Shown here one piece after another: positions 1 through 64,000 of a stretch of DNA of 64,000 nt; position 1 is the first letter of the stretch; each line of letters opens with the position of its first letter. The stretch lies in the NCBI GenBank assembly GCA_016218495.1, contig JACRDU010000094.1, forward strand, positions 42,608 to 106,607. Reading direction: 5' to 3'. Source of the stretch: Elusimicrobiota bacterium (GTDB lineage Bacteria; Elusimicrobiota; Elusimicrobia; UBA1565). The notes beneath the pieces are model-generated. The model was not told where the DNA came from. It saw only the letters and a program-made list of their open reading frames with translations, and did not search any database. The translations under genes were made by a program, and so were the position numbers.

Positions 1-979
1 TCATCGCCGTGAAGCCGGAGCGCCCCACATAGAGCCCGCGCAGGGCCTCCCGGGCGGCGGCCATCGCCAGGACCGTGGCGAGCAGCCCGCCGGCCGCCGG
101 CCAGGCCAGGCGCTGCGGCCCCCCGGGGGAGCGGCGGGCCTCATAGAGGAAGAAGAGCAGGGAGGCCCCCAGCACGGCGGCCAGCATGAAAACGGGGTGG
201 GCGTAGAAGCGGAACTCGGGCGGCAGGGACAGGAGCCACCCCAGGCCGGCCAGCGTCTGGACCCCCGTCGTCCAGAAGGCCAGCCCCCCGCCCAGACGGC
301 CCACCCAGGACAGGTGCTCCTTGTCCAGGTCCGGACGGACCTCGAAGTAGCGCGCGTAGAGCATCAGGTAGACGCCCGTCGCCGCGAAGGCCGGGACGAT
401 GAAGTGCAGGAAGCGCGGCAGGGAGAAGTCGTGCAGCACCAGCCCGGAGGTCACCGCGGCGCCGGCCTGCGTGTACCAGCCCAGCCACTTCTCCGGCTGG
501 AGCATCTGGAAGTTGAGCGCGTGCATCGTGAACCCGGCCGTCAGGAACATCGCCAGGGAGAACACGCCCGCGGCCAGGCCGAGCCGGTCCGCCTCGGAGC
601 GCATCGTGAACACATAGGTCGAGCCGTAGCCCGCCATCATCACGAAGACGAAGGCGATGACCCAAGCCGCCGACAGCGTGTTCGATGCGTACCAGAAGGG
701 GTCGTAGATGACCTGCACGAAGAGCAGCGGGGCCACGCCTAGCAGGATGGCCGTGGACACGCAGGCCGCCGCCGACTTCCCCATGCCGCGCGACAGCGCC
801 GTCCAGCGCTCCCCGCCCTTGAGGCGCCCGAACACGGCCAAGGCCGTCGTGCCCACGCTCAGGTTGACGAAGAGGATGTGCAGGGCGAAGGTCAGGACCA
901 TCAGGGCCTGGAACACGGCCGGGTAGAACGGGACCCCCATCGGGTCCTGGAGCAAGGAGAGCATCGTGCCGGTCTGCAT
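1..979 (-). CDS. Polytopic membrane protein, probable partner subunit of the upstream bd-like oxidase (CydB-like?). The 3' end lies beyond the window.
   Basis: ATG at 979..977 is preceded by GAGGAA and lies 11 nt downstream of the stop of the 990..2309 gene. Hand translation gives MQTGTMLSLLQDPMGVPFYPAVFQALMVLTFALHILFVNLSVGTTALAVFGRLKGGERW...LLFVQVIYDPFWYASNTLSAAW, which is hydrophobic with TM-like segments. The frame runs off position 1 without a stop, so it is absent from the ORF track. Confidence 0.4.
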   Translation of the reverse strand, partial: MQTGTMLSLLQDPMGVPFYPAVFQALMVLTFALHILFVNLSVGTTALAVFGRLKGGERWTALSRGMGKSAAACVSTAILLGVAPLLFVQVIYDPFWYASNTLSAAWVIAFVFVMMAGYGSTYVFTMRSEADRLGLAAGVFSLAMFLTAGFTMHALNFQMLQPEKWLGWYTQAGAAVTSGLVLHDFSLPRFLHFIVPAFAATGVYLMLYARYFEVRPDLDKEHLSWVGRLGGGLAFWTTGVQTLAGLGWLLSLPPEFRFYAHPVFMLAAVLGASLLFFLYEARRSPGGPQRLAWPAAGGLLATVLAMAAAREALRGLYVGRSGFTAM

Positions 980-989
980 GGGTTCCTCG

Positions 990-2309
990 TTACCGTCCGT
1001 TGCGCGCCAACGCGACCAGGTAGGCGGCCAGCGCCTCCTTCTCGGCCTGGTTCCCCACGAAGGGCGGCATGTAGGGATAGCCTTCCAGCGCGTCGAGGAA
1101 GCCCGTCATCGCCGCGGGGTCGTCCATCCCCAGGCCCCGGACCAGCCTCGGCAGGGGCCGCAGGCCGCGCTCCTGCAGGGTGTGGCAGGCGCTGCATTCC
1201 AAGAGCGCCAGCATCCGCCCCGCCTCGGCGCGGTTCGAGTCGCCGAGCGTGCGCAGGCCCTCGGGGACGAAGGGCGCGGCGGCCAGGATGCCGGTCCGCG
1301 CGAAGCGCCCCGCGTCGGAGCCCACGCCCTTGGCGGGCAGGTCGGCGCCGATGATCTGGTTCGAGTACATCATCCCCGGCATCAGGTAGGGCTTGCGGAT
1401 GAGCTCGCGGGCGCGCTCCAGCGCGAAGACCGAAGCGAACAGGACGACGATGGCCCCCAGCGCGGCGGCGGTGCCGACGCGCAACGGCTTGAACGCCAGC
1501 ACGGCGAAGTACAGCCCGACGGCCAGCGCCGGGTAGAGCATCCAGCGCCCGAGCGCCGGGGTCAACAGGGCGTCGAGCACGTCGTGCAGCGCGGCAGGCA
1601 GGCTGGCGTGGTACCAGGCGAAGCAGGCCGCGCCGAGCAAGGTCCCCGCCAGACCCGTCACGCCGGCGGCCCGCACCACCTCGGCGCGCGCCCTCTCGTC
1701 TTTGAGCCGCGCGGCGACCAGCACGGCGAACGCCGCGGCCAGCGCGAACATCGCCGTCGTGCGCAGCAGCAGCTGCGGCCAGTAGGTCTGGTTGAAGAAG
1801 CCGTCGAAGAACCCGCCGGTGGCCAGCCAGCGGCCGGGCGTCAGCATGAAGGTCAGGATGCCGACGATGACGACCATGGTCGTCCAGGAGGCGGCGGCGA
1901 ACACCCAGCCGACGGTCAGATGCGTCCTGCGGTCGACCTTGTCGAAGCTGTAGGTGTAGAGGAAGATGCCGGCCACCTCGATGAGGAAGAACACCCACTC
2001 GGTGGCCCAGCCCCAGACATAATTATGGATGAGGCCCGAGATGCCGCGCGGAGCGGCGACGGTGGCCGAGAACCAGATGCCGACGCCCGACAGCGAGCCG
2101 AAGACATAGGAGAAGACCAGGAGGAACTTGGAGTACTTCTTGACGAACTCGAGCAGCTCCGGGCGCTCCTCGCGGTAGGCCTTGCCCTCCAGGTAGACGC
2201 TCAGCCACATCGCGCTGGTGGCCAGATGCGACGGGAGCATATGGAAGGTGGCGATGAGGGCGAGCACGCCTCCCGCGGTAAGATAGGGTACTTCCCAGAC
2301 TGGGTACAT
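990..2309 (-). CDS. Cytochrome bd-type quinol oxidase subunit I-like membrane protein with a fused C-terminal monohaem cytochrome c domain.
   Basis: 439 aa and multi-TM. The N-terminal region resembles the CydA core (…NYVWGWATEWVFFLIEVAGIFLYTYSF compared with CydA …EGLMAFFLESTFVGLFFFGW). The C-terminal ~100 aa carry CSACH (CxxCH) and a downstream YMPPF Met-ligand context typical of class I cytochrome c. Confidence 0.5.
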   Translation of the reverse strand: MYPVWEVPYLTAGGVLALIATFHMLPSHLATSAMWLSVYLEGKAYREERPELLEFVKKYSKFLLVFSYVFGSLSGVGIWFSATVAAPRGISGLIHNYVWGWATEWVFFLIEVAGIFLYTYSFDKVDRRTHLTVGWVFAAASWTTMVVIVGILTFMLTPGRWLATGGFFDGFFNQTYWPQLLLRTTAMFALAAAFAVLVAARLKDERARAEVVRAAGVTGLAGTLLGAACFAWYHASLPAALHDVLDALLTPALGRWMLYPALAVGLYFAVLAFKPLRVGTAAALGAIVVLFASVFALERARELIRKPYLMPGMMYSNQIIGADLPAKGVGSDAGRFARTGILAAAPFVPEGLRTLGDSNRAEAGRMLALLECSACHTLQERGLRPLPRLVRGLGMDDPAAMTGFLDALEGYPYMPPFVGNQAEKEALAAYLVALARNGR

Positions 2310-2374
2310 GCGGCCTCCGCTATTAAGGAGCGGGAACGCAACAGACCTGCCCTGGGCGTTTGCTTTAATGCCGC

Positions 2375-4108
2375 GTGCCCTCCTCCCGCGTCATCGACGC
2401 CGCCTGCCTGGCCTTCGCGGGATGGACGATGCTCGTGCATGCGGTGGGGGCCCTGGGCGGCGGCTCTTGGACCTTGGTCTGGGCCGCCGCCCTGGCCGGC
2501 GCGGGCGCGCTGGCTCGGGCGCTCCGGCGGGGAGTACCCGCCCCCGACGCGCCGGACGGCTCCGAAAGGGCCCTCTGGGCGCTGGTTGTCCTCGCCGTAG
2601 CGGTGACCATGCTGGCGCACCGCCCGGACGGCGACGATGCCGTCTACCTCAGCATCGCCTCGGGCGTGGCCGACTTCCCGGCAAGGCCCCTGCTGCGTTT
2701 CGACGCCACCTACGGCCTGCCGGGGCTGCCCATCCTGTTCGCCCCGTACCGCATCCACTCCGTCGAGGCGCTCTACGGGGCCATCTCGCTGCTCTCGGGG
2801 ATGTCCGCCATCGCCGCCGCCCACCTGGTCTGCGCGCCGCTATGGGCCTCCCTGGTCCCGCTGGCCTACGCCAGGCTGCTGGCGGGATTCGGAGGCCGCC
2901 GGACGCTCGGCGTGGCGACGGCGATGGCATTCCTCCTCATGGACGGCAACGGCCACGGCGGCTGGGGGAACACCTCGTTCGTGCGCCTCTTCCAGGGGAA
3001 GGCCCTGTTCCTGTCGGTCTTCGCCCCGCTCATCCTAGCCTACGCGCGCGCCTTCTCCGTCAATCCGACGCGGCGAAACTGGGTCCTCCTCGCCGCGGCC
3101 CTGCTCGCCTCGGTCGGGGCGTCTTCCACGGCCGTCTGGGTCGGGCCCCTCCTGGCCGGGGCCGCCCTGGCCGCCTCATGGAGGCCGGAGCGCGCGGCCA
3201 CCCGGACCGCCCTGCTGGGCCTGAGCGCCGCCGCCTACCCCGCCCTGGCCGGCCTCCTGCTGCGCGCCATGATTGGCGGCGCGATCGCCTCGCCCGCCCT
3301 CCCGCCGGGCCGGGAATCGGCGCTCCTCCAGGAGACCCTCCGCTATGTCCTCGGGGGCGCCCCGCATGCCGCCGCCTGCCTGGCCCTCAGCGCCGGCGCC
3401 GCCTTCCTCCAAAGGGAGCAGGGCGCAAGGCGCCTGGGCGCGGTGCTCGCAATCCTCCTGCTGGCCCTGTTCAACCCCTGGACCGCCCCAGCCGCGGCGC
3501 TCCACCTGACGGCCCCGAGCGCGTTCTTCCGCGTCTTCTGGCTCATCCCCTTCCCCCTCGCCGCCGGGCTGGCCGCCATGCGCGCCTGCGACCGCGCGGA
3601 ACGCCCCGGTGCCCGCGCCCTTTGCGCCGCCCTGCTGGCCGCGGCGCTCCTGAGCGGCCGCTCGACCCTGTCCGCCGCCGATTTCACGGTCCTCAAGGCG
3701 CCGGGCCTCAAGGTCCCTCAGGAATATCCCTTGGTCCTGGCGCTCAACGCCGCGGTGCCGCCGGGGTCCCTCGTGCTCGCCCCGGCCGAGGTTTCGCTGT
3801 GGATGGTCACGCAGAACCATCACCCCTATCCCCTGCTCGTGAAGTACACGTCCTACGATTCCATCAACCGCCGCCTCCCTCCCGAAGAGCTGCAGAGGAG
3901 GCGACGGCTGATGGCTCATGTGGGAGGGCCCGCCCCCGCGCCGACGACGCCCGCGGACCTAGCGCGGGGTCTGGAAGAGCTCTCCCTCTCCGGGGTCTGC
4001 CTCGACCTGCGATTGCCCTGGAACGAGGAGACGCGCCCCGTCCTGCGCAGGGCGGGGTTCCGGCCCGGCCCCCTCGTGCCGGGCTATGAAATCTGGGCTC
4101 GGCCCTGA
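2375..4108 (+). CDS. Hypothetical polytopic integral membrane protein (>=12 predicted TM; possibly GT-C/glycosyltransferase-like).
   Basis: 577-aa ORF, strongly hydrophobic with repeated Ala/Leu-rich helices. It is chosen over the Arg-rich shadow ORF 2308..4089 in another frame. Confidence 0.5.
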   Translation: MPSSRVIDAACLAFAGWTMLVHAVGALGGGSWTLVWAAALAGAGALARALRRGVPAPDAPDGSERALWALVVLAVAVTMLAHRPDGDDAVYLSIASGVADFPARPLLRFDATYGLPGLPILFAPYRIHSVEALYGAISLLSGMSAIAAAHLVCAPLWASLVPLAYARLLAGFGGRRTLGVATAMAFLLMDGNGHGGWGNTSFVRLFQGKALFLSVFAPLILAYARAFSVNPTRRNWVLLAAALLASVGASSTAVWVGPLLAGAALAASWRPERAATRTALLGLSAAAYPALAGLLLRAMIGGAIASPALPPGRESALLQETLRYVLGGAPHAAACLALSAGAAFLQREQGARRLGAVLAILLLALFNPWTAPAAALHLTAPSAFFRVFWLIPFPLAAGLAAMRACDRAERPGARALCAALLAAALLSGRSTLSAADFTVLKAPGLKVPQEYPLVLALNAAVPPGSLVLAPAEVSLWMVTQNHHPYPLLVKYTSYDSINRRLPPEELQRRRRLMAHVGGPAPAPTTPADLARGLEELSLSGVCLDLRLPWNEETRPVLRRAGFRPGPLVPGYEIWARP

Positions 4109-4173
4109 AGGCCCAAGGCGGCCTGGGCCCTAGGCCCCTCGAAGAAGACCCGCATCCCGCGCACCCTGAGCTC

Positions 4174-4659
4174 ATGAGAGCCCTGCTCGCCTCGGTCCTG
4201 CTGGCGGCCACGGCATCGGCCGCCGTCCAGCCCATGCCCTTGCGCCACGACCCCAAGTGCGTGCTCGAGGCGGTGGCCTTCGCGATGAACGTGCGCATCG
4301 ACCCGGCCCGGCCGCTGCCCTCCATCCAGCTCGAGACCAAGACGCCCCTGGCGGAGTTCCAGCGCGCGGCCAAGGAGCAGTGGGGCACGGAGCCCGACGT
4401 GTTCACGAACCTCTATTGGGCCGCCGAGGAGAAGATCTTCCTCATCGAGGACGTCGGCTACTACACCCGCCTCCGGCGCGACATCGCCGACTCCCTGGCC
4501 CACGAATACGCGCACTACGTCCAGGTGCACTACAAGGGCTACAAGCCGCAGGACCTGGGCTGGGGTGAGGACGAGGCCATCCACATCCAGACCTGGTTCC
4601 GCGACAACTACATCCGGGGCACGGCCCCCGCCGGCGCCCCCGCCTGCGCGCCGCGCTGA
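4174..4659 (+). CDS. Small secreted protein with an HExxH zincin-like motif (putative mini metallopeptidase).
   Basis: Signal peptide MRALLASVLLAATASAAVQP; motif SLAHEYAHYVQVH (HExxH plus a third His 5 residues after the second His). The mature protein is ~140 aa. Confidence 0.5.
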   Translation: MRALLASVLLAATASAAVQPMPLRHDPKCVLEAVAFAMNVRIDPARPLPSIQLETKTPLAEFQRAAKEQWGTEPDVFTNLYWAAEEKIFLIEDVGYYTRLRRDIADSLAHEYAHYVQVHYKGYKPQDLGWGEDEAIHIQTWFRDNYIRGTAPAGAPACAPR

Positions 4660-4668
4660 AGCTTCCGG

Positions 4669-5340
4669 TCAATCCTGCTTGAAGTCGTGGTCCCAGCCGC
4701 CGGCCAGCTCTATGGTCATCGAGGTGCGCCCGGCCCGCCCGCCCCAGTAGCGCTCTTCCTTCCAGGACCCGTTCTCCTGCCAGCGGATCTTGCCCGAGTC
4801 CTTGCGCGCCTCGTAGCTGATGACGACTTCGTTGGAGCCTGACACCGGCGCTCCCCAGTTGCCCTTGTCCTGGTCCCAGTACTTCCCGGTGAAGCCCAGC
4901 ACGTCGCGCCCCGTGGCTTCGTCGCGGGTCAGGCTGACGGTGCCCTCCACGTAGCCGGTGGCGATCCACAGCCTGAGGGCGTAGGGGTCGTTCTGGTCGA
5001 CGCGGTAGGTGCCGTTGCCCTGCCGGCCTGGCCCGTCCACCGTCCCGGTCTTGCCCGCCGAGCCCAGGGCCATGAAGCCGGTCTGCAGGGGGCCGTTGGC
5101 GGACTTGGCGCCTGTTTCGGAAGGGGCGGAGGGGCACTGCGAGCCGAAGAGGCCGCAGGCCGGGACGCGGAAAGCCTGCTCGTCGTCGGGCATCGGCACC
5201 GCCACGGGCGCCTTGTCCATGACGGGGAACCCGCCTTGCCGCAGCGCGGCGCGCGCCGCGCCCATCAGGTCGCGCTGCACGGGAGCCGGCGCCGCGGCCG
5301 CTAAGGCCGGGATGACGGCTAGGGCGGCGTACCACCTCAT
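4669..5340 (-). CDS. Secreted hypothetical protein.
   Basis: The internal start MRWYAALAVIPALAAAAPAPV (signal peptide) is used rather than the Arg-rich upstream extension of ORF 4669..5466. A Cys pair is present (CGLFGSQC). The gene is convergent with the 4174..4659 gene. Confidence 0.45.
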   Translation of the reverse strand: MRWYAALAVIPALAAAAPAPVQRDLMGAARAALRQGGFPVMDKAPVAVPMPDDEQAFRVPACGLFGSQCPSAPSETGAKSANGPLQTGFMALGSAGKTGTVDGPGRQGNGTYRVDQNDPYALRLWIATGYVEGTVSLTRDEATGRDVLGFTGKYWDQDKGNWGAPVSGSNEVVISYEARKDSGKIRWQENGSWKEERYWGGRAGRTSMTIELAGGWDHDFKQD

Positions 5341-5423
5341 CGCCGAGATGATGACCGGGGACCCGGGGAGGCGCCGGGGCCTTTGGGCGGCCCGCCCCCT
5401 GGGTCCTGGGGCCTGGGATGTTT

Positions 5424-6140
5424 CTATTCGCCGACGAAGCGGCCCGTGCGCAGGAAAGCCAGGCATTGCGCGGCCGTATCGGGCGCGTTCATCAGGAAGG
5501 TATGCGTGCGGTGCAGGACGCGGAAGTCCTTCATACCCTCGAGGCGGGTCTCCGACACGGCGACGACCCCGTCGTTGGGCTCGTCGAAGGTCAGCCTCTG
5601 CCCGCGGTCGCCGGCGATGACGCCGAACTCGACTCCGGGGACGGGAAGCAGCGCATAGAAGTCCGGGGCGGCCAGGCGTTGGCCGCTGTCGCCGGTCACC
5701 CAGCGGTAGGGGAGCACGGTCCTGAACTTGACGGCCAGGCGCGCGGGGGAGTTCGGCGGAGCCAGCATGACGATGCGGGCCAGGCCCGGCGCATAGCCGG
5801 CCTTGAAGCCGTTGCGGATGACGACGTTGCCCAGGGAATGTCCGACGAGGTGATAGGCCGCCGTCCCAGCTTGGCCGGCCACCGTCTCGCGCAGACGCGC
5901 CGTAATCTCTTCCAACGACTCGGTCGTCTGGTTGTAGGGGACGTTGACCGTCCGGAACCCCGCCTTGCGCAGGCGGTAGGCCAGGAGCGTCATCGAGGCC
6001 CGCGTACGACCCATGCCGTGCACCAGGAACACGGTCTCTTTCCCGACGGTCCCGCGCGCCCTCACCCCCACGCAGGCCGCGGACAACAGGGCCGTCCCGG
6101 ACAACACGCCCCCCAGGATGCCCCTGCGGATGTTCGACAT
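5424..6140 (-). CDS. Alpha/beta-hydrolase (lipase/esterase-like, PGAP1/LCAT-type) with an N-terminal signal or lipoprotein sequence.
   Basis: GHSLG nucleophile elbow (GxSxG) in ...YHLVGHSLGNVV...; N-terminal hydrophobic segment ...TALLSAACVG. Confidence 0.7.
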   Translation of the reverse strand: MSNIRRGILGGVLSGTALLSAACVGVRARGTVGKETVFLVHGMGRTRASMTLLAYRLRKAGFRTVNVPYNQTTESLEEITARLRETVAGQAGTAAYHLVGHSLGNVVIRNGFKAGYAPGLARIVMLAPPNSPARLAVKFRTVLPYRWVTGDSGQRLAAPDFYALLPVPGVEFGVIAGDRGQRLTFDEPNDGVVAVSETRLEGMKDFRVLHRTHTFLMNAPDTAAQCLAFLRTGRFVGE

Positions 6141-6223
6141 CTGATTAGTCTACCCTCCCCGTCCCGACAAATCCACGGGCCTTGCCTCCATATTTGTGCC
6201 TGCGAATGGGGAGGTGTTATCCT

Positions 6224-6901
6224 ATGGCCATGTACGCTCTTCTTTGCTTCTTGCTGTTTCTCGCTTCTTCGCCAGCGGGCGCGGCCGACAAGCCCGGCGC
6301 CGGCGACTACATCTTCTCCCAGTCCCACGACGTCAGCGTCTGCCGGAGGTTCGATCCGGAAAGGCACTGCATCGAACAGGAACGAAAGGCCTTCGGGTTC
6401 GAGGAGAAAATCCATCTGACGGAGTTCGTCCGGGACGGGAAGACCGGGCGCTGGAGCGCGAAGGTGCGTGCCCTGGGGCAGAGCCATCTCATCCCCATGG
6501 ACGTCCTGCACAGGCATTCCGCCTGCGACAGGCTGATGGACGAGTATCGGGCCGGCCTCGGCCGGGCGCCCAAAGACTGCAGGCAGGATTCGGAGTGTTC
6601 CCTTTTCCCCACCCCCTGGAATTCATGCCTTCCGCCTCGAGCCGCGAGGAACAGCAAGGAGCTCGCTGCCGTCTTGAAGAGGCTGCTCTGCGCAATCCCC
6701 GTGGGCGGCTGCCTGGTATTGCACCCCCCCTGCGCCGCCGTCCCGCCCGGAGAGGCGAAATGCGTCAAGTCGGCCTGCGAGAACATCGATGTCGGCTTCG
6801 GGCGTGGGCGGTTCCTTAATAAAGCCGGCCAACCCGAAGGCGCATTCAGCGATTCGCCGGAGGCTGAGACGAGCTTGCCTCGGGCCTCCCCGGTTCGTTG
6901 A
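6224..6901 (+). CDS. Secreted cysteine-rich hypothetical protein (local GC lower than surroundings).
   Basis: Start MAMYALLCFLLFLASSPAGAA (signal peptide) is preceded by GGGGAGGTG. There are ~16 Cys in a ~200-aa mature protein. Codon usage is visibly less GC-rich (atgtacgctcttctttgcttcttgctgtttctc...). Confidence 0.45.
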   Translation: MAMYALLCFLLFLASSPAGAADKPGAGDYIFSQSHDVSVCRRFDPERHCIEQERKAFGFEEKIHLTEFVRDGKTGRWSAKVRALGQSHLIPMDVLHRHSACDRLMDEYRAGLGRAPKDCRQDSECSLFPTPWNSCLPPRAARNSKELAAVLKRLLCAIPVGGCLVLHPPCAAVPPGEAKCVKSACENIDVGFGRGRFLNKAGQPEGAFSDSPEAETSLPRASPVR

Positions 6902-6905
6902 GGTC

Positions 6906-7472
6906 CTAGCCGCTCTTCCGCTTGGCTTCCCAAGCGACGGCGTCCGCCAGCATTTCGCGGCTGTAAGCCGCTTCCCGGAGCAGGTCCGTCTTCGTGGAGG
7001 AATCCGGGGAGTCCCGCAGGAAGGCCTCGTAGCCGGCGGCGAACTCCGCCGCGACCCTCAATCCGGCCGCGGCGGCGAGGGCGTCCCTCAGGCGTGCATC
7101 GAGCCCACCTGGCAGCTCAGAAACCCGGGGATGGACCTCCAAGAGTCGGGCATAGAGCGCCGCCCGAGCAGGTGTGCCCATCCCCTCCCATCCGTCGCCG
7201 ACGGCAGCGAAGATGCCCGACAAGACCGCTTCGACATCCGCGCCGTAGGACGGGGACCGTGTCCTGAGATAGGCCGCCGCGGGGAACACCAGGAGCACGA
7301 GCACGACGCCGAGGAAGACGACCGACCTCTGGACGACGCCGACCGCAAACGGATCCCCGGCCGCATAGCGGCCGATGAACCCGACGACCGCATATCCCGC
7401 CCCGACCAGGACGATGACCGCTTGGAGCCAGCCCGGCAGCCGCCCGAAAGAGCGGTACGGGTGCCATCTCAT
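6906..7472 (-). CDS. Hypothetical membrane protein (2 TM plus a soluble C-terminal domain).
   Basis: 188-aa ORF with the hydrophobic N-terminal half LQAVIVLVGAGYAVVGFIG...VVFLGVVLVLLVFPAAAYL. It is chosen over Arg-rich shadow ORFs in other frames. Confidence 0.4.
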   Translation of the reverse strand: MRWHPYRSFGRLPGWLQAVIVLVGAGYAVVGFIGRYAAGDPFAVGVVQRSVVFLGVVLVLLVFPAAAYLRTRSPSYGADVEAVLSGIFAAVGDGWEGMGTPARAALYARLLEVHPRVSELPGGLDARLRDALAAAAGLRVAAEFAAGYEAFLRDSPDSSTKTDLLREAAYSREMLADAVAWEAKRKSG

Positions 7473-7501
7473 GCCGAATTGATGTCGGCTCGGCTCACAG
7501 C

Positions 7502-8329
7502 CTACCGCTCCTTCTTGCCCATGGGCTTCTTGTAGTCGTAGCCCTGGTCCATCGCCCGGCGCATGTAGGTCGGGCGGCCGATTTCAGGCCGCCCCTTGGC
7601 CGTGGGGAGCTTCGCCTTGGCACGGCCAGCTTCCAGCGCCTCGGCGACGCGCTGCGCCGCGCCGATGCGCAGCGCGAGGCCCGGGTGGGAGCGGAGGTAG
7701 GCCGTCCCGCGGGCCTTGGCCCCGAGCTTCTTGAGGGCCGAGACCAGGGCCGCCGGCGGCAGCCCGGCTTCCTTCAGCATGCCGGCGGCCAGCTCGTCGG
7801 CCTCCTTCTCCTGCCCCAGGCCGTAGCGCAGGTCGGCGACGAGCTCTTTGAGCCGGGCGATCTGCCCGCTCTTCTCGCCGTGCTGGGACTCCGAGAACTC
7901 GCCCAATTGCTCCTTGGCCATGCGGGCGACGAACACCGTGACGGCGTGGTCCTGGGCCGCATGGGCCATCTCGTGCGCCATAATCGCGGCGGTCTCGTCC
8001 TTGGAGAGGCCCAGGTCCAGCAGCCCCTGGTGCACGATGAGGGTTCCGTAGGGCGTGGCGAGGATGTTCGGCGCAGGGTCCGCGGCCGCGTAGAAGCGCC
8101 AGGAGCGGTTGAGCCCGATTCCGGCTTTCGCGGCCAGCTTCGCGCCCGTCGTCTTGAGCCAGCCGGGGGCCGGCTCTAGGACGCTCTTGCCGCCGCGGGT
8201 GTATTCCTGCATGAAGGCGTTGTGCATGTTGGCCCGCAGGTTCATGCGCTTGCGGTCCTCCCACTCGTCGCTCGCGCGTGAGGGGAGGAGGGCTGCACAC
8301 AGGAGCAGGAAAGCCGCCGTCAGCCTCAT
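7502..8329 (-). CDS. Secreted M48-family Zn metallopeptidase.
   Basis: The start is re-derived at MRLTAAFLLLCAALLPSRA (signal peptide; AGGAG immediately before ATG at 8329..8327). The HExxH motif lies in ...ETAAIMAHEMAHAAQDH... Confidence 0.7.
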   Translation of the reverse strand: MRLTAAFLLLCAALLPSRASDEWEDRKRMNLRANMHNAFMQEYTRGGKSVLEPAPGWLKTTGAKLAAKAGIGLNRSWRFYAAADPAPNILATPYGTLIVHQGLLDLGLSKDETAAIMAHEMAHAAQDHAVTVFVARMAKEQLGEFSESQHGEKSGQIARLKELVADLRYGLGQEKEADELAAGMLKEAGLPPAALVSALKKLGAKARGTAYLRSHPGLALRIGAAQRVAEALEAGRAKAKLPTAKGRPEIGRPTYMRRAMDQGYDYKKPMGKKER

Positions 8330-8414
8330 CTCCTGATGGTATGGGGGAGTTCCCGAACCGTCAAGGGCGGCATAATTATTGATTCTCTGGAGTTGAAACA
8401 GCGGAGGCCCGACC

Positions 8415-8714
8415 ATGACCAAGACCGTCGCAGGAATCCTCCTCACCCTCCCCATGTGGGTCGCGGTCTTCGCCCGGATGGGGGCGCTGGGAGGCACTTT
8501 GCACCCCGAGTCGTGGTTCGTCATCGACTACGCCCTCCTGCCGGCCGGGGCCGTCCTCGCCCTGGTCTCCCTGGCACTGTTCGTCTCCGCCGCCGTCAAG
8601 CAGCCGCGCATGGAGCATCCTTGGCGCCTTGCCTCCTGGGGCCTGTCCGCCCTCGGCCCCTGGGGCATGCTCCTGCTGTTCCAGGTCCTCTGGCAGTTCT
8701 CCAGAAGCCCTTAA
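8415..8714 (+). CDS. Small hypothetical membrane protein (2-3 TM).
   Basis: 99-aa ORF. GGAGG lies 6 nt before the ATG. Hydrophobic segments ILLTLPMWVAVFA and LPAGAVLALVSLALFVSAAV. It ends 15 nt before the HK gene. Confidence 0.4.
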   Translation: MTKTVAGILLTLPMWVAVFARMGALGGTLHPESWFVIDYALLPAGAVLALVSLALFVSAAVKQPRMEHPWRLASWGLSALGPWGMLLLFQVLWQFSRSP

Positions 8715-8728
8715 TGCCATAATCTCCC

Positions 8729-9808
8729 ATGGCCGCCGTCCTGGACGAAGAGACGCTTCTCCTGGGCTTCCTCTCCCGCGTCAGCGCCTGCGCCGTCGTC
8801 GTCGTCGGGGAGGACGGGGCGATCGCGACGGTCAACCGGCGCACGGAGGCCCTCTTCGGCTACGAATCCGACGAGCTCCTCGGCAAGCCGGTCGAGGTCC
8901 TCATCCCCGAGGCGCAGCGGGGAGGCCACGCGCGCCAGCGCGACGCCTTCCGCGCCGAGGCCAGGCCGCGCCCGATGGGGACCGGCCGCGACCTGACAGG
9001 GCGCCGCAAGGACGGCTCGCAGGTGCCCGTCGAGATCGCCCTCGACCCCTTCACGGCGGACGGCAAGCGCTTCGTCGCGGCCTACATCCTCGACATCTCC
9101 CGCCGCCGCAACCTGGAGGCCGGCAAGGACGAGGCCGTCTCCCTGGCCAGCCACGAGATCCGCGCCCCCATCACCTCCATCGGCCTGGCCCTGTCGATGA
9201 TGTCCAAGGACATGGCCGACCAGGTCCCCGAGAACCTGCGCCGCATCCTAGCCATCGCCGACCGCGAGTGCCGCCGCCTGCGCCGGCTCGTCGACGACTA
9301 CCTGAACCTCACCAAGCTCGAGGCGGGCGGGGTGCCGTTCGACATGCGCCGCCTGATGCTCGGCCCCGTCGTGCGCCGGGCCGTGGAGGCCGCCGGCGCG
9401 CTGGGCGCCCCGCGCGGCGTGCGCCTGACATTCGACGACCGCGCCCCCGGCGCCGCCGCCTTCATCGACGCCGACCGCCTCGTGCAGGCCGTCACCAACC
9501 TGCTCTCCAACGCGGTCAAGTTCTCCCCGCGGGACGCGACGGTGTCGGTGGCGCTCGAGGAGCGGGGCGCCGTGCTGCGCGTATCGGTCGCCGACCAAGG
9601 GCCTGGCATCCCGGCCGAGTTCCGCCCCCGCATCTTCTCGAAGTTCGCCCAAGCGCAGGGGACGGCGCCCGCCGACCCGCGCGAGAAGGGCACCGGCCTG
9701 GGGCTGAGCCTGGTCAAGGCCGTGGCGGAACGCCTGGGCGGGCGGGCCGGCTTCGACAGCGAGCCCGGGAAGGGCTCGACGTTCTACATCGAGCTTCCTA
9801 AGGCCTGA
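8729..9808 (+). CDS. PAS-domain sensor histidine kinase.
   Basis: N-terminal PAS-like domain (…VNRRTEALFGYESDELLGKPVEVLIPE…). HisKA H-box SHEIRAPITSI. HATPase_c motifs (N-box LLSNAVKFS, G-boxes DQGPGIP / GTGLGLSLVK). Confidence 0.85.
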   Translation: MAAVLDEETLLLGFLSRVSACAVVVVGEDGAIATVNRRTEALFGYESDELLGKPVEVLIPEAQRGGHARQRDAFRAEARPRPMGTGRDLTGRRKDGSQVPVEIALDPFTADGKRFVAAYILDISRRRNLEAGKDEAVSLASHEIRAPITSIGLALSMMSKDMADQVPENLRRILAIADRECRRLRRLVDDYLNLTKLEAGGVPFDMRRLMLGPVVRRAVEAAGALGAPRGVRLTFDDRAPGAAAFIDADRLVQAVTNLLSNAVKFSPRDATVSVALEERGAVLRVSVADQGPGIPAEFRPRIFSKFAQAQGTAPADPREKGTGLGLSLVKAVAERLGGRAGFDSEPGKGSTFYIELPKA

Positions 9809-10853
9809 GCGACCCCGTAGCCAGGTCGGCTTCGTAGCGCTGCGCCGGGAGGGCCCCGGCCGGGAAGTCGGCGTTGAGCAGCACGGAGAGGGCCGGGGTG
9901 AGCAGGTCCCTACGGCTCAGCTCGACCTCGTAGGTCCGCCCCCCCAGCAGACGGGCCGAAGACGCGGCCGGGAAGACCGCGTCGAAGCCTCCCCGGTCGG
10001 CGAAGACGCGCCTCAAGAACTTGTCGGCCTTGCGCTTGGACCAGCGCTGCCGGTCCACCAGCGCGGCGCGCAGGGCCGCCGCGCGCCGCGCGGCCCCGCA
10101 GTCGACGAGCTCCTGCGGCGTGCGCGCCGGACCGCCCTCGCCGTCCAGGGCCTCCTCGAGGGTGCGCGGACAGCGCTCCGGGGACGGAGCGGTGAGCAGG
10201 AAGCCCCGGACGAGCTCCACGGCGGCTTGGCCGTCGGCCGGGTCCGGAGCCGGGGCGGGCGGCGGGGGTAAGACGAAGGCGACGGGTTTGGGCGCCGGCG
10301 GCCTGGCCGGAGCCGGCGCGGGGACCGGCCGGGAGGGCGTCGCCGCGGGGATAGGCGGAGCGGTCGGCGTTACCGGGGCGACCGGGGCCTCGGGCGCCGG
10401 TCGCCCGCCGCGCCAGGCCAACCCCAGCGCCGCCAGGCCGACCAGCCCCGCCACGGCGGCCACGGAGTAAATCGCCCCCCGGATGCCCTTGAGGGCCGCC
10501 TCGGCCGCCTCGAGCCGGGCCCCCAGGCGGGCCAACTCGTCGCGGGCTCCTTCCATGGCCGCGCGTTGGGCTACGACGCTCTCCACGACCTCGAGCTTGA
10601 GCGACAGCGCGTCGCGCTCGTTGGCCCGCCGGGCCGCCGTATAGGCGTCCAGGGCGGCGGCGGAGCGGGCCTGGCTGGCGCCGCGGTCCCTGGTGTCCAT
10701 CAGCACGGCCAGGAGCGGGACCTCCCCCGCCTCCGTCCAACGCGAGTTGTCCGAGTCGAAGCGTTCCTGCGCCTGGACCAGGGTCCCGCGGCCGAAGTCG
10801 GGCAAAGACAGCAGAGTCTCCGCCTCCAGGGGGCCGCAGACGCGCTTGTCCAT
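9798..10853 (-). CDS. Membrane-anchored protein with an N-terminal DUF4339 (GYF-like) domain, one TM, a Pro-rich linker and a C-terminal domain of unknown function.
   Basis: The start is re-derived at MDKRVCGPLEAETLLSLPDFGRGTLVQAQ…W…AGEVPLL (DUF4339-like pattern). TM IYSVAAVAGLVGLAALGLAW, then PAPEAPVAPVTPTAPPIP… It lies 15 nt downstream of the PorV-like gene. The 5' extension of ORF 9798..11279 overlaps that gene in another frame and is rejected. Confidence 0.55.
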   Translation of the reverse strand: MDKRVCGPLEAETLLSLPDFGRGTLVQAQERFDSDNSRWTEAGEVPLLAVLMDTRDRGASQARSAAALDAYTAARRANERDALSLKLEVVESVVAQRAAMEGARDELARLGARLEAAEAALKGIRGAIYSVAAVAGLVGLAALGLAWRGGRPAPEAPVAPVTPTAPPIPAATPSRPVPAPAPARPPAPKPVAFVLPPPPAPAPDPADGQAAVELVRGFLLTAPSPERCPRTLEEALDGEGGPARTPQELVDCGAARRAAALRAALVDRQRWSKRKADKFLRRVFADRGGFDAVFPAASSARLLGGRTYEVELSRRDLLTPALSVLLNADFPAGALPAQRYEADLATGSLRP

Positions 10854-10867
10854 CAGGGCGTAGTACT

Positions 10868-12253
10868 TCACGGGGTTAGGATGCCCGGGCCCTGTTTCAG
10901 ACGCAAGGCCTCGATCAGCTGCCGGCGCTGCGCGTCGGTGGGATGGGCCTCGAACGCCGCGCGCAGCTGCGCCTCGGCCTCCGTCCCGCGGCCTTCGGCG
11001 GCGAGGCAGCGGGCCAACCCGAGGCGGGCGTCGACGACGTCGGGGCCGTTGGAGCCGTCCGCCTCGGCCGCCGCCAGCGCGGCCTCGAAGTCGGCGCGGG
11101 CCGTCCCCAGGTCGCTGCGCACCGCGGCCAGGCGCCCGCGCAGGACCAGCCAGCGCGTGCGTTGGCCCGGCTGCCCGGCTTGGAGGAGCGGCTCGGCCTC
11201 CTGGAGGTGGCGCGCCGCCGCGTCCAGGTCCCCGCCCATCAGCGCGGCTTCGGCCTTGCCCAGGTGCGAGGTCAGCCACAGATGGCGCGACACCTCGGGC
11301 ATCGGCGCCCGCCCGGCGTCGGGGGGCGCAGGCGCCTTAGGCTCCGCCCCGGCCGAGGGCCCCCAGCGCAGGGCCGCGCTGACGCGGTGGGCGCTGCCCA
11401 GGTCGCCGAAGGAGACGAAGGCGTAGTCGAAGCGGAAGGCAGGGGCGACCCAGCCCACGCCGGCGCTCAGGCCCAGCCCGGCGTCGTTGCGCATGTCGTA
11501 GCCCAGGCGCAACGGCAGCCGACCCAGGGCCAGCGTCTCGAGGCCCACCGCCACGACGGGGTCCTCCAGGCGCTTCTTCGTCACGTCGAGCGCCAGCGTG
11601 GTCTGCTGGCCGCGCAGGCTGCGGGTATAGGCCCCGCCCAGGCGCAGCTGGGTGGGCAGCTTCTCGGAGGCGCGCTGGAACTTGACGTCCGGCCCCGCGT
11701 TGCGCAGCGCGGCGCCCAAAGCGGCCCCCGGCAGCGCCGCGGGCCGCCACAGCGCCCCGGCGTCGAAGGCCATCGTCTGAGCGGTGACCGCCTCGATGGA
11801 CTCGCGTATGTACTTCACGGCACCGCCGACGGCCCAGGTCCCGCCGAAGCGCCGGCCGTAGCCTCCCGACAGGGCCAGGTCGGAGATCCCGTAGCTGCCC
11901 AGGCCGGCGCCGGTCCGGTTGGCGATGGTCGTCTTCGGGACGTCGCCGAAGCTCAGGTAGTTGAGCTGGGCCCCCCAGCCCCGGCGCGCGGCGAACGAGG
12001 CGTATTCCTGGCTCACGCCCTCGAAGTACTGGTTGTGCATGAAGACGGCCTCGTTGCGCTCCACGAAGCCCAGCCCGCCCGGGTTGTAGAGCAGGGCGTT
12101 GGCGTCCGAGGCCAGCGCGGTGTAGGCTCCACCGAGCGACACCGGCCGCGCGTCGGCGTCGAGCGAGAGGAACTCGAAGGGGTGCGCGCCCGGCCCGGCC
12201 TGGGCGGGGAGGGCCAGCAGCAGGGCCAGCGCGCAGGCCGCGAGGCGCCTCAT
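10868..12253 (-). CDS. PorV-like (T9SS shuttle / UPF0164-FadL-like) outer-membrane beta-barrel protein with a C-terminal TPR-like helical domain.
   Basis: ATG at 12253..12251 overlaps the TGA of the giant gene (ATGA). Signal peptide MRRLAACALALLLALPAQA. PorV-family N-terminal signature …RPVSLGGAYTALASDANALLYNPGGLGFV…, then beta-strand-rich sequence ending ~res 330. A helical, Ala/Leu-rich C-terminus follows (…GDLDAAARHLQEAEPLL…ARLGLARCLAAEGRGTEAEAQL…). Confidence 0.65.
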   Translation of the reverse strand: MRRLAACALALLLALPAQAGPGAHPFEFLSLDADARPVSLGGAYTALASDANALLYNPGGLGFVERNEAVFMHNQYFEGVSQEYASFAARRGWGAQLNYLSFGDVPKTTIANRTGAGLGSYGISDLALSGGYGRRFGGTWAVGGAVKYIRESIEAVTAQTMAFDAGALWRPAALPGAALGAALRNAGPDVKFQRASEKLPTQLRLGGAYTRSLRGQQTTLALDVTKKRLEDPVVAVGLETLALGRLPLRLGYDMRNDAGLGLSAGVGWVAPAFRFDYAFVSFGDLGSAHRVSAALRWGPSAGAEPKAPAPPDAGRAPMPEVSRHLWLTSHLGKAEAALMGGDLDAAARHLQEAEPLLQAGQPGQRTRWLVLRGRLAAVRSDLGTARADFEAALAAAEADGSNGPDVVDARLGLARCLAAEGRGTEAEAQLRAAFEAHPTDAQRRQLIEALRLKQGPGILTP

Positions 12254-15200
12254 CGGATGACCCCGATCTTCACCACGACGGGCTCCGCGCCCGGGCTCTT
12301 GATGACGGCGAAGTAGCCGCCCGACGCCACGTCCTCCCCGCTGGAGTTGCGCGCGTCCCACTGCACGGTGCCGGTACCCGAATCGGTGCCGAAGGAGGCC
12401 ACCTCGCTGCCGGTCAGGGTGTAGATGGTGATGCGCACCGAGGCCGGCAGGTTGTCGAAGAGGATGCCCGACAGTGGGTCGCCGCGGCTGAAGGCCCGGC
12501 CCTCGTCGGGGTTGCCCCCGCTGGGCTTGTACGGGTTCGGATAGACGGTCACCGAGGAGAGGTTCGCGGCCACGGCGCCAATCAGCGAGAAGAAGCTGAA
12601 GTGCGGGGTATGCCCCGTCACGGTGCGCGCCGTCTCGTCCACCGACGCCGAGAACTCCTTCTTCCACTTGCCCGAAGGGGCGTCGTAGGTGACGATGCTC
12701 AGGTTGGCGGCCCGCAGGGTCGTGCCGTCCACCACGCCGTCCCCGTCGCTGTCGGGGTAGTTGAAGACCAGGGCCGCCGTCTGCCCGCCGGCCAGCAGGC
12801 TCTGCCCGCTGCCCAGGTTCACCTCGAGCGTCGCCCCGATGGAGACCACATCGGCGGCGTGGGACGGCGCGCCGGCCGGGTTGACCTGGACGGTGACCAC
12901 CGTGGTCGAGGCGCTCACCGCGCCGGCCGGGATGAGCACCTTGGTGACCACCGCGCTGCCCGACTCGGCGGCCGCTATGGTGTTCGACACGGCGTTGTTG
13001 ACGGTCTGCTCCTTCTTGACCCGCCCCCCGCCCTGGTCGGTCTCGCGCACCTCGAAGTTGACCGGGTCGACCGACACGGAGACGAGGCCGGGCGAGGGGT
13101 CGGAGTTGGAGAAGACGTCCGTGGCCACGGCGCGCAGGTCGTACTCCGCCGGCGCCAGGCCGGTCACGTCCCAGTGCACGAAGTAGGGGTGGTCGGCGTC
13201 GGGGTTCGCGTGCTGGAGGTTCGCCGCCGGTATGGCCGTCCAGGCCGCGCCGCTGGAGGCCCGGTACTGGAACAGGACCTGGCGCGTGCGCTCCGGCTCG
13301 CCGCTGACCAGCTCCGCCATCACCAGCACGCGGTTGCCGCTGATGCGCTTGCCCGAGGCCGGCACCTTGATGGCGGCGCGCACCCCGGACAGCGAGCCCA
13401 GGGCCGGCGCCGCCGTCACCGCCCCCGGCCCGGCCTCCTCGCGCCCGCAGCGGTTGAGGGCCCGCAGTCCGAACTTGTAGACGACGCCGTTGGCTAGCGC
13501 CCCGGTCGTGTACGAGGTCGCCGACGCCCCGAGCGCGGCCAGCGGCGCCGCATAGTCGACCGTCCCCGTGCCGCTGTCGTAGTAGAGCCGGTAGCCGGTC
13601 AGGCCCGGGTCCGGGGAGGAGACCCAACTCAGGCGGATGACGCTGCCCGGCAGGCTCTCCGCGCTCAGCTCGCCGGCCCCCAACGGGGTGCTGGGCAAAG
13701 TGACGAACGACACCACGGCGTCGAAGGCGGTGAAGGCGCCGCCCAAGCCGCGGTTGCGCACCCGGTAGTAGTAGGTCGAACAGCCCTGCAGGCCGGCATC
13801 GGCGTGGACGGCGGTCGTCCCGGTGAAGACCGAGGCGTAGGAGGCCGAATCGCTCGAGCGCTGCACCTCGGCGAGGGTCCCGGCGGGGTTGCCGTTGAGC
13901 CCCCAGCTCAGGGTGGCGCTGGTCGCGGAAACGGCCGCGGCCGTGCCCGCCGGCGGCAGCGCGGGGGTGTAGACCGTGGCGGCGGCGGAGAGGGCCCCCG
14001 CCCGGGTCTCGGCCACCGCCGCTACGGCGAGGCCTACGGCCGAGTTCGGGGACAGCCCCGTCTGCACGAAGGCCGGCGCCGAAGGCGCGGCCAGCAGGGC
14101 GCCCGTGGCCGGAACGCGGGCCTGGTAGCCCTCGGCCCCGGCGACGGCGGCCCAGGTCCAGGAGACCGACGACGCCCCGAGCGCCGCCCCCGAGGGAGCG
14201 CCCGGCGCGCCCGGCGCGGCCCCGCCGAAGTCCCAGTTGCGGTTCCCGCCGGAATTGACGCTGTCGCCGGACGCGGCGCGGATGGGAATCCCGCCGGAGG
14301 CGTCGGAGTCCGAGACCTGGGCGCGGGAGACCGCCGCCGTGCCGGTGACCACGAGGTACCACGGGGACCCTGCCGTCGAGCTGCGCAGGCGCAAGCGCGG
14401 CGTCAGGCCGGGGGCGCCCAGGGACAGCGCGGCCACGGTCAGCGTGCTGCCGGCCTGCACGGTGACCGAGGACTGGGACGCCGCCTCCAGCGCGTTCAGG
14501 GCCGTGAAAGGCGAGAACCTCAGGCGCTGTTCGCCGGTGCCGGTCAGGCGCAGGGTGCCGGCGGGGAACTGCGCGGGACCTCCGGGCTCCAGCCAGTCCC
14601 CGCGCACGCGGTGGGTGAAGGCGCCTCCGTCGAAAGCCCCGGTCGTTATGGTGACGCCTCCGTTCAGCTCCAGCGGACCCAGCGCGCGCAGATAGGCGAT
14701 GCCGTTGGTTCCGAAACCGACCTCCAGGTTCTTGAAGGGGTTCCCCGCCAACGGGGCCACCGAGGCCCTGTTCGGCGCGCTCATCTGCATGAAGGTGACG
14801 GTGCTGGCCTGCGCGTTGAAGTACCCGCCGGTCTGGGTCCAGGCCCCGATGCGCAGGTTTCCGGCCCCGCCCAAGGTGAAGGTGCCCGCCAGCAGCGAGA
14901 AGGAATGCGCCTCGACCGTGGCCCCGTGGACGAAGGCCGCCCCGCTGGAGTTCGTCACCTCGACATGCGGGAGCTGGGGACGGCCGGTGCCCGTGACGAC
15001 TTGATAGCTGGACCCGTAGAATTCCAGCATGTCGCCTGCGCTGTAGGCGCAGCAATACGGGCTGTCGATGCGCATGTTCCCGCCCACGCGCACGCGCCCG
15101 TTCCCCCACTGGAACCGCCCGTACCCGCTCATCAGCACGTCGCCGGTCACGGTCACCGTGGCATTGGATATCTGGAAGACCCCGGTCGTGAGCTGGACCG

Positions 15201-18200
15201 TCCCGACGACGAGGCCCGTCGTCGCGACGACGGCGGGCCCGCCATATGACCCGCTCAGGGTCAAGCTGGAAAGGCTCAGCGGCAGGTCGAAGAAGGTGAA
15301 CTTCACCAGCGGGGTGGAGAAGACGACGGAGTCGCCCGACCTGGGAACCCGGTCGCCGACCCAGTTGGCGGCCTCGGAGGCATTGATGCTCGTCCCGCCC
15401 CCGTCCCAATAGCGCGTCGCGGGACCCTCCGACGTCCATGTCGAGGCCGACGCGGCGTACTCCGTCGCCGTTCCGACGGCATTGCGCGCGCGCACGCGGG
15501 CATAGTAGGTCGCCTCGGGGGTCAGCCCCGCGAATGAAGCCGAGAAAGCGTCCGCGCTCCAGGCGCCTGCCGTCTCCGCACCGAAGCCGGCCAGCGTCGA
15601 GACCGCGGCCTGGAACTGCGTGCCGGACGGGTTGCCCCCCGAGCCCCAGGAGAAGGTCAGGGAGGACGGGGACACCATGGTGAACGCGATGCCCGTCGGG
15701 ACGGCGGCGGCGGTGTAGGTCGAGGCCGTCACGGTCCCCGTCTCGGTGCCGGCCGCGTTGCGCGCCTTGGCGGTGAAGGTGTACTGCGTGTTCGGCGAGA
15801 GCCCCGTGAACTGGCGCGCCGTGCCGGGGTCGTAGGACTCGTGCGTGGCCAGGGTCGCGCCGTTCGTCCCGCCGACGACATAGGCCCGCCCGGCGATGAC
15901 GGCCCCGGCGGCCCGGCCGCGTGCCGTGGGCAAGCCGGTGCGCAGCGTCCAGGCGTCGGCGGACGGGTCGTACTCCTGCGTCACGCCGATGGGCCCCGCC
16001 GTGGCGGACCCCCCGAAGAGGTATATTTTCCCCCCGATGGCGGCGAAGGCCGGGTAGGAGACGGCGAAAGGGGCGCCCGACACCGTCGACCAGGAATCCA
16101 GCCCGGGGTCGTAGCGCATCCCGCTCGAGAGGGTGACGCCGTCGTAACCCGCCAGGGAATAGAGCCTACCCCCCACCTCGGCCGCCGCCATGGCATGGTT
16201 GATGCCGGGCAAAGAAGCCCGGGCCGACCAGGCCCCGGCGTCCGCGTCGAAGGCGCTGACCGCGGCGATGTAGCCCGACGCGCCCAGGCCCCCCAGGCCG
16301 ACGAGGCTGCGGCCCAGCACGGCCAGCCCCATGCCGGTGCGAGAGCTGGGCAAGGGTTGGAGCGAGGTCCAGGCGTTCGCGCCGGGGTCGTAGCGCCTGT
16401 TCCCCGACAGCAGCCCACCGGAGTTCTCGCCTCCGACGGCGTAGACGGCGCCGCCCAGCGCGACGGCGGCCAGCGCGTTGGCGGCCGCCGGCAGCGGCGC
16501 CTTCGTCGTCCAGGCGTCGGTGAACGGGTCGTATTCGGTGTTGGCCGTCACCGAAGCGGTGGTCCAGCCGCCCAGCGCGTAGAGCCGTCCATTCGCCGCG
16601 GCGGCGGCCAATGCGTAGCGCGCCGCCGGCAGCGGCGCCTTCACCGTCCACGCTTCGCCGTGCCAGCCCGCGTAGACGCCGTCCTTGGCGATGTTCGTGC
16701 CCGACAGACCCGCCCCGAGGTTCGTGAAGGCCGGCGTCGGCGAATAGGCCGCGACGACCAGGGTCGTGGTGGAGATTTCATCAAAGACGATGGCGGTCGG
16801 GGCCTGAATCAGCGTGATGGTCGAGCCCAGCGCGGTGTAGGGGCCGGAGGGCACGGTGGACACGCGGGCGTAGTAGCTGGTGTTGGCCGAAAGGCCTGAG
16901 AATGCCGCCGAGAGGTTCAGGGTCGCAGACGAAGTCAGCGTCCCCGAGAAGTCGGCCGCCGTCGCTACCTGGGCGGCGTACTGGGTTCCGACGGGGAAGG
17001 ATGAGCCCCAGTTGAGCGCCAAGCCCGTGACAGAAACGCCGCTGACCGGGGCCGAAGAGAGCGACCAGGCTGTGAGCACGCCGGTCCGCGTGCTCTGGAT
17101 GGCGTCGTAATCCGTGGTCACCCCCACGGCGTTTCGCGCCCGTACGCGGGCGTAGTATGTGGCGGACGCCAGAAGGCCGGTGAAGGTCGCGGACGTGGCC
17201 CCGGCCGTCCAGTCGCCCACGGCTTCCGAGGGGAATGCGCCCATAGTCGAGACCGAAGCCTGGAACTCGGTCCCCGCCGGGTTCCCGTTGGCGCCCCACG
17301 ACAGCGTCAGCGAAGACCCGCCGACCATCGCGATGGCCGAGCCCGTCGGGACGGCGGCGGCGGTGTAGGTCGAGGCCGTCACCGTCCCCGTCTCGGTACC
17401 GGCCGCGTTGCGCGCCTTGGCGGTGAAGGTGTACTGCGTGTTCGGGGACAGTCCCGTGAACTGCCGCGCCGTGCCGGGGTCGAACTCCTCGTTCGCCGCC
17501 AGCGCGGGCCCGTTCACGCCGCCGACCACGTACGCCCGGCCGGCGATGACGGCACCGGCGGCCCGGCCCCGGGTGGTGGGAAGGCTCGTGCGCAGAGCCC
17601 AGGCGTCGGCGGACGGGTCGTACTCCTGGGTCACGCCGATGGGCCCCGCTGTGGCCGAGCCCCCGAAGAGGTATATCTTCCCTCCGATGGCGGCGAAGGC
17701 CGGGTAGGAGACCGCGAACGGGGCCGACGACACCGCCGACCAGGAATCCAAGCCGGGGTCGTAGCGCGTCCCGCTCGAGAGGGTGACGCCGTCATAGCCC
17801 GCCAGCGAATAGAGCCTACCCCCGACCTCGGCCGCCGCCATCGCATGGTTGATGCGTGCCAGCGGCCCGCGCGAGCCCCAGGAGTCCGTCGCCGGGTCGT
17901 AGGCGTCCACCGCCGTGATGTAGCCGGACCCTCCCAGCCCTCCCAAGGAGTAGATCTTCCCACCGAGCACGGCCGCGCCCACCCCGGTCCGGGCGGACGG
18001 CAGGGCTGCCGCCGAACTCCAGGAGTTCGTCTGGGGGTCGTAGCGCTGATGGACCGACAGGAGCCCGCCCGAGTCCTCCCCCCCGACGGCGAATATCTTC
18101 CCTCCCAGGCTGACGGCGCCCAGCGCGTTCGAGGCGCTTGGCATAGCGGCCTTCGCCGTCCAGGCGTTCGCCTGCGGGTCGTACTCGGCATTGGTCGAGA

Positions 18201-21200
18201 GCGCCGACACGCCCCAGCCGCCCAAGGCATAGATGCGTCCGCCCGCGGCGGCGGCCGACAGCCCGTAGCGTGCCGACGCCATCGCGGTCTTGGCCGTCCA
18301 GGCCTCCCCGTGCCAACCCGCGTAGACGCCGTCCTTGGCGATGTTCGTGCCCGAAAGGCCGGCCCCTAGGTTCGTGAAGGCGGGCGTCGGGGAGTAGGCC
18401 GCGACGACAAGGGTCGTGGTGGAGATTTCATCAAAGACGATGGCGGTCGGGGCCTGGATCAGCGTGATGGTCGAGCCCAGCGCGGTGTAGGGGCCGGAGG
18501 GCACGGTGGACACGCGGGCGTAGTAGCTAGTGTTGGCCGAAAGGCCTGAGAATGCCGCCGAGAGGTTCAGGGTCGCAGACGAAGTCAGCGTCCCCGAGAA
18601 GTCGGAGGCGGTCGAGAGCTGGGCCGTGTATGGAGTCTCGGACGGGAAGCCTGAGGCCCAGTTCACGCTCACGCTGGTGCCGAAGACGCCGGTGAACTGG
18701 CCGGAGGAGATGGTGGGGGGGTACATCCAATCGACGCGGCCCGAGGGGTCGTTCTCGAAGCCGGGGCCCGACTTGGAGCCGCGATAGTCCCGCATGGTGA
18801 TGCGCGAGCCGGCGCCCAGCAGGCTGCCGTCGATGTTGACGCTGACGGCGGCCAGGAATTCCATCGCGGTGATGGTGGCCACATGCGTGCCGCCTTGGAA
18901 TTGGACTCCGGTGGAGGCCGTCACGGTCATCGACGCGATGCTCAGAGGCCCATTGGCGGTGGCGTCGACAAGCAGTCCGACCGCCAAGGCGTTCAAGGTA
19001 GTCGAAGCCAATGTGATGCCTACGCTCCCGCCTCTGAGCTGCACGGCCCGCCCGGAGCCTCCCGTGGCGTGGAAGGCGGTCCGCTCCGCCAGGGTGCCCG
19101 TTCCCGTGAAGATGTCGAGGGCGTCCGGGCCGGCGACATAAGAGTCGCGCAGGCTGATGCCGGAGGAACCCGCCACCATGAAGGCTGGCACCGAACCCGA
19201 GCCGGTGACGGTGCTGCGGGCGATGAGGGCCCGCTGGCCGAACTCGGCATAGACCCCGTAGCCCCCCCCCAGGAGCCAGGAATCGGACACCCATGTGTCC
19301 GGCGCTGAGTAGAGGTAGAACGCCTTGGAAGTCGGGCCGGAAGCCGCCGCCGTGCTCTTTGACAGGGTGTTGGAGCTGGCCGCGAAGCCGAAGGTGACGG
19401 CGTTGCCCGCCAAGCTGTAGAGATAAGAGCGCGAGATCGTGTTCGTCGAGGCGTTGTCTAGGTAGAGCGCCGAGAATCCCGCGCTTCGGGCCGTGACGGT
19501 CGAACGGTCGATCAGGTTGCCGTTGGCGTTGGCGCCCAGGAAGGCCGCATAGCCCGTCGTGTTGATGATCATGTTCAAGACGATGCTGTTGGAGGCCGCC
19601 GTCGTCATGTACAGCGCGTAGGCCGCCGGAGCGTCGGACAGCAGCGTGCTCTGCTGGATGGTGTTGGCGTTGGCGCCGTTGCTAAGGGCCATAGCCGTGC
19701 CGCTCGACGAATAGATGTAGCAGGATGTGATGCTGTTCGAGGAAGAGGCGTCAATCGACGCTCCTCCCCCCGTGCCGTAGGCGGCCAAAGTCGAGCCCTG
19801 TACCAGGTTCCCGTCCGAGAGGTCCGTCAGGCTGAGAGCGCTGCCTATGACGCTGCGCAGCACGCTGCCAGATACCGTGTTAAACGAGGAAGACTGGGCG
19901 ACGAAGGCTGAGAGATTCCCGGCGATTACGGTGGAGTCCTCGATTCGGTTCCAGTTCGCGCCGGCGATGAGGGTGGCGGCGATGCCCGTGGCGCTGTAGA
20001 TGTAAGCCCGCGAGACGGTGCTGTGGGTCACCCCCGCCATCGCCAGGCCGTATTCCGCGGTCCCCGTGGTCGTGATGGTGCTCTCTACCACGCTATGGTA
20101 GGAGCCGCCCATGGACAATCCCCGCCCCACCGAGGAACGCAGGAAGCTGCGGGCGATGGTGGTCGAGGAGCTCCCGGCGGATATCGAGGCCGCGTAGTTT
20201 CCAATGGCGCCGGCCGTCGCCGTGCTCCGGTCCATCACGGAATTGACGGCCCCGAGCATGACGGCCACGCCCGAGGTGTTGTGAGCCGAGCTTTCAAGGA
20301 TGGTGTTGTCCGGCCCGGAGAGCCAAAGGGTGTGGTTCGCCGCGGAGGCGTTGCTGAAGGTGCTGCGATAGAGGGTGTTGTGGTGGGCGCTGGCGCCGTT
20401 GAAGTAGACCGCTCGTCCCACGCCGACCGCCACGGTCGAGAACTCGACACGGCCGTAGGACTCCATGTCGATAGCGGCCACCACGACCTGGGTGCTCGAC
20501 TCGACAAGCACCCTTGAGACCGTCACATAGCCCGATGTGACCGCTATGCCCCAGTTGACCGCCGCGCTGGGGGCGATGCGCAGGGTTTCGATGCTGACGC
20601 TCGTGGCCTTGACCTGGAACGCCGCGGTGGAGGCGGCTGGCGGGTCGACGGTGGGGGGAGAGGACAGGGCGGTGTCGCCCAGGATGCGCAGGCGGTAACC
20701 GTTGGTCGCCTTGTTGGCGACCGTAACCTGTTCTTGATAGGTGGCGCTGTCGCGGATGACGACGCAGGTCTCGGCGCTCAGCGACGCCGGGACTGCCGCC
20801 AGCGCCGCGGTGAGCGTCGTAAAGGGGGCTCCGGCCTTGGCTACGTCGAGGCTCAGGGCGCAGCCGGGCGGCGCGGGGTACGCTGTCGTCCGAGTCGAGC
20901 CCAGGACGCCGTAGGCCGTCTCGACACCCACGGAATTGCGGGCCTGGACGCGGAAATACCAGGTCGTGAGCGCGGACAGAGAGGTCATCGTCGAGACGAG
21001 GGAAGTCTGCCAGGAGCCGGTCTGCGAGGAGGCTCCGGAATTGAAGTCGGAGGCCGTCGACAGATGAACGCGGAACTCGGTGCCGCCGGGGTTGCCGTTG
21101 GCCAGCCACTGCACGGCGACCGAGGTGGCGAAGACGCCGATGAAGGCGGGGGCGGCCGTGGAGGGGACGGCGGCCCAGGTGTAGGTCGAGAAGGCGGAAC

Positions 21201-24200
21201 TCTCCCCGGTCTCGACGCCGGCCCTGTTGCGCGCCTTGGCCTTGAACGAGTACTGCGTGTTCGGCTGCAGCCCGCTGAAGTGCCGCGCCCGCGCCATGTC
21301 GAACGACCAGGCCGTGCTGGTCACCGCCACGTCGGTGCCGCCTCCGGCCCCGTAGAGCTGGCCGTTCAAGACCGCCAGCCCGAACGCCGTGCGCGCCGGG
21401 GCCAGGCTACTGTACCTGGCCCAGGCGTCGACGGCGGGGTCATACTCCTCCACCAGCCCGCTGGCCGCGACGGGGTCCCGGCCCCCGACGACGTAGATCT
21501 TGCCGCCCACGGCCGCCGAGCGCCCCGCGTAGCGGGCCGGCGACGGCAAGACCGTCGGGGAGGACCAGGAGCCCAAGCCGGCGTCGAAGGCGGCGTGCAG
21601 GGTGGAGGGGACCCCGGAGGCCGTGCTACCCGCCACCAGGTAGACCTTCCCGCCCAGCGCGGCCGCGGCGCCTATCCCCCAGGCCGTCGGCACCGCCGTC
21701 CCGGTTGCCCAGGCACCCGCCGCCGGGTCGAAGGCCTCGTTGGCGCTCATCAGGTTCGACCCGCTCCAGCCGCCCAGCACGTGGACGCGGCCGTTGAGCT
21801 CGACGGCGCCCGCATAGGAGCGCGCCGTCGGCATCGCCGTCTTGCTGCTCCAGGCGTTGGCTGCGATGTCGTAGGCGTAGTTCGTCGTCAGCACCGGCCC
21901 GCCGCTGGCCCCGCCGACGACGTAGATGGTCCCCCCGACCCGCGCGGAGGCGAAGTCGGCGCGAGTGGCGGGCATGGCGGCCAATGCGCTCCAGGCCCCC
22001 GACGAGGGGTCGTAGGCCTCGGCGGAGGAGATGTAGGTGGTGCCGTCGTGGCCACCGTAAGCGTAGAGCCGGCCGGCGTAGGCGCAGAGGCCCGAGTTGT
22101 TGCGACCGGTGCTCATCGGGGGCAGCCACGCCCAGGCGTCGGACTTCCAGCCAGCGTACGCCCCGTCGCGGGCGATGTTGACCCCGCTCTGCCCGGCGTC
22201 TGAGCGCAGCGCCCCGGCCCCGGCGGCGTGGGCCCAGGCCACCAGGCTGTGCGAGGAGACCTCGTCGAAGAAGACCGCCGTCGGCGACTCGATGAGGGTG
22301 ACCGTGGAGCCCAGGGCGGTGAAGGGCCCGGAGAGGCCGGTGGAGACGCGCGCGTAGTAGCTGGTGTTGGCGCTCAAAGCCGAAAAGGATGCGGCGAGGT
22401 TCAGGGTCGTCGACGAGGCCAGGGTCCCCGAGAAGTCGGCAGCAGTAGACAGTTGAGCGGTATATTGGGTCCCGCCGGGGAAGCCCGACGCCCAGCCCGC
22501 CGTCAGGGCGGAGGTCCCCACCGAGCTCAAGCCCACGGCGGACAACATCCCGGGCTCCGCCACGAAGACGCTGCTCTCCGTGCCCCAGCCGCTGCGCGCC
22601 AGGCCGCCGTCGATGGTCTGCAGGCGGATGTAGTAGGTCGTCCCGGAGCGGATGTTGGCGGAGGCCGTGCCCAGGTCCACGCGGAAGTAGAGCCCGTGCT
22701 TGGCCGTCGCGTCCCCCGGCCAGACCCGGTAGGCCGGGCGCGGGTACGGGGTGTAGAGCGGCGAGCCGTTGTTCCAGGACACGGCGAAGCTCCCCGGCGA
22801 GGTCACGCGCAGGCCGTCGGGGGAAAGGGTCATCGGCGCGCTGGCCATGACCAAAGCGTAGGACAGGCTGGCCGTGGCCGAGGCCCCGTCGTAGGCCCCG
22901 GCGGCCCACTTGACCGTCATCGTCCCCCCGCCGGGCGCCAGGTCCAGGGTGACCGTATCCACGGCCGGGGCGCTGGGCGGCGCGTTGTACGGGGCCGCGT
23001 CGTTAAGCAGCAGGACTTCGTCCGTGCCTTGGTCCCAGTTGGCCACCAGCGCGTCCAGGTCCCCGTCGCCGTCGTAGTCCGCCCAAGCCGCGTCGACGCT
23101 GGCGTCGCCGGTCTCGGTCAGCAGGATTTTGGCGAAGACGCCACCGTCGTTGCGCAGCAGGTACTCGCGGGAATTCGTGCCGGACCCCGCCACGAGGATG
23201 TCCGCGTCCCCGTCGGCGTCGTAGTCGCCCACGGCCACGGCATAGGACGAAGAGGTGCCGGGGATGAGGGTCTTCACGAAGGCGCCGCCCGTGTTGCGCA
23301 GCAAGGCGATGTCGTCGAACCAGCCGTTGGCGACCACGGCGTCGAGGCGTCCGTCGCCGTCGAAGTCGCCCCAGGCCACATCTGCCGAGGAGCCTGCGGT
23401 ACCAGACAGGGTTACCGGGGTCAAGGTCCCGCCGTCGTTGCGCAAGAGGACCTCGTCGCCGGAATCGTTGGCCAGGATGGCGTCGAGGTCCCCGTCGTTG
23501 TCGTAGTCGCCCCAGGCGATGGCCTTCGTGTTGCCGCCGGTGCCTTCGATGGTGACGGCGCTCAGGACCCCGCCGTCGTTGCGCAGCAGGATTTCGTCGG
23601 CATCGGCCGGCGTCGCCTGCGCCAGCAAGGCGTCCGGGTCGCCGTCGTTGTCGTAGTCGCCCCAGGCCACGGCCACGCCCGACCCCGCCGTGCCGGGGAT
23701 GGTGACGGGCGCCCAGGTCCCCGCGTCGTTGCGCAGCAGGACGGCCCCCGAGTTGTCGCTGTTGGTGGCCAGCAGGGCGTCGAGGTCCCCGTCCCCGTCG
23801 GCGTCGGCCCAGGCCACGGCCCCGGCGTTGCGGGCGGAGGAGGTGATGACGACCTGGGTCAAGGTCCCGGCGCCGTCGTTGCGCAGGATGAGGGCGTCCA
23901 TGTTGGCGCTGTTGGCCACGAAGGCGTCCAGGTCCCCGTCCTTGTCGTAGTCCCCCCAGGCGACCCCGAAAGAGATTAGGCCGCTGCCCAGTTGGGTGCG
24001 CACGGAGAACAGCGGTGTGCGCGTGGAGCCCAGGACGGTGAAGGGGCCGGCCGGGGCCGTGGCCACGCGGGCGTAGTAGGTGGCATAGAGCGCCAAGCCC
24101 GTGAAGGTCGCCGAGAGGTTGAGCGTCGCCGACGAGGCCACGGTCCCCGAGAAGTCGGAGACTGAGGAGAGCTGGGCGGTGTATTGGGTGCCAGCCGGAT

Positions 24201-25332
24201 AGTTCGAGGCCCAATTGACCGTCAGGCTGGTGCCGAACACCCCCGAGAACGGGGCTGACGCGATGAAGGCGTAGGCGTCCTTCAGCACCCGGTAGTCCGC
24301 CCCGTTGCCCAGGCCGCTCAGGTAGACCCCGCCCGAGCCGTCGACAGCGACGCCGCGCGCCTCGCTGTTGACCGAGCCATCCGCATAGAGCGTCGTCGAG
24401 ACCAGGGTCCCGTCGGCGTCGTAGCGCCAGAGTCGGAAGTCGTTGGCCGACGCGCCGGCGGAGCTTCCCGCCGCGAAGACCCGGCCGCCGGCGTCCACAG
24501 CCACCGCATAGCCGAAATCGCCGCCGCTGCCCCACGTGCGCGACCAGGCCAAGGTCCCGGAAGGGCTGTACTTGAGGAGCAGGAAGTCGGGGCCGCTATA
24601 GCCGACGACATAGACATTCCCCGAAGCGTCGATGGTCACGCCCCGGGCCCGCTCCGATTGGCCCGTCGTGTAAGTGCTGAGCCAGACGATGTTCCCCGAG
24701 GGGTCGAACTTGATGGTCTTGATGTCGTCATTGGCATCGCCGTGGTGGCCCACCGCGTAGGCGTAGCCGGAGGCGTCGACGGCAAGGGCCCCCATTCCGT
24801 CGTTGAGGCCGCTGTCGTAGGAGCGGCTCCAGACCACGGCGCCCGTGGAGGCGTATTTGATCAATCGCCAGTCCGAACCGCTGGTGCCGCCGACGATGAT
24901 GGATCCGTCGGCAGCGCTACCCGCCCCCCAGGCCAGGTCCGTCCCCCCGCCGTCGTAGCTCCCCGTCAAGGCCACGCCGCCGGTGGAGGTGAACTTCACG
25001 AAGCGAAAGTCCAGGTTCGAGCCGTTGAAGGTCTGCCCCGCCGCGTACACGTTCCCCGCGGCGTCCAGCGAAAATCCCCCGGCCGCGTCGAGGTTGCCGC
25101 TGTCATAGGTCCAGGTCGACAGAATGACGCCGGCGGACGAGAGGCGGACGATGTTGATGTTGCTGCCGCTGTTGCCGGAGGTATAGACGGCGCCGGAGGC
25201 GTCCAAAGCCAACCCGTGCGCCGCCTCGGAATCCCCGCCGTCCCAGACCAGGTCCCAGAGCGGCGCCGCGGCGGCGTAATTAGGGAAAGCCGATGCCAGC
25301 AGGGACGCTAATAGGAAAGCCCGGGGTGACAT
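12250..25332 (-). CDS. Giant (4360 aa) secreted multidomain surface protein / adhesin-like T9SS cargo.
   Basis: Signal peptide MSPRAFLLASLLASAFPNYAAAA. SBBP-type beta-propeller repeats (DASGNVYVVG…). Seven FG-GAP/VCBS repeats (WGDYDNDGDLDA…RNDGG). Three 6-7-blade Kelch propellers (…YAYGGHDGT…, …YALGGW…). A PbH1-type right-handed beta-helix (repeated S.xNTI..S / NxxxxN ladders). >12 FN3-like modules with the recurring motif TAQLSTxSDFSGT…YYARV. The C-terminal 80 aa match the T9SS type-A CTD (…VTVYPNPYKP…VRITIYTLTGSEVASF…WDARNSSGEDVASGGYFAVIKS…VVVKIGVIR). Confidence 0.85.
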   Translation of the reverse strand: MSPRAFLLASLLASAFPNYAAAAPLWDLVWDGGDSEAAHGLALDASGAVYTSGNSGSNINIVRLSSAGVILSTWTYDSGNLDAAGGFSLDAAGNVYAAGQTFNGSNLDFRFVKFTSTGGVALTGSYDGGGTDLAWGAGSAADGSIIVGGTSGSDWRLIKYASTGAVVWSRSYDSGLNDGMGALAVDASGYAYAVGHHGDANDDIKTIKFDPSGNIVWLSTYTTGQSERARGVTIDASGNVYVVGYSGPDFLLLKYSPSGTLAWSRTWGSGGDFGYAVAVDAGGRVFAAGSSAGASANDFRLWRYDADGTLVSTTLYADGSVNSEARGVAVDGSGGVYLSGLGNGADYRVLKDAYAFIASAPFSGVFGTSLTVNWASNYPAGTQYTAQLSSVSDFSGTVASSATLNLSATFTGLALYATYYARVATAPAGPFTVLGSTRTPLFSVRTQLGSGLISFGVAWGDYDKDGDLDAFVANSANMDALILRNDGAGTLTQVVITSSARNAGAVAWADADGDGDLDALLATNSDNSGAVLLRNDAGTWAPVTIPGTAGSGVAVAWGDYDNDGDPDALLAQATPADADEILLRNDGGVLSAVTIEGTGGNTKAIAWGDYDNDGDLDAILANDSGDEVLLRNDGGTLTPVTLSGTAGSSADVAWGDFDGDGRLDAVVANGWFDDIALLRNTGGAFVKTLIPGTSSSYAVAVGDYDADGDADILVAGSGTNSREYLLRNDGGVFAKILLTETGDASVDAAWADYDGDGDLDALVANWDQGTDEVLLLNDAAPYNAPPSAPAVDTVTLDLAPGGGTMTVKWAAGAYDGASATASLSYALVMASAPMTLSPDGLRVTSPGSFAVSWNNGSPLYTPYPRPAYRVWPGDATAKHGLYFRVDLGTASANIRSGTTYYIRLQTIDGGLARSGWGTESSVFVAEPGMLSAVGLSSVGTSALTAGWASGFPGGTQYTAQLSTAADFSGTLASSTTLNLAASFSALSANTSYYARVSTGLSGPFTALGSTVTLIESPTAVFFDEVSSHSLVAWAHAAGAGALRSDAGQSGVNIARDGAYAGWKSDAWAWLPPMSTGRNNSGLCAYAGRLYAYGGHDGTTYISSAEAYDPSSGAWSALAAMPATRADFASARVGGTIYVVGGASGGPVLTTNYAYDIAANAWSSKTAMPTARSYAGAVELNGRVHVLGGWSGSNLMSANEAFDPAAGAWATGTAVPTAWGIGAAAALGGKVYLVAGSTASGVPSTLHAAFDAGLGSWSSPTVLPSPARYAGRSAAVGGKIYVVGGRDPVAASGLVEEYDPAVDAWARYSSLAPARTAFGLAVLNGQLYGAGGGTDVAVTSTAWSFDMARARHFSGLQPNTQYSFKAKARNRAGVETGESSAFSTYTWAAVPSTAAPAFIGVFATSVAVQWLANGNPGGTEFRVHLSTASDFNSGASSQTGSWQTSLVSTMTSLSALTTWYFRVQARNSVGVETAYGVLGSTRTTAYPAPPGCALSLDVAKAGAPFTTLTAALAAVPASLSAETCVVIRDSATYQEQVTVANKATNGYRLRILGDTALSSPPTVDPPAASTAAFQVKATSVSIETLRIAPSAAVNWGIAVTSGYVTVSRVLVESSTQVVVAAIDMESYGRVEFSTVAVGVGRAVYFNGASAHHNTLYRSTFSNASAANHTLWLSGPDNTILESSAHNTSGVAVMLGAVNSVMDRSTATAGAIGNYAASISAGSSSTTIARSFLRSSVGRGLSMGGSYHSVVESTITTTGTAEYGLAMAGVTHSTVSRAYIYSATGIAATLIAGANWNRIEDSTVIAGNLSAFVAQSSSFNTVSGSVLRSVIGSALSLTDLSDGNLVQGSTLAAYGTGGGASIDASSSNSITSCYIYSSSGTAMALSNGANANTIQQSTLLSDAPAAYALYMTTAASNSIVLNMIINTTGYAAFLGANANGNLIDRSTVTARSAGFSALYLDNASTNTISRSYLYSLAGNAVTFGFAASSNTLSKSTAAASGPTSKAFYLYSAPDTWVSDSWLLGGGYGVYAEFGQRALIARSTVTGSGSVPAFMVAGSSGISLRDSYVAGPDALDIFTGTGTLAERTAFHATGGSGRAVQLRGGSVGITLASTTLNALAVGLLVDATANGPLSIASMTVTASTGVQFQGGTHVATITAMEFLAAVSVNIDGSLLGAGSRITMRDYRGSKSGPGFENDPSGRVDWMYPPTISSGQFTGVFGTSVSVNWASGFPSETPYTAQLSTASDFSGTLTSSATLNLSAAFSGLSANTSYYARVSTVPSGPYTALGSTITLIQAPTAIVFDEISTTTLVVAAYSPTPAFTNLGAGLSGTNIAKDGVYAGWHGEAWTAKTAMASARYGLSAAAAGGRIYALGGWGVSALSTNAEYDPQANAWTAKAAMPSASNALGAVSLGGKIFAVGGEDSGGLLSVHQRYDPQTNSWSSAAALPSARTGVGAAVLGGKIYSLGGLGGSGYITAVDAYDPATDSWGSRGPLARINHAMAAAEVGGRLYSLAGYDGVTLSSGTRYDPGLDSWSAVSSAPFAVSYPAFAAIGGKIYLFGGSATAGPIGVTQEYDPSADAWALRTSLPTTRGRAAGAVIAGRAYVVGGVNGPALAANEEFDPGTARQFTGLSPNTQYTFTAKARNAAGTETGTVTASTYTAAAVPTGSAIAMVGGSSLTLSWGANGNPAGTEFQASVSTMGAFPSEAVGDWTAGATSATFTGLLASATYYARVRARNAVGVTTDYDAIQSTRTGVLTAWSLSSAPVSGVSVTGLALNWGSSFPVGTQYAAQVATAADFSGTLTSSATLNLSAAFSGLSANTSYYARVSTVPSGPYTALGSTITLIQAPTAIVFDEISTTTLVVAAYSPTPAFTNLGAGLSGTNIAKDGVYAGWHGEAWTVKAPLPAARYALAAAAANGRLYALGGWTTASVTANTEYDPFTDAWTTKAPLPAAANALAAVALGGAVYAVGGENSGGLLSGNRRYDPGANAWTSLQPLPSSRTGMGLAVLGRSLVGLGGLGASGYIAAVSAFDADAGAWSARASLPGINHAMAAAEVGGRLYSLAGYDGVTLSSGMRYDPGLDSWSTVSGAPFAVSYPAFAAIGGKIYLFGGSATAGPIGVTQEYDPSADAWTLRTGLPTARGRAAGAVIAGRAYVVGGTNGATLATHESYDPGTARQFTGLSPNTQYTFTAKARNAAGTETGTVTASTYTAAAVPTGIAFTMVSPSSLTFSWGSGGNPSGTQFQAAVSTLAGFGAETAGAWSADAFSASFAGLTPEATYYARVRARNAVGTATEYAASASTWTSEGPATRYWDGGGTSINASEAANWVGDRVPRSGDSVVFSTPLVKFTFFDLPLSLSSLTLSGSYGGPAVVATTGLVVGTVQLTTGVFQISNATVTVTGDVLMSGYGRFQWGNGRVRVGGNMRIDSPYCCAYSAGDMLEFYGSSYQVVTGTGRPQLPHVEVTNSSGAAFVHGATVEAHSFSLLAGTFTLGGAGNLRIGAWTQTGGYFNAQASTVTFMQMSAPNRASVAPLAGNPFKNLEVGFGTNGIAYLRALGPLELNGGVTITTGAFDGGAFTHRVRGDWLEPGGPAQFPAGTLRLTGTGEQRLRFSPFTALNALEAASQSSVTVQAGSTLTVAALSLGAPGLTPRLRLRSSTAGSPWYLVVTGTAAVSRAQVSDSDASGGIPIRAASGDSVNSGGNRNWDFGGAAPGAPGAPSGAALGASSVSWTWAAVAGAEGYQARVPATGALLAAPSAPAFVQTGLSPNSAVGLAVAAVAETRAGALSAAATVYTPALPPAGTAAAVSATSATLSWGLNGNPAGTLAEVQRSSDSASYASVFTGTTAVHADAGLQGCSTYYYRVRNRGLGGAFTAFDAVVSFVTLPSTPLGAGELSAESLPGSVIRLSWVSSPDPGLTGYRLYYDSGTGTVDYAAPLAALGASATSYTTGALANGVVYKFGLRALNRCGREEAGPGAVTAAPALGSLSGVRAAIKVPASGKRISGNRVLVMAELVSGEPERTRQVLFQYRASSGAAWTAIPAANLQHANPDADHPYFVHWDVTGLAPAEYDLRAVATDVFSNSDPSPGLVSVSVDPVNFEVRETDQGGGRVKKEQTVNNAVSNTIAAAESGSAVVTKVLIPAGAVSASTTVVTVQVNPAGAPSHAADVVSIGATLEVNLGSGQSLLAGGQTAALVFNYPDSDGDGVVDGTTLRAANLSIVTYDAPSGKWKKEFSASVDETARTVTGHTPHFSFFSLIGAVAANLSSVTVYPNPYKPSGGNPDEGRAFSRGDPLSGILFDNLPASVRITIYTLTGSEVASFGTDSGTGTVQWDARNSSGEDVASGGYFAVIKSPGAEPVVVKIGVIR
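15440..18650. repeat. Intragenic tandem duplication, two copies of ~1650 nt (~550 aa each: FN3-Kelch propeller-FN3-FN3).
   Basis: Near-identical DNA at a 1650-nt offset: 16741-16980 vs 18391-18630, 15841-16260 vs 17491-17910, 15680-15840 vs 17330-17490. The flanks (15351-15680 vs 17001-17330) are ~70-75% identical. A 107-aa protein stretch LSTASDFSGT…GEAWT occurs twice identically. Duplicated shadow ORFs appear in the track (16880 vs 18530; 16781..17299 vs 18527..19294). Confidence 0.85.
22950..24000. repeat. Array of 7 FG-GAP-type coding repeats (~150 nt period) within the giant gene.
   Basis: Protein repeats WGDYDKDGDLD / WADADGDGDLD / WGDYDNDGDPD / WGDYDNDGDLD / WGDFDGDGRLD / VGDYDADGDAD / WADYDGDGDLD, each followed by …LLRNDGG…. 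The periodic signature also shows in shadow ORFs 22228..23979(+) and 23003..24535(-). Nucleotide coordinates are approximate. Confidence 0.6.
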
Positions 25333-25352
25333 GGTCTCGGCGCGCCGCCCTC

Positions 25353-25381
25353 AGTATTGGGCCGCGACCACCGGCTGTCAA
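25353..25381 (-). promoter_or_regulatory. Putative sigma70-like promoter for the giant cargo gene (TTGACA-17-AATACT).
   Basis: Minus-strand reading: TTGACAgccggtggtcgcggcccAATACTgagggcggcgcgccgagaccATG. The -35 is a perfect TTGACA and the -10 matches 4/6. The ~20-nt leader contains GAGGG. Confidence 0.35.
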
Positions 25382-25446
25382 CGAGAAATTATCCTGCGAA
25401 TGACAGCTGAAAGCGTCGAAGATGTCATCCGTCAGGGAGCCCGACA

Positions 25447-25475
25447 TTGACAGGGAAGGACCTGCCGGTTAGATT
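25447..25475 (+). promoter_or_regulatory. Putative sigma70-like promoter (TTGACA-17-TAGATT) driving a leaderless or near-leaderless transcript of the 25481 gene.
   Basis: ttgacagggaaggacctgccggttagattctggcATG. The ATG begins 6 nt after the -10 hexamer, and there is no room for an SD. Confidence 0.4.
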
Positions 25476-25480
25476 CTGGC

Positions 25481-25978
25481 ATGAGACAATTACTCCTCGT
25501 CGCGCTCCTGGCCTGGGGCGGGTATTACGCGTTCAAACGGTTCGCCGTCGGCTCGGACGCGTATCAGGCCTATGCGAAATACTCGGAGGCCTACCGCTTC
25601 GGCAAGTGCCCGGAGCTCAAGGAGATGACCGAGGAGAACGCCCTGGCCGACGTGGAGCAGTACTGCGCCTCTTCCACCTTCATGGGCCGTCCGATGCCGT
25701 CGGCGGCGAGCATGGCCAATGACATGGCCATGACCCCTTCCGGGGTCATGCTCAAGATCGTGCGCAAGGTGGAATCCGAGACCAAGGACTCCTCTGGGGT
25801 GGTCACGCTCAAGCTGGTGGAGACGCTGGGCGGAAGCGCGGCGCGCGACCCGGCGTTCAACGCCGCGCCCAGGAAGGTGGTCGCCAGGCTCCGGAAGTCA
25901 GGAGGCGCCTGGAAGGTGCTGGAGGCCGTGAACCCCGACGCCCCGCCCGCGCCGGCGCAAGACGCGCCGGCCCAGTAG
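25481..25978 (+). CDS. Hypothetical protein with an N-terminal TM anchor.
   Basis: 165-aa ORF with N-terminal LLLVALLAWGGYYAF. It is divergent from the giant gene and convergent with the response regulator (3-nt gap). Confidence 0.5.
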   Translation: MRQLLLVALLAWGGYYAFKRFAVGSDAYQAYAKYSEAYRFGKCPELKEMTEENALADVEQYCASSTFMGRPMPSAASMANDMAMTPSGVMLKIVRKVESETKDSSGVVTLKLVETLGGSAARDPAFNAAPRKVVARLRKSGGAWKVLEAVNPDAPPAPAQDAPAQ

Positions 25979-25981
25979 CGC

Positions 25982-26680
25982 CTATTTCTCGCCTTCGGCC
26001 ACGTACACGTAGCCGAAGCCCTTCACCGCCATGATGCGCTTCTGCAGCATCACCGGCAGGGCCTTGCGCAGGCGGTTCATCAGGATGTCCAGCGCGCGCG
26101 AGAGCTCGGGGCGCTGGCGGCCCTCCACCACGGAGAACAGCAGGTCCTTGTTCACCGGCTCCGGGCTGCGCTCGAGCAAGGCGTAGAAGAGCTCGAAGGT
26201 CTTCGGCGTCAGGCTGGCCACCTGCAGCTCGCGGAAGAAGACCTTGCGCGTCTCCATCTGCAGGGTGACATCGCCCTTCTTGAAGAGGTTGAGGTCCAGC
26301 TCCCGGCGGCGGAACACGGCGCGCAACGTGGCCAGCAGCTCGGCCGGGTTGTCGTTCTTTTGGACGAAGTAGTCGGCCCCCCACTCCAGCCCCATGATCT
26401 TGTCCTTGCGGTGGGCCGTGATCATGACGATGGGCGTCTTTCCCAGGGCGGGGATGGAGCGCACCATCTTGCAGACCTCCATCCCGTCCATGTCGGGCAG
26501 GCCCAGGTCCAGCAGGATGCAGTCGGGCAGGGCCTTGCGTGCCAGTTCGATGGCCTCGGCCCCGGTCTTGGCCAGGTAGAGGTCCTGGTAGCCGGCGTGC
26601 TTGAGCCAGACCTTCAGCAGCTCCTGCCACGCCGGGAAGTCCTCGACGATGAGGATCTTCTGGGTACCTCCCGATTCCAT
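25982..26680 (-). CDS. OmpR/PhoB-family two-component response regulator (REC plus a winged-helix DNA-binding domain).
   Basis: KILIVEDF…DCILLDLGLPDMDG…TPIVMITA (phospho-acceptor Asp context), and C-terminal trans_reg_C-like …KTFELFYALLERSPEPVNKDLL…VKGFGYVY. No cognate kinase is adjacent. Confidence 0.85.
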   Translation of the reverse strand: MESGGTQKILIVEDFPAWQELLKVWLKHAGYQDLYLAKTGAEAIELARKALPDCILLDLGLPDMDGMEVCKMVRSIPALGKTPIVMITAHRKDKIMGLEWGADYFVQKNDNPAELLATLRAVFRRRELDLNLFKKGDVTLQMETRKVFFRELQVASLTPKTFELFYALLERSPEPVNKDLLFSVVEGRQRPELSRALDILMNRLRKALPVMLQKRIMAVKGFGYVYVAEGEK

Positions 26681-26801
26681 GCCCGCAGTGTATTGGAAAA
26701 GCTTCTGTTTTTCAATGCTATTCTAAGGAGCCCCAAAATAGATGGAACCAAATCGGGGGGGTGCGCGTACTAGCATCAGGGGAACCCCCCTGGAGGTTGT
26801 G

Positions 26802-27302
26802 ATGAAGACCATGATGACGCTGGCTCTGCTGGGAGTCCTCCTCGCGCCCGCCGCGGCGCGAGCCGACGACACGAAAGCCCCCCCGCCCGCCGCCGAGAAG
26901 GAGGGTGCGCGGCCCGACAAGGCCGAGCGGGCCGAGATGCGCGAGAAGGGCAGCGCCTTCCGAAAGGAACAGGAGGCCCGCCGGCAGGGATTCCGCGAGG
27001 GCCAGAAGGCCGAACGCGAGAAGTTCAAGGAATCGCTCAAAGACCTCAAAGGCCCCGAAGCCAAGGCCGCCAAGGCGAAGTTCAAGGCCGAGCAGCAGGC
27101 CAAACGCGAGGCCTTCCAGAATGAACAGAAGGACCGGCGCGAGCAGTTCAAGAAGGAGAACCCCAAGCTGGCCGAGCGCTGGGAGAAGCAGAAGGCGCGC
27201 CGCGAAGAGATGAAGGAACGGCGGGAAGAGCGCCGCGAGAAACACGGCCGACCCGGCGCCGACGAAGGCAAGGACCATCCGGAGACGCCGAAAAAGCCTT
27301 GA
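26802..27302 (+). CDS. Secreted, highly charged K/E/R-rich repeat protein (periplasmic helical protein, function unknown).
   Basis: Start MKTMMTLALLGVLLAPAAARA (signal peptide; GGAGG before ATG). Repeated …(A/E)KxKFK(A/E)ExxxK… motifs. It lies downstream of an AT-richer intergenic region shared with the regulator. Confidence 0.5.
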   Translation: MKTMMTLALLGVLLAPAAARADDTKAPPPAAEKEGARPDKAERAEMREKGSAFRKEQEARRQGFREGQKAEREKFKESLKDLKGPEAKAAKAKFKAEQQAKREAFQNEQKDRREQFKKENPKLAERWEKQKARREEMKERREERREKHGRPGADEGKDHPETPKKP

Positions 27303-27420
27303 CCACCCTAGCCCCGGGCCCGGCCGGAGGGCCGGGCCCGGGGGGCGCGTTTGACACGGCCGCCGCCCGGCGGGTATGATGTTTCTGCTGGAAAGAGAAA
27401 GATTTTTCAGCGGAGGACCC

Positions 27421-28029
27421 ATGAGCCAAGACATTTTGAACATGCGCGCGCGATTCTTCGGCGCCGCAGCGCTCTGCGCCCTGTTCGCGCTTTCCGCCTG
27501 CACCCCCAAGAAGACCGTCAAGAAGACCACCGGCCTCAGAGACGACGCCGCCGTCGCCGCGGCGGGCGCGGGGACCGAAGAGGCCGTCACCTTGCCCAGC
27601 GCCGCCGACGTCGAGGAAGCGCGCATCCGGGGCAAGGAGTTCGCTTCTGCCGCCGAACTGCAGCCGGTCCGCTTCGACTTTGACGCCTATTCGGTGGCCG
27701 AGGAGGGACGCATCGCGCTGCGGGCGAACGCCGATTACCTCAAGCAGCACCCGGACCTGGAAATCCTGGTCGAGGGCCACTGCGACGAGCGCGGGACCAC
27801 CGAGTACAACCTGGCCCTCGGGCAGAAGCGCGCCAAGGCGGTGCGCGAATACTACATCAGGCTGGGCGTGCCGGGCGGCAAGCTGGCCACCATCTCCTTC
27901 GGCGAGGAGCGCGGCGCCTGCGCCGAGCCGACCGAGGACTGCTGGGGCCGCAACCGCCGCGCCGAGACCAAGATCCGCGCCCAGGTCTCCTCGGCCCCTT
28001 ACAACTCGGGCTCGTCGGTCGTGCGCTAG
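27421..28029 (+). CDS. pal: Peptidoglycan-associated lipoprotein Pal (OmpA-family C-terminal domain).
   Basis: GGAGG lies 5 nt before ATG 27421. Lipobox ALFALSAC. OmpA-like domain …VRFDFDAYSV…LEILVEGHCDERGTTEYNLALGQKRAKAV…. Confidence 0.8.
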   Translation: MSQDILNMRARFFGAAALCALFALSACTPKKTVKKTTGLRDDAAVAAAGAGTEEAVTLPSAADVEEARIRGKEFASAAELQPVRFDFDAYSVAEEGRIALRANADYLKQHPDLEILVEGHCDERGTTEYNLALGQKRAKAVREYYIRLGVPGGKLATISFGEERGACAEPTEDCWGRNRRAETKIRAQVSSAPYNSGSSVVR

Positions 28030-28035
28030 CCGGCG

Positions 28036-28890
28036 ATGAGACCCGCCACCGTCCTGCGCCTCCTGCCGGCCCTGCTGCTCGGCGGCTGCGTCGCCACGCA
28101 GCGCGACATCCTCGATCTGTCCCAGCAGAACGACACCATCCAGCTCCAGGTCCAGAACCTCAAGAAGCTGATGACCCAGATCCAGTCCAACCAGGCCGAC
28201 CTCAACGCGCGCCTCGAAGAGGTCCACAAGGACATGACCGTCCTCAACGAGAACCTCAAGGACAACCGCGAGGCCTCCACGCGCGTGTCGGCGAAGATGG
28301 ACGACCTGGGGGCCGCCCTCGGGATGAAGGTCTCGAACCTCCAGCGCGGCATCGAGGCCACGCAGGAGACGCTGAAGGCTGCCGAGGAGCGCCGGCGCAC
28401 CGAGGCCGCCGAGGCGGAGCGCCGCGCCGCGGCCGAGGCCGAGCGCCAGAAGGCCGAGGCCGAAGCCCGGGAGAAGGCCGCCGCCGAGGCCGCGAAGGCC
28501 CTCAAGCCCAGCGACGTCTTCCAGCAGGCCCGCGCCCAGCTGGAGAAGAAGCAGTATGACCCGGCCGCGCAGGGCTTCGAGCTCTACCTCGAGAAATTCC
28601 CGAAAGGCGAGACGGCCGACCTGGCCGGCTACTACCTGGGCCAGGCGCGCTTCGCCCAGGAGCGCTGGGAGGACGCGGCCCGCGCCTTCGCCGTCGTGCT
28701 CGACCGCTTCCCGAAGAGCGAGGTCACCCCGGGCAGCCGGCTGCGCTACGCGCAGTGCCTCCTCAAGATGAAGACGCACGGGGACGAAGCCAAGCGCTAC
28801 CTCGAATCCATCCCCTCGGACTTCCCCAAGTCCCCCGAGGCCGTCAAAGCCAAGGAGCTGCTCAAGACCCTCGGCGGCAAGAAGGGATGA
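28036..28890 (+). CDS. cpoB: Tol-Pal system protein CpoB/YbgF (coiled coil plus TPR).
   Basis: Lipoprotein-like N-terminus LLLGGC. An N-terminal coiled coil (QLQVQNLKKLMTQIQSNQADLNARLEEV…) and a C-terminal TPR-like region (…YYLGQARFAQERWEDAARAF…) are present. It is located between pal and tolB. Confidence 0.7.
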   Translation: MRPATVLRLLPALLLGGCVATQRDILDLSQQNDTIQLQVQNLKKLMTQIQSNQADLNARLEEVHKDMTVLNENLKDNREASTRVSAKMDDLGAALGMKVSNLQRGIEATQETLKAAEERRRTEAAEAERRAAAEAERQKAEAEAREKAAAEAAKALKPSDVFQQARAQLEKKQYDPAAQGFELYLEKFPKGETADLAGYYLGQARFAQERWEDAARAFAVVLDRFPKSEVTPGSRLRYAQCLLKMKTHGDEAKRYLESIPSDFPKSPEAVKAKELLKTLGGKKG

Positions 28891-30164
28891 GCCGGGCCGC
28901 CGGCCTGCTGGCCCTCCTGCTGGCCGCCCTCCCCGCGCGGGCGGCCGAGGTCTACATCGGCGTGGAGGGGACGGCGGGCCGCTCGGCGTTCGCGATGGGC
29001 CTGGACGCCTTCGCCCCCGCCGACCCGAAGAGCGCCCAGGACGCCGACGCCGCTCGGCGCCTGCGCGAGGTCCTGCGCGCGGACCTGCTCTTCTCCCGCA
29101 CCTTCGACCTGCGCGAGGAGCCCCCGCCCGCCGACGCGCCGGACGCCCTGCAGGCCTGGAAGGACCGCGGCTCGGCCTTCCTCGTGCGCGCCGCGGCGGG
29201 GCAGTCGGCCGACATGCTCTCCCTGCAGGTGTCCCTGTTCGACCTCGGCGCCCGGCAGCCGCTCATGTCGCGCTACTACCGCCAGAAGGCGGACAACTGG
29301 CGCCTGCTCGCCCACGCGGCCGCCGACGACATCGTCCGGCAGCTCACCGGGCGCAAGGGCGTGGCGCGCTCGCGCATCGCCTTCGTCAACGACCAGACCG
29401 GCTCCAAGGAGGTCTACATCGTCGACTACGACGGGGCGGCCCCCCGCCAGGTCACCTCGAACCGCACCCTGAACCTGCTGCCGCGCTGGCGCCCGGACGG
29501 CCGGGCCCTGGCCTTCACCAGCTACAAGGACGGCAACCCCGACCTCTTCCTCTACGACTTCGAGCGCGGGCGCTCCTCCGTCGTCTCGGACCGCCAGGGC
29601 CTGAACATCGCCGGGGGCTTCTCCCCCGACGGCGCCACGCTGGCGGCGACCATCTCGCGCGGCAAGGAGCCCAACGTCCATCTCATCGACATGAAGACCG
29701 GCTCGGCCAAGGCGGTCACCAGCCATTTCGGCGTGGACTCCTCCCCCACCTTCTCGCCCGACGGGCTCCAGCTCGCCTTCGTCTCGGACCGCGCGGGGAA
29801 CCCCCAGGTCCACCTGCTGGAGCTCGCCGGCGGGCGCACCAAGCGCCTGACCCACCTCAACTGGTCCGACAGCCCCTCCTGGTCGCCCACCGGCGAATGG
29901 ATAGCCTTCTCCGGGCGCGCCAACCGCAAGGACACCCTCGACATCTTCCTCGTGGACGTCACCGGCACCCGCCTCGTGCAGCTCACCCACGGCGAGGGCC
30001 AGAACGAGGCCCCGTCCTGGTCGCCCGACGGGCGCTTCCTGGTGTTCTCGAGCTCCCGCGCGGGCGGCAAGCCGAAGCTCTACATCATGGACGCCGACGG
30101 GAGCGGTCCGCGGGTGCTGGCCGACCTGCCCGGCGGCTCCTACACCCCCAACTGGGGGCCTTGA
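28887..30164 (+). CDS. tolB: TolB periplasmic beta-propeller protein.
   Basis: The start is re-derived at MSRAAGLLALLLAALPARA (signal peptide), with the ATG overlapping the cpoB stop (ATGA). Repeated propeller blades (…PRWRPDGRALAF…, …FSPDGATLA…, …FSPDGLQLAFVSDRAG…, …WSPTGEWIAF…, …WSPDGRFLVFSS…). Confidence 0.85.
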   Translation: MSRAAGLLALLLAALPARAAEVYIGVEGTAGRSAFAMGLDAFAPADPKSAQDADAARRLREVLRADLLFSRTFDLREEPPPADAPDALQAWKDRGSAFLVRAAAGQSADMLSLQVSLFDLGARQPLMSRYYRQKADNWRLLAHAAADDIVRQLTGRKGVARSRIAFVNDQTGSKEVYIVDYDGAAPRQVTSNRTLNLLPRWRPDGRALAFTSYKDGNPDLFLYDFERGRSSVVSDRQGLNIAGGFSPDGATLAATISRGKEPNVHLIDMKTGSAKAVTSHFGVDSSPTFSPDGLQLAFVSDRAGNPQVHLLELAGGRTKRLTHLNWSDSPSWSPTGEWIAFSGRANRKDTLDIFLVDVTGTRLVQLTHGEGQNEAPSWSPDGRFLVFSSSRAGGKPKLYIMDADGSGPRVLADLPGGSYTPNWGP

Positions 30165-30195
30165 ATTTTTCCGCCTCGCGGGGCGTAATTAGGGG

Positions 30196-31127
<932 letters not shown>

Positions 31128-31131
<4 letters not shown>

Positions 31132-32357
31132 ACCTGCCCGAACTGCGCCGGGCGCGCAAGGAGTGGCTCACCAACCCACGGCTCCTAATAGGAACGATAG
31201 GGGCGAGCGCCGTCCTCGCCGTCTTCGCCGGCAACCTCGGCAAATACAACGCCGGCTCGCAGCTGACGGGGTCCGTAATCTACTGCCAGTTCGTCGTCCT
31301 GTTTTTCTACGGCATCCCCTGCCTCGTCGCCGATTTCGTCGAGGAGCACCAGAAGAAGACATGGGACCTGCTGGCGCTGACCCCCCTGAGCGCGTCGGAG
31401 ATAGTCCTTGGGAAGCTCGTCGCGGCGACTTCGTACGCGGTGTTCCTGGCCGCGGTCATGGCCCCGTGGGCGCTCTACGCACAGAGCCTGCCCGGAGCGG
31501 GAGGCGTCCTGAATCTGACGCTGAACTGGGCCTGGATGGGCGTCGCGTTCGTCGGGACCGCATTTCTTTCTCTCGCTGCGGCCGCCGCCACGGCCCGTCT
31601 CCAGGAAGGGAGAATCGGCATAGGCGGCCTGGCCCTGGGCGGCCTGGGCTTCCTGGGCGCCCTCTTCGGCCAGACCGTCGTCGGGACTTCCCGGAACCCC
31701 CAGGTCCTCGGCCCCGCCCTGTTGCTTTGCTCGGGCCTCTGGTGGACGGCCTGGGCGGCGGTCGCGGCCTTGCGTCAAGTCGGGCGCTTGCTTTCGGAAC
31801 GGCCAGCCAGTTGGGTGTTCCCGGGATTTCTGGCGGCGCTCTGGACCTATGCCCTCCTCTTCGCGCCGCTCTTCGCCGTCACCAAGCTGTCCATCGGGCT
31901 CTATGTATGCGCCACGGTCCCGGCTGTCGCCGCCCTTATGGGAGCGCTGCTGGACCGCGATACCCCTTCCGACGCCGGGCGGGTGCCGTCATGGGCCTGG
32001 TCCCTCCTCACGGTGGCCGGACTCTGCGCCGCCACGGGCCTCATGGTCCCCGACGCCCGACGCATCGCACTGATGGCCCCGCTCTTCCTGACCCGGGACC
32101 TGCTGCTCCTGGCCCGCATCCGCAGGAGCCGCGTCAAGAACGCTGAGACGGTCGCCATCGGGCTCATCGGGCTGCTCTATCTCGCCCCTGCCGCCTATTT
32201 CGCGGCGGCGCGCGACGGCGTTGGGCTGCATTGGGTCGTCCCGATGGTCGATCCCGCCATGGGCTGGGCGTCGAACTGCCTGCCCGCGCTGGCGCACGCG
32301 CTGGGCGCCGCCCTGCTTTTCAGGTCTGGGGGGAAGAAGAGCCTGAAGCCATCATGA
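31128..32357 (+). CDS. ABC-2-type transporter permease.
   Basis: GTG start overlaps the ATPase stop (GTGA). 409 aa with many TM helices. Confidence 0.6.
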
Positions 32358-33492
32358 CGCCGGCCCCGGCCGCCGCTCCGACGAGCAGGCCGATGACGGC
32401 GCCGATGGGGCCGCCGATGAAGAAGCCGGCGATGGCGCCAAGCAGGCCGCCGCCCATCCCGCCCTTGCCGACGGGGCTCTTCAGGACTCCCATGATCGAC
32501 GAGCCGATGCCGCCGCCCCCGGCGCCGGCCTTGGAGGCGTAGGTCTGCTCGTCCTTGCCCGGGGTCTTCGGCGGCGGGACCTCGAATTCGTCGGGAGAGG
32601 GGTTGCGCGCCGTGAGCGGCCCGGACGGAGCCGCGGGCGGAGGCGGAGCGGGAGAGAGGCGTTCGCCGGCCGGGGCTTCGGGCGGCTTCGGGGCTGCCGG
32701 CGCCTCGCCGGGCGCGGCCGGCGGGTTCGGGCGGGCGTCCACCACGCTGCCGCCGCCCGGGGCGGGGGCGCCGGGGGCGCGGCGCGAGCCGTCGAAGACC
32801 GATCCGCCGTTGACCGGGGTCTGGGTGCGGCGTGCGTCGGCCAAGAGGCGCTCAGCGGATTCGAGCTGCTGGCGGACGGTGGCCAGCCGCGCCGGGGTGT
32901 CGGCGGAGAGCCCGGCCAAGGTGCTCGCCATCGCCTCGCGGCCGGTCTTGACCATCTCCTCGGCGACGCCTGCGGCGGAATAGCGGAAGAACTTCGCCTT
33001 GCCGAGCTTGTCGGTCAGTTGCTCCTTGGCCTCGGGGGAGATGGAGCGCAGCTGCGCCACGTTGAAGCTGAGCTCGAAAGCGTCCATGCGGCTGGTGACC
33101 TCGCCCATGACCTGCCCGCCCCAGTTGTCCTGGTCGATCTTGGCCAGCCACGGGAGCTGGTCGCGCATGGAGGCGACCGTGGGCTTCACCCCGCCCTGCC
33201 CCTGGCCCGGCTTGTAAGTCTTCGCGAAGGTCTCGATGCGGGCCAGCCATTCGGATTGGAAGCGCTTTTTCTCGGCCTCGACGGCCTCCAGCGCGGAGGA
33301 GACGACACGGCGCAGGCCGGCCTTCAGGGCCTCGTCGGCCTGCGGGTCCGCCTTGATGGCGTGGATGATGCGCTGCTCGTCGGCGTTGAAGACCTCGTTC
33401 CAGACCTGGCCCGCCGTCGGAGCGGCCGAGGCCCGGACGGCGAGGCATAGGGCAGCGGCGAGGGCCGTCGAAACCGGATGCGGTAGGCGCAT
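32320..33492 (-). CDS. Secreted hypothetical protein with a helical N-domain, a Pro-rich linker and a C-terminal glycine-zipper membrane anchor.
   Basis: Signal peptide MRLPHPVSTALAAALCLAVRASA; …PAPGGGSVVDARPNPPAAPGEAPAAPKPPEAP…; C-terminal GGGLLGAIAGFFIGGPIGAVIGLLVGAAAGAG. Its 3' end overlaps the permease 3' end by 38 nt (convergent). Confidence 0.45.
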   Translation of the reverse strand: MRLPHPVSTALAAALCLAVRASAAPTAGQVWNEVFNADEQRIIHAIKADPQADEALKAGLRRVVSSALEAVEAEKKRFQSEWLARIETFAKTYKPGQGQGGVKPTVASMRDQLPWLAKIDQDNWGGQVMGEVTSRMDAFELSFNVAQLRSISPEAKEQLTDKLGKAKFFRYSAAGVAEEMVKTGREAMASTLAGLSADTPARLATVRQQLESAERLLADARRTQTPVNGGSVFDGSRRAPGAPAPGGGSVVDARPNPPAAPGEAPAAPKPPEAPAGERLSPAPPPPAAPSGPLTARNPSPDEFEVPPPKTPGKDEQTYASKAGAGGGGIGSSIMGVLKSPVGKGGMGGGLLGAIAGFFIGGPIGAVIGLLVGAAAGAGVMMASGSSSPQT

Positions 33493-33614
33493 GGGCAGAG
33501 GATAGCGGCCTCCCCCTCCCGCTCACAGGGTCGCCGGACCTCAACTACCCTGGGTCCAAGGACCTATTCCATCCCCCCGTTTCGGTGCCTGGCACCAAAG
33601 GGGTATTCCATCCG

Positions 33615-34220
33615 CTACTTGTGTTCTTTGGTGAAGCAGCGGCGGCAGCGCGCCTCGTACTTGTCGGCGGCGCCGACGCTGATGCGCTTGCGGGTGTGGG
33701 TGAGGCGCTGGGAGCGGTTGGCCGGGTTCCCGCAGGAGACGCAGATGGCCAGGTTCTTCGTCACGAACTCGGCCACGGCCATGAGCCGGGCTGTCACCTC
33801 GAAGGGCTGGCCCTTGTAGTCCTGGTCGAGCCCTGCCGCGATGACGCGCCGGCCGGAGTCGGCCAGAGCCTCGCAGACCTCGACCACGGCGGGGTCGAAG
33901 AAATGGACCTCGTCGATGCCGACCACCTGGGTGTCGGGATGGACGCGCTCGAGGATCTCCCTGGCCGAGCGCACGGGCACGCAGGGGATCTTGAGCTTGT
34001 CGTGGGAGATGATGTGGTTGCGCCCGTAGCGGGTGTCGAGGGCCGAGTTGAAGACGACGACCTTCTGGCGGGCGATTTTGGCCAGGCGCAGGCGGCGGAT
34101 GAGCTCCTGGGTCTTGCCGGAGAACATGCTCCCGCAGACGACCTCGACCCAGCCCGAGGTCAGCCCCAAGGGCTTGAGGTTCGGCGACAGGTCCGGCGCA
34201 TGGGCGATCACGGCGTTCAT
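33615..34220 (-). CDS. tdk: Thymidine kinase.
   Basis: The start is re-derived at MNAVIAHAPD… P-loop GSMFSGKT. Zn-ribbon …CVSCGNPANRSQRL…CRRC. The ATG overlaps the rfbB stop (ATGA). Confidence 0.85.
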   Translation of the reverse strand: MNAVIAHAPDLSPNLKPLGLTSGWVEVVCGSMFSGKTQELIRRLRLAKIARQKVVVFNSALDTRYGRNHIISHDKLKIPCVPVRSAREILERVHPDTQVVGIDEVHFFDPAVVEVCEALADSGRRVIAAGLDQDYKGQPFEVTARLMAVAEFVTKNLAICVSCGNPANRSQRLTHTRKRISVGAADKYEARCRRCFTKEHK

Positions 34221-35227
34221 CGCTTCCCCCCGAATCCATAGTTGGCCTTGTAGTAGGTCTTCACGTCCTTGCGCCCCTTCAGAGGCCGCCACCAGGCCTC
34301 GTTGGCCCGGTACCAGGCCACCGTCCGCCGCAGGGCCTCCTCGAAGGTGGTCTCGTGGCGGAAGCCCAGCCGTCGGAGCTTGGAGCAGTCGACGGCGTAG
34401 CGGCGGTCGTGGCCCTTGCGGTCGGGCACGGGCGTCACCAGGGTGGGCGGAACCCCCATGATGCGGCGGACGCGCTCGATGAGCTGCTTGTTGGTCAAAG
34501 ACGCCGTCCCGCCGATGTTGTAGACCTCCCCGGGCGTTCCTTTGCGCAGGACCAGGTCGACCCCGCGGCAGTGGTCGGTGACATGGACCCAGTCGCGGAT
34601 GTTGAGGCCGTCGCCGTAGAGCGGGAAGGGGATGCCGTCGAGCCAGTTCGTGATCATTAGCGGCAAGGCCTTCTCGGGGAACTGGTAGGGGCCGAAGTTA
34701 TTGGAGCAGCGGGTCACGAGGACCGGGAACTCATGGGTGACGAAGGCCGCCCGGACCATGAGGTCGGAGGCCGCCTTCGAGGCGGCGTAGGGGCTGTTGG
34801 GCAGCAGGGGGTCGGCCTCCTTGGACTCCCCCCTCTCCACGGAGCCGTAGACCTCGTCGGTGGAGACGTGGACGAAGCGCCCCACGCCCGCGGCGCGCGC
34901 CGCGTCGAGCAGCACCTGGGTGCCCGTGACGTTCGTGCGCAGGAAGGCCGAGGCGTCGAGGATGGAGCGGTCGACATGGCTCTCGGCCGCGAAGTGGACG
35001 ACGGCGTCGACGCCCCGCATGGCCTTGGCCACGGTCTTGGGGTCGGCGATGTCGCCGCGAACCCAGCGGTGGCGGGCGGCGCCGTCCATGCCTTTGAGGT
35101 TGGCCGGGTTGCCCGCGTAGGTGCGCAGGTCGAGGTTCACGATGCGCAGGGCCGGATGCTTCTTGAGCGACCAGCGCACGAAGTTGGAGCCGATGAACCC
35201 CAACCCGCCCGTTACGAGGAGCTTCAC
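34217..35227 (-). CDS. rfbB: dTDP-glucose 4,6-dehydratase.
   Basis: GTG start at 35227..35225 overlaps the epimerase stop (GTGA). RfbB signatures: VTGGLGFIGSNFV, TYAGN, HFAAESHVDRSI, STDEVYG, SPYAASKA, CSNNFGPYQFPEKALPL, IRDWVHVTDH, YNIGG, DRKGHDRRYAVD. The long Arg-rich 5' extension of ORF 34217..35713 is rejected. Confidence 0.8.
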   Translation of the reverse strand: MKLLVTGGLGFIGSNFVRWSLKKHPALRIVNLDLRTYAGNPANLKGMDGAARHRWVRGDIADPKTVAKAMRGVDAVVHFAAESHVDRSILDASAFLRTNVTGTQVLLDAARAAGVGRFVHVSTDEVYGSVERGESKEADPLLPNSPYAASKAASDLMVRAAFVTHEFPVLVTRCSNNFGPYQFPEKALPLMITNWLDGIPFPLYGDGLNIRDWVHVTDHCRGVDLVLRKGTPGEVYNIGGTASLTNKQLIERVRRIMGVPPTLVTPVPDRKGHDRRYAVDCSKLRRLGFRHETTFEEALRRTVAWYRANEAWWRPLKGRKDVKTYYKANYGFGGKR

Positions 35228-36186
35228 AGGCCGCCTTTGCGCTTGAAGTAGTGCTCTTCGAAGTAGCGGTAGGTGTCCCGCAGGCCGCCCTCGAAGTTCA
35301 TCACCGGCTTGTAGCCCAGCAGGCGTCTGGCCTTGGAGACGTCGGCCCAGGTCTTGCGCACGTCGCCGCGCCGGACCGGGCCGTGCTTGCGCTCGAGCCT
35401 GCGCCCGACCAGGCGCTCGATGACGGCGATGAGGTCGAGCAGGGAATAGGTCTTGCCGTTGGCGATGTTGAAGACCTCGCCCACGCCCCGGCTGGAGCGC
35501 GCGGCCAGGACGTTGGCCTGGACCACGTTGGAGACGTGGGTGAAGTCGCGCTGCTGACGGCCGTCGGAGTGGACCTCGAGCGGCACGCCGCGGAAGGCCT
35601 GTTCCATGAACTTCGGGATGACGGCGGAATAGAGGGACTCCGGGTCCTGGCGCGGGCCGAAGACGTTGAAATAGCGCAGGGCGATGGATTCCAGGCCCAT
35701 CGTCTTCGTCCACAAGAGCGCGTAGTGCTCACCGCACAGCTTCGAGGCGGCGTAGGGGCTCAGCGGGCGAGGGCGATGCTCTTCCTTCATGGGGAAGGAC
35801 CTGGTGTCGCCGTAGGCCGACGAGGTCCCGGCGTACACGAAGCGCTTCACCTTCGCCGCCGTCGCGGCGATGAGCAGGTTCAGGGTCCCCGTGGCGTTGG
35901 CGTCGTGGGAAGCCGTGGGGTTGTCCACGGACTTCGGCACGGAGCGGATGGCGGCCTGGTGGAGGACGAAGGAGGCGCCCTTGACCGCCTTGGCGCAGTC
36001 GGCGGGCCGGAGCAGGTCGCCGCGCACCAGCTCGACCTCGGAGCGGAAGCTTTTCATCTTGGCCGGCGAGCCGGTCGAGAAGTTGTCGAAGACGCGGACC
36101 TTCTCGCCCTGCTTCACGAGGGCCTCGGCGATGTTGGAGCCGATGAAGCCGGCGCCGCCCGTGACGAGCCAGATGGGTTTGGGCAT
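35224..36186 (-). CDS. NAD-dependent nucleotide-sugar epimerase/dehydratase (UDP-glucose / UDP-GlcNAc 4-epimerase family).
   Basis: VTGGAGFIGSN Rossmann motif and the YxxxK catalytic context (SPYAASKLCGE). Confidence 0.75.
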   Translation of the reverse strand: MPKPIWLVTGGAGFIGSNIAEALVKQGEKVRVFDNFSTGSPAKMKSFRSEVELVRGDLLRPADCAKAVKGASFVLHQAAIRSVPKSVDNPTASHDANATGTLNLLIAATAAKVKRFVYAGTSSAYGDTRSFPMKEEHRPRPLSPYAASKLCGEHYALLWTKTMGLESIALRYFNVFGPRQDPESLYSAVIPKFMEQAFRGVPLEVHSDGRQQRDFTHVSNVVQANVLAARSSRGVGEVFNIANGKTYSLLDLIAVIERLVGRRLERKHGPVRRGDVRKTWADVSKARRLLGYKPVMNFEGGLRDTYRYFEEHYFKRKGGL

Positions 36187-36252
36187 TGGGGGGAAATCCT
36201 CCGCGGGGGCGATTCTACCAAAACCCCCGGAGCCCTGCTATCCTAAGGAGGC

Positions 36253-36912
36253 GTGGACCCCTACGAGCCATATTGGCGCCTGCTGGAGCTCGAGCCTGGG
36301 GCGGACCTGGGCGAGCTCAAGCGCGCCTATCGCGAACAGGCCAAGACCTGGCATCCCGACCGGTTCCCCTACGACGCCACCCTGCGCCAGGGCTGCGAAG
36401 ACCGCATGCGCCTCATCAACCAGGCCTACGAGGCGCTCACGGCCCTGCTCGAGGGGGGCGCCCCCCCCCATCCCGACGCGCAAGGGTGGCGGCCGGCCCC
36501 GGAAGAATCCGAGGCCGCCGGAGACCTCAGCGCCTGGCGCCCCGCCCCGCCCCCCTTCGTGCCCAGCCGCCCGCCGGGGGGCATACCGGCCTTCGCCTCG
36601 ATGGGGCGCCTGGCCGCCGCCATGTCCGCCGCGGGGCTGGCGCTGTCGGTCCTCTTCGTGCTGCCCAACCAGACCTGGGCCCCCTATTGGACGGGGATGC
36701 GGCTGGTCGCGGGCCCCGCCCTGGCCTATGCCGCCGCCGCCTCCTTCGCGCGCGGGGTCTGGGAGATGGGCCTCGGTCTGATCCTCCTCGCCCTGGCGCT
36801 AAACCCAGTCATCCCCGTGCCGATGGGCCTGGAGGAATGGCGCATCTTCAACGGGCTCACGCCCCCTCTGCTCATCGGGATGTTCGTCTGGATCTCCAAG
36901 CGAGGGGGCTGA
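36253..36912 (+). CDS. J-domain (DnaJ-like) protein with a C-terminal multi-TM domain.
   Basis: GTG start preceded by AAGGAGG. J-domain YWRLLELEPGADLGELKRAYREQAKTWHPDRF with the HPD motif. C-terminal hydrophobic segments (…LALSVLFVLPNQ…, …LGLILLALALNPVIPVP…). Confidence 0.6.
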   Translation: MDPYEPYWRLLELEPGADLGELKRAYREQAKTWHPDRFPYDATLRQGCEDRMRLINQAYEALTALLEGGAPPHPDAQGWRPAPEESEAAGDLSAWRPAPPPFVPSRPPGGIPAFASMGRLAAAMSAAGLALSVLFVLPNQTWAPYWTGMRLVAGPALAYAAAASFARGVWEMGLGLILLALALNPVIPVPMGLEEWRIFNGLTPPLLIGMFVWISKRGG

Positions 36913-36913
36913 C

Positions 36914-37828
36914 ATGAGGCGCATCGCCATCGTCGGAACGGGCTTCGTCGGGGCCACGGTCGCCTACGCCCTGCTGCAGCGCGGGGTCTCGGAGGCCATC
37001 GACCTGGTGGACGCCGACGCCGAGCGCGCCCTCGGCGAGGCGATGGACCTGTCCCACGCCCTCCCGTTCGTCAAGAACTGCCGCGTGCGCCCCTGCTCCC
37101 TCGACGAGGCGCGCGGCGCCGACCTCGTCATCGTCTGCGCCGGGCGCAACTCGGTCCCCGGGGAGACGCGGCTGGACCTGTGCCGGGACAACGCCGCGCG
37201 CATCCGGCTCATCTGCGCCGCCCTGCGCGCCTGGTCCCCCCTGCCCGTGGTCCTGGTCGTCTCGAACCCCGTCGACGTCCTCACGCACGTCGCCTGGAAG
37301 GAGATGGGGCGGCCTGAAGGCCGCGTCCTGGGCTCGGGCACGACGCTCGACACCGCCCGCCTGAAGACCCTGCTCGGCGAGCGCTTCGGGATGGACCCCC
37401 ACAGCATCCACGGCTACATCCTGGGCGAGCACGGCGACTCGGAGTTCGCGGCCTGGAGCACCGTGTCGGCGGGAGGCGTGGCGCTGGCGCGCTGGCCCGG
37501 CTACGACGCGGCCGCGCTCGAGGCCGTCTTCACCCAGGTGCGCACCGCGGCCTACGAGATCATCAAGCGCAAGCGCGCCACCTATTACGCCGTGGCCGCC
37601 GCCGTCGCCGTCATCGCCGAGGCCGTCATCCGGGACCAGAGGACGGTCCTGCCGGTCAGCGTGCCGGCCGAAGGCCGCTACGGCCTGCCCGACGTGAGCC
37701 TGTCGCTGCCCTGCGTGCTGGGACGGCAGGGCTTGGTCAGGGTGATGGAGCCGGAGCTGGACCCGGCGGAGCTGGCGGCGCTGCGCCGTTCCGCGTCGGT
37801 GCTGGAGAAGGCCCTGGCCGCCGCCTGA
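36914..37828 (+). CDS. ldh: L-lactate dehydrogenase-like NAD-dependent 2-hydroxyacid dehydrogenase (LDH/MDH family).
   Basis: IAIVGTGFVGATVAYAL (NAD-binding); LVIVCAGRNSVPGETRLDL; catalytic-His region IHGYILGEHGDSEFAAWS. The residue at the Q102-equivalent position appears to be Ser, so substrate specificity is uncertain. Confidence 0.75.
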   Translation: MRRIAIVGTGFVGATVAYALLQRGVSEAIDLVDADAERALGEAMDLSHALPFVKNCRVRPCSLDEARGADLVIVCAGRNSVPGETRLDLCRDNAARIRLICAALRAWSPLPVVLVVSNPVDVLTHVAWKEMGRPEGRVLGSGTTLDTARLKTLLGERFGMDPHSIHGYILGEHGDSEFAAWSTVSAGGVALARWPGYDAAALEAVFTQVRTAAYEIIKRKRATYYAVAAAVAVIAEAVIRDQRTVLPVSVPAEGRYGLPDVSLSLPCVLGRQGLVRVMEPELDPAELAALRRSASVLEKALAAA

Positions 37829-37834
37829 GCGGGC

Positions 37835-39937
37835 CTACTCCTGGTCGTCGGACTTCTTCTCGCCGCGCCAGGGGAACCACTCCTTCTCCCAGTCCTTGCG
37901 CTCCACGCGGCGCTCCGGCGCGCGGCCCGTCATCAGGTCGATGCGGATCAGGAACTCCTTCACGCCGCCCGGACGGAAGCGCAGCAGCGCGCGGGTATGG
38001 AAGTCGTGGAAGTCCCGCGTGACGGCGAGCTCCTTCTCGAAGACCTGGTAGCCGCGCAGGTCGAAGCCACCGGGCGTGCGCAGCTGCTGCCTCAAGGCGC
38101 CCTGGAACACCCACTTCGAGGACCTCGGAGCCCACCCCCCCTCCACCGCGGCGAAATACAGGTCGGGGCGGTCGAGGGTATGGGAGAAGCCAAACGAGGC
38201 GAAGTTCGCGTCGCGCTCCCCCCGGTCCGCCTGGAAGAGGACGGCCCGGTTGCCCTGCGCGAGCTGGTACTCGTCGCGCAGCGAGAGCTGGATGCCGTGC
38301 GGGGCGAAGAACGTCATGTCTCCCGTGAAGGGCAGGATGCGCTCCCGGAACCCGCGCGGGTCCAGGCGCGAGGGGCGGTAGTCGTAGCCCGAGGCGAAGC
38401 GCAGCATGAGCCGACGGTCGGGCCGTATGGCGTCCGAAACGCTGAACAGGCTCTTCTCCACCCCGTAGTCCGGAGCTCCGGCGTCATGGCGCAGGGTGTC
38501 GGCCCGGGTCCGGCCGATGAACCCGTAGTTGAGGTCCCAGGCTCCGGCCAGGCTGTCCAGGCGCAGGTTCGTGCCGAGCTCGTAGAAGCCGGTATAGACG
38601 TCCTGCATGACCTGGGTGGAGCGCTGGGTGGTCAGCGCCTCCCGCCTGTCCTCGTAGACCTCACGCAGGGCCGCCCGCGGCGTGAGGCTCACCCCGCGCA
38701 TCAGGTTGACCGTCTGAGTGGTCTCGGCCCCGGCCCCGACGGCATGCTGCTGGAACCCGCGCGCGCGGTCATAGGTGTTGTCGGCGAAGGAGTTCACCGT
38801 GAAGAGCAGCGGGACCTTCGGGATGGCCAGAGGGGCGGTCTGCCAGTCCAGGCGCGGCGTGCTCTCCCGGGCCCTTGAGAAGCGCCCCCCCGGCGCGCCG
38901 GTGTCCGAGCGCGCGTAGGAGAGGCGCGTCGTGCTGAACGCCGTGCGGCGCACGAAGGCCGCGGAGTTGACCAGCTCCGGGGTCACCCGGAAGGCGCTCG
39001 AGCGCACGTAGTTGTTGTTGACCTCGGGGTCGGACTGGGCCTGGAGGCGGCCCTGGAAGGCGTAGCTCGAGCCGAAGGACTGGTACTGCGAGCCGAGCAC
39101 GGTCCAGCGGTCGCGACCCGCCTCGTCGTCGCCGATGTGGTAGCCGTACAGCGCCCCGCGCGAGTCCTCGGACGGATGGAACTCCAGCTCGGAGCCGGCC
39201 GCGAAGCCCTGCTCCGAGTAGCCGTCCAGGAAGAGCTTCCCGTACAAGGACGGCGTGATGTTGAACAGGGTGTTCGAGCGCAGCGAAGCGCCGTTGCGCT
39301 TGTCGTAGCCCGGGATGACGCGCGTGCGCAGCAGGCGCTTGCGCTTGAGCGACTTCCAGAGGAACGGGCTGTAGAAGACCGGGACCTTCCCGACGTAGAA
39401 GCGCACGTTGTAGGCCGTCATGTAGCGGCGCGGCGTGATGTGAAGGCTCGTCGACCGGAAATGATAGTGGGGGGGCAGCCCGTCGCAGCTGGTGAAGAGG
39501 GCTCCCTTGAAATGGCCCCGGCCCTCGGCGTCCAGCGAGCCGCGCCGGCCCCAGACGTGCCAGGGAGGGTATTCCGCCCGGACGTCCCCGACCCAGCCGG
39601 AGCGGTCGGCCAGGTCGAACTCGCCCTCCTCGCCGCGCAGGACGGTCAGCCCGTCGTCCACCTCGAAGGTCCCGCGCGCGCGGGCCTTGCGGGTCTCCAT
39701 GTCGACGCGCACCTCGGAGCCGCGCAGGGTCCAGGTCGAGCCCTTCAGCTCGACGGAGCCTTTCAGGAGGATTTTGGCGTCGGCCCCCGTGGTGCTCCCC
39801 TCGTATTCGAAATAGTCGGCGGAATAGACCACGGGAGAGGAGACCGGCGCTTGCGGGAGGATGAAGTCCGCCGCGGGGGCGGTGGATTGCGCCGCAACCG
39901 GTCCCGCCAGCAGAGCCGCCAGCAGGATGCTATTCAC
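37835..39937 (-). CDS. lptD: LPS-assembly outer-membrane protein LptD (OstA family).
   Basis: Signal peptide MNSILLAALLAGPVAAQ. N-terminal OstA-like beta-jellyroll (…ILLKGSVELKGSTWTLRGSEVRVDMETRKARARGTFEVDDGLTVLRGEEGEFD…), followed by a ~550-aa beta-barrel-like region rich in alternating aromatics. Confidence 0.65.
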   Translation of the reverse strand: MNSILLAALLAGPVAAQSTAPAADFILPQAPVSSPVVYSADYFEYEGSTTGADAKILLKGSVELKGSTWTLRGSEVRVDMETRKARARGTFEVDDGLTVLRGEEGEFDLADRSGWVGDVRAEYPPWHVWGRRGSLDAEGRGHFKGALFTSCDGLPPHYHFRSTSLHITPRRYMTAYNVRFYVGKVPVFYSPFLWKSLKRKRLLRTRVIPGYDKRNGASLRSNTLFNITPSLYGKLFLDGYSEQGFAAGSELEFHPSEDSRGALYGYHIGDDEAGRDRWTVLGSQYQSFGSSYAFQGRLQAQSDPEVNNNYVRSSAFRVTPELVNSAAFVRRTAFSTTRLSYARSDTGAPGGRFSRARESTPRLDWQTAPLAIPKVPLLFTVNSFADNTYDRARGFQQHAVGAGAETTQTVNLMRGVSLTPRAALREVYEDRREALTTQRSTQVMQDVYTGFYELGTNLRLDSLAGAWDLNYGFIGRTRADTLRHDAGAPDYGVEKSLFSVSDAIRPDRRLMLRFASGYDYRPSRLDPRGFRERILPFTGDMTFFAPHGIQLSLRDEYQLAQGNRAVLFQADRGERDANFASFGFSHTLDRPDLYFAAVEGGWAPRSSKWVFQGALRQQLRTPGGFDLRGYQVFEKELAVTRDFHDFHTRALLRFRPGGVKEFLIRIDLMTGRAPERRVERKDWEKEWFPWRGEKKSDDQE

Positions 39938-41180
39938 GCGCCATCCCCGCCAGGTAGAAGGACCCGATCATCGCGCCCGAAGGGGCCGGGTCGTCGAACC
40001 AGCTCCGCACCGCCTCCGGCGCGGACGAGAAGGCCCGCACGTCGCGGGCGCCGCAGGCCCTCAGGCGCTCTGCCAGGAGTTCGGCCGGCAGGGCCCGGGG
40101 CGAAGGAGGCGCCGCCACGAGGAATCGTCCGCCCAGGGGCGCGGCCAGGGCGGCCAGGCGCTCCCAGTCCTTGTCGGCCAGCGTCCCCATCAGGAAGACC
40201 GGCTCGCCGCCCGAATAGGGGGAACGCCTCCAGGTCGCGGCGAACGCCTCCAGGGCCGGCTCGTTATGGGCTCCGTCGATGACCCGCACCCGGCCGTCGG
40301 CGGTCCTGCGCACCTCGAAACGGGCCGGCCACGAGGCGCGGGAAAGGCCGTCCAAGGCCGGGGCGAGCCGCACCGCCAGCCCCCGCCCCGGCAGCGCCTC
40401 CAGGGCGGCGACGACGAGCCCCGCGTTCTTGAGCGCGGGGTCGCCCAGGAGCGGGATGCGCAGGCGGGTTCCCCCCGTGGTCCGGGCGTCCTGGAAGCCC
40501 GCCCCCCAGTCCTCGCCGACGCGGACCAAGGCGGGGACTGAGCGCAACGGGGCCCCGGCCTGGCGGGCGCGCGCTTCGAGCGCGGCGCGCGGCACGGGCG
40601 CGTCCTCCCCGCACAGGACGGGCACGCCGGGCTTGAAGATGCCCGCCTTCTCGACGGCGATCTTCTCCAGGGTGTCGCCCAGGTGCTGGGCATGGTCCCA
40701 GCCGATGGAGGTGACGACGCTGAGCAGCGGGGAGCGCAGGGCGTTGGTGGCGTCGAGGCGCCCGCCCAGCCCGACCTCGACGACGGCGGCATCCACCCGC
40801 TCGCGCCGGAAATGCAGGAAGGCGGCGGCCGTGACCAGCTCGAAGTATGTGGACTCCTCGGGCTCGCAGAGCTTGAGGCGGTGTATGAGCGCGGCGAAGT
40901 CCGCCTCGGAGACCATCCGCCCGTCGACGCGGATCCTCTCCCGCGGGGAACTCAGGTGCGGCGAGGTGTAGAGGCCCGTCTTCAGGCCCGCCCCGCTCAG
41001 AGCCGACGCCAGCATGGCGCAGAACGAGCCCTTGCCGTTCGTGCCGGCCACGTGGACGGCGGGCAAGCCGTCGTGCGGGTCCCCGGCGGCGGCGAGCAAG
41101 GCTTCGATGCGGCTCAGCCCGAGCTTCCAGCGCGTCTCTTGGCGCCCCTCGAGGAATGCCAGCGCGCCGGCGTAATCCAT
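39930..41180 (-). CDS. folC: Bifunctional folylpolyglutamate synthase / dihydrofolate synthase.
   Basis: The start is re-derived at MDYAGALAFLEGR…; P-loop-like HVAGTNGKGS; Mur-ligase-family motifs. The N-terminal half of ORF 39930..42314 is Arg-rich shadow overlapping murA and is rejected. Confidence 0.8.
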   Translation of the reverse strand: MDYAGALAFLEGRQETRWKLGLSRIEALLAAAGDPHDGLPAVHVAGTNGKGSFCAMLASALSGAGLKTGLYTSPHLSSPRERIRVDGRMVSEADFAALIHRLKLCEPEESTYFELVTAAAFLHFRRERVDAAVVEVGLGGRLDATNALRSPLLSVVTSIGWDHAQHLGDTLEKIAVEKAGIFKPGVPVLCGEDAPVPRAALEARARQAGAPLRSVPALVRVGEDWGAGFQDARTTGGTRLRIPLLGDPALKNAGLVVAALEALPGRGLAVRLAPALDGLSRASWPARFEVRRTADGRVRVIDGAHNEPALEAFAATWRRSPYSGGEPVFLMGTLADKDWERLAALAAPLGGRFLVAAPPSPRALPAELLAERLRACGARDVRAFSSAPEAVRSWFDDPAPSGAMIGSFYLAGMARE

Positions 41181-42427
41181 CAGCGCAGGCGCCGGATGCG
41201 GGCGCCCAACCGCCTGAGGACGGTCTCCAGCCGTTCGTAGCCGCGGTCGATGTGGTAGACGCGCTGGATGACGGTCCGGCCCTTGGCGGCCAGGGCGGCG
41301 ACGACCAGCCCGGCCCCGGCCCGGATGTCGGAGGCCATCACGGCGGCCCCGGTGAGCTCGGAGACGCCGGTGACGAAGGCCGCGTCGCCGGACACCGCCA
41401 CCCGCGCCCCCATGCGCGCCAGCTCGGCGGCATGGAGGAAGCGCCGCTCGAAGATGGACTCGCGGATGCGGCTGTCGCCCTTGGCCTGGGACATATAGGC
41501 CATCCAGGGCGCCTGGACGTCGGTGGGGAATCCCGGATGGGGCTCGGTGGTCACCGAGATCGGCCGCGGCCTGCCCTCGGCCGACACCCTGAGGCCGCCG
41601 CGGACGGCCGCCACCCTGGCCCCCGCCCTCTTCATCGCGGCGATGAGCGCCGCGAGGTGCTCCGGACGGGCGTCCTTGAAGGTCACCGTTCCGCCCGCCG
41701 CGGCGACGGCCAGCATCAGGGTGCCGGCCTCGATGCGGTCCGGGATGACGCGGTGGCGCACGCCCTTGAGGCGGGACACGCCGTCCACGACGATGCGGGA
41801 GGTCCCGGCGCCCGACACCTTGGCCCCCATCGCGCGCAGGAAGCCGGCCAGGTCCTCGATTTCGGGCTCGCGGGCGGCGCCTTCGATGACGGTGCGTCCG
41901 GGGACGGCGGCGGCGGCCGTCATGATGTTCTCGGTGGCCCCCACCGACGGGAAGCGGAAGCGGACCTTGGCAGGCCTCAAGCGTCCGGAGAGGACGACGT
42001 CGCCCTCCTGGGCCGCATAGGCCGCCCCCAGGGTCTCGAGGCCTTGGATGTGGATGTCCACAGGCCGCAGGCCGATGGCGCAGCCGCCGGGCAGGGAGAC
42101 GCGGACCTTGCCGAAGCGGGCCAGGAGGGGCCCCGCCACCAGGATGGAGGCGCGCATCTGCTTGACGATGTCGTAGGAGGCGTGGGTCTTCAGCGGCCGG
42201 GCGTAGGAGATGCGCAGGCGCTTGCCGGTCCAGACCACCTTCTTGCCCAGGGTCTCGAGCAGGCGCACGGTCGTGCGGATGTCGCGCAGGCGCGGGACGT
42301 TGTCGATGACGCACTCGTCATCGGTGAGCAAGGTGGCGATGAGGATGGGGAGAGCCGAGTTCTTCGACCCGTTGACCAGGTACGAGCCCTTGAGGCGGCG
42401 GCCGCCGTCGATGACGAATTCGTCCAT
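41180..42427 (-). CDS. murA: UDP-N-acetylglucosamine 1-carboxyvinyltransferase.
   Basis: 415 aa with a MurA/EPSP-synthase fold sequence (…LPGGCAIGLRPVDIHIQGLETLGA…; active-site Cys in GGCAIG). The stop overlaps the folC ATG by 1 nt. Confidence 0.9.
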   Translation of the reverse strand: MDEFVIDGGRRLKGSYLVNGSKNSALPILIATLLTDDECVIDNVPRLRDIRTTVRLLETLGKKVVWTGKRLRISYARPLKTHASYDIVKQMRASILVAGPLLARFGKVRVSLPGGCAIGLRPVDIHIQGLETLGAAYAAQEGDVVLSGRLRPAKVRFRFPSVGATENIMTAAAAVPGRTVIEGAAREPEIEDLAGFLRAMGAKVSGAGTSRIVVDGVSRLKGVRHRVIPDRIEAGTLMLAVAAAGGTVTFKDARPEHLAALIAAMKRAGARVAAVRGGLRVSAEGRPRPISVTTEPHPGFPTDVQAPWMAYMSQAKGDSRIRESIFERRFLHAAELARMGARVAVSGDAAFVTGVSELTGAAVMASDIRAGAGLVVAALAAKGRTVIQRVYHIDRGYERLETVLRRLGARIRRLR

Positions 42428-42444
42428 GGCGCGATTCTACAAAC

Positions 42445-43301
42445 TTAGACCGAAGCCGCCGCGAGGCGCTCGACGCCCTGCAGGTCCGTGAAGATGCGCA
42501 CCTGCGAGAGACCCGCCTTGGCGAGGATGCGCGCCACGGCGGCGGCCTGCCCGGACCCGAATTCGAGCACCAGGCGCCCGCCGGGCTTCACCAGCCGCCT
42601 GGCGTCCCCGGCGATGGCCCGGATATGGTCGAGGCCGTCCTTGCCGCCGTCGAGGGCCAGGCGGGGCTCCTTGAGGACCTCGGGCTCCAGCCCGTCCACC
42701 GCGGCCGAGGGGATGTAGGGCGGGTTGGAGACCGCCAGGTCGGCCCAGGCCGCGCCCGAATGCGGCTTGAAGAGGTCTTCCCTCAGCACGCGAACGCGGG
42801 TCGAGACGTGGTTCGCCATGGCGTTCTCTTCGGCGAGCTTCAGGGCCGCCGGGCTGACGTCCGTGGCGTAGACCTGGGCCGTCGGCAGCCGCTTGGCCAG
42901 CGCCACGGCCACGCAGCCGGAGCCCGTGCCGACGTCGACGACCTGCAGGCTCCGGCGCCCCAGGGCCTCCGCCTCCGATACCGCCAGCGTGACGAGCTCT
43001 TCGGTCTCCGGGCGCGGGACGAGGACCGACTCGTTGACCTTGATGCGGCAGCCGGCGAAGGGCTGCCAGCCCAGGACATAGGCCAGCGGCATGCGGCGGC
43101 CGCGTCGCTTCACGAATTCCCAGAAGTGCATGGAGTTGCGCTGAGACAGCGCCGCCGCGCGCTCCGCGAGCACACGCCCCCGGCCGACCTCCAAGACCTC
43201 GGCCATCAGGAACTCCGCGTTGGCCGAAGCCTCGGGGACGCCCCGCTCGGCGAGGAAGGCCTCGGCCCGGGCCAGCCAGCCGGCCACGGTCTCGGGGCCG
43301 T

Positions 43302-43305
<4 letters not shown>
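42445..43305 (-). CDS. prmC: Release-factor glutamine N5-methyltransferase PrmC/HemK.
   Basis: SAM motif [16 protein letters not shown]; catalytic NPPY ([10 protein letters not shown]). The ATG overlaps the prfA stop. Confidence 0.85.
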
Positions 43306-44369
<1,064 letters not shown>

Positions 44370-44370
44370 A

Positions 44371-44412
44371 AAAAAAGAAGGAGCCCCGGCCGCTAGGCCC
44401 GGGGCTCCTCTC
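44371..44412 (-). terminator. Rho-independent terminator downstream of rpmE. Its U-tract abuts the prfA start codon.
   Basis: Minus-strand transcript: GGAGCCCCGGGCC-uagc-GGCCGGGGCUCC followed by UUCUUUUUUU and then AUG of prfA. Confidence 0.6.
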
Positions 44413-44420
44413 GAGGGACG

Positions 44421-44789
44421 CTAGTCCTTCTTCGCGCCCGTCGTCTTCTTCTTCGCCGCGGCCTTCTTTTCGTCGTCTTTGCCGACCTTGGGGGCGGTGG
44501 AGAGGGTCTTGAGCTTCTTGTTCGTCCCCTGCGGCACCGAGGTCACCTTCTTGACCTCCGTCTGGGCCTCGCGGACGATGGTCTTGCCCTCGGTCTTGGC
44601 GAAGCGCTTCTGGAAGCGCTCGACGCGGCCGGCGGAGTCGACCAGGCGCTGCTTGCCGGTGAAGAAGGGGTGGCAGGCCGAGCAGATCTCGAGCTTGATC
44701 TCCTTCTTGGTGGAGCGGGTGGTGAACGCGGCGCCGCAGGCGCAACTAGCGGCCGCGACGTAGTAATTGGGGTGGACGTCAGCCTTCAT
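44421..44789 (-). CDS. rpmE: Ribosomal protein L31 (Zn-ribbon type) with a ~50-aa Lys-rich C-terminal extension.
   Basis: [10 protein letters not shown]…[14 protein letters not shown]…[15 protein letters not shown] matches L31. The tail is …[44 protein letters not shown]. Confidence 0.85.
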
Positions 44790-44823
44790 GTGTGTTTCCT
44801 TCCTCTATTCGGACTAGGTTCCC

Positions 44824-44840
44824 ATTATAGCAAAACCGGG
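44824..44840 (-). promoter_or_regulatory. Extended -10 promoter (TGcTATAAT) for rpmE.
   Basis: Minus-strand reading …cccggttTTGcTATAATgggaacctagtccgaatagaggaaggaaacacacATG. Perfect TATAAT with an upstream TG and a weak -35. It lies ~30 nt after the rho stop. Confidence 0.45.
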
Positions 44841-44859
44841 CCCTCCCACGACGGGGGCC

Positions 44860-46323
44860 CTATTCCAGCGACGACAGCTCCATGGCCTTGAGGAAGTCCT
44901 TGTTGGACTTGGTCGCCAGCAGCTTGTCGGAGAGCAGCTGCATCGCGTCCACCGAGGCCAGGCTGGCCAGGATCTTGCGCAGGATCCAGGTCTTGTTGAG
45001 CTCGTCCTCGGAGAGCAGCAGCTCCTCCTTGCGGGTCCCCGAGCGGTTGATGTCGACGGCCGGGAACAGCCGGCGGTCCGCCATCTTCCGGTCGAGCACC
45101 ACCTCGGAGTTGCCGGTTCCCTTGAACTCCTCGAAGATGACCTCGTCCATGCGCGAGCCCGTTTCGACGAGGGCGGTCGCCACGATGGTGAGCGAGCCCC
45201 CCTCCTCGACCTTGCGCGCCGCCCCGAGGAAGCGCTTGGGGCGCTGCAGCGAGGTGGCTTCGAGGCCGCCGGAGAGCACGCGCCCCGTGGATGGGGCGAT
45301 CGTGTTGTACGCGCGGGCCAGGCGGGTGATGGAGTCGAGCAGGATGACGACGTCGCGCCCCATCTCCACCTGGCGCTTGGCCTTCTCGATGACCATCTCC
45401 GCGACCTGCACGTGCCGGTCGGCGGGCTCGTCGAAGGTGGAGGCCACGACCTCGCCCTTGACCGAGCGCTGCATGTCGGTGACCTCTTCGGGCCGCTCGT
45501 CGATGAGGAGCACGATCAGCACGATGGTCGGGTGGTTCTCGGTTAGCGCGTTGGCGATCTTCTGGAGCATCACCGTCTTGCCGGTCTTCGGCGCGGCGAC
45601 GATGAGGGCGCGCTGCCCCATGCCGACGGGGGCCACGAGGTCGATGACCCTGGTCACGATCTCCTGGCGGGAGGTCTCCAGCCGGAAGCGCTGGTTCGGG
45701 TGCAGCGGGGTGAGGTTCTCGAAGGCCGTGCGCGTCTGGAGCTGCAGGGCCGGCACGCCGTTGATGTTGAGGACCTGGAGCAGGGCGAAGAAGCGCTCTC
45801 CGTCCTTGGGGCCGCGCACGTTGCCGGCGACCGTGTCGCCCTTGCGCAGGCCGAACTTCTTGATCTGGGACGGCGAGACGTAGATGTCGTCCGGGCCCGG
45901 CAGGTAGTTGTAGTCGGGGGAGCGCAGGAACCCGAAGCCGTCCGGGAGCACCTCGAGGACGCCCTCGTCGTAGATGACGCCGTTGGCGCGCGCCTGGCCC
46001 TCGAGTATCTTGACGATGAGCTCCTGCTTGCGCAGGCCGCTGATGGCTTCGAGGCGCATCTCCTCGGCGAGCTTGATGAGCTCGGGGATCTTCTTCTTGG
46101 CGAGCTGGTTGACGTCCAGGGGCTGGCGCGCCGGCTGCGCAGGCTGGCTGCCCTGAGGGACGGCGGGGGCCGGCGCGGGGGGGTCGCCCTGCGGGGCGGG
46201 AGCCGGGGCCGGGGGAGGACCGTCTCGGCGGCGGTCCTGGCGCTCCCTGTGGCCGTCCGGGCGCCCGTTCTCGGGCTTGCCTTCCCCGCGCGGGGCGTCC
46301 GTCGGCTTCGTGGTGTGGCTCAT
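44860..46323 (-). CDS. rho: Transcription termination factor Rho with an N-terminal low-complexity (Arg/Pro-rich) extension.
   Basis: Start re-derived at [15 protein letters not shown]… (GGAGG 7 nt upstream; ATGA overlap with coaE). Rho_N helix bundle [19 protein letters not shown]; CSD-like RNA-binding region; Walker A AAPKTGKT; RecA-like core. The first ~75 aa (…[29 protein letters not shown]…) are disordered. Confidence 0.9.
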
Positions 46324-46940
46324 GTGCGGCCTCCAAGGCCCGAGGCTAACAGCTCGAAAGCCTGTTGGTATTCGGCGACGGCGCGGCGTAGGGCCGCGCG
46401 CGGGCCGCCGTTGGGGATCACGACGTCGGCCATCCCGGCCTTGCGGGCCTCGGGCCATTGGGCCCGGGCCCGGCGCCGCGCCGCCGCGCGGCTGCCGCCG
46501 TCGCGTCGCAGGACGCGGGCGGCGCGCAATCCGGCGGGCGCGGTCACGCAGACGGTCAGGTCGAATTCCTTCTCCATCCTCTTCTCGAAGAGCAGCGGGA
46601 CGTCGATGACGGCGACCGGCCGGCGCCCCTCGGCCATGCGGCGCGAGAGCTCCTTGAGGATGCCGGGATGGCTGGCCCGCTCGAGCCGGCGGAGCGCCGC
46701 GGGGTCGCGGAAGACCGCTTCGGCTATCCGCCGGCGGTCCAGGCCGCCGTCCGGCTTGAGGACGCCGCGCCCCATGGCCGCCACGACGGCACGGTAGACG
46801 GGCCCGCCCCGGCGCGAGAGCTCGTGGGAGAGCGCGTCGGCCGAATGGGTCTCCGCCCCGGCGGCCGCGAAGGCCCGCAGGGCCTCCGACTTCCCCGCGC
46901 CGATGGCGCCGGTCAGGCCGACGAGGAGGCGCCGTCTCAA
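46320..46940 (-). CDS. coaE: Dephospho-CoA kinase.
   Basis: P-loop [14 protein letters not shown]. The start overlaps the rhomboid stop (ATGA) and the stop overlaps the rho start (ATGA). Confidence 0.8.
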
Positions 46941-47788
46941 GCGGCCCCTCCGCCGCCCTTCTTGCGCGCCTGGCGCTTCAGGATGTCCCGCTCCCGCTCG
47001 GTCAGGGAGGCTTCGCCCTCGGCCAGGATCTTGTCCAGGATGCGGTCCACCTCGGCCATGTCGTCGGAAGGCTCGAGGGCCTCCTCCCGCCGCGGCGCGC
47101 CCACGGCCTGGGGGCGCCGGCGCGGCTTAGGGGCGGAGGCCCCGCGTTCCGGCCCCATCCCCGAGAAGAGGGACTTCATCCTCAGCGAGGCCTCGAACCA
47201 CCAGCGGATGTAGAGATAGCCGATGACCATCCCGCTCAGGTGCGCCACGCGCGCGCTGGCCGGGTTCGCGGCCGACGCCCCGGCGAAGAACTCGATGGCG
47301 CCGAAGAGCAGGGCCATGTGCTTGGCCTTGATCGGGAAGAAGAAGTACAGGTAGACCACCGCCTCCGGGTAGAGCATCGCGAAGGCGGTCAGCAGGCCGA
47401 AGACCGCGCCGGAGGCGCCGATGATGACATGGTGGGCGTTGGGCGCGACGGCGACGCTGACCAGCCCGGCCCCGACGCCGGTCAGCAGGAAGTACTTGAG
47501 GAACTCCCGAGGGCCCCACTGGGCCTCGACGGGCATCCCGAACATCCAGAGCGCGAAGAGGTTGAAGAGCACGTGGAAGAAGCTGCCGTGGAGGAAGAGA
47601 TAGGTGAACGGCTGCCAGACCCAGCGCTCATGCACGACCTGGTAGGGCACCAGCCCGAAGAGGGTCTGGAACTGGCCGCCGACCAGCAAGGAGAGGATGT
47701 AGACCGCCGCGTTGGCGACGATGAGGCCCTTGATGACCGGGGACATCGCCCGGAAGTCCAGCGGCCCGTGCCCGAATTGTCTGCTCAT
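46937..47788 (-). CDS. Rhomboid-family intramembrane serine protease.
   Basis: Multi-TM; catalytic Ser in GASGAVFG; catalytic His in …[10 protein letters not shown]… The ATG (M8 of the TTG-initiated track ORF) overlaps the polA stop (ATGA). Start choice is uncertain by a few codons. Confidence 0.7.
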
Positions 47789-50421
47789 AGAGGCTCCATC
47801 TCGTCCCAATTCGGCCCGGCCTTCAGGTCGACGACGACGGGCACCTGCAGAGGGACCGCCTTCTCCATGAGGCCCTTGGCCCAGGCGCCGAAGGCCTCCG
47901 CCTCCTTGCGCTCGACCTCGAAGACGAGCTCGTCATGGACCTGAAGCAGCATCCGGGCCCCCTTCCGCCCGGCGCCCATCTCGGCATGGATGTCGACCAT
48001 CGCCTTCTTGATGATGTCGGCCGAGCCGCCTTGGATGGGGGTGTTCACCGCCATCCGCTCGGCGCCCATGCGCAGGCGCGGGTTCTTGGCGGCCAGCTCG
48101 GGGAAGCGGCGGACCCGGCCGAGCAGGGTGCGCACGCAGCCCTCCTGCTTGGCGGAAGCCATGGTCTGGTCGAGCCACCTCTTGACCCCGGCGTAGCGGG
48201 CGAAATAGCCCTTGATGAACTCCTGGGCCTCCTTCTGGCTGATGCCCAGGCCCCGCGCCAGGCCGAAACCGGTCTGCCCGTAGACCACCCCGAAGTTGAC
48301 GGCCTTGGCGCGCCGCCGCATCTCCTTGTCCACCGATTCGAGCGGGACGCCGAAGACCTCCGAGGCCGTCCGGGCATGGACGTCCCCTCCGGAGCGGAAC
48401 GCGTCGACCAAGGCCGGGTCCGCGGAAAGGTGGGCGAGGACGCGCAGGTCGATCTGGGAGTAGTCGGCCGACAGCAGGACCTTCCCGGCCGGGGCCACGA
48501 AGGCCCGGCGGATGCGCCGACCCAGCGGCGTGCGCACCGGGATGTTCTGCAGGTTGGGGTCCGAGCTGGAGAGCCGGCCCGTGGCCGTGCCCGCCTGGTC
48601 GAAGTGGGTCCGCACGCGGCCGTCTACGGGGTCGCGCTTGGCCAGCAGCGCCTCGACATAGGTCGACTGGAGCTTGGTGATCTCGCGCCAGTCGAGGACG
48701 AGCCGCGGGACCGGATGATGGGCCGAGAGGACGGCCAGCGCCTCTTCGTCGGTGGACCGGCCGCCCTTGTCCGTCTCGTGGGGGACCGGCAGGCTGAGCT
48801 CGTCGTAGAGGTAGGCCGAGAGCTGCTTGGTGGAGGCGATGTTCACCGGGCGTCCGGCGGCGTTCTCGACCTCGCGCAGCACCTGCGCGATGCGCGCCGC
48901 GAACTCCGTGCGCAGCCGCGAGAGGTAGCCGGCGTCGACCAGCACGCCGGCGGCCTCCATCTCATCGAGCACGGCGCGCGCCGGCAGCTCGAGGCCGGCG
49001 TAGAGCCCGCCGAGGCCGGCGGCCTCGAGCTCGCCCTCGAGCACGCCGAGGAGCGCCGGAACCGAGGCGGCGCGGCGCGCCAGGCCCGCATCCCCTCCCA
49101 GCGCGGCCCCCCGGGACTCGAGCAGGCTGGGCAGGTCGGGCCTGCGGGAAGGCTCCAGACAATAAGCGGCGAGATAGGTGTCTCCCGCGGCCCCGCCCAG
49201 CGTGATGCACTCGCCGCGCAGCAGGCGGGAGACCTCCTTGAGGTCATGCCCCACCTTCCTCGGCACAGGGGCGGACAGGAGGGCCTCCAGGGCCTTGCGG
49301 TTCTTGGAGAACGCCATGCCTTCGAAGACCGCCGTGCCGCCGTCCGGCAGGGCCAGTGCGATATGCGGGGTCCCGTCCGAGAGCAGGTCGGCCTGGGGCG
49401 AGGGCTCCGCGGCCACCGAGACCAGCGCGGCCTTGGCGGCGGCCTTGAGCAGGGCGGCGGGGTCGGTTTCCTTGTAAGAGAAGGCAAGGGGGGCCCCGGG
49501 GGCGCTCCGGGCCCCGTCGGCCGCCGGGACGGCGGGGGCGGGGGCGGGTGCGCCGAGCTCGCGCAGCAGGCTGAAGAACTCCAGCCGGGTGAAGAGCTCT
49601 GCCAGGCCCTGCGCCTTGCCCAGGGCCGCGACGCAGGCCCCGGGCTGCAGGGGGACGGGGGCCTTGGATTCGAGGCGGATGAGCCCCCGCCCCTTCAGGA
49701 CGGCCGCCTCGCCGTCGAGGAAGGCCTTGGCGACGCGCTCGGGGATGTCGGCATGCCCCTTGTGGGCGGCCTTCAATATCCCGTCCAGGGTCTGGAACTT
49801 GGAAAGGAGCGTCACGGCCCCGACGGGCCCGACACCGGCCACGCCCTTCACGTTGTCGGAAGAGTCGCCCACGATGGCGAGGTAGTCCACGAGCTGGTCG
49901 GGGCGGACCTTGAACTTCTCCTCGACCCTGCCCGCGTCGAAGAGGACGCCCTTCGCCTCGTTCCAGACCTTGACCCGGTCGTCGACCAGCTGCAGCGCGT
50001 CCTTGTCCCCGCTGACCAGGACGACCTTGAGCCCTTCGGCGACACCCCGTGCGGCCAAGGTTGCCATCAGGTCGTCGGCCTCGAAGCCGGGGACGGCGGC
50101 CGTGGGGAGGCCCATGACCCGCACCATCTCCTCGGCCAGGCCCAGCTGCTTCTTGAGGTCGGCGTCGGTCTCCGCGCGCTGGGCCTTGTATTCGGCGTAG
50201 GCCTTGTGCCGGAAGGTGGGCTCCGGCGTGTCGAAGCAGACGGCGACGAAGTCGGGCTTCTGCTTCTTGAGCAGGCCTACGAGCATCCGCGCGAAGCCGT
50301 AGAGGGCGCCGACCGGCTCCCCCGCCTTGGTGGTCAGGGGAGGCAACGCATGGGACGCCCGGTGAAGGTAGGCGTGCGCGTCGATCAGGTAGAGTGATTT
50401 CTCGGCGGTCTTCGTCGACAT
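47785..50421 (-). CDS. polA: DNA polymerase I (5'-3' nuclease plus polymerase; the 3'-5' exonuclease motifs appear degenerate).
   Basis: N-terminal 5' nuclease (…LYLIDAHAYLHRA…GFEADDLMATLA…). Polymerase motifs A (LLSADYSQIDLRVLAHLS), B (RRRAKAVNFGVVYGQT) and C (QVHDELVFE). No clear DxE / YxxxD exonuclease motifs in the middle domain. Confidence 0.9.
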   Translation of the reverse strand: MSTKTAEKSLYLIDAHAYLHRASHALPPLTTKAGEPVGALYGFARMLVGLLKKQKPDFVAVCFDTPEPTFRHKAYAEYKAQRAETDADLKKQLGLAEEMVRVMGLPTAAVPGFEADDLMATLAARGVAEGLKVVLVSGDKDALQLVDDRVKVWNEAKGVLFDAGRVEEKFKVRPDQLVDYLAIVGDSSDNVKGVAGVGPVGAVTLLSKFQTLDGILKAAHKGHADIPERVAKAFLDGEAAVLKGRGLIRLESKAPVPLQPGACVAALGKAQGLAELFTRLEFFSLLRELGAPAPAPAVPAADGARSAPGAPLAFSYKETDPAALLKAAAKAALVSVAAEPSPQADLLSDGTPHIALALPDGGTAVFEGMAFSKNRKALEALLSAPVPRKVGHDLKEVSRLLRGECITLGGAAGDTYLAAYCLEPSRRPDLPSLLESRGAALGGDAGLARRAASVPALLGVLEGELEAAGLGGLYAGLELPARAVLDEMEAAGVLVDAGYLSRLRTEFAARIAQVLREVENAAGRPVNIASTKQLSAYLYDELSLPVPHETDKGGRSTDEEALAVLSAHHPVPRLVLDWREITKLQSTYVEALLAKRDPVDGRVRTHFDQAGTATGRLSSSDPNLQNIPVRTPLGRRIRRAFVAPAGKVLLSADYSQIDLRVLAHLSADPALVDAFRSGGDVHARTASEVFGVPLESVDKEMRRRAKAVNFGVVYGQTGFGLARGLGISQKEAQEFIKGYFARYAGVKRWLDQTMASAKQEGCVRTLLGRVRRFPELAAKNPRLRMGAERMAVNTPIQGGSADIIKKAMVDIHAEMGAGRKGARMLLQVHDELVFEVERKEAEAFGAWAKGLMEKAVPLQVPVVVDLKAGPNWDEMEPL

Positions 50422-50441
50422 CGTACGGTACGTCGGACCCG

Positions 50442-51008
50442 TCAGCCGGCCTTCAACGCCTCGCGAACGGCCTTCTCCATCCCTTCATGCACGGTCTGGT
50501 CGTACCCGAACCACTGCGTCAGGACCCTGCCTTCCCTGTCTATCAGGAAGGCCTGCGGCAGCCCCCGGAGCTTGTAGGCCTCGCGGGCCGCCTCATCCTC
50601 ATCGAGGAGCACCGTATAGGTCATCCGGTGCTCTTTTACGTAGTCCGGCACGGCATCGGCGACCGAATCGACACTGACGCCCACGACCTCAAGGCCCGAC
50701 CCCTTGAACTCGCGATAGAGCCGGTCCAGGGCCGGCACCGACTCCTCGCACGGGCCACAGTAGGTGGCCCAGAAGTCGAGGAGGAGCACCTTGCCCCTGA
50801 AATCGCCCAGGCGGACGGTCTTGCCCGCGAGGTCCTTCAGCGCGAAGTCCGCCGCCGGGGGCGCCGCCTTCCCGGCCTCGGGGGCCGGGCGGCAGGCCGC
50901 CAGCGCCAGCAGGGCGCAGGCAAAGAGTCTAGTTGACCAGTTCGTCGAGGGTCTTCTTGATGTCGGCCTTGGAGTGAACGCCGACGAGCTGGTGTTCGAC
51001 CTTGCCAT
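50442..51008 (-). CDS. TlpA/ResA-like periplasmic thiol-disulfide oxidoreductase (thioredoxin fold, lipoprotein-like N-terminus).
   Basis: WATYCGPCEE (CxxC) and TlpA-like context (…LLLDFWATYCGPC…GLEVVGVSVD…). Hydrophobic/lipobox-like LFACALLALAAC. The only ATG/GTG/TTG start in frame (51008) lies 80 nt inside trxA, so the start is uncertain. Confidence 0.65.
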   Translation of the reverse strand: MARSNTSSSAFTPRPTSRRPSTNWSTRLFACALLALAACRPAPEAGKAAPPAADFALKDLAGKTVRLGDFRGKVLLLDFWATYCGPCEESVPALDRLYREFKGSGLEVVGVSVDSVADAVPDYVKEHRMTYTVLLDEDEAAREAYKLRGLPQAFLIDREGRVLTQWFGYDQTVHEGMEKAVREALKAG

Positions 51009-51252
51009 TCTTGAAGAAGAGCATCGTTGGAATCGCGGAGATGTTGAAGCGGGTCGCCGCGTTGGGGTTGTCGTCCGTGTTGAGCTTGGTGACCTTGACC
51101 TTCCCCGCGTACTCCTTGGCCAGCTCTTCGACGATAGGGCCCAGCATCCGGCACGGGCCGCACCAGGGCGCCCAGAAATCGACCAGCACGGGCTGCGGGC
51201 TCGTCAGGACCTCTTTATCGAAGGTGTCGTCGGTGAGCTGGAGTTCGGACAT
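50929..51252 (-). CDS. trxA: Thioredoxin.
   Basis: 107 aa; WAPWCGPCRM active site. RBS CCAGGAGG. Confidence 0.9.
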   Translation of the reverse strand: MSELQLTDDTFDKEVLTSPQPVLVDFWAPWCGPCRMLGPIVEELAKEYAGKVKVTKLNTDDNPNAATRFNISAIPTMLFFKNGKVEHQLVGVHSKADIKKTLDELVN

Positions 51253-51311
51253 CGGGGACTGCCTCCTGGGTGGCGGGAAATCGTCGGGGATGTGAGTCGT
51301 ACGACAAGACG

Positions 51312-51340
51312 ATGATAGCAGGGAGACCCCGCCTTGTCAA
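51312..51340 (-). promoter_or_regulatory. Putative sigma70-like promoter for trxA (TTGACA-17-TATCAT).
   Basis: Minus-strand reading agcattgacaaggcggggtctccctgcTATCATcgtc…(≈60-nt leader)…ccaggaggcagtccccATG. It lies immediately after the REC gene stop. Confidence 0.5.
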
Positions 51341-51342
51341 TG

Positions 51343-51726
51343 CTAGCGCTCGATGAGGTAGTGGATCTCTTCCCAGAGGGCGTCCAGGTTGATCGGCTTG
51401 GACAGGTAGGCGTCGGCGCCGGTCAGGAGCCCCTCGGCCCGGTCGGCGGGCTCCGTGTACTTCGCCGAGAGCATCACGACGGGGATGCCCTTGAGCCGAG
51501 GGTCCCGCTTCATCCGGCGGCACAGCTCGATGCCGTTGCCGTCGGGGAGCTGCACGTCGAGCAGGACCAAGGCGGGCAGCCTCTCCGCCATCACCCGTAA
51601 GGCGTCGCCGGCCGACACGGCCCCCTCGACGGCCACGTCCTTCAGGGACATGGCGTCGGCCAAGGTCTCCCGGAAATGGCTGTCGTCGTCGACGAGCAGG
51701 ACCGCCGTCTTCGTCGCGGCGGTCAT
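51343..51726 (-). CDS. Stand-alone receiver (CheY-like REC) domain protein.
   Basis: Start re-derived at MTAATKTAVLLVDDD…; phospho-acceptor context ALVLLDVQLPDGNG; …PVVMLSAKYT…; ~127 aa. The ATG overlaps the stop of the M50-S8 gene (ATGA). The long 5' extension of ORF 51343..52086 is rejected. Confidence 0.75.
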   Translation of the reverse strand: MTAATKTAVLLVDDDSHFRETLADAMSLKDVAVEGAVSAGDALRVMAERLPALVLLDVQLPDGNGIELCRRMKRDPRLKGIPVVMLSAKYTEPADRAEGLLTGADAYLSKPINLDALWEEIHYLIER

Positions 51727-54700
51727 TTGGCCCCGCCCATAATCCACAAGGACAGCCGGGACACCCAGCCCGGGGCGGCGGGGGCGAAGCCCTCGGCCAG
51801 GAGCTTGTCGTAGGCGGCCTTCACCGAGTTGAAGCCGGAGCCGATGGAGGCCTCGCTCTGGTTGAGCTCGTTGGTCAGGGTCGCCATCACGGCGTTGACG
51901 ATGGCGTCGAGCTTCGCGCCCTTCTCGGTCACGCCGAACATCATCGCCAGCAGCGCCAGCGTGCCGGCGAACTTGGGCGTGGACATCGAGGTGCCGGAGA
52001 TGGCCCGGGTCTTTCCGCCCGGCCAGGCGCCCTCGGTGTCGTTGCCCTGCTCGGCGGCCTCGGGCTTGCGCGGGTAGTCCTTCCACTCCCCGCCGCGGCG
52101 GGTCACGGCGGAGCCGGGGCCCTTCGAGGAGAAGCTCGTGACCGTCTTGTTCTTGTCGGTGGCCGCGATGGAGAGCACGCGGTAGGCTCCCGTCTTCGCA
52201 TCCTTATAATAGGCGATGGCCGGGGAGCCGATGCTGTTCGCCCCCGCGTAGCCGTTGTTGCCGGCGGCGAAGACCATGATGTGGCCCTCTTCCGCCAGCT
52301 TCTTGACCAGCTGGGAGTCCGGGCTGGCCGGGTCCCCGCCGTCGTCGCCCCAGGAGTTCGACATGATGATGTTGCCGTCGTTGGCCGCCATCGTCAGCCC
52401 CTTGAGCACGTCGTCGGTGGTCGCCCCGCCGTCGGTGAAGGCCTTGTAGTGGGTGATGCTCTTGAGCCAGGGGGCATAGTTGAGGACCATCGAGGTCACC
52501 CAGGTCCCATGTCCGTTGTCGTCGATGCCGTCGCCGTTGGGCCGGACGTCCTTGTGCCCGGCCAGGCCGGGCTTGACCAGGGGGTGCTCGATGTCCACGC
52601 CCGTGTCGATGACGGCCACCTTGGGCTGGGCCGGGGCGTCGCCGAAGAGCCGCAGCAGGCTGCGGGCCAGCCAGGACCGGAAGCCCACCCCGGGGGCCCC
52701 CCAGCGCGCGCGGGCGATCTCATGGACCTTGTCCGCGGCGGAGAGCTTCAGGGTGTCCTTCATCGAGATGGAACCCCATTGGGTCTCGCTGGCCGGCCGC
52801 ACCGCGCCGGGCGTGTCTTCGATGGGGCGCACGATGGAGCGCGCCTCGTTCTGGTAGACCTTGAAGCCGCGCGCGGCCATATCGGCCTCGAACCGCTCCG
52901 CGGCCGCGAGCGGGACGCGGATGGAGGCCGTGTTGATGCGCTTGTAGGCCGCGACCGGGGCCGCGCCGTAGATGGAGAGGGCCTGGGCTCCGAGGCCGGC
53001 CGCCTCGAGCTCGGCCGACAGCGCCCCCTGCTGGCTGGCGAAGAGGGTGACGCCGCCGGGCCGGGTGACGTCGATGAGCCCGAGGTGGATGTCGGAGCCC
53101 AAGGGCCGCTGGGTTCCCTGGAGCTGCACGAGCACCAGCTTGGATTCAGGCATGGGGGCCGCGGCGGGAGCGGAGGGCGACCCGGGGGCCGCCGCCAGGC
53201 TCATGAAGAGGGCCAGCGGCAGGAAGAGGGCGCTCGTCACGCCCGTGATGAGTCCCATCAGGGCCCCGCCGCCGTACATCAGGGTGAGCACCAGGCCGTA
53301 GAGCTGGAGCCCCGCATGCCGGTCGAGCCAGGCCGCAGCGCCCGGCGCCTTGAGCCAATCGGCGACGACATGGCGCACGATGTGGTGGCCGTCGAGCGGG
53401 AAGAACGGCAGCAGGTTGAAGATGCCGAGCATCACGTTGAAGAGGACGAAGGCGTGCGCGGCGGCCGCCGCAAGGCCGCCGATGCCCGCAGCCGCCAGGC
53501 CGATCCCGGCGGCCGCGCCGAGCAGGGCCAGGGCGAAGTTGACGGCGGGGCCGGCGAAGGCGATCTTCGCCATGTCGGCGCCCGGCTTGCGCAGGTTCTG
53601 CTCCTTGACCTGGACGGGGACGGCCCCGCCGAAGAGGAGGCCGGTGAAGGCCAGGGTCAGCAGCGGCACCGCTATGGTCATCAGCGGGCTGATGTGGGTC
53701 AAGAGGTCGCGCGGGGTCCAGCCCAGACGGCCCTGCAGGCGGGCCGTGGGGTCGCCCAGCTTATCGGCCGCCTTGGCGTGGCCCATCTCATGGAGGATCA
53801 GCGAAGGGACGACGAAGGCCGCGTACAGCGGGGCCATCACGAAGAAAGCGGGGGAGATGGCGTGGGTCAGGACGCCGACGCCCAGGCCCGCGCCGAGCAG
53901 GAGCGCCGAGCCGGCCCAGGTGCTGACGAAGCGGCCGGCCGCGCCGAAGCGGGAGACCCAGGACGGGGACATCATGCTGAAGAGCTCGGAGCTCCCGCCG
54001 CGCTCCCCGCCGAAGTCGGGGTCGGAGCGGTCGTCGGGCCCGCCTTCGCCGCCGCGCCGGGGCGTGTTGCCCAGGTCGTCGAGGCCGTCGGTGGAATCGG
54101 GGCTGTCGGCGGGGTTCCCCTTCGTCTCATCGGGCATGCCCTTGGACTTGGCCAGACCCGAGCGCGAGGAAGACGCGCCCTTGGCGGCGTTGAAGGTCCC
54201 GCCGACCTGGCCGGCGCGCGCCGCGGAGCCGTCGAAGAGGCGGCCCAGCGCGGAGGGGCCGGTCCAGCCCTTGCGCACGGAAGAGAACAGGCCGTCGTTG
54301 CCGCCCCGGTCCCCGCCGTAGTCGGGGTCGGAGCGGTCGTCGGGCCCGCCTTCGCCGCCGCGCCGGGGCGTGTTGCCCAGGTCGTCGAGGCCGTCGGCGG
54401 AGTCCGGGCTGTCGGCGGGAGTCCCCGTCGTCTCATCCGGCATCGCCTTGTCCTTCTTGAATTCGGAACGGTAGGCGGAGGCGCCGGGCACGGAGAGCGG
54501 CAGGGCGGCGGCGGCTTGCGCGGCGGCGGTCGTCTCGGCGCGCGGGATGGAGACGACGGGCAGCCCGAGGCTCGGGGAGACCAAGGCGCCGGGCGTCGCC
54601 AGGCCGAGGGCGCCCGGCTTGACCATCGTGACGGCGCCCGCCGCCCCGATGGAGCCGACGGGGCTCACGCCCGTCGCAGTGGGAGCGGCCATCCTGCCGA

Positions 54701-54788
54701 GCTGGGCCCAGGCGTTGGAGCCGGGGGCGAGCGCGATGAGGGAGAGGGAAATGGAGAGGGCGACGGCGGAGCGCAGTGTCTTGGTCAT
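51723..54788 (-). CDS. Multidomain protease: signal peptide, acidic tandem repeats, M50 (site-2-protease-like) intramembrane metalloprotease domain and a C-terminal S8 subtilisin-like serine protease.
   Basis: Start re-derived at MTKTLRSAVALSISLSLIALAPGSNAWAQ (AAGGAGG ~18 nt upstream). M50 motifs LILHEMGHAKAA (HExxH in TM) and FNLLPFFPLDGHH (NxxPxxxLDG). S8 triad VAVIDTGVD (Asp), DNGHGTWVTS (His), SGTSMSTPKFAG (Ser). The upstream part of ORF 51723..56135 is Arg/Gly-rich shadow and is rejected. Confidence 0.65.
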   Translation of the reverse strand: MTKTLRSAVALSISLSLIALAPGSNAWAQLGRMAAPTATGVSPVGSIGAAGAVTMVKPGALGLATPGALVSPSLGLPVVSIPRAETTAAAQAAAALPLSVPGASAYRSEFKKDKAMPDETTGTPADSPDSADGLDDLGNTPRRGGEGGPDDRSDPDYGGDRGGNDGLFSSVRKGWTGPSALGRLFDGSAARAGQVGGTFNAAKGASSSRSGLAKSKGMPDETKGNPADSPDSTDGLDDLGNTPRRGGEGGPDDRSDPDFGGERGGSSELFSMMSPSWVSRFGAAGRFVSTWAGSALLLGAGLGVGVLTHAISPAFFVMAPLYAAFVVPSLILHEMGHAKAADKLGDPTARLQGRLGWTPRDLLTHISPLMTIAVPLLTLAFTGLLFGGAVPVQVKEQNLRKPGADMAKIAFAGPAVNFALALLGAAAGIGLAAAGIGGLAAAAAHAFVLFNVMLGIFNLLPFFPLDGHHIVRHVVADWLKAPGAAAWLDRHAGLQLYGLVLTLMYGGGALMGLITGVTSALFLPLALFMSLAAAPGSPSAPAAAPMPESKLVLVQLQGTQRPLGSDIHLGLIDVTRPGGVTLFASQQGALSAELEAAGLGAQALSIYGAAPVAAYKRINTASIRVPLAAAERFEADMAARGFKVYQNEARSIVRPIEDTPGAVRPASETQWGSISMKDTLKLSAADKVHEIARARWGAPGVGFRSWLARSLLRLFGDAPAQPKVAVIDTGVDIEHPLVKPGLAGHKDVRPNGDGIDDNGHGTWVTSMVLNYAPWLKSITHYKAFTDGGATTDDVLKGLTMAANDGNIIMSNSWGDDGGDPASPDSQLVKKLAEEGHIMVFAAGNNGYAGANSIGSPAIAYYKDAKTGAYRVLSIAATDKNKTVTSFSSKGPGSAVTRRGGEWKDYPRKPEAAEQGNDTEGAWPGGKTRAISGTSMSTPKFAGTLALLAMMFGVTEKGAKLDAIVNAVMATLTNELNQSEASIGSGFNSVKAAYDKLLAEGFAPAAPGWVSRLSLWIMGGAK
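54000..54450. repeat. Two ~150-bp near-identical direct repeats (spaced ~300 bp) encoding acidic Pro/Asp/Gly-rich modules in the M50-S8 protein.
   Basis: 54005-54150 vs 54308-54450 are almost identical. The protein modules are K(A/G)MPDET(T/K)G(T/N)PADSPDS(A/T)DGLDDLGNTPRRGGEGGPDDRSDPD(Y/F)GG(D/E)RGG. Confidence 0.75.
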
Positions 54789-54929
54789 GGCCCCATTGTA
54801 GCGGCCGCCTCCTTCCTTAGTATGAGACCGAGGGCCCAGCGGGGGGGCGTTATAGGGCCCAACAGGACGTGGGACGGCGGGACCGCCCCCCGGGGCCGTT
54901 GGACCCCCCGCGAATGCTAAGCTTGCTAC

Positions 54930-56618
54930 GTGTCGGCAGCCCTCCTCGCGCTGATGCTCTTCGCCCCTGCCCCCGCCGGGGCGGCCGGGCAGGGCGACCC
55001 GGTCCTGGACGCTCTGAGCGCCGAGCTGTCGCGCTCCTTCTCGGGCCTGCGCCGCAAGCACCCGGCCCCGCCGCTGTACTACCTCTCCTATCAGGCCCTG
55101 GAGACCCGCTCCCTCGGCCATACCGCCGTCCTCGGCTCGATGCTCGCCGAGTCCGAATCCGCTTCGCGCACCCTCGACGTCGATGTCCGCGTCGGCAGCC
55201 CGCTGCTCGACAACACACACGAGATCAAGGGCGCCGAGAGCGCCGGCCACGAGGACGCCTCGACCTCCGGCCCCCTGCCGCTGGGCGACGACCCGCTCGC
55301 GCTCAGGATGGCGGCCTGGGCCTTGACCGACATGGCCTTCAAGGACGCCCAGGCCCGCTACACGAAGACCACGGCCGACCGGGCGGTCAGCGCGGACGAG
55401 AGCGACACTTCGGGGGATTTCACGCTTCAAGAGGGCCTGCGGCACTCCGAGCCGCCCCCCCCCGCCCCGCGAGACCCCGGCCCCTGGCGCGAGCGCCTGC
55501 GCCGGGTCTCGGCGCGGGCGGCGCGCCACCCCGCCCTCGTCTCGTCGCAGGTCTCCCTGTCCCAGGATTCCGTGCGGTCCTGGTTCGTGGACTCGCAGGG
55601 CGCGGCGCTGGCGACCTCGGAGACCTCGGTCCGCCTCGACCTGTCGCTGACGGCCCGCACCACCGACGGGATGGCCCTCGACCGGAGCGCGTCCTGGACG
55701 GCCCGTACCCCGGACGGGCTCCCGTCGGAGGAGGAGGCCGCGCTGACCCTCGACCGTCTGGCCGGAGAGCTCCGCGCGCTGTCGACCGCGCCCGACGCCG
55801 TCCCCTACCACGGCCCGGCCGTGTTCGGGTCGACCGCCGCGGCCGTGCTCTTCCACGAAATCCTCGGCCACCGCCTCGAAGGGCAGCGCCAGAAGCTCGA
55901 GTCCGAGGGACAGACCTTCGCGACGAAGCTGGGCCAACCCGTCACGGCCCCGTTCATCTCCGTCTTCGACGACCCGACTCTGGACTCCCTGGCCGGTTTC
56001 CCGCTGGCGGGCCATTACCGCTTCGACGACGAAGGCCGCCCGGCCGAGCGGGTCGACCTGGTCAAGGACGGCCGCCTGACGGGCTTTCTGATGTCGAGCA
56101 TGCCCATCGCCGCGTTCCCGCGCTCGAACGGGCATGGACGCCGCTCCCCCGGCCGCAGGGCCGTGGCGCGCATGGCCAACCTCGTGGTCTCCGCTTCGAC
56201 GACGGTGCCGTCGGCGGACCTGCGGGACCTCCTGCGCGCCGAGCTCCTACGCCAGAAGAAGCCCTGGGGGCTCTGGTTCTCCGACGTCGAGAGCGGCTAC
56301 ACCACGACGACGCGCGACGCCACCCAAGCCTTCGAGGTCGACCCCAAGCTGGTCTACCGGGTCTGGGCCGACGGAAGGCCCGACGAACCCGTGCGCGGAG
56401 TCAACATCGTCGGGACCCCGCTGACCTCGTTCACCAAGATCATCGCCGCTGCCGACGACATGGGGGTCTTCAACGGCGTCTGCGGCGCGGAGTCCGGCTG
56501 GGTCTCCGTCTCGGCCGCCTCCCCCAGCCTCCTGTTCAGCGAAATCGAGGTGGAGAAGGGGGTCAAGGACGCCGAGCGCCCGCCGCTCCTGGCCCCCCCC
56601 GCCCAGGACAAGCGATGA
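54930..56618 (+). CDS. Secreted TldD-like metallopeptidase (TldD/PmbA family, HExxxH-containing subunit).
   Basis: GTG start; signal peptide MSAALLALMLFAPAPAGAAG. TldD motifs FHEILGHRLEG (HExxxH), RSNGHGRR, GVFNGVCGAESGWVSVSAASPSLLF. Confidence 0.75.
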   Translation: MSAALLALMLFAPAPAGAAGQGDPVLDALSAELSRSFSGLRRKHPAPPLYYLSYQALETRSLGHTAVLGSMLAESESASRTLDVDVRVGSPLLDNTHEIKGAESAGHEDASTSGPLPLGDDPLALRMAAWALTDMAFKDAQARYTKTTADRAVSADESDTSGDFTLQEGLRHSEPPPPAPRDPGPWRERLRRVSARAARHPALVSSQVSLSQDSVRSWFVDSQGAALATSETSVRLDLSLTARTTDGMALDRSASWTARTPDGLPSEEEAALTLDRLAGELRALSTAPDAVPYHGPAVFGSTAAAVLFHEILGHRLEGQRQKLESEGQTFATKLGQPVTAPFISVFDDPTLDSLAGFPLAGHYRFDDEGRPAERVDLVKDGRLTGFLMSSMPIAAFPRSNGHGRRSPGRRAVARMANLVVSASTTVPSADLRDLLRAELLRQKKPWGLWFSDVESGYTTTTRDATQAFEVDPKLVYRVWADGRPDEPVRGVNIVGTPLTSFTKIIAAADDMGVFNGVCGAESGWVSVSAASPSLLFSEIEVEKGVKDAERPPLLAPPAQDKR

Positions 56619-58315
56619 GGACGGCCGCCCTCCTGGCCCTCTTGACGGCCTCCGGGCACGCGCGTCCCCCCGCCAAGGCCGCCTCGGACGCCGTCCTCAC
56701 GGCCGCGCTCCGTGAGATGGAACGCTCCCTCGCCGGGCTCTCCCTGGACAACGTGCGCCCATTCCGGCTGTCGTACACCCTGCTGAGCGCCCGCAAGGTC
56801 TCCGCGGAAGCCTCCTTCGGCTCGCTGGAGAGCTCGGCCGTGGAGACCGACCGGCTCGCATCGGCCGACCTGCGCGTCGGGTCGCCCGATTTCGACAACA
56901 CGGATTTCATCGGGGCAGACGGGGGCGGCCACGCCCCCTTCACCATCCAGGTCCCCCAGGAGGACGGCGCCCTCGGTCTCCGCTACGGCCTGTGGTGGAT
57001 GACCGACTCGGCCTTCAAGTCGGCCCACCGGCGCTGGTCCCAGAAGGACGCGTTCCGCCGCGCCAAGAACCTGCCCGAGCTCCTTGCGGATTCCGTCCCC
57101 GCCCCGGTCGCCGTCTACGACGCGGTGGAGCAGGACACCGCCCTTCCCGTGGCGCGGGCCGAAGAGGCCTCACGGGCCGCTTCGGCGGCCCTGCGCGGGA
57201 ACCCGTCCCTCCATTGGGGCCGGGCCGCGGTCCGCTCGGAGGAGGGCCTCCTGCGCTTCCTCGACTCGGAGGGGCGGCGCGTCCGCAGGACCGATGCGCG
57301 CTACGAGGCCCTGATCGCCGCCGAGACCCAGGCCCCCGACGGCATGCCGCTGCGCCAGGAGCGCCGCTTCCTGACCCGGCGCGCCTCCGCGCTGCCCTCC
57401 GACGCCGCCCTCGCCGCCGAAGCCCGGGAGCTGGCCGCGGACCTGGCGGACCTGGCGGCGGCCCCCGGCTTCGAGACGCCCTACATCGGCCCGGTCCTCT
57501 TCGAGGGTCAGGCGGCGGGAGAGTTCTTCCACCAGCTCCTGGCCCGGGGGCTCCAGGCCCCCCGCGAGATGCTCCGCGAGAGCGAGTCGCTGCGCGACGC
57601 GTTCGGCCCCGGCGAGCTCACGGGCCGCCTGGGCCTGCGCGTCGCCGGGAGAATCCTGTCGGCCTATGACGACCCTCTGCGCGAGGAAGAAGGCGGGGTC
57701 CTCCTGTCCGGCTACGCCCCGGTCGACGACGAGGGGGTCCCGGCCCGGCGCATCGCCCTGCTGGAACGCGGAATCCTCAAGGGACTCCCTCTCGGGCGCG
57801 CCCCCGCCCGCAGCCTGAGCGGCTCCAACGGCCACGCCCGCGCGTCGCTCTCCCACCTTCCTTCCCCGCGCGCCGCCTGCCTGTTCGTGGACGCCGAAGG
57901 GAGCCTGGACGCGCAGGCCCTGCGCGCGGAGCTGCTGCGCCGCGCCGGGGACTTCGGCCTCTCCTACGCCGTCGTGGTACGGCGCCTCGCGGGGACATCC
58001 GAGATGCGGGACGGGGACCTGCTGCCGCCTCCGGCCTATGCCCTGAAGGTCTATCCCGACGGCCGCGAGGAGCCGCTGCGGGGCGCGGTGTTCGACGGCG
58101 TGACGATGCGGGCCCTGCGCGATGTGGCGGCCGCCGGCGCCCGGCGCCGCGTCTACAACTACATGCAGCCCGGGCCTTACGGGTCCGCCGACGACGCCGT
58201 CCCGGCCAGCATCGTCCATCCCGACATCCTCGTCACCGAGATGGAGCTGGTGCCCGACGAGCGCGAACCTGACCGGGACCCGGTGCTCCCGAGCCCACTG
58301 GAGGACGCACGATGA
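56615..58315 (+). CDS. Secreted TldE/PmbA-like partner protein (TldD/PmbA family; HExxxH degenerate).
   Basis: The ATG overlaps the upstream stop (ATGA). Signal peptide MRTAALLALLTASGHA. Family motifs FHQLLARG (no Glu after His), GSNGHARAS and the C-terminal TldD/PmbA fold. The N-terminal 580 aa of ORF 54869..58315 are rejected. Confidence 0.7.
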   Translation: MRTAALLALLTASGHARPPAKAASDAVLTAALREMERSLAGLSLDNVRPFRLSYTLLSARKVSAEASFGSLESSAVETDRLASADLRVGSPDFDNTDFIGADGGGHAPFTIQVPQEDGALGLRYGLWWMTDSAFKSAHRRWSQKDAFRRAKNLPELLADSVPAPVAVYDAVEQDTALPVARAEEASRAASAALRGNPSLHWGRAAVRSEEGLLRFLDSEGRRVRRTDARYEALIAAETQAPDGMPLRQERRFLTRRASALPSDAALAAEARELAADLADLAAAPGFETPYIGPVLFEGQAAGEFFHQLLARGLQAPREMLRESESLRDAFGPGELTGRLGLRVAGRILSAYDDPLREEEGGVLLSGYAPVDDEGVPARRIALLERGILKGLPLGRAPARSLSGSNGHARASLSHLPSPRAACLFVDAEGSLDAQALRAELLRRAGDFGLSYAVVVRRLAGTSEMRDGDLLPPPAYALKVYPDGREEPLRGAVFDGVTMRALRDVAAAGARRRVYNYMQPGPYGSADDAVPASIVHPDILVTEMELVPDEREPDRDPVLPSPLEDAR

Positions 58316-58677
58316 GCGGAGCGATTCAGTTGAACGGGGTGGAATGCCGGTGCAAGGTCGGGGTCCCGGACTGGGAGCGCCGCAAGCGCCAGCGCATCCT
58401 GCTGGACCTCATCGTCACCGCGGACCTGCGCGCCGCGGCCCGCTCGGACGACCCGAAGGACTCCCCGGACTATCACGGCCTCGAGAAGGCCGTGCGCGCC
58501 GCCGTCGAAGGCGGCGAATTCCGCCTCCTCGAGCGCCTGTCGGAAGCGGTCGCCGACGCCGCCCTCTCCTTCGACCGCCGCATCCAGGCCGTCGCCGTCT
58601 CCGCCCGCAAGCGGCCCGCCGTCATGAAGCGCACCCAGGAAGTCGTCGTCCGCCTCTCCAAAGCGCGCCGGCCCTAG
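58312..58677 (+). CDS. folB: Dihydroneopterin aldolase.
   Basis: 121 aa; …GVPDWERRKRQRILLDLIV…DYHGL… matches the FolB family. The ATG overlaps the upstream stop (ATGA). Confidence 0.7.
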   Translation: MSGAIQLNGVECRCKVGVPDWERRKRQRILLDLIVTADLRAAARSDDPKDSPDYHGLEKAVRAAVEGGEFRLLERLSEAVADAALSFDRRIQAVAVSARKRPAVMKRTQEVVVRLSKARRP

Positions 58678-58787
58678 GCTCCGGGTCGTTGGAATAATAA
58701 CAGGCACGATGGACTAGGTCTTAAGGCCTAAAGACGGGCTTCCCGTACGGCCCGGGCCTTGACGGCCCTCCGGACCCATAATCAGGC

Positions 58788-59891
58788 ATGAACCGGAGGT
58801 GGGCCGTCCTCGCGGCCGTTTTCGCGTTGTGCGCGCCGGCGCGGGCACAAGAACAGCTTTCCCGGGATTTTTCGGCGCTTTCATCCGAGGTGAAGCAGGA
58901 AGGCGAAGACCTGGCCGAGAAGGTCTCCAAGCGCAGCTCGCCCCGCCCCGTCGTCCGCATCCTGAGCTGGAACATCCAGACCTTCGGCGCCTCGGTCAGC
59001 CCGCAGCGCGAGGCCGCCTACGGCGAGATCCTCGGCCAGATGCTGTCCACCACCCGCTCGGCCCGGATCATGGCGTTCCAGGAGATCGCCAACGCCACCG
59101 GGGCCGCGAAGGTCTCCGGCCTGCTCCCCGGCGGCACGGACCGCTGGCAGGGCTCCTTCACCAACACCAACGACGGCATGGACAACGGCTTCTTCGCGGC
59201 CAACGACGTGGGCATGGACTGCGAGCGCCCGCTCTTCGCGCAGCAGGGCGAGAACGGCCGCTGGCGCAGCGACAAGGAGCAGATGGCGCATCCGCCGCGC
59301 GCCGCCCACATCCGGGTCGGCGACCTGGACTTCACCCTAATCACCATCCACCTGACCTTCAAGGGCGGGGACACCCGCGAGAGCGGCCGCGAGCTGTGGA
59401 ACCTGATGAACTGGCTGGCCCAGTACCTCTCCAAGGACGGCGCCGACCCGGACGTCGTCATCGCGGGGGATTTCAACATCCCCACCAAGAAGGGCTCCTC
59501 CGGCGGGCTCACCATCGAGGACTTCGTGGGCAAGCACCCCACCTTCGGGTCCCCGCAGGCCACGGCCGGCGGGCGCCTGGCGCCCTGGGCGCTGGTCGCC
59601 CTCGTCGACGAGGCCACGTCGCGCAACCGCGAGGGCAAGCCGGTCAACAACTACGACCACTTCGTGATGACCGGAGACCTCTACAACGAGGAGTACGCCC
59701 TCAACTCGGCCGGGGTCGTCCCCCACGACTACATGCACTCGATGGAGCAGCGCCACGGGGTGCTCGTCTCCGACCATTATCCGATCTCCGCGGGCTTCTA
59801 CACCTCCGGAGCCGGCAACGACGGCCGCCCCATCGCCGCGGACGGGGACACGGCCTGCCGGGTCCTGCTGTCGATGGCGCCGTTGCAGTAG
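58788..59891 (+). CDS. Secreted endonuclease/exonuclease/phosphatase (EEP) family protein.
   Basis: Signal peptide MNRRWAVLAAVFALCAPARA. EEP motifs …VRILSWNIQTFG…, …IMAFQEI…, …VIAGDFNIP…, …SDHYPI…. Confidence 0.7.
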   Translation: MNRRWAVLAAVFALCAPARAQEQLSRDFSALSSEVKQEGEDLAEKVSKRSSPRPVVRILSWNIQTFGASVSPQREAAYGEILGQMLSTTRSARIMAFQEIANATGAAKVSGLLPGGTDRWQGSFTNTNDGMDNGFFAANDVGMDCERPLFAQQGENGRWRSDKEQMAHPPRAAHIRVGDLDFTLITIHLTFKGGDTRESGRELWNLMNWLAQYLSKDGADPDVVIAGDFNIPTKKGSSGGLTIEDFVGKHPTFGSPQATAGGRLAPWALVALVDEATSRNREGKPVNNYDHFVMTGDLYNEEYALNSAGVVPHDYMHSMEQRHGVLVSDHYPISAGFYTSGAGNDGRPIAADGDTACRVLLSMAPLQ

Positions 59892-59917
59892 GCTCTCAAC
59901 CCTAATACAATCCCCTG

Positions 59918-62158
59918 ATGCGGCCGGTGGGCGAAAGCGCTCCGCGCAAGGACGGTCCCGACAAGCTCTGCGGGGCCGCGCGCTACATAGACGACCACCC
60001 CATCCCCGGGGCCCTCTTCGGAGTCACCGTGCGCTCCCGCTCGGCTTCGGGCCGCATCAAGGGGGTCCGCTTCGACCCCTCCTTCCCCTGGGCGGAGTGC
60101 GTGGTGGCCGACGCCCGCGACATCCCGGGCAAGAACGCCGTCCACCTGCTCGGGGACGACCAGCCGCTCCTCGCCGACGGCGTCGTGCGGCACGCCTTCG
60201 AACCCGTCCTCCTCGTCGGCCACCCGGACCGGGCGACGGCCTGGCGGGCCCTCGAGAACGTAACGCTCGAGATAGAGCCGATCGAGCCGGTGCTGACGAT
60301 GGAGGACTCCGTCTCCCGCAAGCGCGTGATCTGGGGCGACGACAACGTCTTCAAGACCATCACCATCAAGAAGGGCGACGCAGCCGCCGCGCTCGCCCAA
60401 GCCCCCGTCGTCGTCGAAGGCGTGTACCGCGTCCCCCATCAGGAGCAGGCCTACATCGAGAACCAGGGGATGTCGGCCTGGTTCGAGGAAGACGGCACCC
60501 TCGTCGTGATGGGCTCGCTGCAGTGCCCCTACTACGTCCACAAAGCCCTGCAGCCCATCTTCGCCCTGCCCGCGGAGAAGGTCCGCGTCATCCATGCGGT
60601 GACCGGCGGCGGCTTCGGCGGCAAGGAGGAATACCCCAACATGCTGGGGGGGCACGCCGCCCTCCTGGCCCTGAAGGCCAAGCGCCCGGTGAAGATGATC
60701 TATGACCGGACCGAAGACATGCAGGCCACCACCAAACGCCATCCGGCGGTGGTCCGCCACCGCACCGGGCTGACCAAGGACGGCCGCCTGCTGGCCCAGG
60801 AGATAGACATCCTGATGGACGGCGGGGCCTACATGACCCTCTCCCCCGTCGTCCTCTCGCGCGGCATCCTGCACGCCACCGGCCCCTACGAATGCCCGAA
60901 CGTCTCGGTCCTGGCGCGCTCCGTCGCCACCAATACGCCGCCCAACGGGGCCTTCCGGGGCTTCGGCGCCCCGCAGACCCTCTTCGCGGCCGAGATGCAC
61001 TGGGAGAAGATCGCCTCGGTCCTGGGCAAGGACCCCGTCGACCTGCGCCGGCGCAACGCCGTCAAGGTCGGCTCCGTCCTCGCCACGGGGCAGGTCCTCA
61101 AGGAGAGCGTCAGCGCCGGGAAGGTCCTCGAGACGGCGGTCAAGCGCTCGAATTGGACTGCCGCGCGGCGCGCGCACGCCCGCTGGAACAAGGACCCCGG
61201 GAAGCCGACCTGGCGCGGGCTGGGCCTCTCGCTGGTCCACCACGGGGCGGGATTCACGGGCAACGGCGAGGTCTACCTGAAGAGCCGGGCGGGGCTCGCC
61301 ATCGACCGCGCCGGCCGCGTCACCGTCCTGGCCGGCTCCACCGAGATGGGGCAGGGCGCCTCGAGCACCCTGGCGCAGATCGCCGCCGACGCGCTGGGCG
61401 TCCCCTACGGCTCCGTCTCCGTCGAAAGGCCCGACACGGCGCGCGTTCCGGACAGCGGGCCGACGGTGGCCAGCCGCACGACGATGGTGGTGGGCGGGCT
61501 GGTCCGCCGCGCAGCCTCCGACCTCCGCACGGCCCTGGCCAAGGCCGCCGGCCGCGCCCCGAGCGGCGCGCCGGCCTTCCGGCGCGCCGCCCGCAAGCTC
61601 TGCGGCGCCGCCTCGGAGCGCCGTTTCCTGGCCGAGTACGAGCGGCCGGCCGGCCTGACCTTCGACGACGTGAACTACGTCGGCGACGCCTACGGCTCCT
61701 ACGGCTTCGCGGCCTGCGCCGTGGAGCTCGAGGTCGACCGGACGACCTTCGAGGTCCGCCTGCTGCGCGTGTTCACCGCCCAGGACGTCGGCAAGGCCGT
61801 GAACCCCCGCGTGGTCGAGGGCCAGATCGCGGGGGGGACCGTGCAGGGGCTGGGCTGGGCCCTGCTCGAGCAGTGCGTGTACAAGGACGGCGCCCTGCAG
61901 AACCCCCGCCTGACAGACTACGTCATCCCGACGGCGCTCGACGTGCCCGACATCGAGGTGGCCATCGTCGAGGACCCGTACTCCTGCGGGCCCTTCGGGG
62001 CGAAGGGCGTCGGCGAGATGCCGATGGACCCGCCCGGGCCGGCCGTGGCCGCGGCGGTATTCAACGCCACCGGGCTCTTCCTGCCGACCCTGCCCATCCT
62101 GCCGGAGAGGATTCAGGAAGCCGCCGACGAGGAAGCGGCCCGGAGGGCCCTGAAATGA
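59918..62158 (+). CDS. Xanthine dehydrogenase / aldehyde oxidase family molybdopterin-binding large subunit.
   Basis: 746 aa. N-terminal Ald_Xan_dh_C hammerhead (…KLCGAARYIDDHPIPGALFG…) and MoCo-binding domains (…GGGFGGKE…, …AFRGFGAPQ…, …GKAVNPRVVEGQI…GLGWAL…). Confidence 0.85.
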   Translation: MRPVGESAPRKDGPDKLCGAARYIDDHPIPGALFGVTVRSRSASGRIKGVRFDPSFPWAECVVADARDIPGKNAVHLLGDDQPLLADGVVRHAFEPVLLVGHPDRATAWRALENVTLEIEPIEPVLTMEDSVSRKRVIWGDDNVFKTITIKKGDAAAALAQAPVVVEGVYRVPHQEQAYIENQGMSAWFEEDGTLVVMGSLQCPYYVHKALQPIFALPAEKVRVIHAVTGGGFGGKEEYPNMLGGHAALLALKAKRPVKMIYDRTEDMQATTKRHPAVVRHRTGLTKDGRLLAQEIDILMDGGAYMTLSPVVLSRGILHATGPYECPNVSVLARSVATNTPPNGAFRGFGAPQTLFAAEMHWEKIASVLGKDPVDLRRRNAVKVGSVLATGQVLKESVSAGKVLETAVKRSNWTAARRAHARWNKDPGKPTWRGLGLSLVHHGAGFTGNGEVYLKSRAGLAIDRAGRVTVLAGSTEMGQGASSTLAQIAADALGVPYGSVSVERPDTARVPDSGPTVASRTTMVVGGLVRRAASDLRTALAKAAGRAPSGAPAFRRAARKLCGAASERRFLAEYERPAGLTFDDVNYVGDAYGSYGFAACAVELEVDRTTFEVRLLRVFTAQDVGKAVNPRVVEGQIAGGTVQGLGWALLEQCVYKDGALQNPRLTDYVIPTALDVPDIEVAIVEDPYSCGPFGAKGVGEMPMDPPGPAVAAAVFNATGLFLPTLPILPERIQEAADEEAARRALK

Positions 62159-62613
62159 TCCGCCTGAGCGTCAACGGCCGCCGCCGCGCCTACGCCGGCC
62201 CCCCCTTCGCTCGCCTGATCGACGCGCTGCGCGAGGATTGGGGCCTGACCGGGACGAAGGAAGGCTGCGGCGAAGGCGAGTGCGGGGCCTGCACCGTGCT
62301 CATCGACGGGGAGCCGGCCAACGCCTGCCTGGTCCCGATGGGCCAGCTCGACGGCGCCCGCGTGGAGACCGTGGAGGCCCTCGGGACCCCCGAGCGCCTG
62401 AACCGCCTGCAGCGGGCCTTCGCCGAGAAGGGCGGCGCCCAATGCGGCATCTGCACGCCGGGGATGCTCATGGCGGCGGAAGCCCACCGGCGCGCCAAAG
62501 GGCGCAAGGACCGCGAGGGCATCTGCCGCGCCCTGTCCGGGAACCTCTGCCGCTGCACCGGCTACAAGCACATCATCGAGTCGGTCTCCGCCGCGCTCAA
62601 GGGGAAGAAGTGA
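62155..62613 (+). CDS. (2Fe-2S)-binding small subunit of the molybdo-hydroxylase.
   Basis: The ATG overlaps the large-subunit stop (ATGA). Cys cluster I CGEGECGACTV and cluster II CGICTPG…CRCTGY. Confidence 0.85.
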   Translation: MIRLSVNGRRRAYAGPPFARLIDALREDWGLTGTKEGCGEGECGACTVLIDGEPANACLVPMGQLDGARVETVEALGTPERLNRLQRAFAEKGGAQCGICTPGMLMAAEAHRRAKGRKDREGICRALSGNLCRCTGYKHIIESVSAALKGKK

Positions 62614-62630
62614 GGGGCGACGCCGGCTCG

Positions 62631-63479
62631 ATGACCTACCTCCGGCCCCGGGACCCCGAAGAGGCGCTCCGGCTGGCCGGCGAGTGCCCCGACGCGCTGG
62701 CGCTGGCCGGCGGCACCGACATCATGGTCGCCTGGAACGCGGGGCGCCTGAACGGGAGGTCCATCCTCGACCTCTCCGGGCTGGACGACTGGCGCCGCGT
62801 CAGCACGACGCGCGACGGCATCGACATCGGCGCGCTGGTCACCCACGCCCAGCTCATCCGCCATCGGGAACTCGCCGCCGGGTGGCCCCTGCTCGCGGCC
62901 GCCTGCGCCACCGTGGGCGGGCCCCAGATCCAGGCCCGCGGCACCCTGGGCGGGAACATAGCCAACGCCTCGCCGGCAGGGGACACCTTCCCGGCCCTCG
63001 CCGTCTACGAGGCCCGCGTCCGGGTCCGGTCCAGCCGCGGCGGCCGGGAGCTCCCCTTCGCCGAGGTCTTCGCCGGGGTCAAGCGCACGCACCTGGCCCC
63101 CGGCGAGCTGATAGTCTCGGTCCATCTCCCCCGCCCGCCGGAGCCCGACCGCCAGCTCTTCCGCAAGGTCGGCACCCGCGCGGCCCAGGCCATCTCCAAG
63201 GCCGTTGCGGCGGGGCTCCTGTGGACCGACTCCGGCGGCTCGGTCCGCGAGCTGCGCTTCGCCCTCGGCTCGATGGCGCCCACGGTCCGGCGCCTGCGCC
63301 GTGCCGAGGAGTTCCTGCGCGGACGGCGCCTGGACAAGGGGGTCGTCTCCGAGGCGGCCCGCCTGCTCGAGGAAGACGTCTCCCCCATCAGCGACGTCCG
63401 CTCGACGGCCGCCTACCGCCTGCGCGCCTCTCAGAACATCCTGAGAGGGTTCCTGGAGGGCCGTCTTGAAACACCTTAG
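62631..63479 (+). CDS. FAD-binding medium subunit of the molybdo-hydroxylase (CoxM/XdhB-like).
   Basis: MTYLRPRDPEEALRL…LAGGTDIMV…GTLGGNIANASPAGD (FAD-binding PCMH fold). An alternative GTG start at 62610 overlapping the small-subunit stop is possible. Confidence 0.8.
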   Translation: MTYLRPRDPEEALRLAGECPDALALAGGTDIMVAWNAGRLNGRSILDLSGLDDWRRVSTTRDGIDIGALVTHAQLIRHRELAAGWPLLAAACATVGGPQIQARGTLGGNIANASPAGDTFPALAVYEARVRVRSSRGGRELPFAEVFAGVKRTHLAPGELIVSVHLPRPPEPDRQLFRKVGTRAAQAISKAVAAGLLWTDSGGSVRELRFALGSMAPTVRRLRRAEEFLRGRRLDKGVVSEAARLLEEDVSPISDVRSTAAYRLRASQNILRGFLEGRLETP

Positions 63480-64000
63480 GACGGTCCTCGAACCCGAGTC
63501 CATCGCCCCCATCCTCGCCGCGCTGGCGGACGCCGAAGACGGCTTCCTGCTGCGTCACCCCGGGCACGGAGGGGAGCGCAGGCCCGTCCATGTCCTCTAC
63601 GGCGGGGCGCACCTGTTCTCCTCCGACACGCCCTCCAAACTCGGAACGCTCGCGCGCAAGGCCCTCGACTCCCGGCTGCCCGACGCCGCCGCGCTCGAGC
63701 GCGTGCTGGGGATCGACCCGCGCTTGGCTGGGCGCGTGCGTGAACGCGTCGTTGAAAAGCTCGTCCGGGAGCCGGTCGAGGACTTCCGCATCGACTTCGA
63801 GGACGGCTACGGCCCCCGTCCCGACGCGGAGGAGGACGCCCACGCCCTCGGCGCCGCGGTCGAGACCGCGGAAGGCATGCGGCGGGGGACCCTGCCGCCG
63901 TTCATCGGCATCCGGATCAAGCCTCTGACGACCGAGCTGTCCGCCCGGGCGGCCCGCACCCTCGACGTCTACCTCTCCACCCTGCTGGCCGAGGTCCGCG
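63466..64000 (+). CDS. Hypothetical protein, partial; the 3' end lies beyond the window. It possibly has an aldolase / citrate-lyase-like fold.
   Basis: TTG start preceded by GGAGGG. Translation LKHLRTVLEPESIAPILAALADAEDGFLLRHPGHGGERRPVHVLYGGAHLF…DFRIDFEDGYG…, an open frame to the window end. It is in the same operon position as molybdo-hydroxylase accessory genes. Confidence 0.35.
   Translation, partial: MKHLRTVLEPESIAPILAALADAEDGFLLRHPGHGGERRPVHVLYGGAHLFSSDTPSKLGTLARKALDSRLPDAAALERVLGIDPRLAGRVRERVVEKLVREPVEDFRIDFEDGYGPRPDAEEDAHALGAAVETAEGMRRGTLPPFIGIRIKPLTTELSARAARTLDVYLSTLLAEVR

What the first reader, a model, noticed from the sequence alone, without database searches (positions are those of the whole stretch)
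15440..18650. Recent ~1.65-kb in-frame tandem duplication inside the giant gene
Two consecutive ~1650-nt units share long stretches of >90% nucleotide identity, and the 321-nt segments encoding the 107-aa stretch are near-identical. Each unit encodes FN3, a Kelch propeller and two FN3. This could be genuine copy-number expansion of an adhesion module (a source of phase/antigenic or length variation), or a locus where short-read assembly may have collapsed or mis-joined copies. True copy number may differ.
Basis: seen in the sequence. Interest (0 to 1): 0.55.

Follow-up and report, generated by a model that had tools for sequence, protein, structure and literature searches.

The report
Old tandem module duplication, patchily homogenised
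A 4,360-residue surface-protein gene of an uncultured Elusimicrobia bacterium carries two adjacent, in-frame 550-codon copies of an FN3/Kelch-propeller module; the duplication is real but ancient, only patches were re-homogenised later by gene conversion, and this is ordinary for giant repeat proteins.

Summary
Window 17083-18732 (unit A) and 15433-17082 (unit B), on the minus strand inside the 12250-25332 ORF, align at an exact 1650-nt offset with no indels (77.5% nt, 74.7% aa).

The label "recent" does not hold.
- Identity is a mosaic. Three tracts (309, 321 and 138 nt) are 90-96% identical, with almost only synonymous changes.
- The other ~53% of the unit is 59-69% identical.
- Four-fold degenerate sites differ at 0.57 in the divergent part, against a saturation expectation of 0.58. 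In the tracts they differ at 0.20, and at 0.04 in the youngest ~200-nt sub-tract.

The best reading is an ancient tandem duplication followed by several gene-conversion events under purifying selection.

Distant relatives carry 4-10 tandem copies of the same module with similar homogenised patches. Each module is FN3, a six-bladed Kelch propeller, a half-FN3 and FN3.

The giant gene has a T9SS-like C-terminal domain. Its stop codon overlaps the start of a PorV/PorQ-family gene. The whole ~15-kb block is absent from the closest available relative.

A and B share at most 76 identical bases, so they could not have been collapsed into each other. An independent k=31 assembly breaks exactly at a shared 42-mer. 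True copy number remains untested without reads.

Interest is low to moderate.

The parts
12250..25332 (-). Giant ORF of 4360 aa. Order of parts: signal-peptide-like N-terminus, beta-propeller-like repeats, FN3, FG-GAP/VCBS repeats, module copy C, right-handed beta-helix, module A, module B, an unassigned ~400 aa, FN3 x3, T9SS-like C-terminal domain.
   Evidence: Pfam Kelch_1 344 bits, fn3 143 bits, FG-GAP_3 111 bits, Beta_helix 64 bits; GC3 0.92; same start called on Logan contig L035
17083..18732 (-). Tandem unit A (aa 2201-2750): FN3, three pre-Kelch strands, six-bladed Kelch, half-FN3, FN3.
   Evidence: AF2 pLDDT 89.7, pTM 0.80; Foldseek Keap1/KLHL Kelch, TM-target 0.8-0.9
15433..17082 (-). 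Tandem unit B (aa 2751-3300). Ungapped and in frame with A: 77.5% nt, 74.7% aa.
18295..18603 (-). Homogenised tract 1 in A (partner in B: 16645-16953). Unit aa 44-146, covering the C-terminal half of FN3-1 plus the pre-Kelch segment. 0 nonsynonymous and 14 synonymous differences. The youngest sub-tract, 18410-18605 / 16760-16955, has 2 mismatches in 196 nt.
16645..16953 (-). Homogenised tract 1 in B.
17533..17853 (-). Homogenised tract 2 in A (partner in B: 15883-16203). Unit aa 294-400, Kelch blades 4-6. 89.7% nt, dS 0.35, dN 0.036. The segment is only 33-39% aa identical to copy C and to L001.
15883..16203 (-). Homogenised tract 2 in B.
17341..17478 (-). Homogenised tract 3 in A (partner in B: 15691-15828). 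Unit aa 419-464, the post-Kelch half-FN3. 0 nonsynonymous and 6 synonymous differences.
15691..15828 (-). Homogenised tract 3 in B. The Logan k=31 contig L034 ends at 15720, 30 nt into the 42-nt exact run 15691-15732.
20887..22554 (-). Older, dispersed third copy of the same module (copy C, aa ~927-1482). 46% and 44% aa identical to A and B.
24016..24264 (-). Solitary FN3 related to the first FN3 of the module (66% aa identity to unit A aa 8-90).
12253..12600 (-). C-terminal ~115 aa: T9SS-type sorting-domain-like / FlgD-Ig-like domain.
   Evidence: PorZ C-terminal region E 7e-10; TIGR04183 16.1 bits, below its cut-off of 23; FlgD_ig, CHU_C weak
10868..12253 (-). Downstream gene, 461 aa: PorV/PorQ-family outer-membrane protein with a C-terminal TPR. 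Its ATG overlaps the giant gene's TGA (ATGA).
   Evidence: (NF033709 159 bits, cut-off 90); same gene called on Logan contig L034; same gene order in L026
25353..25381 (-). Sigma-70-like promoter match (TTGACA-17-AATACT) 21 nt upstream of the giant gene's ATG.
   Evidence: consensus match only

Best explanation
The two 1650-nt units are an ancient, in-frame tandem duplication of a composite 550-residue module. The module is FN3, a six-bladed Kelch propeller flanked by what looks like the two halves of a second FN3, then FN3. It sits inside a giant secreted surface protein of an Elusimicrobia bacterium.

After the copies had diverged to silent-site saturation, at least three short stretches were copied from one unit to the other by intragenic gene conversion, at different times. 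One ~200-nt piece was converted very recently. Purifying selection has since allowed almost only synonymous change in those stretches. The result is the mosaic that looked like a 'recent' duplication.

Shown here: the duplication, its register, the heterogeneous silent-site divergence, the module fold, and the same array-plus-patch pattern in relatives.

Inferred: the mechanism (unequal recombination or slippage for the duplication, RecA-type conversion for the patches), and the function (a modular, probably glycan- or protein-binding stalk, exported through a T9SS-like CTD/PorV-type route).
For: Exact 1650-nt offset with no indels.

Silent-site divergence is heterogeneous.
- dS is 0.17-0.35 in the three tracts, against 0.83-1.60 elsewhere. 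dN/dS is 0-0.10 in the tracts and 0.2-0.5 elsewhere.
- At codons with identical amino acids, 17% differ in the tracts against 51% elsewhere (Fisher p 1.4e-12).
- The heterogeneity survives a-priori 50-codon bins (chi2 p 9e-7; four-fold sites p 1.6e-5).
- Four-fold sites differ at 35/179 in the tracts and 64/112 elsewhere, where saturation would give 0.58. The sub-tract aa 44-108 differs at 2/48.

The tracts are not intrinsically constrained.
- Blades 4-6 are 94% identical between A and B but 33-39% identical to copy C and L001.
- Silent differences of A and B against C in tract 1 are 0.46.

Relatives show the same behaviour.
- They carry arrays of 4-10 modules with within-array identities of 44-79%.
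- They have embedded high-identity patches, for example ~600 nt at 100% inside an 80%-identical two-module duplication in L027.
- These patches concentrate in the FN3 parts.

Independent assembly: the Logan contig is 100% identical up to the first shared 31-mer and breaks there.
Against: - The tract boundaries were drawn after looking at the data, although the a-priori-bin test agrees.
- No formal recombination test with multiple paralogues (GENECONV or RDP) was run.
- Only the 64-kb window was available, not the rest of the genome. External donors for either the conserved or the divergent segments cannot be excluded.
- Tract 3 (aa 419-464) also has few silent differences to copy C (4/30). Part of its similarity may therefore reflect codon bias at two-fold codons, or conversion that also involved C.
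- There is no read-level evidence for copy number.
Confidence: 0.78

Rival explanations
1. One reading: a recent duplication of the whole 1.65-kb unit, after which some segments diverged fast under diversifying selection.
For: Three tracts are 90-96% identical and one ~196-nt piece is 99% identical. Surface proteins are often under diversifying selection.
Against: The divergent segments are saturated at silent sites (four-fold 0.57 against 0.58 expected; dS 0.8-1.6). Their dN/dS is 0.2-0.5, not above 1. Selection on the protein cannot raise dS five-fold within one gene.
Confidence: 0.04
2. The mosaic arose the other way round. The duplication is moderately young (the age of the conserved tracts), and the divergent segments were imported by recombination from other, unsampled module paralogues or from other strains.
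For: The genome belongs to a lineage with many FN3/Kelch modules, and module copy C lies in the same gene. In unit aa 1-43, A and B are no closer to each other (37%) than to C (42-44%).
Against: No donor was found in the window. In the large divergent segment aa 147-293, A and B are still each other's closest relatives (56%, against 35-48% to C and L001). Four separate imports would be needed, against three conversions.
Confidence: 0.13
3. Assembly artefact: either the duplication or its copy number is wrong. That would mean a chimeric join of strain variants, or collapse of additional near-identical units.
For: Repeats fragment assemblies here. The Logan contigs break at 10354-10360, 15720 and 23644, all at repeats. 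MAG contigs can be chimeric.
Against: - A and B differ at 22.5% of positions and share at most 76 identical bases, so they cannot collapse onto each other at usual k-mer or read lengths.
- The reading frame is intact through both units, with GC3 of 0.90-0.91.
- Relatives from other samples have the same tandem arrangement.
- The k=31 break point is exactly what two genuine copies predict.
Confidence: 0.05

Closest known systems
Periscope Proteins: variable-length bacterial surface proteins such as SasG, Rib and Sgo_0707 (PMC8201768)
   Same: A secreted surface protein with structured domains arrayed in tandem. DNA similarity between repeats could allow in-frame gain or loss of units. Repeat number differs among homologues.
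   Different: - In Periscope Proteins adjacent repeats are 82-100% identical at protein level, and copy number varies between close strains.
- Here there are only two tandem units, 75% identical, with high identity confined to tracts of 140-320 nt.
- The unit is a 550-residue multi-domain module containing a propeller, not a single small stalk domain.
- Strain-level variation could not be examined.
Concerted evolution by intragenic gene conversion in tandem-repeat genes (established population-genetic concept; my own knowledge)
   Same: Patches of low synonymous divergence are embedded in saturated background between paralogous repeats. Similar patches occur in independent arrays of relatives.
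   Different: Homogenisation here is partial. In the relatives it concentrates on the FN3 scaffold parts while the Kelch propellers stay diverged. In this gene, blades 4-6 were also homogenised.
T9SS cargo proteins with a C-terminal sorting domain and PorV/PorQ shuttle proteins (Bacteroidota paradigm; NCBIfam NF033709, TIGR04183)
   Same: A C-terminal Ig-like domain resembles T9SS CTDs. An adjacent, apparently translationally coupled PorV/PorQ-family gene is present. The same gene order occurs in L026.
   Different: The organism is an Elusimicrobia MAG. The CTD scores below the TIGR04183 cut-off. The PorV-like protein carries an extra TPR tail. No other T9SS component was seen in the 64-kb window.
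Giant repeat-rich proteins of uncultured bacteria (bioRxiv 10.1101/2023.11.21.568195)
   Same: A very long extracellular protein from a metagenome-derived genome, built of repeated adhesion-type domains whose repeats fragment assemblies.
   Different: It is much smaller (4,360 aa, against 30,000 aa or more), from a different phylum and with a different domain set. No predation-related enzymatic domains were detected.

Membership tests
Tandem in-frame segmental duplication | Two adjacent copies in the same orientation, with a period that is a multiple of 3 and an intact reading frame | tested here: met
   Offset 1650 = 550 codons, no gaps, one uninterrupted ORF
Recent duplication | Uniformly low synonymous divergence over the whole unit | tested here: not met
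   dS is 0.17-0.35 in the tracts but 0.83-1.60 elsewhere. Four-fold sites differ at 0.20 against 0.57, with saturation at 0.58
Gene conversion / concerted evolution between repeats | Significant spatial heterogeneity of silent-site divergence that local constraint does not explain | tested here: met
   Fisher p 1.4e-12 and 8.5e-11; a-priori bins p 9e-7. The tracts are not conserved against copy C or L001
Gene conversion / concerted evolution between repeats | A formal recombination test with donor and recipient identified among all paralogues | not tested
   Only the window's three copies were available. GENECONV/RDP were not run
Periscope Proteins | A tandem array of structured domains in a cell-surface protein | tested here: met
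   Domain array. Surface location is inferred from the signal-peptide-like N-terminus (read by eye) and the CTD/PorV context
Periscope Proteins | High identity between adjacent repeats (82-100% protein; highly similar DNA) | tested here: not met
   74.7% aa and 77.5% nt overall; at least 90% only in about a third of the unit
Periscope Proteins | Repeat-number variation between closely related strains | not testable with these tools
   No close relative carries the gene, and the nearest contig (L033) lacks the whole block. Only distant homologues could be compared (2 tandem copies here against 4-10)
Kelch beta-propeller | Six Kelch blades forming a closed propeller | tested here: met
   Pfam Kelch_1 and related families. 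The AF2 model has pLDDT above 90 through aa 140-420. Foldseek matches Keap1/KLHL Kelch domains at E 1e-22 to 1e-24, TM-target 0.8-0.9
Fibronectin type III | A full-length match to the fn3 profile (seven strands) | tested here: inconclusive
   FN3-3 scores 30.9 bits full length. FN3-1 scores 21.5 bits (cut-off 25) full length. The post-Kelch element matches only profile positions 49-82; hhalign aligns it to the C-terminal half at 95-96% probability. The pre-Kelch segment shows no detectable homology
T9SS cargo (type A CTD) | A C-terminal sorting domain reaching the TIGR04183 cut-off | tested here: not met
   16.1 bits against a cut-off of 23. There is a local match to the PorZ C-terminal region at E 7e-10 and weak FlgD_ig/CHU_C matches. 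The domain is CTD-like, but membership is not established
T9SS cargo (type A CTD) | T9SS machinery present in the genome | tested here: inconclusive
   A PorV/PorQ-family gene lies adjacent (159 bits, cut-off 90). The remaining components cannot be assessed from a 64-kb window
Diversity-generating retroelement target (considered) | Mismatches between repeat copies concentrated at adenines of one copy | tested here: not met
   Mismatches are dominated by G<->C exchanges (161 of 371) with no adenine bias

The most novel reading that the evidence does not exclude
The FN3-[Kelch nested in a split FN3]-FN3 cassette is a mobile building block of giant T9SS-like cargo proteins in Elusimicrobia and their relatives. 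In these arrays, gene conversion would keep the FN3 scaffold homogeneous while selection keeps the propellers different (here blades 1-3). Each array would then present a set of distinct binding specificities on a uniform stalk. The homogenised scaffold tracts would at the same time serve as in-frame recombination sites for gain, loss or shuffling of propellers.
Probability: 0.2. Interest if true: 0.45.

Novelty: new member of a known kind. Interest (0 to 1): 0.25.

Why it matters
It matters mainly as a correction and a caution. Patches of near-identity inside a repeat do not date the duplication, and the silent sites elsewhere in the unit must be checked. The analysis also shows that the repeat is unlikely to be an assembly artefact.

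Biologically it adds a documented example of concerted evolution in a large multi-domain module of a giant surface protein from an uncultivated phylum. The gene is coupled to a PorV/PorQ-type gene and lies in a ~15-kb block that is variable between related genomes.

If the scaffold-homogenised, propeller-diversified pattern is general, it would be a modest but testable idea about how such arrays evolve new binding specificities.

Tried and rejected
- The search with the whole 4360-aa protein timed out.
- Exact look-ups of the giant protein and of the source's PolA found nothing, so the NCBI source contig itself could not be fetched.
- The unit search returned nothing above 54% identity and no protein longer than 934 aa. 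The JGI giant ORFs later found by DNA scan were also missing from it, so the protein database is probably not a good place to find giant orthologues.
- GTDB representatives and JGI metagenomes hold no close relative: best 52% and 44%.
- A DGR-type origin of the divergent segments was rejected because there is no adenine bias.
- No tRNA genes occur in the window. No terminator-like site lies between the giant gene and the next gene.
- Splicing the pre- and post-Kelch segments in silico did not restore a full-length fn3 match. The nested-FN3 idea therefore rests on the AF2 strand pattern only.
- The AFDB Foldseek library was unavailable.
- No paper mentions SRR12113407.


Full report
**The observation**

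The region lies inside one uninterrupted minus-strand ORF, window 12250-25332, of 4360 aa. Its third-position GC is 0.92.

Sliding identity at an offset of exactly 1650 nt is 17-48% outside the region. It rises to 55-100% from about 15430 to 17050, paired with 17080-18700. The repeat finder reports several families with 1650-nt spacing. blastn of the gene against itself gives a single 1619-nt HSP at that offset, 79.6% identical. TRF misses the repeat only because its longest period is 500.

At the protein level the units are aa 2201-2750 (A, window 17083-18732) and aa 2751-3300 (B, window 15433-17082). They align without a single gap, at 74.7% aa and 77.5% nt.

- The perfectly identical protein run is 103 aa, not 107. 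It is encoded by 309 nt with 14 mismatches, all silent.
- The best 321-nt window is 94.7% identical.

**What the unit is**

Pfam finds Kelch, fn3, FG-GAP and beta-helix families in the giant protein.

An AlphaFold2 model of unit A, built on a 19-sequence alignment, is confident: pLDDT 89.7 and pTM 0.80. Its core matches six-bladed Kelch propellers such as Keap1 and the KLHL proteins, with Foldseek E values of 1e-22 to 1e-24 and TM-target of 0.8-0.9.

The first ~92 and last ~92 residues are full FN3 domains. The segment just after the propeller matches only the C-terminal half of FN3 (Pfam profile positions 46-82; hhalign 95-96% probability). Three beta-strands precede the propeller. The propeller therefore appears to be inserted into a second FN3. 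This is an inference, because the pre-Kelch segment has no detectable FN3 homology and I had no model coordinates.

A third, older copy of the whole module lies at window 20887-22554. It is 46% and 44% aa identical to A and B. A solitary FN3 of the same type lies at 24016-24264.

**Age of the duplication**

Identity is a mosaic. Three tracts are 90-96% identical. The remaining ~53% of the unit is 59-69% identical.

| Tract | Unit aa | Window in A | Window in B |
|---|---|---|---|
| 1 | 44-146 | 18295-18603 | 16645-16953 |
| 2 | 294-400 | 17533-17853 | 15883-16203 |
| 3 | 419-464 | 17341-17478 | 15691-15828 |

Nei-Gojobori estimates are as follows.

| Segment | dS | dN |
|---|---|---|
| Tract 1 | 0.18 | 0 |
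| Tract 2 | 0.35 | 0.036 |
| Tract 3 | 0.17 | 0 |
| Divergent segments | 0.83-1.60 | dN/dS 0.2-0.5 |

Several further tests support real heterogeneity in silent-site divergence.
- At codons encoding the same amino acid in both copies, 17% differ in the tracts and 51% elsewhere (Fisher p 1.4e-12).
- With bins of 50 codons fixed in advance, the heterogeneity remains (chi2 p 9e-7; four-fold sites p 1.6e-5).
- At four-fold sites, 35/179 differ in the tracts and 64/112 (0.57) elsewhere. The expectation at saturation for this base composition is 0.58.
- Within tract 1, the sub-tract aa 44-108 differs at only 2/48 four-fold sites. It holds exact runs of 76, 71 and 47 nt.

The tracts are not simply constrained sequence.
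- Blades 4-6 are 94% identical between A and B, but only 33-39% identical to copy C and to the nearest foreign module, L001.
- Silent differences of A or B against C in tract 1 are 0.46.

There is no adenine bias in the mismatches, so a DGR-type process is excluded.

The simplest account is an ancient duplication followed by at least three conversion events of different ages. Purifying selection has acted throughout.

One caveat applies to tract 3. It also shows few silent differences to copy C (4/30). Codon bias at two-fold codons, or conversion involving C, may contribute there.

**Relatives**

PolA and a histidine kinase in the window are 100% identical to proteins of an NCBI Elusimicrobia MAG, on a contig of 135,743 nt.

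No close orthologue of the module exists in the collections searched.
- Protein database: best 49-54% identity, on Elusimicrobia MAG fragments.
- GTDB representatives: 52% and 39%.
- JGI metagenomes: 41-44%.

Four JGI contigs (L024-L027) carry giant ORFs with 4-10 tandem copies of the same module. In L025 most units lack the first FN3.

Within-array identities are 44-79%. The arrays show the same kind of embedded patches.
- L027 has a two-module duplication at 80% identity that contains ~600 nt at 100%.
- L024 has patches around 90%.
- Across these arrays, excess within-array identity and the 92-100% bins lie in the FN3 parts. The Kelch bins stay at 48-88%.

The A/B pair is therefore a typical product of how this module family evolves. 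It is not an unusual recent event.

**Assembly**

A and B share no exact run longer than 76 nt, so they cannot be collapsed onto one another.

The Logan assembly (k=31) of run SRR12113407 yields three contigs identical or nearly identical to the window.

| Logan contig | Window range | Identity |
|---|---|---|
| L032 | 1-10360 | 99.99% |
| L034 | 10354-15720 | 100% |
| L035 | 23644-26089 | 99.96% |

L034 ends at 15720. Its last 31-mer still contains the B-specific base at 15690. The next 31-mer would lie wholly inside the 42-nt run 15691-15732, which is shared with 17341-17382. This is exactly the break expected if both copies are present in the reads.

This does not measure copy number. Collapse of an additional near-identical unit remains possible without depth data.

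**Context and likely function**

The giant protein begins with a signal-peptide-like sequence (read by eye). It ends in a domain resembling T9SS sorting domains: a local match to the PorZ C-terminal region at E 7e-10, and TIGR04183 at 16.1 bits, below its cut-off of 23.

Its TGA overlaps the ATG of a 461-aa PorV/PorQ-family protein with a TPR tail (window 10868-12253; NF033709 at 159 bits against a cut-off of 90). The following gene (9798-10871) overlaps again. L026 has the same order, giant gene then PorV-like gene.

The nearest relative contig, L033 (72-84% nt identity), is collinear on both sides but lacks window ~10914-25977. That block comprises the PorV-like gene, the giant gene and a 165-aa ORF. 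About 42 nt homologous to the 3' end of the PorV-like gene remain in L033, which hints at a deletion in that lineage.

I therefore read the gene as an accessory, surface-exposed modular binding protein. That function is inferred, not shown.

**Comparison with known systems**

The closest named concept is the Periscope Protein class (PMC8201768). This gene shares the tandem structured domains and the potential for in-frame recombination. It fails the defining high inter-repeat identity, and its strain-level variability could not be tested.

It also resembles T9SS cargo with PorV partners, but membership is not established. It is a small example of the giant repeat proteins seen in uncultured bacteria.

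**Verdict**

The duplication is real, in frame and ancient, and has been patchily re-homogenised. It is a new member of a known kind, of low to moderate interest.

Noticed in passing
window 10868-12253 (-) and 9798-10871 (-): A PorV/PorQ-family outer-membrane protein with a C-terminal TPR lies directly downstream of the giant gene, with an ATGA stop/start overlap. The next gene overlaps again (GTGA), which suggests an operon. The 1523-aa ORF that the ORF listing reports at 10868..15439 is this gene plus alternative-frame read-through into the giant gene.
   Followed up: yes
window ~10914-25977 versus L033 8677-8691: The closest available relative contig (ENA ERZ925380, 72-84% nt identity) is collinear on both sides but lacks this ~15-kb block: the PorV-like gene, the giant gene and a 165-aa ORF at 25481-25978. 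About 42 nt homologous to the 3' end of the PorV-like gene remain in L033, hinting at a deletion in the relative.
   Followed up: partly
unit A aa 93-140 and 418-460 (window 18313-18456 and 17353-17481); the same positions in unit B: The Kelch propeller appears to be inserted inside an FN3. Only a C-terminal half-FN3 follows it (hhalign 95-96% probability), and three strands precede it in the AF2 model. The pre-Kelch segment has no detectable FN3 homology, and no coordinates were available to check strand pairing.
   Followed up: partly
window 20887-22554 and 24016-24264 (-): A third, much older copy of the whole FN3/Kelch module (46% aa identity to A) lies upstream of the beta-helix region. 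A solitary FN3 of the same subtype (66% aa identity) lies near the N-terminus.
   Followed up: yes
L027 ORF nt ~1400-2000 versus ~4740-5340 (locus L027, ORF 4790-13285): A ~600-nt tract at 100% identity sits inside a two-module (3339-nt) duplication that is otherwise 56-90% identical. It spans the FN3 trio at the module junction. It is either a very recent conversion or an assembly effect in that metagenome contig.
   Followed up: partly
L024-L027 module arrays: In all four relatives' arrays, the bins reaching 92-100% identity lie in the FN3 parts of the module. The Kelch bins stay at 48-88%. In the window's A/B pair, blades 4-6 are additionally homogenised, while the module junction (the last FN3 and the first 43 aa) is among the most diverged parts.
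   Followed up: partly
window 23621-23961 and 10061-10453: There are 147-nt tandem repeats (FG-GAP/VCBS blades) and short GC-rich tandem repeats in the Pro/Ala-rich gene 9798-10871. The independent Logan contigs break at both places (23644 and 10354-10360).
   Followed up: partly
window 14233-15432 (-), giant protein aa 3301-3700; and 22558-22965, aa 790-925: Two stretches of the giant protein have no Pfam match at E below 0.01. Their folds were not examined.
   Followed up: no
Homologous-protein results: No hit longer than 934 aa appeared for the module query. Yet giant ORFs of 2,800-4,300 aa with 4-10 modules exist in JGI contigs, and the source MAG's own proteins are in the database. Giant proteins seem to be missed by that search, so the absence of orthologues there is weak evidence.
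   Followed up: no

Follow-up and report, generated by a model that had tools for sequence, protein, structure and literature searches.

A conserved envelope protein of Elusimicrobiota with an M50 site-2-protease core and an S8 subtilase in one polypeptide

Regulated intramembrane proteolysis (RIP) requires one cut outside the cytoplasm and then another within the membrane, and the coordination of the two is its main regulatory problem. In the eukaryotic SREBP/ATF6 pathway they are made in trans by S1P (MBTPS1/SKI-1), an S8 protease, and S2P (MBTPS2), an M50 protease, and to our knowledge the two cuts come from separate enzymes in every RIP system that has been studied. The window analysed here, a stretch of 64,000 nt, encodes both protease types in one polypeptide, whereas S1P and S2P are two separately trafficked enzymes, and the M50 part is without the PDZ domain and the Cys-rich insert of human S2P; the common S8 and M50 pairing looks like independent convergence and not orthology. 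From the bacterial pairs DegS (S1) with RseP (M50) and SpoIVB/CtpB (S55/S41) with SpoIVFB (M50), the protein differs in that the serine protease is of the S8 type and covalently fused, that Pfam detects no PDZ (group I) or CBS (group III) regulatory domain in it, and that no sigma/anti-sigma pair is adjacent to the gene.

The M50-S8 gene covers positions 51723–54788 on the minus strand, as do all features below for which the plus strand is not stated, and is an uninterrupted frame of 1021 aa with matches to Pfam PF02163 and PF00082. The product is 100% identical to an NCBI entry named 'S8 family serine peptidase' from Elusimicrobia bacterium (P0001). A longer ORF extending to 56135 was rejected as a high-GC artefact. 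In 62 homologues, with identities of 38–71%, the catalytic residues of both M50 and S8 are all invariant. The gene is present in about 56 species-level genomes or loci, all labelled Elusimicrobia/Elusimicrobiota or unclassified "bacterium", and the one-ORF fusion is kept in 38 of the 56; among 1.84 billion proteins there are around 30–35 full-length clusters at 50% identity, and the next matches beyond the family are S8-only proteins with about 30% identity in Chloroflexota. The proteins constitute a conserved two-headed envelope protease family, which in this survey occurs only in Elusimicrobiota-labelled or unclassified genomes. At one locus (L052) the M50 and pro-S8 parts are located on separate, overlapping ORFs, as might be expected if adjacent genes had been merged elsewhere by an assembly or frameshift error in a metagenome-assembled genome, but 38 independent species-level assemblies and dozens of metagenome contigs all have the gene as one continuous ORF, and the region linking M50 and S8 is itself conserved. 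No frameshift or gene boundary was seen between the two parts, and the independent assemblies effectively refute an artefact. The original prediction of a single-chain fusion thus holds, with one ORF, both profiles above cut-off and both catalytic sets conserved, and so does its suggestion that such fusions had not been described: no paper on one was found in the searchable literature and no curated family-level model matched it. The fusion is a new domain architecture assembled from known families.

The M50 membrane core, residues ~291–531 (53196–53918), has the S2P fold and matches PF02163 with an E-value of 3.5e-12 and 46.6 bits, above the curated cut-off of 27.2, and AF2 places helices at residues 291–308, 314–343, 368–382, 402–433, 438–458, 466–478, 482–505 and 507–531. 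The zinc-binding and catalytic motif HEMGH (H333, E334, H337; 53778–53792) sits at the end of helix 314–343, and NLLPFFPLDG (N458, P461, D466, G467; 53388–53417), which aligns with NLIPAFPMDG of mjS2P, contains the third zinc ligand, D466. These residues are invariant in the 62 sequences, as is N451, which together with the profile match confirms the M50 core that had been proposed from the two motifs. The nearest sequence relatives of the block are small stand-alone M50 proteins named 'site-2 protease family protein' (COG1994-like; P0145, P0150, P0155 and P0160), with E-values of about 1e-43 to 1e-47, and they have the same layout, HExxH...GDxTA...GRxxxNPxxHID...PVPV...AGP...NxxPxxPLDG followed by a hydrophobic tail of ~36 aa. 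The stand-alone proteins start 14–30 residues before HExxH and contain no further domain, whereas the block described here is flanked by an exported acidic region on one side and by a pro-subtilase on the other, and is preceded by an extra hydrophobic, glycine-rich segment. Judged by its sequence, the block is an M50 member outside the RseP and SpoIVFB subgroups, matching the small domain-less proteins.

Residues ~547–655 (52824–53150) form a subtilisin-propeptide-like domain of the order beta-alpha-beta-beta-alpha-beta; it has no Pfam match at the sequence level, and residues 549–652 co-aligned structurally with unprocessed pro-subtilisin E (332/355 residues). The S8A catalytic domain, residues ~722–1000 (51789–52625), has the subtilisin fold and matches PF00082 with an E-value of 1.3e-30 and 107 bits (cut-off 21.8). 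D728 (DTG), H760 (HGT), S934 (GTSMS) and N844 of the oxyanion hole are aligned and invariant in the 62 sequences, so that the complete triad read from the sequence earlier stands. The AF2 prediction of the M50, propeptide-like and S8 parts has a pLDDT above 90 at most positions. Compared with the secreted pro-subtilisins (pro-subtilisin E 3whi, Tk-subtilisin 4jp8 and Tk-SP 3afg) the identity is only ~23–27%, a helical insert of ~65 aa separates the propeptide-like domain from the first S8 strand, the propeptide is unrecognised by Pfam, and the S8 domain is linked covalently to a polytopic membrane protease. The best NCBIfam match, a partial one, is to the mycosins (TIGR03921, E-value 5.8e-17), with a score of 61.8 against a cut-off of 278.75. 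Mycosins (MycP) are S8 proteases of type VII secretion that are held in the membrane by a single C-terminal anchor; both are S8 proteases at the membrane, but mycosins have no M50 domain and there are no type VII secretion genes near this locus. The anti-phage protein IetS/IteS was rejected as a candidate, as PADLOC gave just a local match of ~50 residues around DTG (E-value 6.6e-6) and NCBIfam 13.8 bits against the 900-bit cut-off for a full-length match.

The product starts with a Sec-type signal peptide, residues 1–28 (54705–54788; MTKTLRSAVALSISLSLIALAPGSNAWA, followed by Q), as had been predicted, with a K/R-containing n-region, a hydrophobic core of ~13–14 residues, a P-G helix breaker and an A-W-A cleavage site. 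Its residues L17, P22 and G23 are invariant in 23 sequences and conserved to at least 90% in 62. A disordered acidic region of ~240 aa follows, with one to three copies across the family of a family-specific motif, D-[DE]-[LI]-G-N-P-x-R-R-...-G-P-D-D-x-S-D, which the motif scan found nowhere outside the protease genes themselves. Here there are two copies, residues 102–168 (54285–54485) and residues 204–270 (53979–54179), the second adjoining the membrane and being the version common to most homologues, while the first carries D-D-L-G-N-x-P-R-R-G-G-E-G-G-P-D-D-x-S-D-P-D and has an AF2 pLDDT below 50. They arise from a direct repeat of 201 nt with 83% nucleotide identity and a 306-nt spacing, and 52 of 67 aa are identical; the tandem repeats of ~50 aa described initially are consequently two similar copies of 67 aa, spaced at a period of 102 aa and not head-to-tail. 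Possibly the subtilase recognises the dibasic motif as a tethered site, either to cleave it or as a pseudo-substrate. At the other end an amphipathic tail, residues ~1005–1021 (51726–51776), ends in WVSRLSLWIMGGAK and is predicted by AF2 to be helical over residues 1008–1018; it is short and conserved here, longer in many homologues, and kept in an orthologue that lacks the subtilase (P0114, locus L086).

This orthologue retains the M50 core, and orthologues without M50 are located at the same syntenic site as the fusion in other genomes (P0066 and loci L043, L046–L049, L053–L056, L058 and L064). The M50-less forms consist of the same N-terminal signal peptide, the acidic motif, the propeptide and S8; they lack both HExxH and any transmembrane helix, retain the catalytic triad, and occur in three or more distinct clades that branch among M50-containing ones. 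As several lineages do without M50 and at least one without the subtilase, the two proteases need not share a substrate, which counts against the sequential cutting proposed below.

The best explanation, which we hold tentatively, is a two-headed envelope protease with an even-pass, N-out/C-out topology that performs site-1 and site-2 cutting in cis. The M50 block would cross the membrane an even number of times, because it has been lost repeatedly without its flanks changing compartment, and the position of the flanks after a signal peptide, together with the M50-less forms devoid of membrane helices, argues that both lie outside the cytoplasm, as they do in RseP. The acidic region and the pro-subtilase head should then be periplasmic and tethered to the membrane protease, with the zinc site opening toward the cytoplasm. 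The mean number of K+R residues is 4.95, 2.55 and 3.35 in the loops 338–367, 383–401 and 461–491, and 0 and 0.02 in the loops 434–437 and 309–313, a distribution that favours the canonical S2P orientation with the active site to the cytoplasm. In P0049, P0017, P0039 and P0062 the uncharged run before HExxH is just 31–34 aa, and in P0048 and P0015 the hydrophobic stretch past the LDG loop is just ~25–33 aa, which would fit a single pass on the respective side.

The helices around the three-helix catalytic core vary among S2P groups (PMC9401612). By homology to mjS2P, the AF2 helices 291–308, 482–505 and 507–531 could correspond to its TM1, TM5 and TM6 and be full passes, giving six TM and N-in/C-in; the charged loop DGGLASK and the KK..KK stretch present in one clade are compatible with this arrangement. 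An M50 part of the mjS2P/SpoIVFB type would put the acidic region and the subtilase in the cytoplasm, the N-terminal helix being no export signal, and the REC protein described below could bind and regulate both; this would account for a cytoplasmic neighbour of that kind, the alignment to mjS2P does reach the TM5 region, and a K/R-rich stretch before 'TM0' in the P0010–P0014 clade and the K/R-rich C-terminal tail suit an inside location. We consider it improbable, as the N-terminal sequence is a classical cleavable signal peptide and is kept in M50-less forms with no other membrane segment, which would mean three or more changes of compartment for the subtilase; the hydrophobic residues ahead of HExxH in proteins such as P0049, and those after LDG in P0048, are also too few for two passes. 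A functional signal peptide, a six-helix mjS2P-like fold and an even number of passes could all be reconciled if 'TM0' were a true pass and the HExxH helix ran in-to-out, with the active site facing the periplasm. Such an inverted enzyme would act on transmembrane segments of opposite polarity, and its orientation is opposite to that of every characterised S2P known to us; it is very improbable, since about 11 K/R per protein would be in periplasmic loops and none in cytoplasmic ones, a strong violation of the positive-inside rule, and in members whose hydrophobic run before HExxH is short there is no room for two passes.

The start codon of a stand-alone receiver (REC) gene of 127 aa (51343–51726) overlaps the TGA of the protease gene as ATGA, as first noted, and REC is found at most 600 nt downstream of the protease gene in 47 of 53 loci. 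The product matches PF00072 with an E-value of 7.8e-23 (81.2 bits, cut-off 30.2), has the acidic pocket (D13, D14 and D15), the phospho-acceptor Asp (D57) and the Ser/Thr and Lys positions (S87, K110), and is a REC domain alone with no output domain by Pfam. Directly after its stop codon and ahead of trx there is a σ70-like promoter match, TTGACA-17-TATCAT (51312–51340), with 11 of 12 positions, a consensus match only (one found, 0.1 expected), and such a site was found only after REC; protease and REC genes would form a two-gene, co-transcribed unit. No cognate histidine kinase is encoded in the operon in the window, and a hybrid kinase is located upstream in one related locus only (L086). 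REC persists beside M50-less orthologues, for example in L046, L048 and L053–L056, and beside the S8-less one, so its adjacency is not specific to intramembrane proteolysis, and the proposed coupling of RIP to a phospho-receiver is not supported in the form suggested; the adjacency may be mostly a remnant of an ancient gene order, X-REC-trx-polA-rhomboid-coaE-rho. As a cytoplasmic partner, REC has no obvious target in a mostly periplasmic protein, an observation that goes against the explanation preferred here. On the other side are two PmbA/TldD-type metallopeptidase genes (54930–56618 and ~56600–58315, plus strand; PF19289), each with a hydrophobic N-terminus. As reported before, they are transcribed divergently from the protease gene, but adjoin it in some clades only, M48 or MFS genes being present there in others. 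No conserved adjacent anti-sigma factor or membrane-tethered regulator or substrate was found in the window or in eight inspected neighbourhoods, which also counts against the preferred explanation.

In the cis-cutting protease that we prefer, the subtilase head would cut envelope proteins anchored in the membrane on their extracytoplasmic side ('site-1'), and the M50 core of the same chain would then cut the leftover transmembrane stub ('site-2'), leading to regulated or clean-up intramembrane proteolysis. That it is a self-contained site-1 and site-2 protease, an independent bacterial and fused counterpart of the S1P/S2P cascade with the dibasic motif as a tethered switch, is possible but doubtful. 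An equally uncertain reading is that S8 is an ordinary exported degradative or maturation protease and M50 mainly a dispensable anchor, which might additionally remove leftover signal peptides or transmembrane pieces, or free the head by self-cleavage, with no sequential cutting of one substrate. It agrees with the origin of M50-less orthologues at least three times with triad and genomic site kept, with a propeptide-like domain of the kind known in secreted subtilases, with the nearest M50 relatives being proteins of ~200–235 aa with no known signalling partner, and with the many genes for envelope proteases and redox proteins nearby (TldD/PmbA, M48, TlpA-like, rhomboid), but a pure anchor would not require HExxH and NxxPxxxLDG to be invariant at 38–71% identity, and neither the retention of the fusion in most loci nor the M50 core of the S8-less orthologue would be expected.

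If the two heads act independently the protein is merely an unusual membrane-anchored subtilase. If they act in sequence, a natural S8-M50 fusion would be a minimal model for coupling the two RIP cuts and would show S8 and M50 paired by convergence. The M50-less and S8-less orthologues, natural 'deletion mutants' at the same locus, make the coupling testable. Elusimicrobiota have very few cultured members, and the architecture gives a first functional handle on an envelope protein conserved throughout the phylum.

The G+C content of the window is about 72% and many of its long ORFs are therefore spurious; a 1470-aa ORF at the protease locus was rejected as such a high-G+C artefact, and the true gene is located at 51723–54788 on the minus strand, where translation gives 1021 codons in an unbroken frame. 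The product begins with a signal peptide, as the original prediction had it: the N-terminus, MTKTLRSAVALSISLSLIALAPGSNAWA, has a positive n-region, a hydrophobic core of about 14 residues, a helix-breaking Pro-Gly and an Ala-x-Ala site, with cleavage predicted before Q. L17, P22 and G23 in this segment ('LSPG..AY'; residues 17–23, window 54720–54740) are invariant in 23 aligned sequences and conserved to at least 90% in 62; such conservation is unusual for a signal peptide and might reflect a specific processing or sorting step. Residues ~29–270 are rich in Gly, Ala, Ser, Asp and Pro, with a net charge of -8 and no Cys, and are disordered in the AlphaFold2 model (pLDDT <50). This region contains a direct repeat of 201 nt (53979–54179 and 54285–54485, minus strand, 83% nucleotide identity, spacing 306 nt), corresponding to residues 102–168 and 204–270. 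The two acidic repeats, first described as tandem units of about 50 aa, are present with 52 of 67 residues identical, but they are 67 aa each and 102 aa apart, and not arranged head-to-tail. An acidic motif, D-[DE]-[LI]-G-N-P-x-R-R-(3 to 5 residues)-G-P-D-D-x-S-D, is found in one to three copies per protein, and in a regular-expression scan covering the window and the full set of 86 loci it was confined to the protease genes, with no further motif-bearing protein and no substrate identified. A 59-aa motif query against a large protein database gave two candidates, none of them significant, the query probably being too short or of too low complexity for the word index.

The M50 core is recognized by Pfam Peptidase_M50 (E 3.5e-12; score 46.6 bits, cut-off 27.2) with the catalytic residues H333-E334-x-x-H337 and N458-x-x-P461-x-x-x-L-D466-G467, and the S8 domain by Peptidase_S8 (E 1.3e-30; score 107 bits, cut-off 21.8) with D728, H760, N844 and S934. 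Two alignments, of 23 and of 62 sequences, show every catalytic residue of both domains to be invariant, and conservation extends to many inter-domain residues. The claim that one polypeptide combines an M50 protease with a complete S8 triad (D728/H760/S934) is thus borne out; at the level of sequence, a single chain holds the intact and conserved active sites of two known protease families, together with an export signal and a propeptide-like domain. The latter is seen in the AlphaFold2 model (62-sequence alignment, mean pLDDT 75, pTM 0.58), in which most of the M50 core (~320–520), residues 549–652 and most of the S8 domain have a pLDDT >90; from the high values at 549–652, residues ~547–655 are read as a subtilisin-propeptide-like beta-alpha-beta-beta-alpha-beta domain, predicted to be docked on the catalytic domain. 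Pfam gave no match to this stretch by itself. The S8 part is an ordinary family member, a divergent S8A with a propeptide-like domain, and the M50 part is likewise ordinary, of the small kind without PDZ or CBS domains. Its closest sequence relatives are stand-alone M50 proteins of ~200–235 aa (E ~1e-45), which start 14–30 residues ahead of HExxH and share the block's terminal hydrophobic tail, and because of this shared extent and tail the block looks like a complete small site-2 protease (S2P) inserted in a bigger exported protein. The C-terminal tail (residues ~1005–1021, 51726–51776, minus strand) is conserved and ends with an amphipathic '...AGP.xRLxL...G.APK' helix. It is longer in homologues P0025, P0030, P0049, P0059 and others, is often preceded by a charged helical segment of ~70 aa, and is present alike in orthologues missing the M50 block and in those missing the S8 block.

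A search of 5.8 billion proteins returned an identical protein, 'S8 family serine peptidase [Elusimicrobia bacterium]' at NCBI, and about 65 homologues with 37–71% identity, nearly all with both Pfam domains. When one genome per GTDB species was scanned, seeded with two S8 peptide patterns, 58 family loci were found, all labelled Elusimicrobia/Elusimicrobiota or plain 'bacterium', and past these the identity fell sharply to S8-only matches of ~30% in Chloroflexota. When 1.84 billion cluster representatives were searched exhaustively with a HMMER profile, ~30–35 full-length clusters ranked first, then fragments and then small stand-alone M50 proteins, and no M50+S8 fusion of independent origin turned up at intermediate scores. 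A frameshift or mis-assembly is ruled out by the continuous ORF, which recurs in 38 species-level genomes without a gene boundary between the M50 and S8 parts. Locus L052 has the M50 part (6046–6813) and the propeptide+S8 part (6506–8266) on separate overlapping ORFs, either a true gene split or a frameshift error. The architecture had been proposed as undescribed, in agreement with full-text literature searches on fusions of M50 with S8, on proteases of Elusimicrobia and on the domain architectures of S2Ps, where it was not found, and with NCBIfam, which has no family-level model for the fusion and only matches far under the cut-offs. Scores far below curated cut-offs also exclude membership in the mycosin, CspBA, daptide protease or PatA families, and an anti-phage defence system was discarded since the PADLOC and NCBIfam matches are local and at motif level only. 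What is new here is the M50-S8 combination, its conservation across the phylum, the family-specific acidic motif and a natural series of orthologues missing one or the other protease.

The family is modular. Of 56 GTDB-representative loci in which a script found a strong S8 match, 38 have the M50 block and 18 do not, some of the latter being contig-end fragments. Eleven complete M50-less orthologues occupy the same chromosomal site (L043, L046–L049, L053–L056, L058 and L064), for example P0066 (817 aa; L056, 5851–8454); they are built of a signal peptide, one or more acidic motifs, the propeptide-like domain and S8, with neither HExxH nor a transmembrane segment. L040 also holds a complete gene without M50; it is the second copy in the genome assembly that contains L012, and no receiver gene lies downstream of it. 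A rough neighbour-joining tree built on propeptide+S8 places the M50-less forms in no fewer than three distinct clades, nested among forms with M50, which indicates that the block was lost repeatedly. The reciprocal form is P0114 (583 aa; L086, 5001–6752), which has lost propeptide+S8 but not the signal peptide, N-region, M50 or C-terminal tail, and is encoded at the same site with the CheY-like receiver gene (REC), thioredoxin gene (trx) and polA next downstream. Upstream of it, in divergent orientation, are genes for a hybrid histidine kinase and for two further response regulators. P0149 resembles P0114, with HExxH gone. P0119 (687 aa) is a distinct dual-protease fusion, M50-M48: after its M50 block come a membrane region and, in the place of S8, an M48/HtpX-like HExxH domain (GHELSHIRHQD). 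P0104 (1511 aa) and P0175 (1205 aa) have long WD40-type beta-propeller repeats past the subtilase, the latter with one more C-terminal domain and without M50 block, and P0005, P0062 and P0108 have additional membrane helices at the C-terminus.

RseP has four membrane passes with both termini outside, and mjS2P and SpoIVFB have six with both termini inside. The conserved core comprises just three helices and those flanking it differ among S2P groups (PMC9401612), so homology alone does not decide the parity of the passes. The M50-less forms must be exported, since the signal peptide, conserved and of classical cleavable type, is their one hydrophobic segment, and a block lost at least three times with its flanks still working implies that these share a compartment and that the passes are even in number. 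With the flanks placed after a signal peptide and even passes, four passes as in RseP and a periplasmic subtilase are probable. The mean number of K+R is 4.95, 2.55 and 3.35 in the loops 338–367, 383–401 and 461–491 versus 0 and 0.02 in 434–437 and 309–313, which favours the orientation canonical for S2Ps, in which the zinc site faces the cytoplasm, whereas a functional signal peptide with six passes would give an inverted S2P in severe breach of the positive-inside rule and is highly improbable. The uncharged run ahead of HExxH is just 31–34 residues in some members, and in P0048/P0015 the hydrophobic stretch past the LDG loop is just ~25–33 residues, either case leaving room for one pass on the side concerned. 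Six passes as in mjS2P and SpoIVFB, with a cytoplasmic subtilase, would fit the AlphaFold2 helices 291–308, 482–505 and 507–531 and a charged loop in the P0010–14 clade, but are unlikely, as they require a non-functional signal peptide and several compartment switches by the subtilase.

REC is encoded at 51343–51726 on the minus strand (127 aa, PF00072 E 7.8e-23), with a complete acidic pocket, D57, S87 and K110, and as predicted its ATG overlaps the protease TGA as ATGA. A sigma-70-like promoter match (51312–51340, minus strand; TTGACA-17-TATCAT with TG, 11/12) is located right after the REC stop, ~60 nt ahead of trx, the sole such match in the region (1 found versus 0.1 expected); a scan for terminators found none. 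The overlap and the position of this only promoter match suggest that protease and REC form a two-gene unit. In 47 of the 53 loci with enough downstream sequence, REC comes within 600 nt after the protease gene and shares its strand; it is ~890 nt away in two further loci and was seen in all eight neighbourhoods inspected one by one. Many loci share the downstream trx, TlpA-like redoxin, polA, rhomboid, coaE, rho, rpmE and prfA. The order, an old housekeeping one conserved across the phylum, runs from trx to prfA at 44421–51252 (minus strand) in the window and is also seen in L002, L005 and L007. Directly after polA is the rhomboid gene, of a second intramembrane protease family. The loci that keep REC with trx-polA elsewhere make up one clade, so few independent events stand behind a functional protease-REC link. 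The suggested coupling of regulated intramembrane proteolysis to a phospho-receiver gains no specific support, as REC persists beside M50-less and S8-less orthologues alike.

Upstream, two PmbA/TldD-type metallopeptidase genes (54930–56618 and ~56600–58315, plus strand), each with a hydrophobic signal-like N-terminus and followed by folB, are divergent from the protease gene as had been noted, but the pair adjoins it only in the window and some clades (L005, L007, L014, L024 and L051); other clades have M48 and MFS genes instead, partly as fusions of 1620–1633 aa. The signalling role read from REC and TldD/E is not supported. Upstream products matching both Peptidase_M48 and MFS_1, or the two separately, are found in L003 (1506–6407), L006 (2927–7789) and L001 (4858–7793), the M48-MFS giant being another unusual protease fusion beside the M50-S8 gene. 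Elsewhere in the window, at 12250–25332 on the minus strand, a 4360-aa ORF with good coding statistics and a GC3 of 0.92 probably encodes a giant surface protein, judged by its many Kelch and FG-GAP repeats, right-handed beta-helix and fibronectin type III domains.

As to function, the family may be an exported subtilase whose M50 part is a dispensable anchor, remnant-clearing or self-release module with no common substrate; the repeated loss of either head favours this reading, the main rival though a somewhat doubtful one, and the strictly conserved M50 active site speaks against a mere anchor. The best explanation, held tentatively and at less than even confidence, is site-1/site-2 proteolysis in cis by one molecule; that the protein is a true single-chain site-1/site-2 protease is rather less likely. 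Orthology to the eukaryotic site-1 protease is ruled out, its S8 domain being no closer to S1P than to generic subtilisins. The proposed cis cascade parallels the eukaryotic S1P (S8) and S2P (M50) and the bacterial DegS/RseP and SpoIVB-CtpB/SpoIVFB: the periplasmic subtilase head would make the first cut in envelope proteins anchored to the membrane, the M50 core, on one chain with it, would then cleave the leftover transmembrane stub, and the juxtamembrane dibasic acidic motif may serve as a tethered cleavage or pseudo-substrate site.

What the first reader, a model, noticed from the sequence alone, without database searches (positions are those of the whole stretch)
54930..58677. Signal-peptide-bearing TldD/TldE-like pair translationally coupled to folB
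TldD/PmbA proteases are classically cytoplasmic heterodimers acting on microcin B17 precursor and CcdA. Here both paralogues carry clear N-terminal signal peptides. One has HExxxH and the other has it degenerate (FHQLLARG), consistent with an exported active/inactive heterodimer. Their genes overlap by ATGA, and the second overlaps folB by ATGA, an unexpected functional coupling.
Basis: partly seen in the sequence, partly recalled or inferred. Interest (0 to 1): 0.5.

Follow-up and report, generated by a model that had tools for sequence, protein, structure and literature searches.

The report
Exported TldD/TldE-like protease pair plus folB
Two adjacent genes encode a secreted version of the normally cytoplasmic TldD/TldE peptide-cutting enzyme, with one active and one dead subunit; this uncharacterised family occurs in many little-studied bacterial phyla, and the folate gene behind it is most likely only a passenger in the operon.

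Summary
Three tightly packed + strand genes are present: A (54930-56618, 562 aa), B (56615-58315, 566 aa) and folB (58312-58677), with ATGA overlaps at both junctions.

A and B both have the full TldD/PmbA fold. A keeps the HExxxH motif and the Cys metal ligand. B has lost both (HQLLAR).

Both proteins start with signal-peptide-like sequences. So do about 90% of their homologues, in a family of at least 593 species genomes from Elusimicrobiota (the source phylum), Acidobacteriota, Ignavibacteria, Planctomycetota and other phyla. Across 73 pairs, the first gene always keeps the ligands and the second always lacks them.

Fifty-two of the 149 best cluster representatives are single-chain A-B fusions. 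Each has one N-terminal signal, and a proline-rich linker replaces B's signal. This supports an exported A+B complex.

B resembles A and TldD more than PmbA, which suggests a separate duplication.

The folB link is weaker evidence of function. It is found only in some Elusimicrobiota lineages. In others, the orthologous folB overlaps the end of an unrelated GH1 glycosidase gene in the same way.

Verdict: an uncharacterised exported branch of the M103 peptidases, probably a periplasmic oligopeptidase. Functional coupling to folB is not supported. Interest is moderate.

The parts
54930..56618 (+). Gene A: exported TldD-like catalytic subunit, 562 aa, GTG start
   Evidence: ORF. PF19289 at 2e-29. 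AF2 model pLDDT 91.9; best PDB match is E. coli TldD 5njf_A, E 1.2e-32, TM 0.75 on the target, aligned over full length.
54930..54986 (+). Predicted Sec-type signal peptide of A (about 19 aa, VSAALLALMLFAPAPAGAA; cleavage site approximate)
   Evidence: Hydropathy and AXA heuristic. Low pLDDT for residues 1-20. Homologues have variable but signal-like N-termini before the conserved DPxLxALxxELxRS helix. SignalP was not run.
55854..55871 (+). HEILGH zinc-binding and catalytic motif of A (residues 309-314)
   Evidence: Aligned to E. coli TldD HEAVGH. H309, E310 and H314 are invariant in 107 sequences. The motif is kept in 73 of 73 first genes.
56481..56483 (+). Cys518 of A, equivalent of the TldD Cys454 third metal ligand
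   Evidence: GVCG aligned to E. coli VCG. Invariant in the family. Kept in 73 of 73 first genes. Ligand role from PMC5810440.
56547..56615 (+). Conserved, low-confidence Pro-rich C-terminal tail of A (EVEKGVKDAERPPLLAPPAQDKR)
   Evidence: Invariant E540, E542, K543, K546, P551, P552, L554 and P557 among 15 sequences. pLDDT 48-65. In fused proteins this tail continues into the linker to the B half.
56615..56618 (+). ATGA overlap: B start codon overlapping A stop codon
   Evidence: A potential 4-bp (A/G)TGA overlap occurs in 48 of 76 homologous loci, and in 60 of 76 the genes lie within 4 nt of each other.
56615..58315 (+). Gene B: exported catalytically dead TldD paralogue (TldE-like by role), 566 aa
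   Evidence: PF19289 at 6.1e-21. 31% identical to A over full length, E 1e-49. AF2 pLDDT 93.7; PDB matches are TldD and PmbA, E about 1e-24.
56615..56683 (+). Predicted signal peptide of B (MRTAALLALLTASGHA, possibly up to ...AKAA; 16-23 aa)
   Evidence: Heuristic. pLDDT 48-54 for residues 1-20. B-family N-termini are signal-like in 79 of 93. In A-B fusions this segment is replaced by a non-hydrophobic linker.
57530..57547 (+). Degenerate motif HQLLAR in B (residues 306-311), at the position of HExxxH
   Evidence: Pairwise alignment. HExxxH and the Cys are absent in 73 of 73 second genes.
58300..58305 (+). GGAGGA Shine-Dalgarno-like sequence, 6 nt upstream of the folB ATG and inside the 3' end of B
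   Evidence: Read directly from the sequence.
58312..58677 (+). folB: dihydroneopterin aldolase homologue, 121 aa, no signal peptide; its ATG overlaps the B stop (ATGA at 58312-58315)
   Evidence: PF02152 at 3.7e-25 and TIGR00526 at 64 bits, above the 45.05 cut-off. Full-length alignment to M. tuberculosis DHNA 1nbu/1z9w. E22, Y54, E74 and K100 are present.

Best explanation
A and B encode the two subunits of an exported TldD/TldE-type (MEROPS M103) metallopeptidase.

Proposed sequence of events:
1. Each pre-protein is taken across the inner membrane by a Sec-type signal peptide. This is inferred.
2. The mature proteins pair in the periplasm. Elusimicrobiota are taken to be diderm, and that is my own knowledge, not tested here. 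The pairing would form a closed chamber like the E. coli TldD/E heterodimer.
3. A supplies the single His-His-Cys metal site and the catalytic Glu. This is shown by sequence.
4. B is a catalytically dead scaffold. Loss of the ligands is shown.

By analogy with E. coli TldD/E, the complex would admit only unfolded peptide ends and cut them into short fragments without ATP. The most likely role is degradation of periplasmic or imported oligopeptides, for nutrition or for envelope clean-up. This last step is inference only.

The A-B ATGA overlap gives coupled, near-equimolar synthesis.

folB, an apparently functional cytoplasmic dihydroneopterin aldolase gene, sits at the 3' end of the same transcription unit with its own ribosome-binding site. 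It is most likely a passenger there and not a functional partner.
For: Fold and domain:
- PF19289 in both proteins.
- AF2 models with pLDDT 91.9 and 93.7 match E. coli TldD/PmbA over full length. Only TldD/PmbA-family chains match at E <= 0.001.

Active/dead split:
- H309, E310, H314 and C518 are invariant in the A family.
- The ligands are kept in 73 of 73 first genes and lost in 73 of 73 second genes.
- This is the same pattern as TldD versus TldE in PMC5810440.

Export:
- N-terminal extensions of variable sequence but signal-like character precede the first conserved helix in 100 of 109 A-family and 79 of 93 B-family proteins.
- These segments have low pLDDT in both models.

Complex:
- The pair is adjacent in nearly all of the 80 species loci, from many phyla.
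- A potential 4-bp overlap occurs in 48 of 76 loci.
- 52 of the 149 best cluster representatives are single-chain A-B fusions. The nine whose N-termini and motifs were printed, and the 31 matched by the motif scan, have one HExxGH motif in the first half and in most cases a signal-like N-terminus. Where the linker could be delimited it is Pro-rich and non-hydrophobic and takes the place of B's signal.
- One fusion protein was seen on 169 contigs in Bacteroidales MAGs.

folB as passenger:
- It is absent downstream of the pair in all 80 GTDB species loci and in L088-L090.
- L089 shares the upstream synteny but lacks folB.
- Orthologous folB genes (55-61% identity) overlap a GH1 gene by 4-8 bp in L091-L093.
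- L091 comes from the same assembly as L008, which carries the pair on another contig.
Against: - No dedicated signal-peptide predictor was run.
- A's signal has no positively charged n-region and depends on a GTG start that has no visible Shine-Dalgarno sequence. A gene caller chose the downstream ATG for the identical protein.
- No multimer model, biochemistry or localisation data exist for any family member, as far as my literature searches show.
- No conserved neighbour such as a transporter or a substrate gene points to a specific substrate.
- folB adjacency is kept tight (-4, -4, +1, -4 and -1 nt) in five lineages whose A proteins are only about 50% identical. Some selective benefit of co-expression therefore cannot be excluded.
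Confidence: 0.7

Rival explanations
1. The N-terminal hydrophobic segments are uncleaved signal anchors. The pair would then be tethered to the outer face of the inner membrane and not released as soluble periplasmic proteins. Some homologues could instead be lipoproteins.
For: - The hydrophobic cores are short but present.
- A lacks a charged n-region, and its cleavage site is only heuristic.
- A few homologues show lipobox-like LAAC or LGC sequences, for example L072 and L068.
Against: - Small-residue AXA-type sites follow the h-region in most family members.
- The h-regions are about 10 residues long, which is short for a transmembrane helix.
- Fused forms drop B's segment entirely, so it is not needed in the mature protein.
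Confidence: 0.12
2. The pair is cytoplasmic like canonical TldD/E. On this view the apparent signals come from mis-called starts or are ordinary hydrophobic N-terminal helices.
For: - An alternative ATG at 54954 would remove A's hydrophobic core, and P0001 was called that way.
- My heuristic gives false positives on some cytoplasmic proteins, for example the Rossmann-type N-terminus at 36914 and the protein at 41180.
Against: - B's start is fixed by the ATGA junction, and it carries a signal-like N-terminus with Arg2.
- About 90% of more than 200 homologues called by independent pipelines carry such N-termini.
- The segment lies upstream of the first conserved helix, is not conserved in sequence, and is disordered in the models.
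- Fusions have exactly one such segment, at the extreme N-terminus.
Confidence: 0.05
3. folB is a true functional partner. For example, the exported peptidase and pterin/folate synthesis could act in one pathway or be co-regulated for a shared purpose.
For: - Tight B-folB junctions are kept in five lineages with about 50% identical A proteins.
- The folB catalytic residues are intact.
- Molybdo-enzyme genes of the xanthine dehydrogenase type lie downstream in the window, L001 and L003.
Against: - The linkage is absent in every non-Elusimicrobiota member and in several Elusimicrobiota.
- The same folB orthologue is equally tightly joined to a GH1 glycosidase gene elsewhere.
- FolB has no signal peptide, so the products would sit in different compartments.
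- My searches returned no paper that links the two families.
Confidence: 0.05
4. A works alone, for example as a homodimer as reported for Sulfolobus TldD, and B has taken on a separate non-catalytic job such as binding or regulation.
For: - A TldD homodimer was reported active in S. solfataricus, as discussed in PMC5810440.
- B evolves much faster than A. Mean column identity is 30% for the B family against 56% for the A family.
Against: - The pair shows near-universal adjacency and translational coupling.
- Covalent A-B fusions recur.
- The whole architecture is collinear, including the C-terminal tails.
- E. coli TldD needs TldE for activity.
Confidence: 0.08

Closest known systems
E. coli TldD/TldE (PmbA) heterodimeric metalloprotease, MEROPS M103, PDB 5NJ5 (Ghilarov et al. 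2017, PMC5810440)
   Same: - Same overall fold for both subunits.
- One subunit carries HExxxH and the Cys ligand, and the other lacks all ligands.
- The two genes and their products are paired.
   Different: - Both proteins here have N-terminal export signals. No signal, periplasmic or secreted form is mentioned in PMC5810440, and canonical TldD/E acts on cytoplasmic substrates (my own knowledge).
- They are about 80-120 residues longer than the E. coli subunits.
- Only the C-terminal Pfam domain is detectable by sequence.
- Scores are far below the NCBIfam TldD equivalog cut-offs.
- The genes are adjacent and overlapping.
- The dead subunit is closer to TldD than to PmbA.
- Both proteins end in conserved Pro-rich tails.
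- Single-chain fusions exist.
Sulfolobus solfataricus TldD homodimer (Hu et al. 2012, as cited in PMC5810440)
   Same: A TldD-family metallopeptidase with an HExxxH motif.
   Different: It is reported to be active as a homodimer with no dead partner, and no export signal is reported. Here a dead paralogue is always co-encoded.
TldD/E-type proteases that remove RiPP leader peptides or process PQQ precursors (microcin B17, klebsazolicin, pearlins; Gluconobacter tldD/tldE; review PMC10885120; PMC8602642 listed)
   Same: The same protease family. The sequence-independent 'pencil-sharpener' mechanism on unfolded peptide ends is the likely mode of action.
   Different: Those enzymes act inside the cell. 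No RiPP precursor or modification genes were seen next to the pair in the window or in related loci.
Dihydroneopterin aldolase FolB (M. tuberculosis Rv3607c, PDB 1NBU/1Z9W; E. coli FolB 2O90)
   Same: Full-length alignment, with the four catalytic-site residues E22, Y54, E74 and K100 present.
   Different: - It scores below the TIGR00525 equivalog cut-off (63.7 against 72.15 bits).
- No folK or folP gene appeared among the window ORFs I annotated or in the called genes of the related loci. Instead it sits at the 3' end of unrelated genes.

Membership tests
TldD (catalytic subunit of M103 TldD/E) | PmbA/TldD C-terminal domain (PF19289) | tested here: met
   A scores 2e-29 and 102.8 bits, against a cut-off of 22.
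TldD (catalytic subunit of M103 TldD/E) | HExxxH motif supplying two His ligands and the catalytic Glu (E. coli H262, E263, H267) | tested here: met
   HEILGH at residues 309-314, aligned to HEAVGH. Invariant in 107 sequences.
TldD (catalytic subunit of M103 TldD/E) | Third metal ligand, Cys454 equivalent | tested here: met
   Cys518 lies in NGVCGAESG, aligned to the E. coli VCG. Invariant in the family.
TldD (catalytic subunit of M103 TldD/E) | Full-length TldD fold, including the N-terminal and middle domains | tested here: met
   The AF2 model matched against the PDB gives 5njf_A at E 1.2e-32, TM 0.75 on the target, about 548 aligned columns. At sequence level PF01523 and PF19290 were not detected.
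TldD (catalytic subunit of M103 TldD/E) | Orthology with E. coli or archaeal TldD (NCBIfam equivalog cut-offs) | tested here: not met
   NF008006 scores 45.8 bits against a cut-off of 513. NF040952 scores 63.7 bits against 635.
TldD (catalytic subunit of M103 TldD/E) | Cytoplasmic location | tested here: not met
   Signal-like N-termini occur here and in about 90% of homologues. This rests on a heuristic only; SignalP was not run.
TldD (catalytic subunit of M103 TldD/E) | Proteolytic activity that requires a heterodimer with an inactive paralogue | not testable with these tools
   Inferred from adjacency, translational coupling and A-B fusions.
TldE / PmbA (inactive subunit) | TldD/PmbA fold with all three metal ligands lost | tested here: met
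   B has PF19289 at 6.1e-21 and fold matches to TldD and PmbA at E about 1e-24. It has HQLLAR and no Cys.
TldE / PmbA (inactive subunit) | Closer in sequence to PmbA/TldE than to TldD (orthology with PmbA) | tested here: not met
   With B alone, TldD scores 1.8e-5 and PmbA does not appear at E <= 1. With the B-family profile, TldD scores 63.8 bits and PmbA 42.5 bits. B against A gives E 1e-49.
Sec-type signal peptide | Positively charged n-region, hydrophobic h-region, and small residues at -3 and -1 | tested here: inconclusive
   B meets all three by heuristic: Arg2, h-region TAALLALLTA, and SGHA or AKA sites. A has the h- and c-regions but no Lys or Arg. No trained predictor was available.
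Dihydroneopterin aldolase (FolB) | FolB domain above curated cut-offs | tested here: met
   PF02152 scores 89 bits against a cut-off of 31.8. TIGR00526 scores 64 bits against 45.05. The TIGR00525 equivalog scores 63.7 bits against 72.15 and is not reached.
Dihydroneopterin aldolase (FolB) | Catalytic residues Glu22, Tyr54, Glu74 and Lys100 (S. aureus/M. tuberculosis numbering; their roles are from my own knowledge of the DHNA literature) | tested here: met
   All four residues are present at these positions. The alignment to 1nbu/1z9w is collinear. They are conserved in all eight Elusimicrobiota FolBs.
Dihydroneopterin aldolase (FolB) | Aldolase activity and a role in folate synthesis | not testable with these tools
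   No folK or folP gene was seen among the annotated window ORFs or in the related loci. The rest of the genome was not available.

The most novel reading that the evidence does not exclude
This is a distinct exported branch of the M103 TldD/E peptidases. It would be a self-compartmentalised, ATP-independent peptide-shredding chamber working in the periplasm or outside the cell in Elusimicrobiota, Acidobacteriota, Bacteroidota and many candidate phyla. Its dead subunit would have arisen by a duplication of TldD separate from the one that gave PmbA/TldE, a convergent pseudo-enzyme partner. In some lineages the two subunits have fused into a single chain.
Probability: 0.55. Interest if true: 0.55.

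Novelty: new variant of a known kind. Interest (0 to 1): 0.4.

Why it matters
TldD/E is described as a cytoplasmic heterodimer whose general cellular role is still unclear (PMC5810440, PMC10885120).

An exported clade is large: 981 clusters at 50% identity with E <= 1e-30, and at least 593 species genomes. If confirmed it would:
- place this unusual closed-chamber protease in the cell envelope;
- give a natural single-chain version for structural work;
- offer a second, possibly independent, example of an active/dead paralogue pair.

It also affects how peptide turnover is read in abundant but poorly studied soil and groundwater phyla.

The folB result is a caution. A conserved ATGA overlap does not by itself indicate a shared function.

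Tried and rejected
- **Exact look-up of A** found nothing because public gene calls use the downstream ATG. P0001 is the same protein minus 8 residues.
- **Rfam scan** of 54300-59200 at E <= 1 gave no RNA family, so no riboswitch.
- **Promoter and terminator consensus scans** of 54500-59200 found nothing. They are not informative for this 71-74% GC region.
- **Clustering of neighbour ORFs** over 83 loci found no partner conserved across phyla. The only other recurring clusters were ORFs on the opposite strand of real genes and lineage-specific synteny in up to 25 loci, among them L045, L067 and L086 (Acidoferrum-type Acidobacteriota). From the N-terminal sequences these look like aroC, def and fmt, but I did not run them against Pfam.
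- **tblastn and a custom FolB HMM** found no folB in the 7-kb flanks of L007-L086.
- **Eight literature searches** for exported, periplasmic, Tat or secretome TldD/PmbA returned nothing relevant. The Vobruba 2022 review is not held.
- **The afdb50 fold library** was unavailable.
- **A lipoprotein reading for the window proteins was rejected.** Neither signal region contains a Cys; A's only Cys is C518 and B's is C422.
- **The first NJ tree misplaced the window.** My script picked the long out-of-frame-start ORF covering B. I ignored that leaf and used the 73% identity to L001 instead.

Full report
**1. What is in the sequence**

The window is about 71% GC. Three + strand genes fill the flagged interval:
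- A: GTG at 54930 to 56618, 562 aa.
- B: ATG at 56615 to 58315, 566 aa.
- folB: ATG at 58312 to 58677, 121 aa.

Both junctions read ATGA. A strong GGAGGA lies 6 nt upstream of the folB ATG, inside the end of B. The GTG at 54930 is the first possible start of A after an in-frame TAA at 54918.

A and B each hit only the C-terminal PmbA/TldD domain PF19289, at 2e-29 and 6.1e-21. The third gene hits FolB PF02152 at 3.7e-25. NCBIfam gives only weak TldD matches, far below the equivalog cut-offs. The best-named relatives are 'TldD/PmbA family protein' or 'metallopeptidase TldD-related protein' from Elusimicrobiota MAGs, so the window most likely comes from a high-GC member of that phylum.

**2. Are they really TldD/E-like, with one active and one dead subunit?**

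A aligns to E. coli TldD with HEILGH (309-314) on HEAVGH and GVCG (Cys518) on the E. coli VCG. According to the TldD/E structure paper, these positions correspond to the metal ligands H262, H267 and C454 and the catalytic Glu, none of which is kept in TldE (PMC5810440).

B has HQLLAR at the motif position and no Cys there. A and B are 31% identical and collinear from the first mature helix to the C-terminal tail (E 1e-49).

AlphaFold2 models built on family alignments are confident, with pLDDT 91.9 for A and 93.7 for B. Both match TldD and PmbA structures over essentially their whole length: A against 5njf_A gives E 1.2e-32 and TM 0.75 on the target, and B against 5njf_A gives E 4.7e-25. No other fold scores at E <= 0.001. 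The N-terminal two-thirds, invisible to Pfam, therefore also have the family fold.

Across 73 pairs (the window plus 72 related loci), the first gene always keeps HExxGH and NGxCGAE. The second gene never keeps either.

**3. Export signals**

No trained predictor was available, so this rests on four lines of evidence.

- *Hydropathy heuristic.* A crude heuristic combining hydropathy, uncharged run and an AXA site calls both N-termini signal-like. It also of 109 A-family and 79 of 93 B-family proteins signal-like. These proteins were called by independent pipelines. The heuristic rejects most cytoplasmic window proteins (FolB, PolA, Rho, thioredoxin, the XDH subunits), with about two false positives among roughly twenty.
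- *Raw N-termini.* Listed directly, they show the classic pattern of MK/MR, a hydrophobic stretch and AxA. Their sequences are not conserved, and they end just before the first conserved helix, DPxLxAMxxELxRS.
- *Model confidence.* These residues have low confidence in both models.
- *Fusions.* See section 4.

There are weak points. A has no Lys or Arg before its hydrophobic core, like its closest high-GC relatives. Its signal exists only with the GTG start, which has no obvious Shine-Dalgarno sequence. One pipeline chose the ATG at 54954 for the identical protein (P0001).

Because B's signal is fixed by the junction and the pair is always co-encoded, I consider the GTG start correct. Neither signal region contains Cys, so the window proteins are not lipoproteins.

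**4. Size of the family and evidence for a complex**

The 80 best come from Elusimicrobiota, Acidobacteriota, Ignavibacteria/Melioribacter, WOR-3, Planctomycetota, Eisenbacteria, Zixibacteria, Calditrichota, Polyangia and others, at 41-52% identity to A. In nearly all of them an A-like gene is followed directly by a B-like gene. A possible 4-bp (A/G)TGA overlap occurs in 48 of 76 loci, and the genes lie within 4 nt of each other in 60 of 76.

An exhaustive phmmer search of 1.84 billion cluster representatives gave 5223 hits at E <= 1e-3, 2697 at E <= 1e-10 and 981 at E <= 1e-30.

Of the 149 best representatives, 52 are proteins of 1000-1340 aa that match the query in two or more stretches. These are single-chain A-B fusions. 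In every fusion I inspected there is one HExxGH(R) motif, in the first half, and in most cases a signal-like N-terminus. Where the linker could be delimited it is short, Pro-rich and non-hydrophobic. It runs from A's conserved tail straight into B's first mature helix, so B's signal peptide is absent.

One such fusion, 1149 aa from Bacteroidales MAGs (NCBI HHT51849.1 and MDD3644068.1), occurs on 169 contigs, so it is not an assembly artefact.

This is classic Rosetta-stone evidence that A and B act together in one compartment. It also shows that B's N-terminal segment is a dispensable targeting sequence.

**5. Origin of the dead subunit**

B alone hits TldD (1.8e-5) but not PmbA at E <= 1. A profile of the B family scores TldD at 63.8 bits and PmbA at 42.5 bits. 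B is far closer to A, at E 1e-49.

This suggests that B descends from a duplication of a TldD-like gene within or near this clade, separate from the TldD/TldE split. A proper phylogeny was not done, so this remains an inference.

**6. folB**

The protein aligns end to end with M. tuberculosis dihydroneopterin aldolase. It keeps E22, Y54, E74 and K100, which I know from the DHNA literature as the catalytic set. It has no signal peptide.

folB follows the pair tightly (-4, -4, +1, -4 and -1 nt) in the window, L001, L003, L005 and L087, whose A proteins are only 51-73% identical. It is absent in the following places:
- downstream of the pair in L088, L089 and L090;
- in all 80 species loci, by both tblastn and a FolB HMM.

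L089 shares the polA-trx-response regulator-M50/S8 upstream synteny with L005 and the window but lacks folB. On an NJ tree the folB-positive loci are interspersed with folB-negative ones inside a single Elusimicrobiota subclade.

The closest FolB homologues are all from Elusimicrobia. In three further MAGs the orthologue (55-61% identity) overlaps the 3' end of a GH1 glycoside hydrolase gene by 4-8 bp, with PTPS, an SDR and QueC nearby. One of these MAGs is the assembly that carries the TldD-like pair on a different contig, L008.

folB therefore rides at the end of whatever gene precedes it. The arrangement in the window is a lineage-restricted operon layout and not evidence of shared function. 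A benefit from co-expression cannot be ruled out, but I rate true functional coupling at about 5%.

**7. Surroundings**

Upstream, on the minus strand and divergent from A, lies a 1026-aa signal-bearing protein. It combines an M50-like membrane segment (HEMGH) with a C-terminal S8 subtilase. Beyond it are a response regulator, thioredoxin, polA, a rhomboid protease and rho.

Downstream are a signal-bearing endonuclease/exonuclease/phosphatase-family protein, three genes of a xanthine-dehydrogenase-type enzyme, and a DUF6986 protein.

The M50/S8 gene recurs near the pair in L001, L003, L005, L087 and L089. No neighbour is conserved across phyla. No Rfam family, sigma-70-like promoter or intrinsic terminator was found in 54300-59200.

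**8. Mechanism and comparison with what is known**

Shown:
- fold and ligand pattern;
- pairing of the genes;
- existence of fusions;
- signal-like N-termini across the family.

Inferred:
- Sec export and signal cleavage;
- a heterodimeric closed chamber;
- sequence-independent trimming of unfolded peptide ends, as in the E. coli 'pencil sharpener' model (PMC5810440, PMC10885120);
- a role in turnover of periplasmic or imported oligopeptides.

The pair works like TldD/E. It is not an orthologue of E. coli TldD or PmbA, because the equivalog cut-offs are missed by a wide margin. It also differs in several ways:
- it is exported;
- it is longer;
- both proteins have conserved Pro-rich C-terminal tails;
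- the N-terminal domain has an invariant LDNTHQIKG motif;
- the dead subunit appears to have a different origin;
- single-chain forms exist.

I found no paper describing exported TldD/E in the held library. The library is incomplete, however, and databases already label these proteins generically. From memory, other TldD/PmbA-family proteins, for example in Bacteroidota, are annotated with Tat signals. I did not test this.

**9. Verdict**

The exported active/dead pair is supported and generalises to a large uncharacterised clade. The folB coupling is real as a gene layout but is most likely incidental.

Novelty: a new variant of a known kind. Interest: 0.4.

Noticed in passing
window 51723-54803 (-): A 1026-aa protein with a signal-like N-terminus, two acidic, Gly-rich tandem repeats of about 95 aa (…MPDETxGxPADSPDSxDGLDDLGNTPRRGGEGGPDDRSDPD…), an M50-like membrane segment (HEMGH; PF02163 at 3.9e-12) and a C-terminal S8 subtilase (PF00082 at 1.4e-30). 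It is transcribed divergently from gene A. The same M50/S8 fusion lies near the pair in L001, L003, L005, L087 and L089.
   Followed up: partly
window 56547-56615 and 58240-58312; alignments A1-A3: Both A and B end in conserved, low-pLDDT Pro-rich tails. In A the tail is EVEKxxKxxEKPPxLPPP, and in B it is …DPVLPSP…. I did not compare them with the C-terminal ends of E. coli TldD or PmbA. In fused proteins A's tail becomes the inter-domain linker.
   Followed up: partly
window 55206-55232 (A residues 93-101): An LDNTH(E/Q)IKG motif is invariant in the N-terminal domain of the A family (D94, T96, H97 and G101 in the 15-sequence alignment). B has FDNT(D/N)F at the same place. Its role is unknown; it could be a second functional site facing the chamber.
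   Followed up: no
P0260-P0403; P0409: 52 of the 149 best cluster representatives are single-chain A-B fusions of 1000-1340 aa. One, a 1149-aa protein from Bacteroidales MAGs, is found on 169 contigs.
   Followed up: yes
L091 6001-6396, L092 434-799, L093 688-1047: In other Elusimicrobia the folB orthologue overlaps the 3' end of a GH1 glycoside hydrolase gene by 4-8 bp. PTPS (PF01242), an SDR and QueC lie within a few kb, which looks like a small pterin/queuosine-related neighbourhood.
   Followed up: partly
window 12250-25332 (-): A giant 4360-aa ORF with a signal-like N-terminus and Kelch, FG-GAP, fibronectin-III and beta-helix repeats. It is probably a surface or adhesin-type protein.
   Followed up: partly
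window 58788-63999 (+): 110 bp after folB come a signal-bearing EEP-family protein, the three subunits of a xanthine-dehydrogenase-type molybdoenzyme (MoCo, 2Fe-2S, FAD) and a DUF6986 protein. The same order occurs in L001, and XDH-type genes also lie downstream in L003.
   Followed up: partly
Acidobacteriota loci among L019-L086, e.g. L045 3969-5141, L045 5053-5703, L067 5791-6753: In up to 25 loci, among them L045, L067 and L086 (Acidoferrum-type Acidobacteriota), three conserved ORFs lie just upstream of the exported pair. From their N-terminal sequences they look like aroC, def and fmt, but I did not run them against Pfam. This looks like lineage-specific synteny.
   Followed up: no
L001 6342-7957: In the closest related locus, a trypsin-like serine protease gene and a Zincin_1 (PF06262) gene sit immediately upstream of the pair. 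This makes a protease-rich neighbourhood.
   Followed up: no
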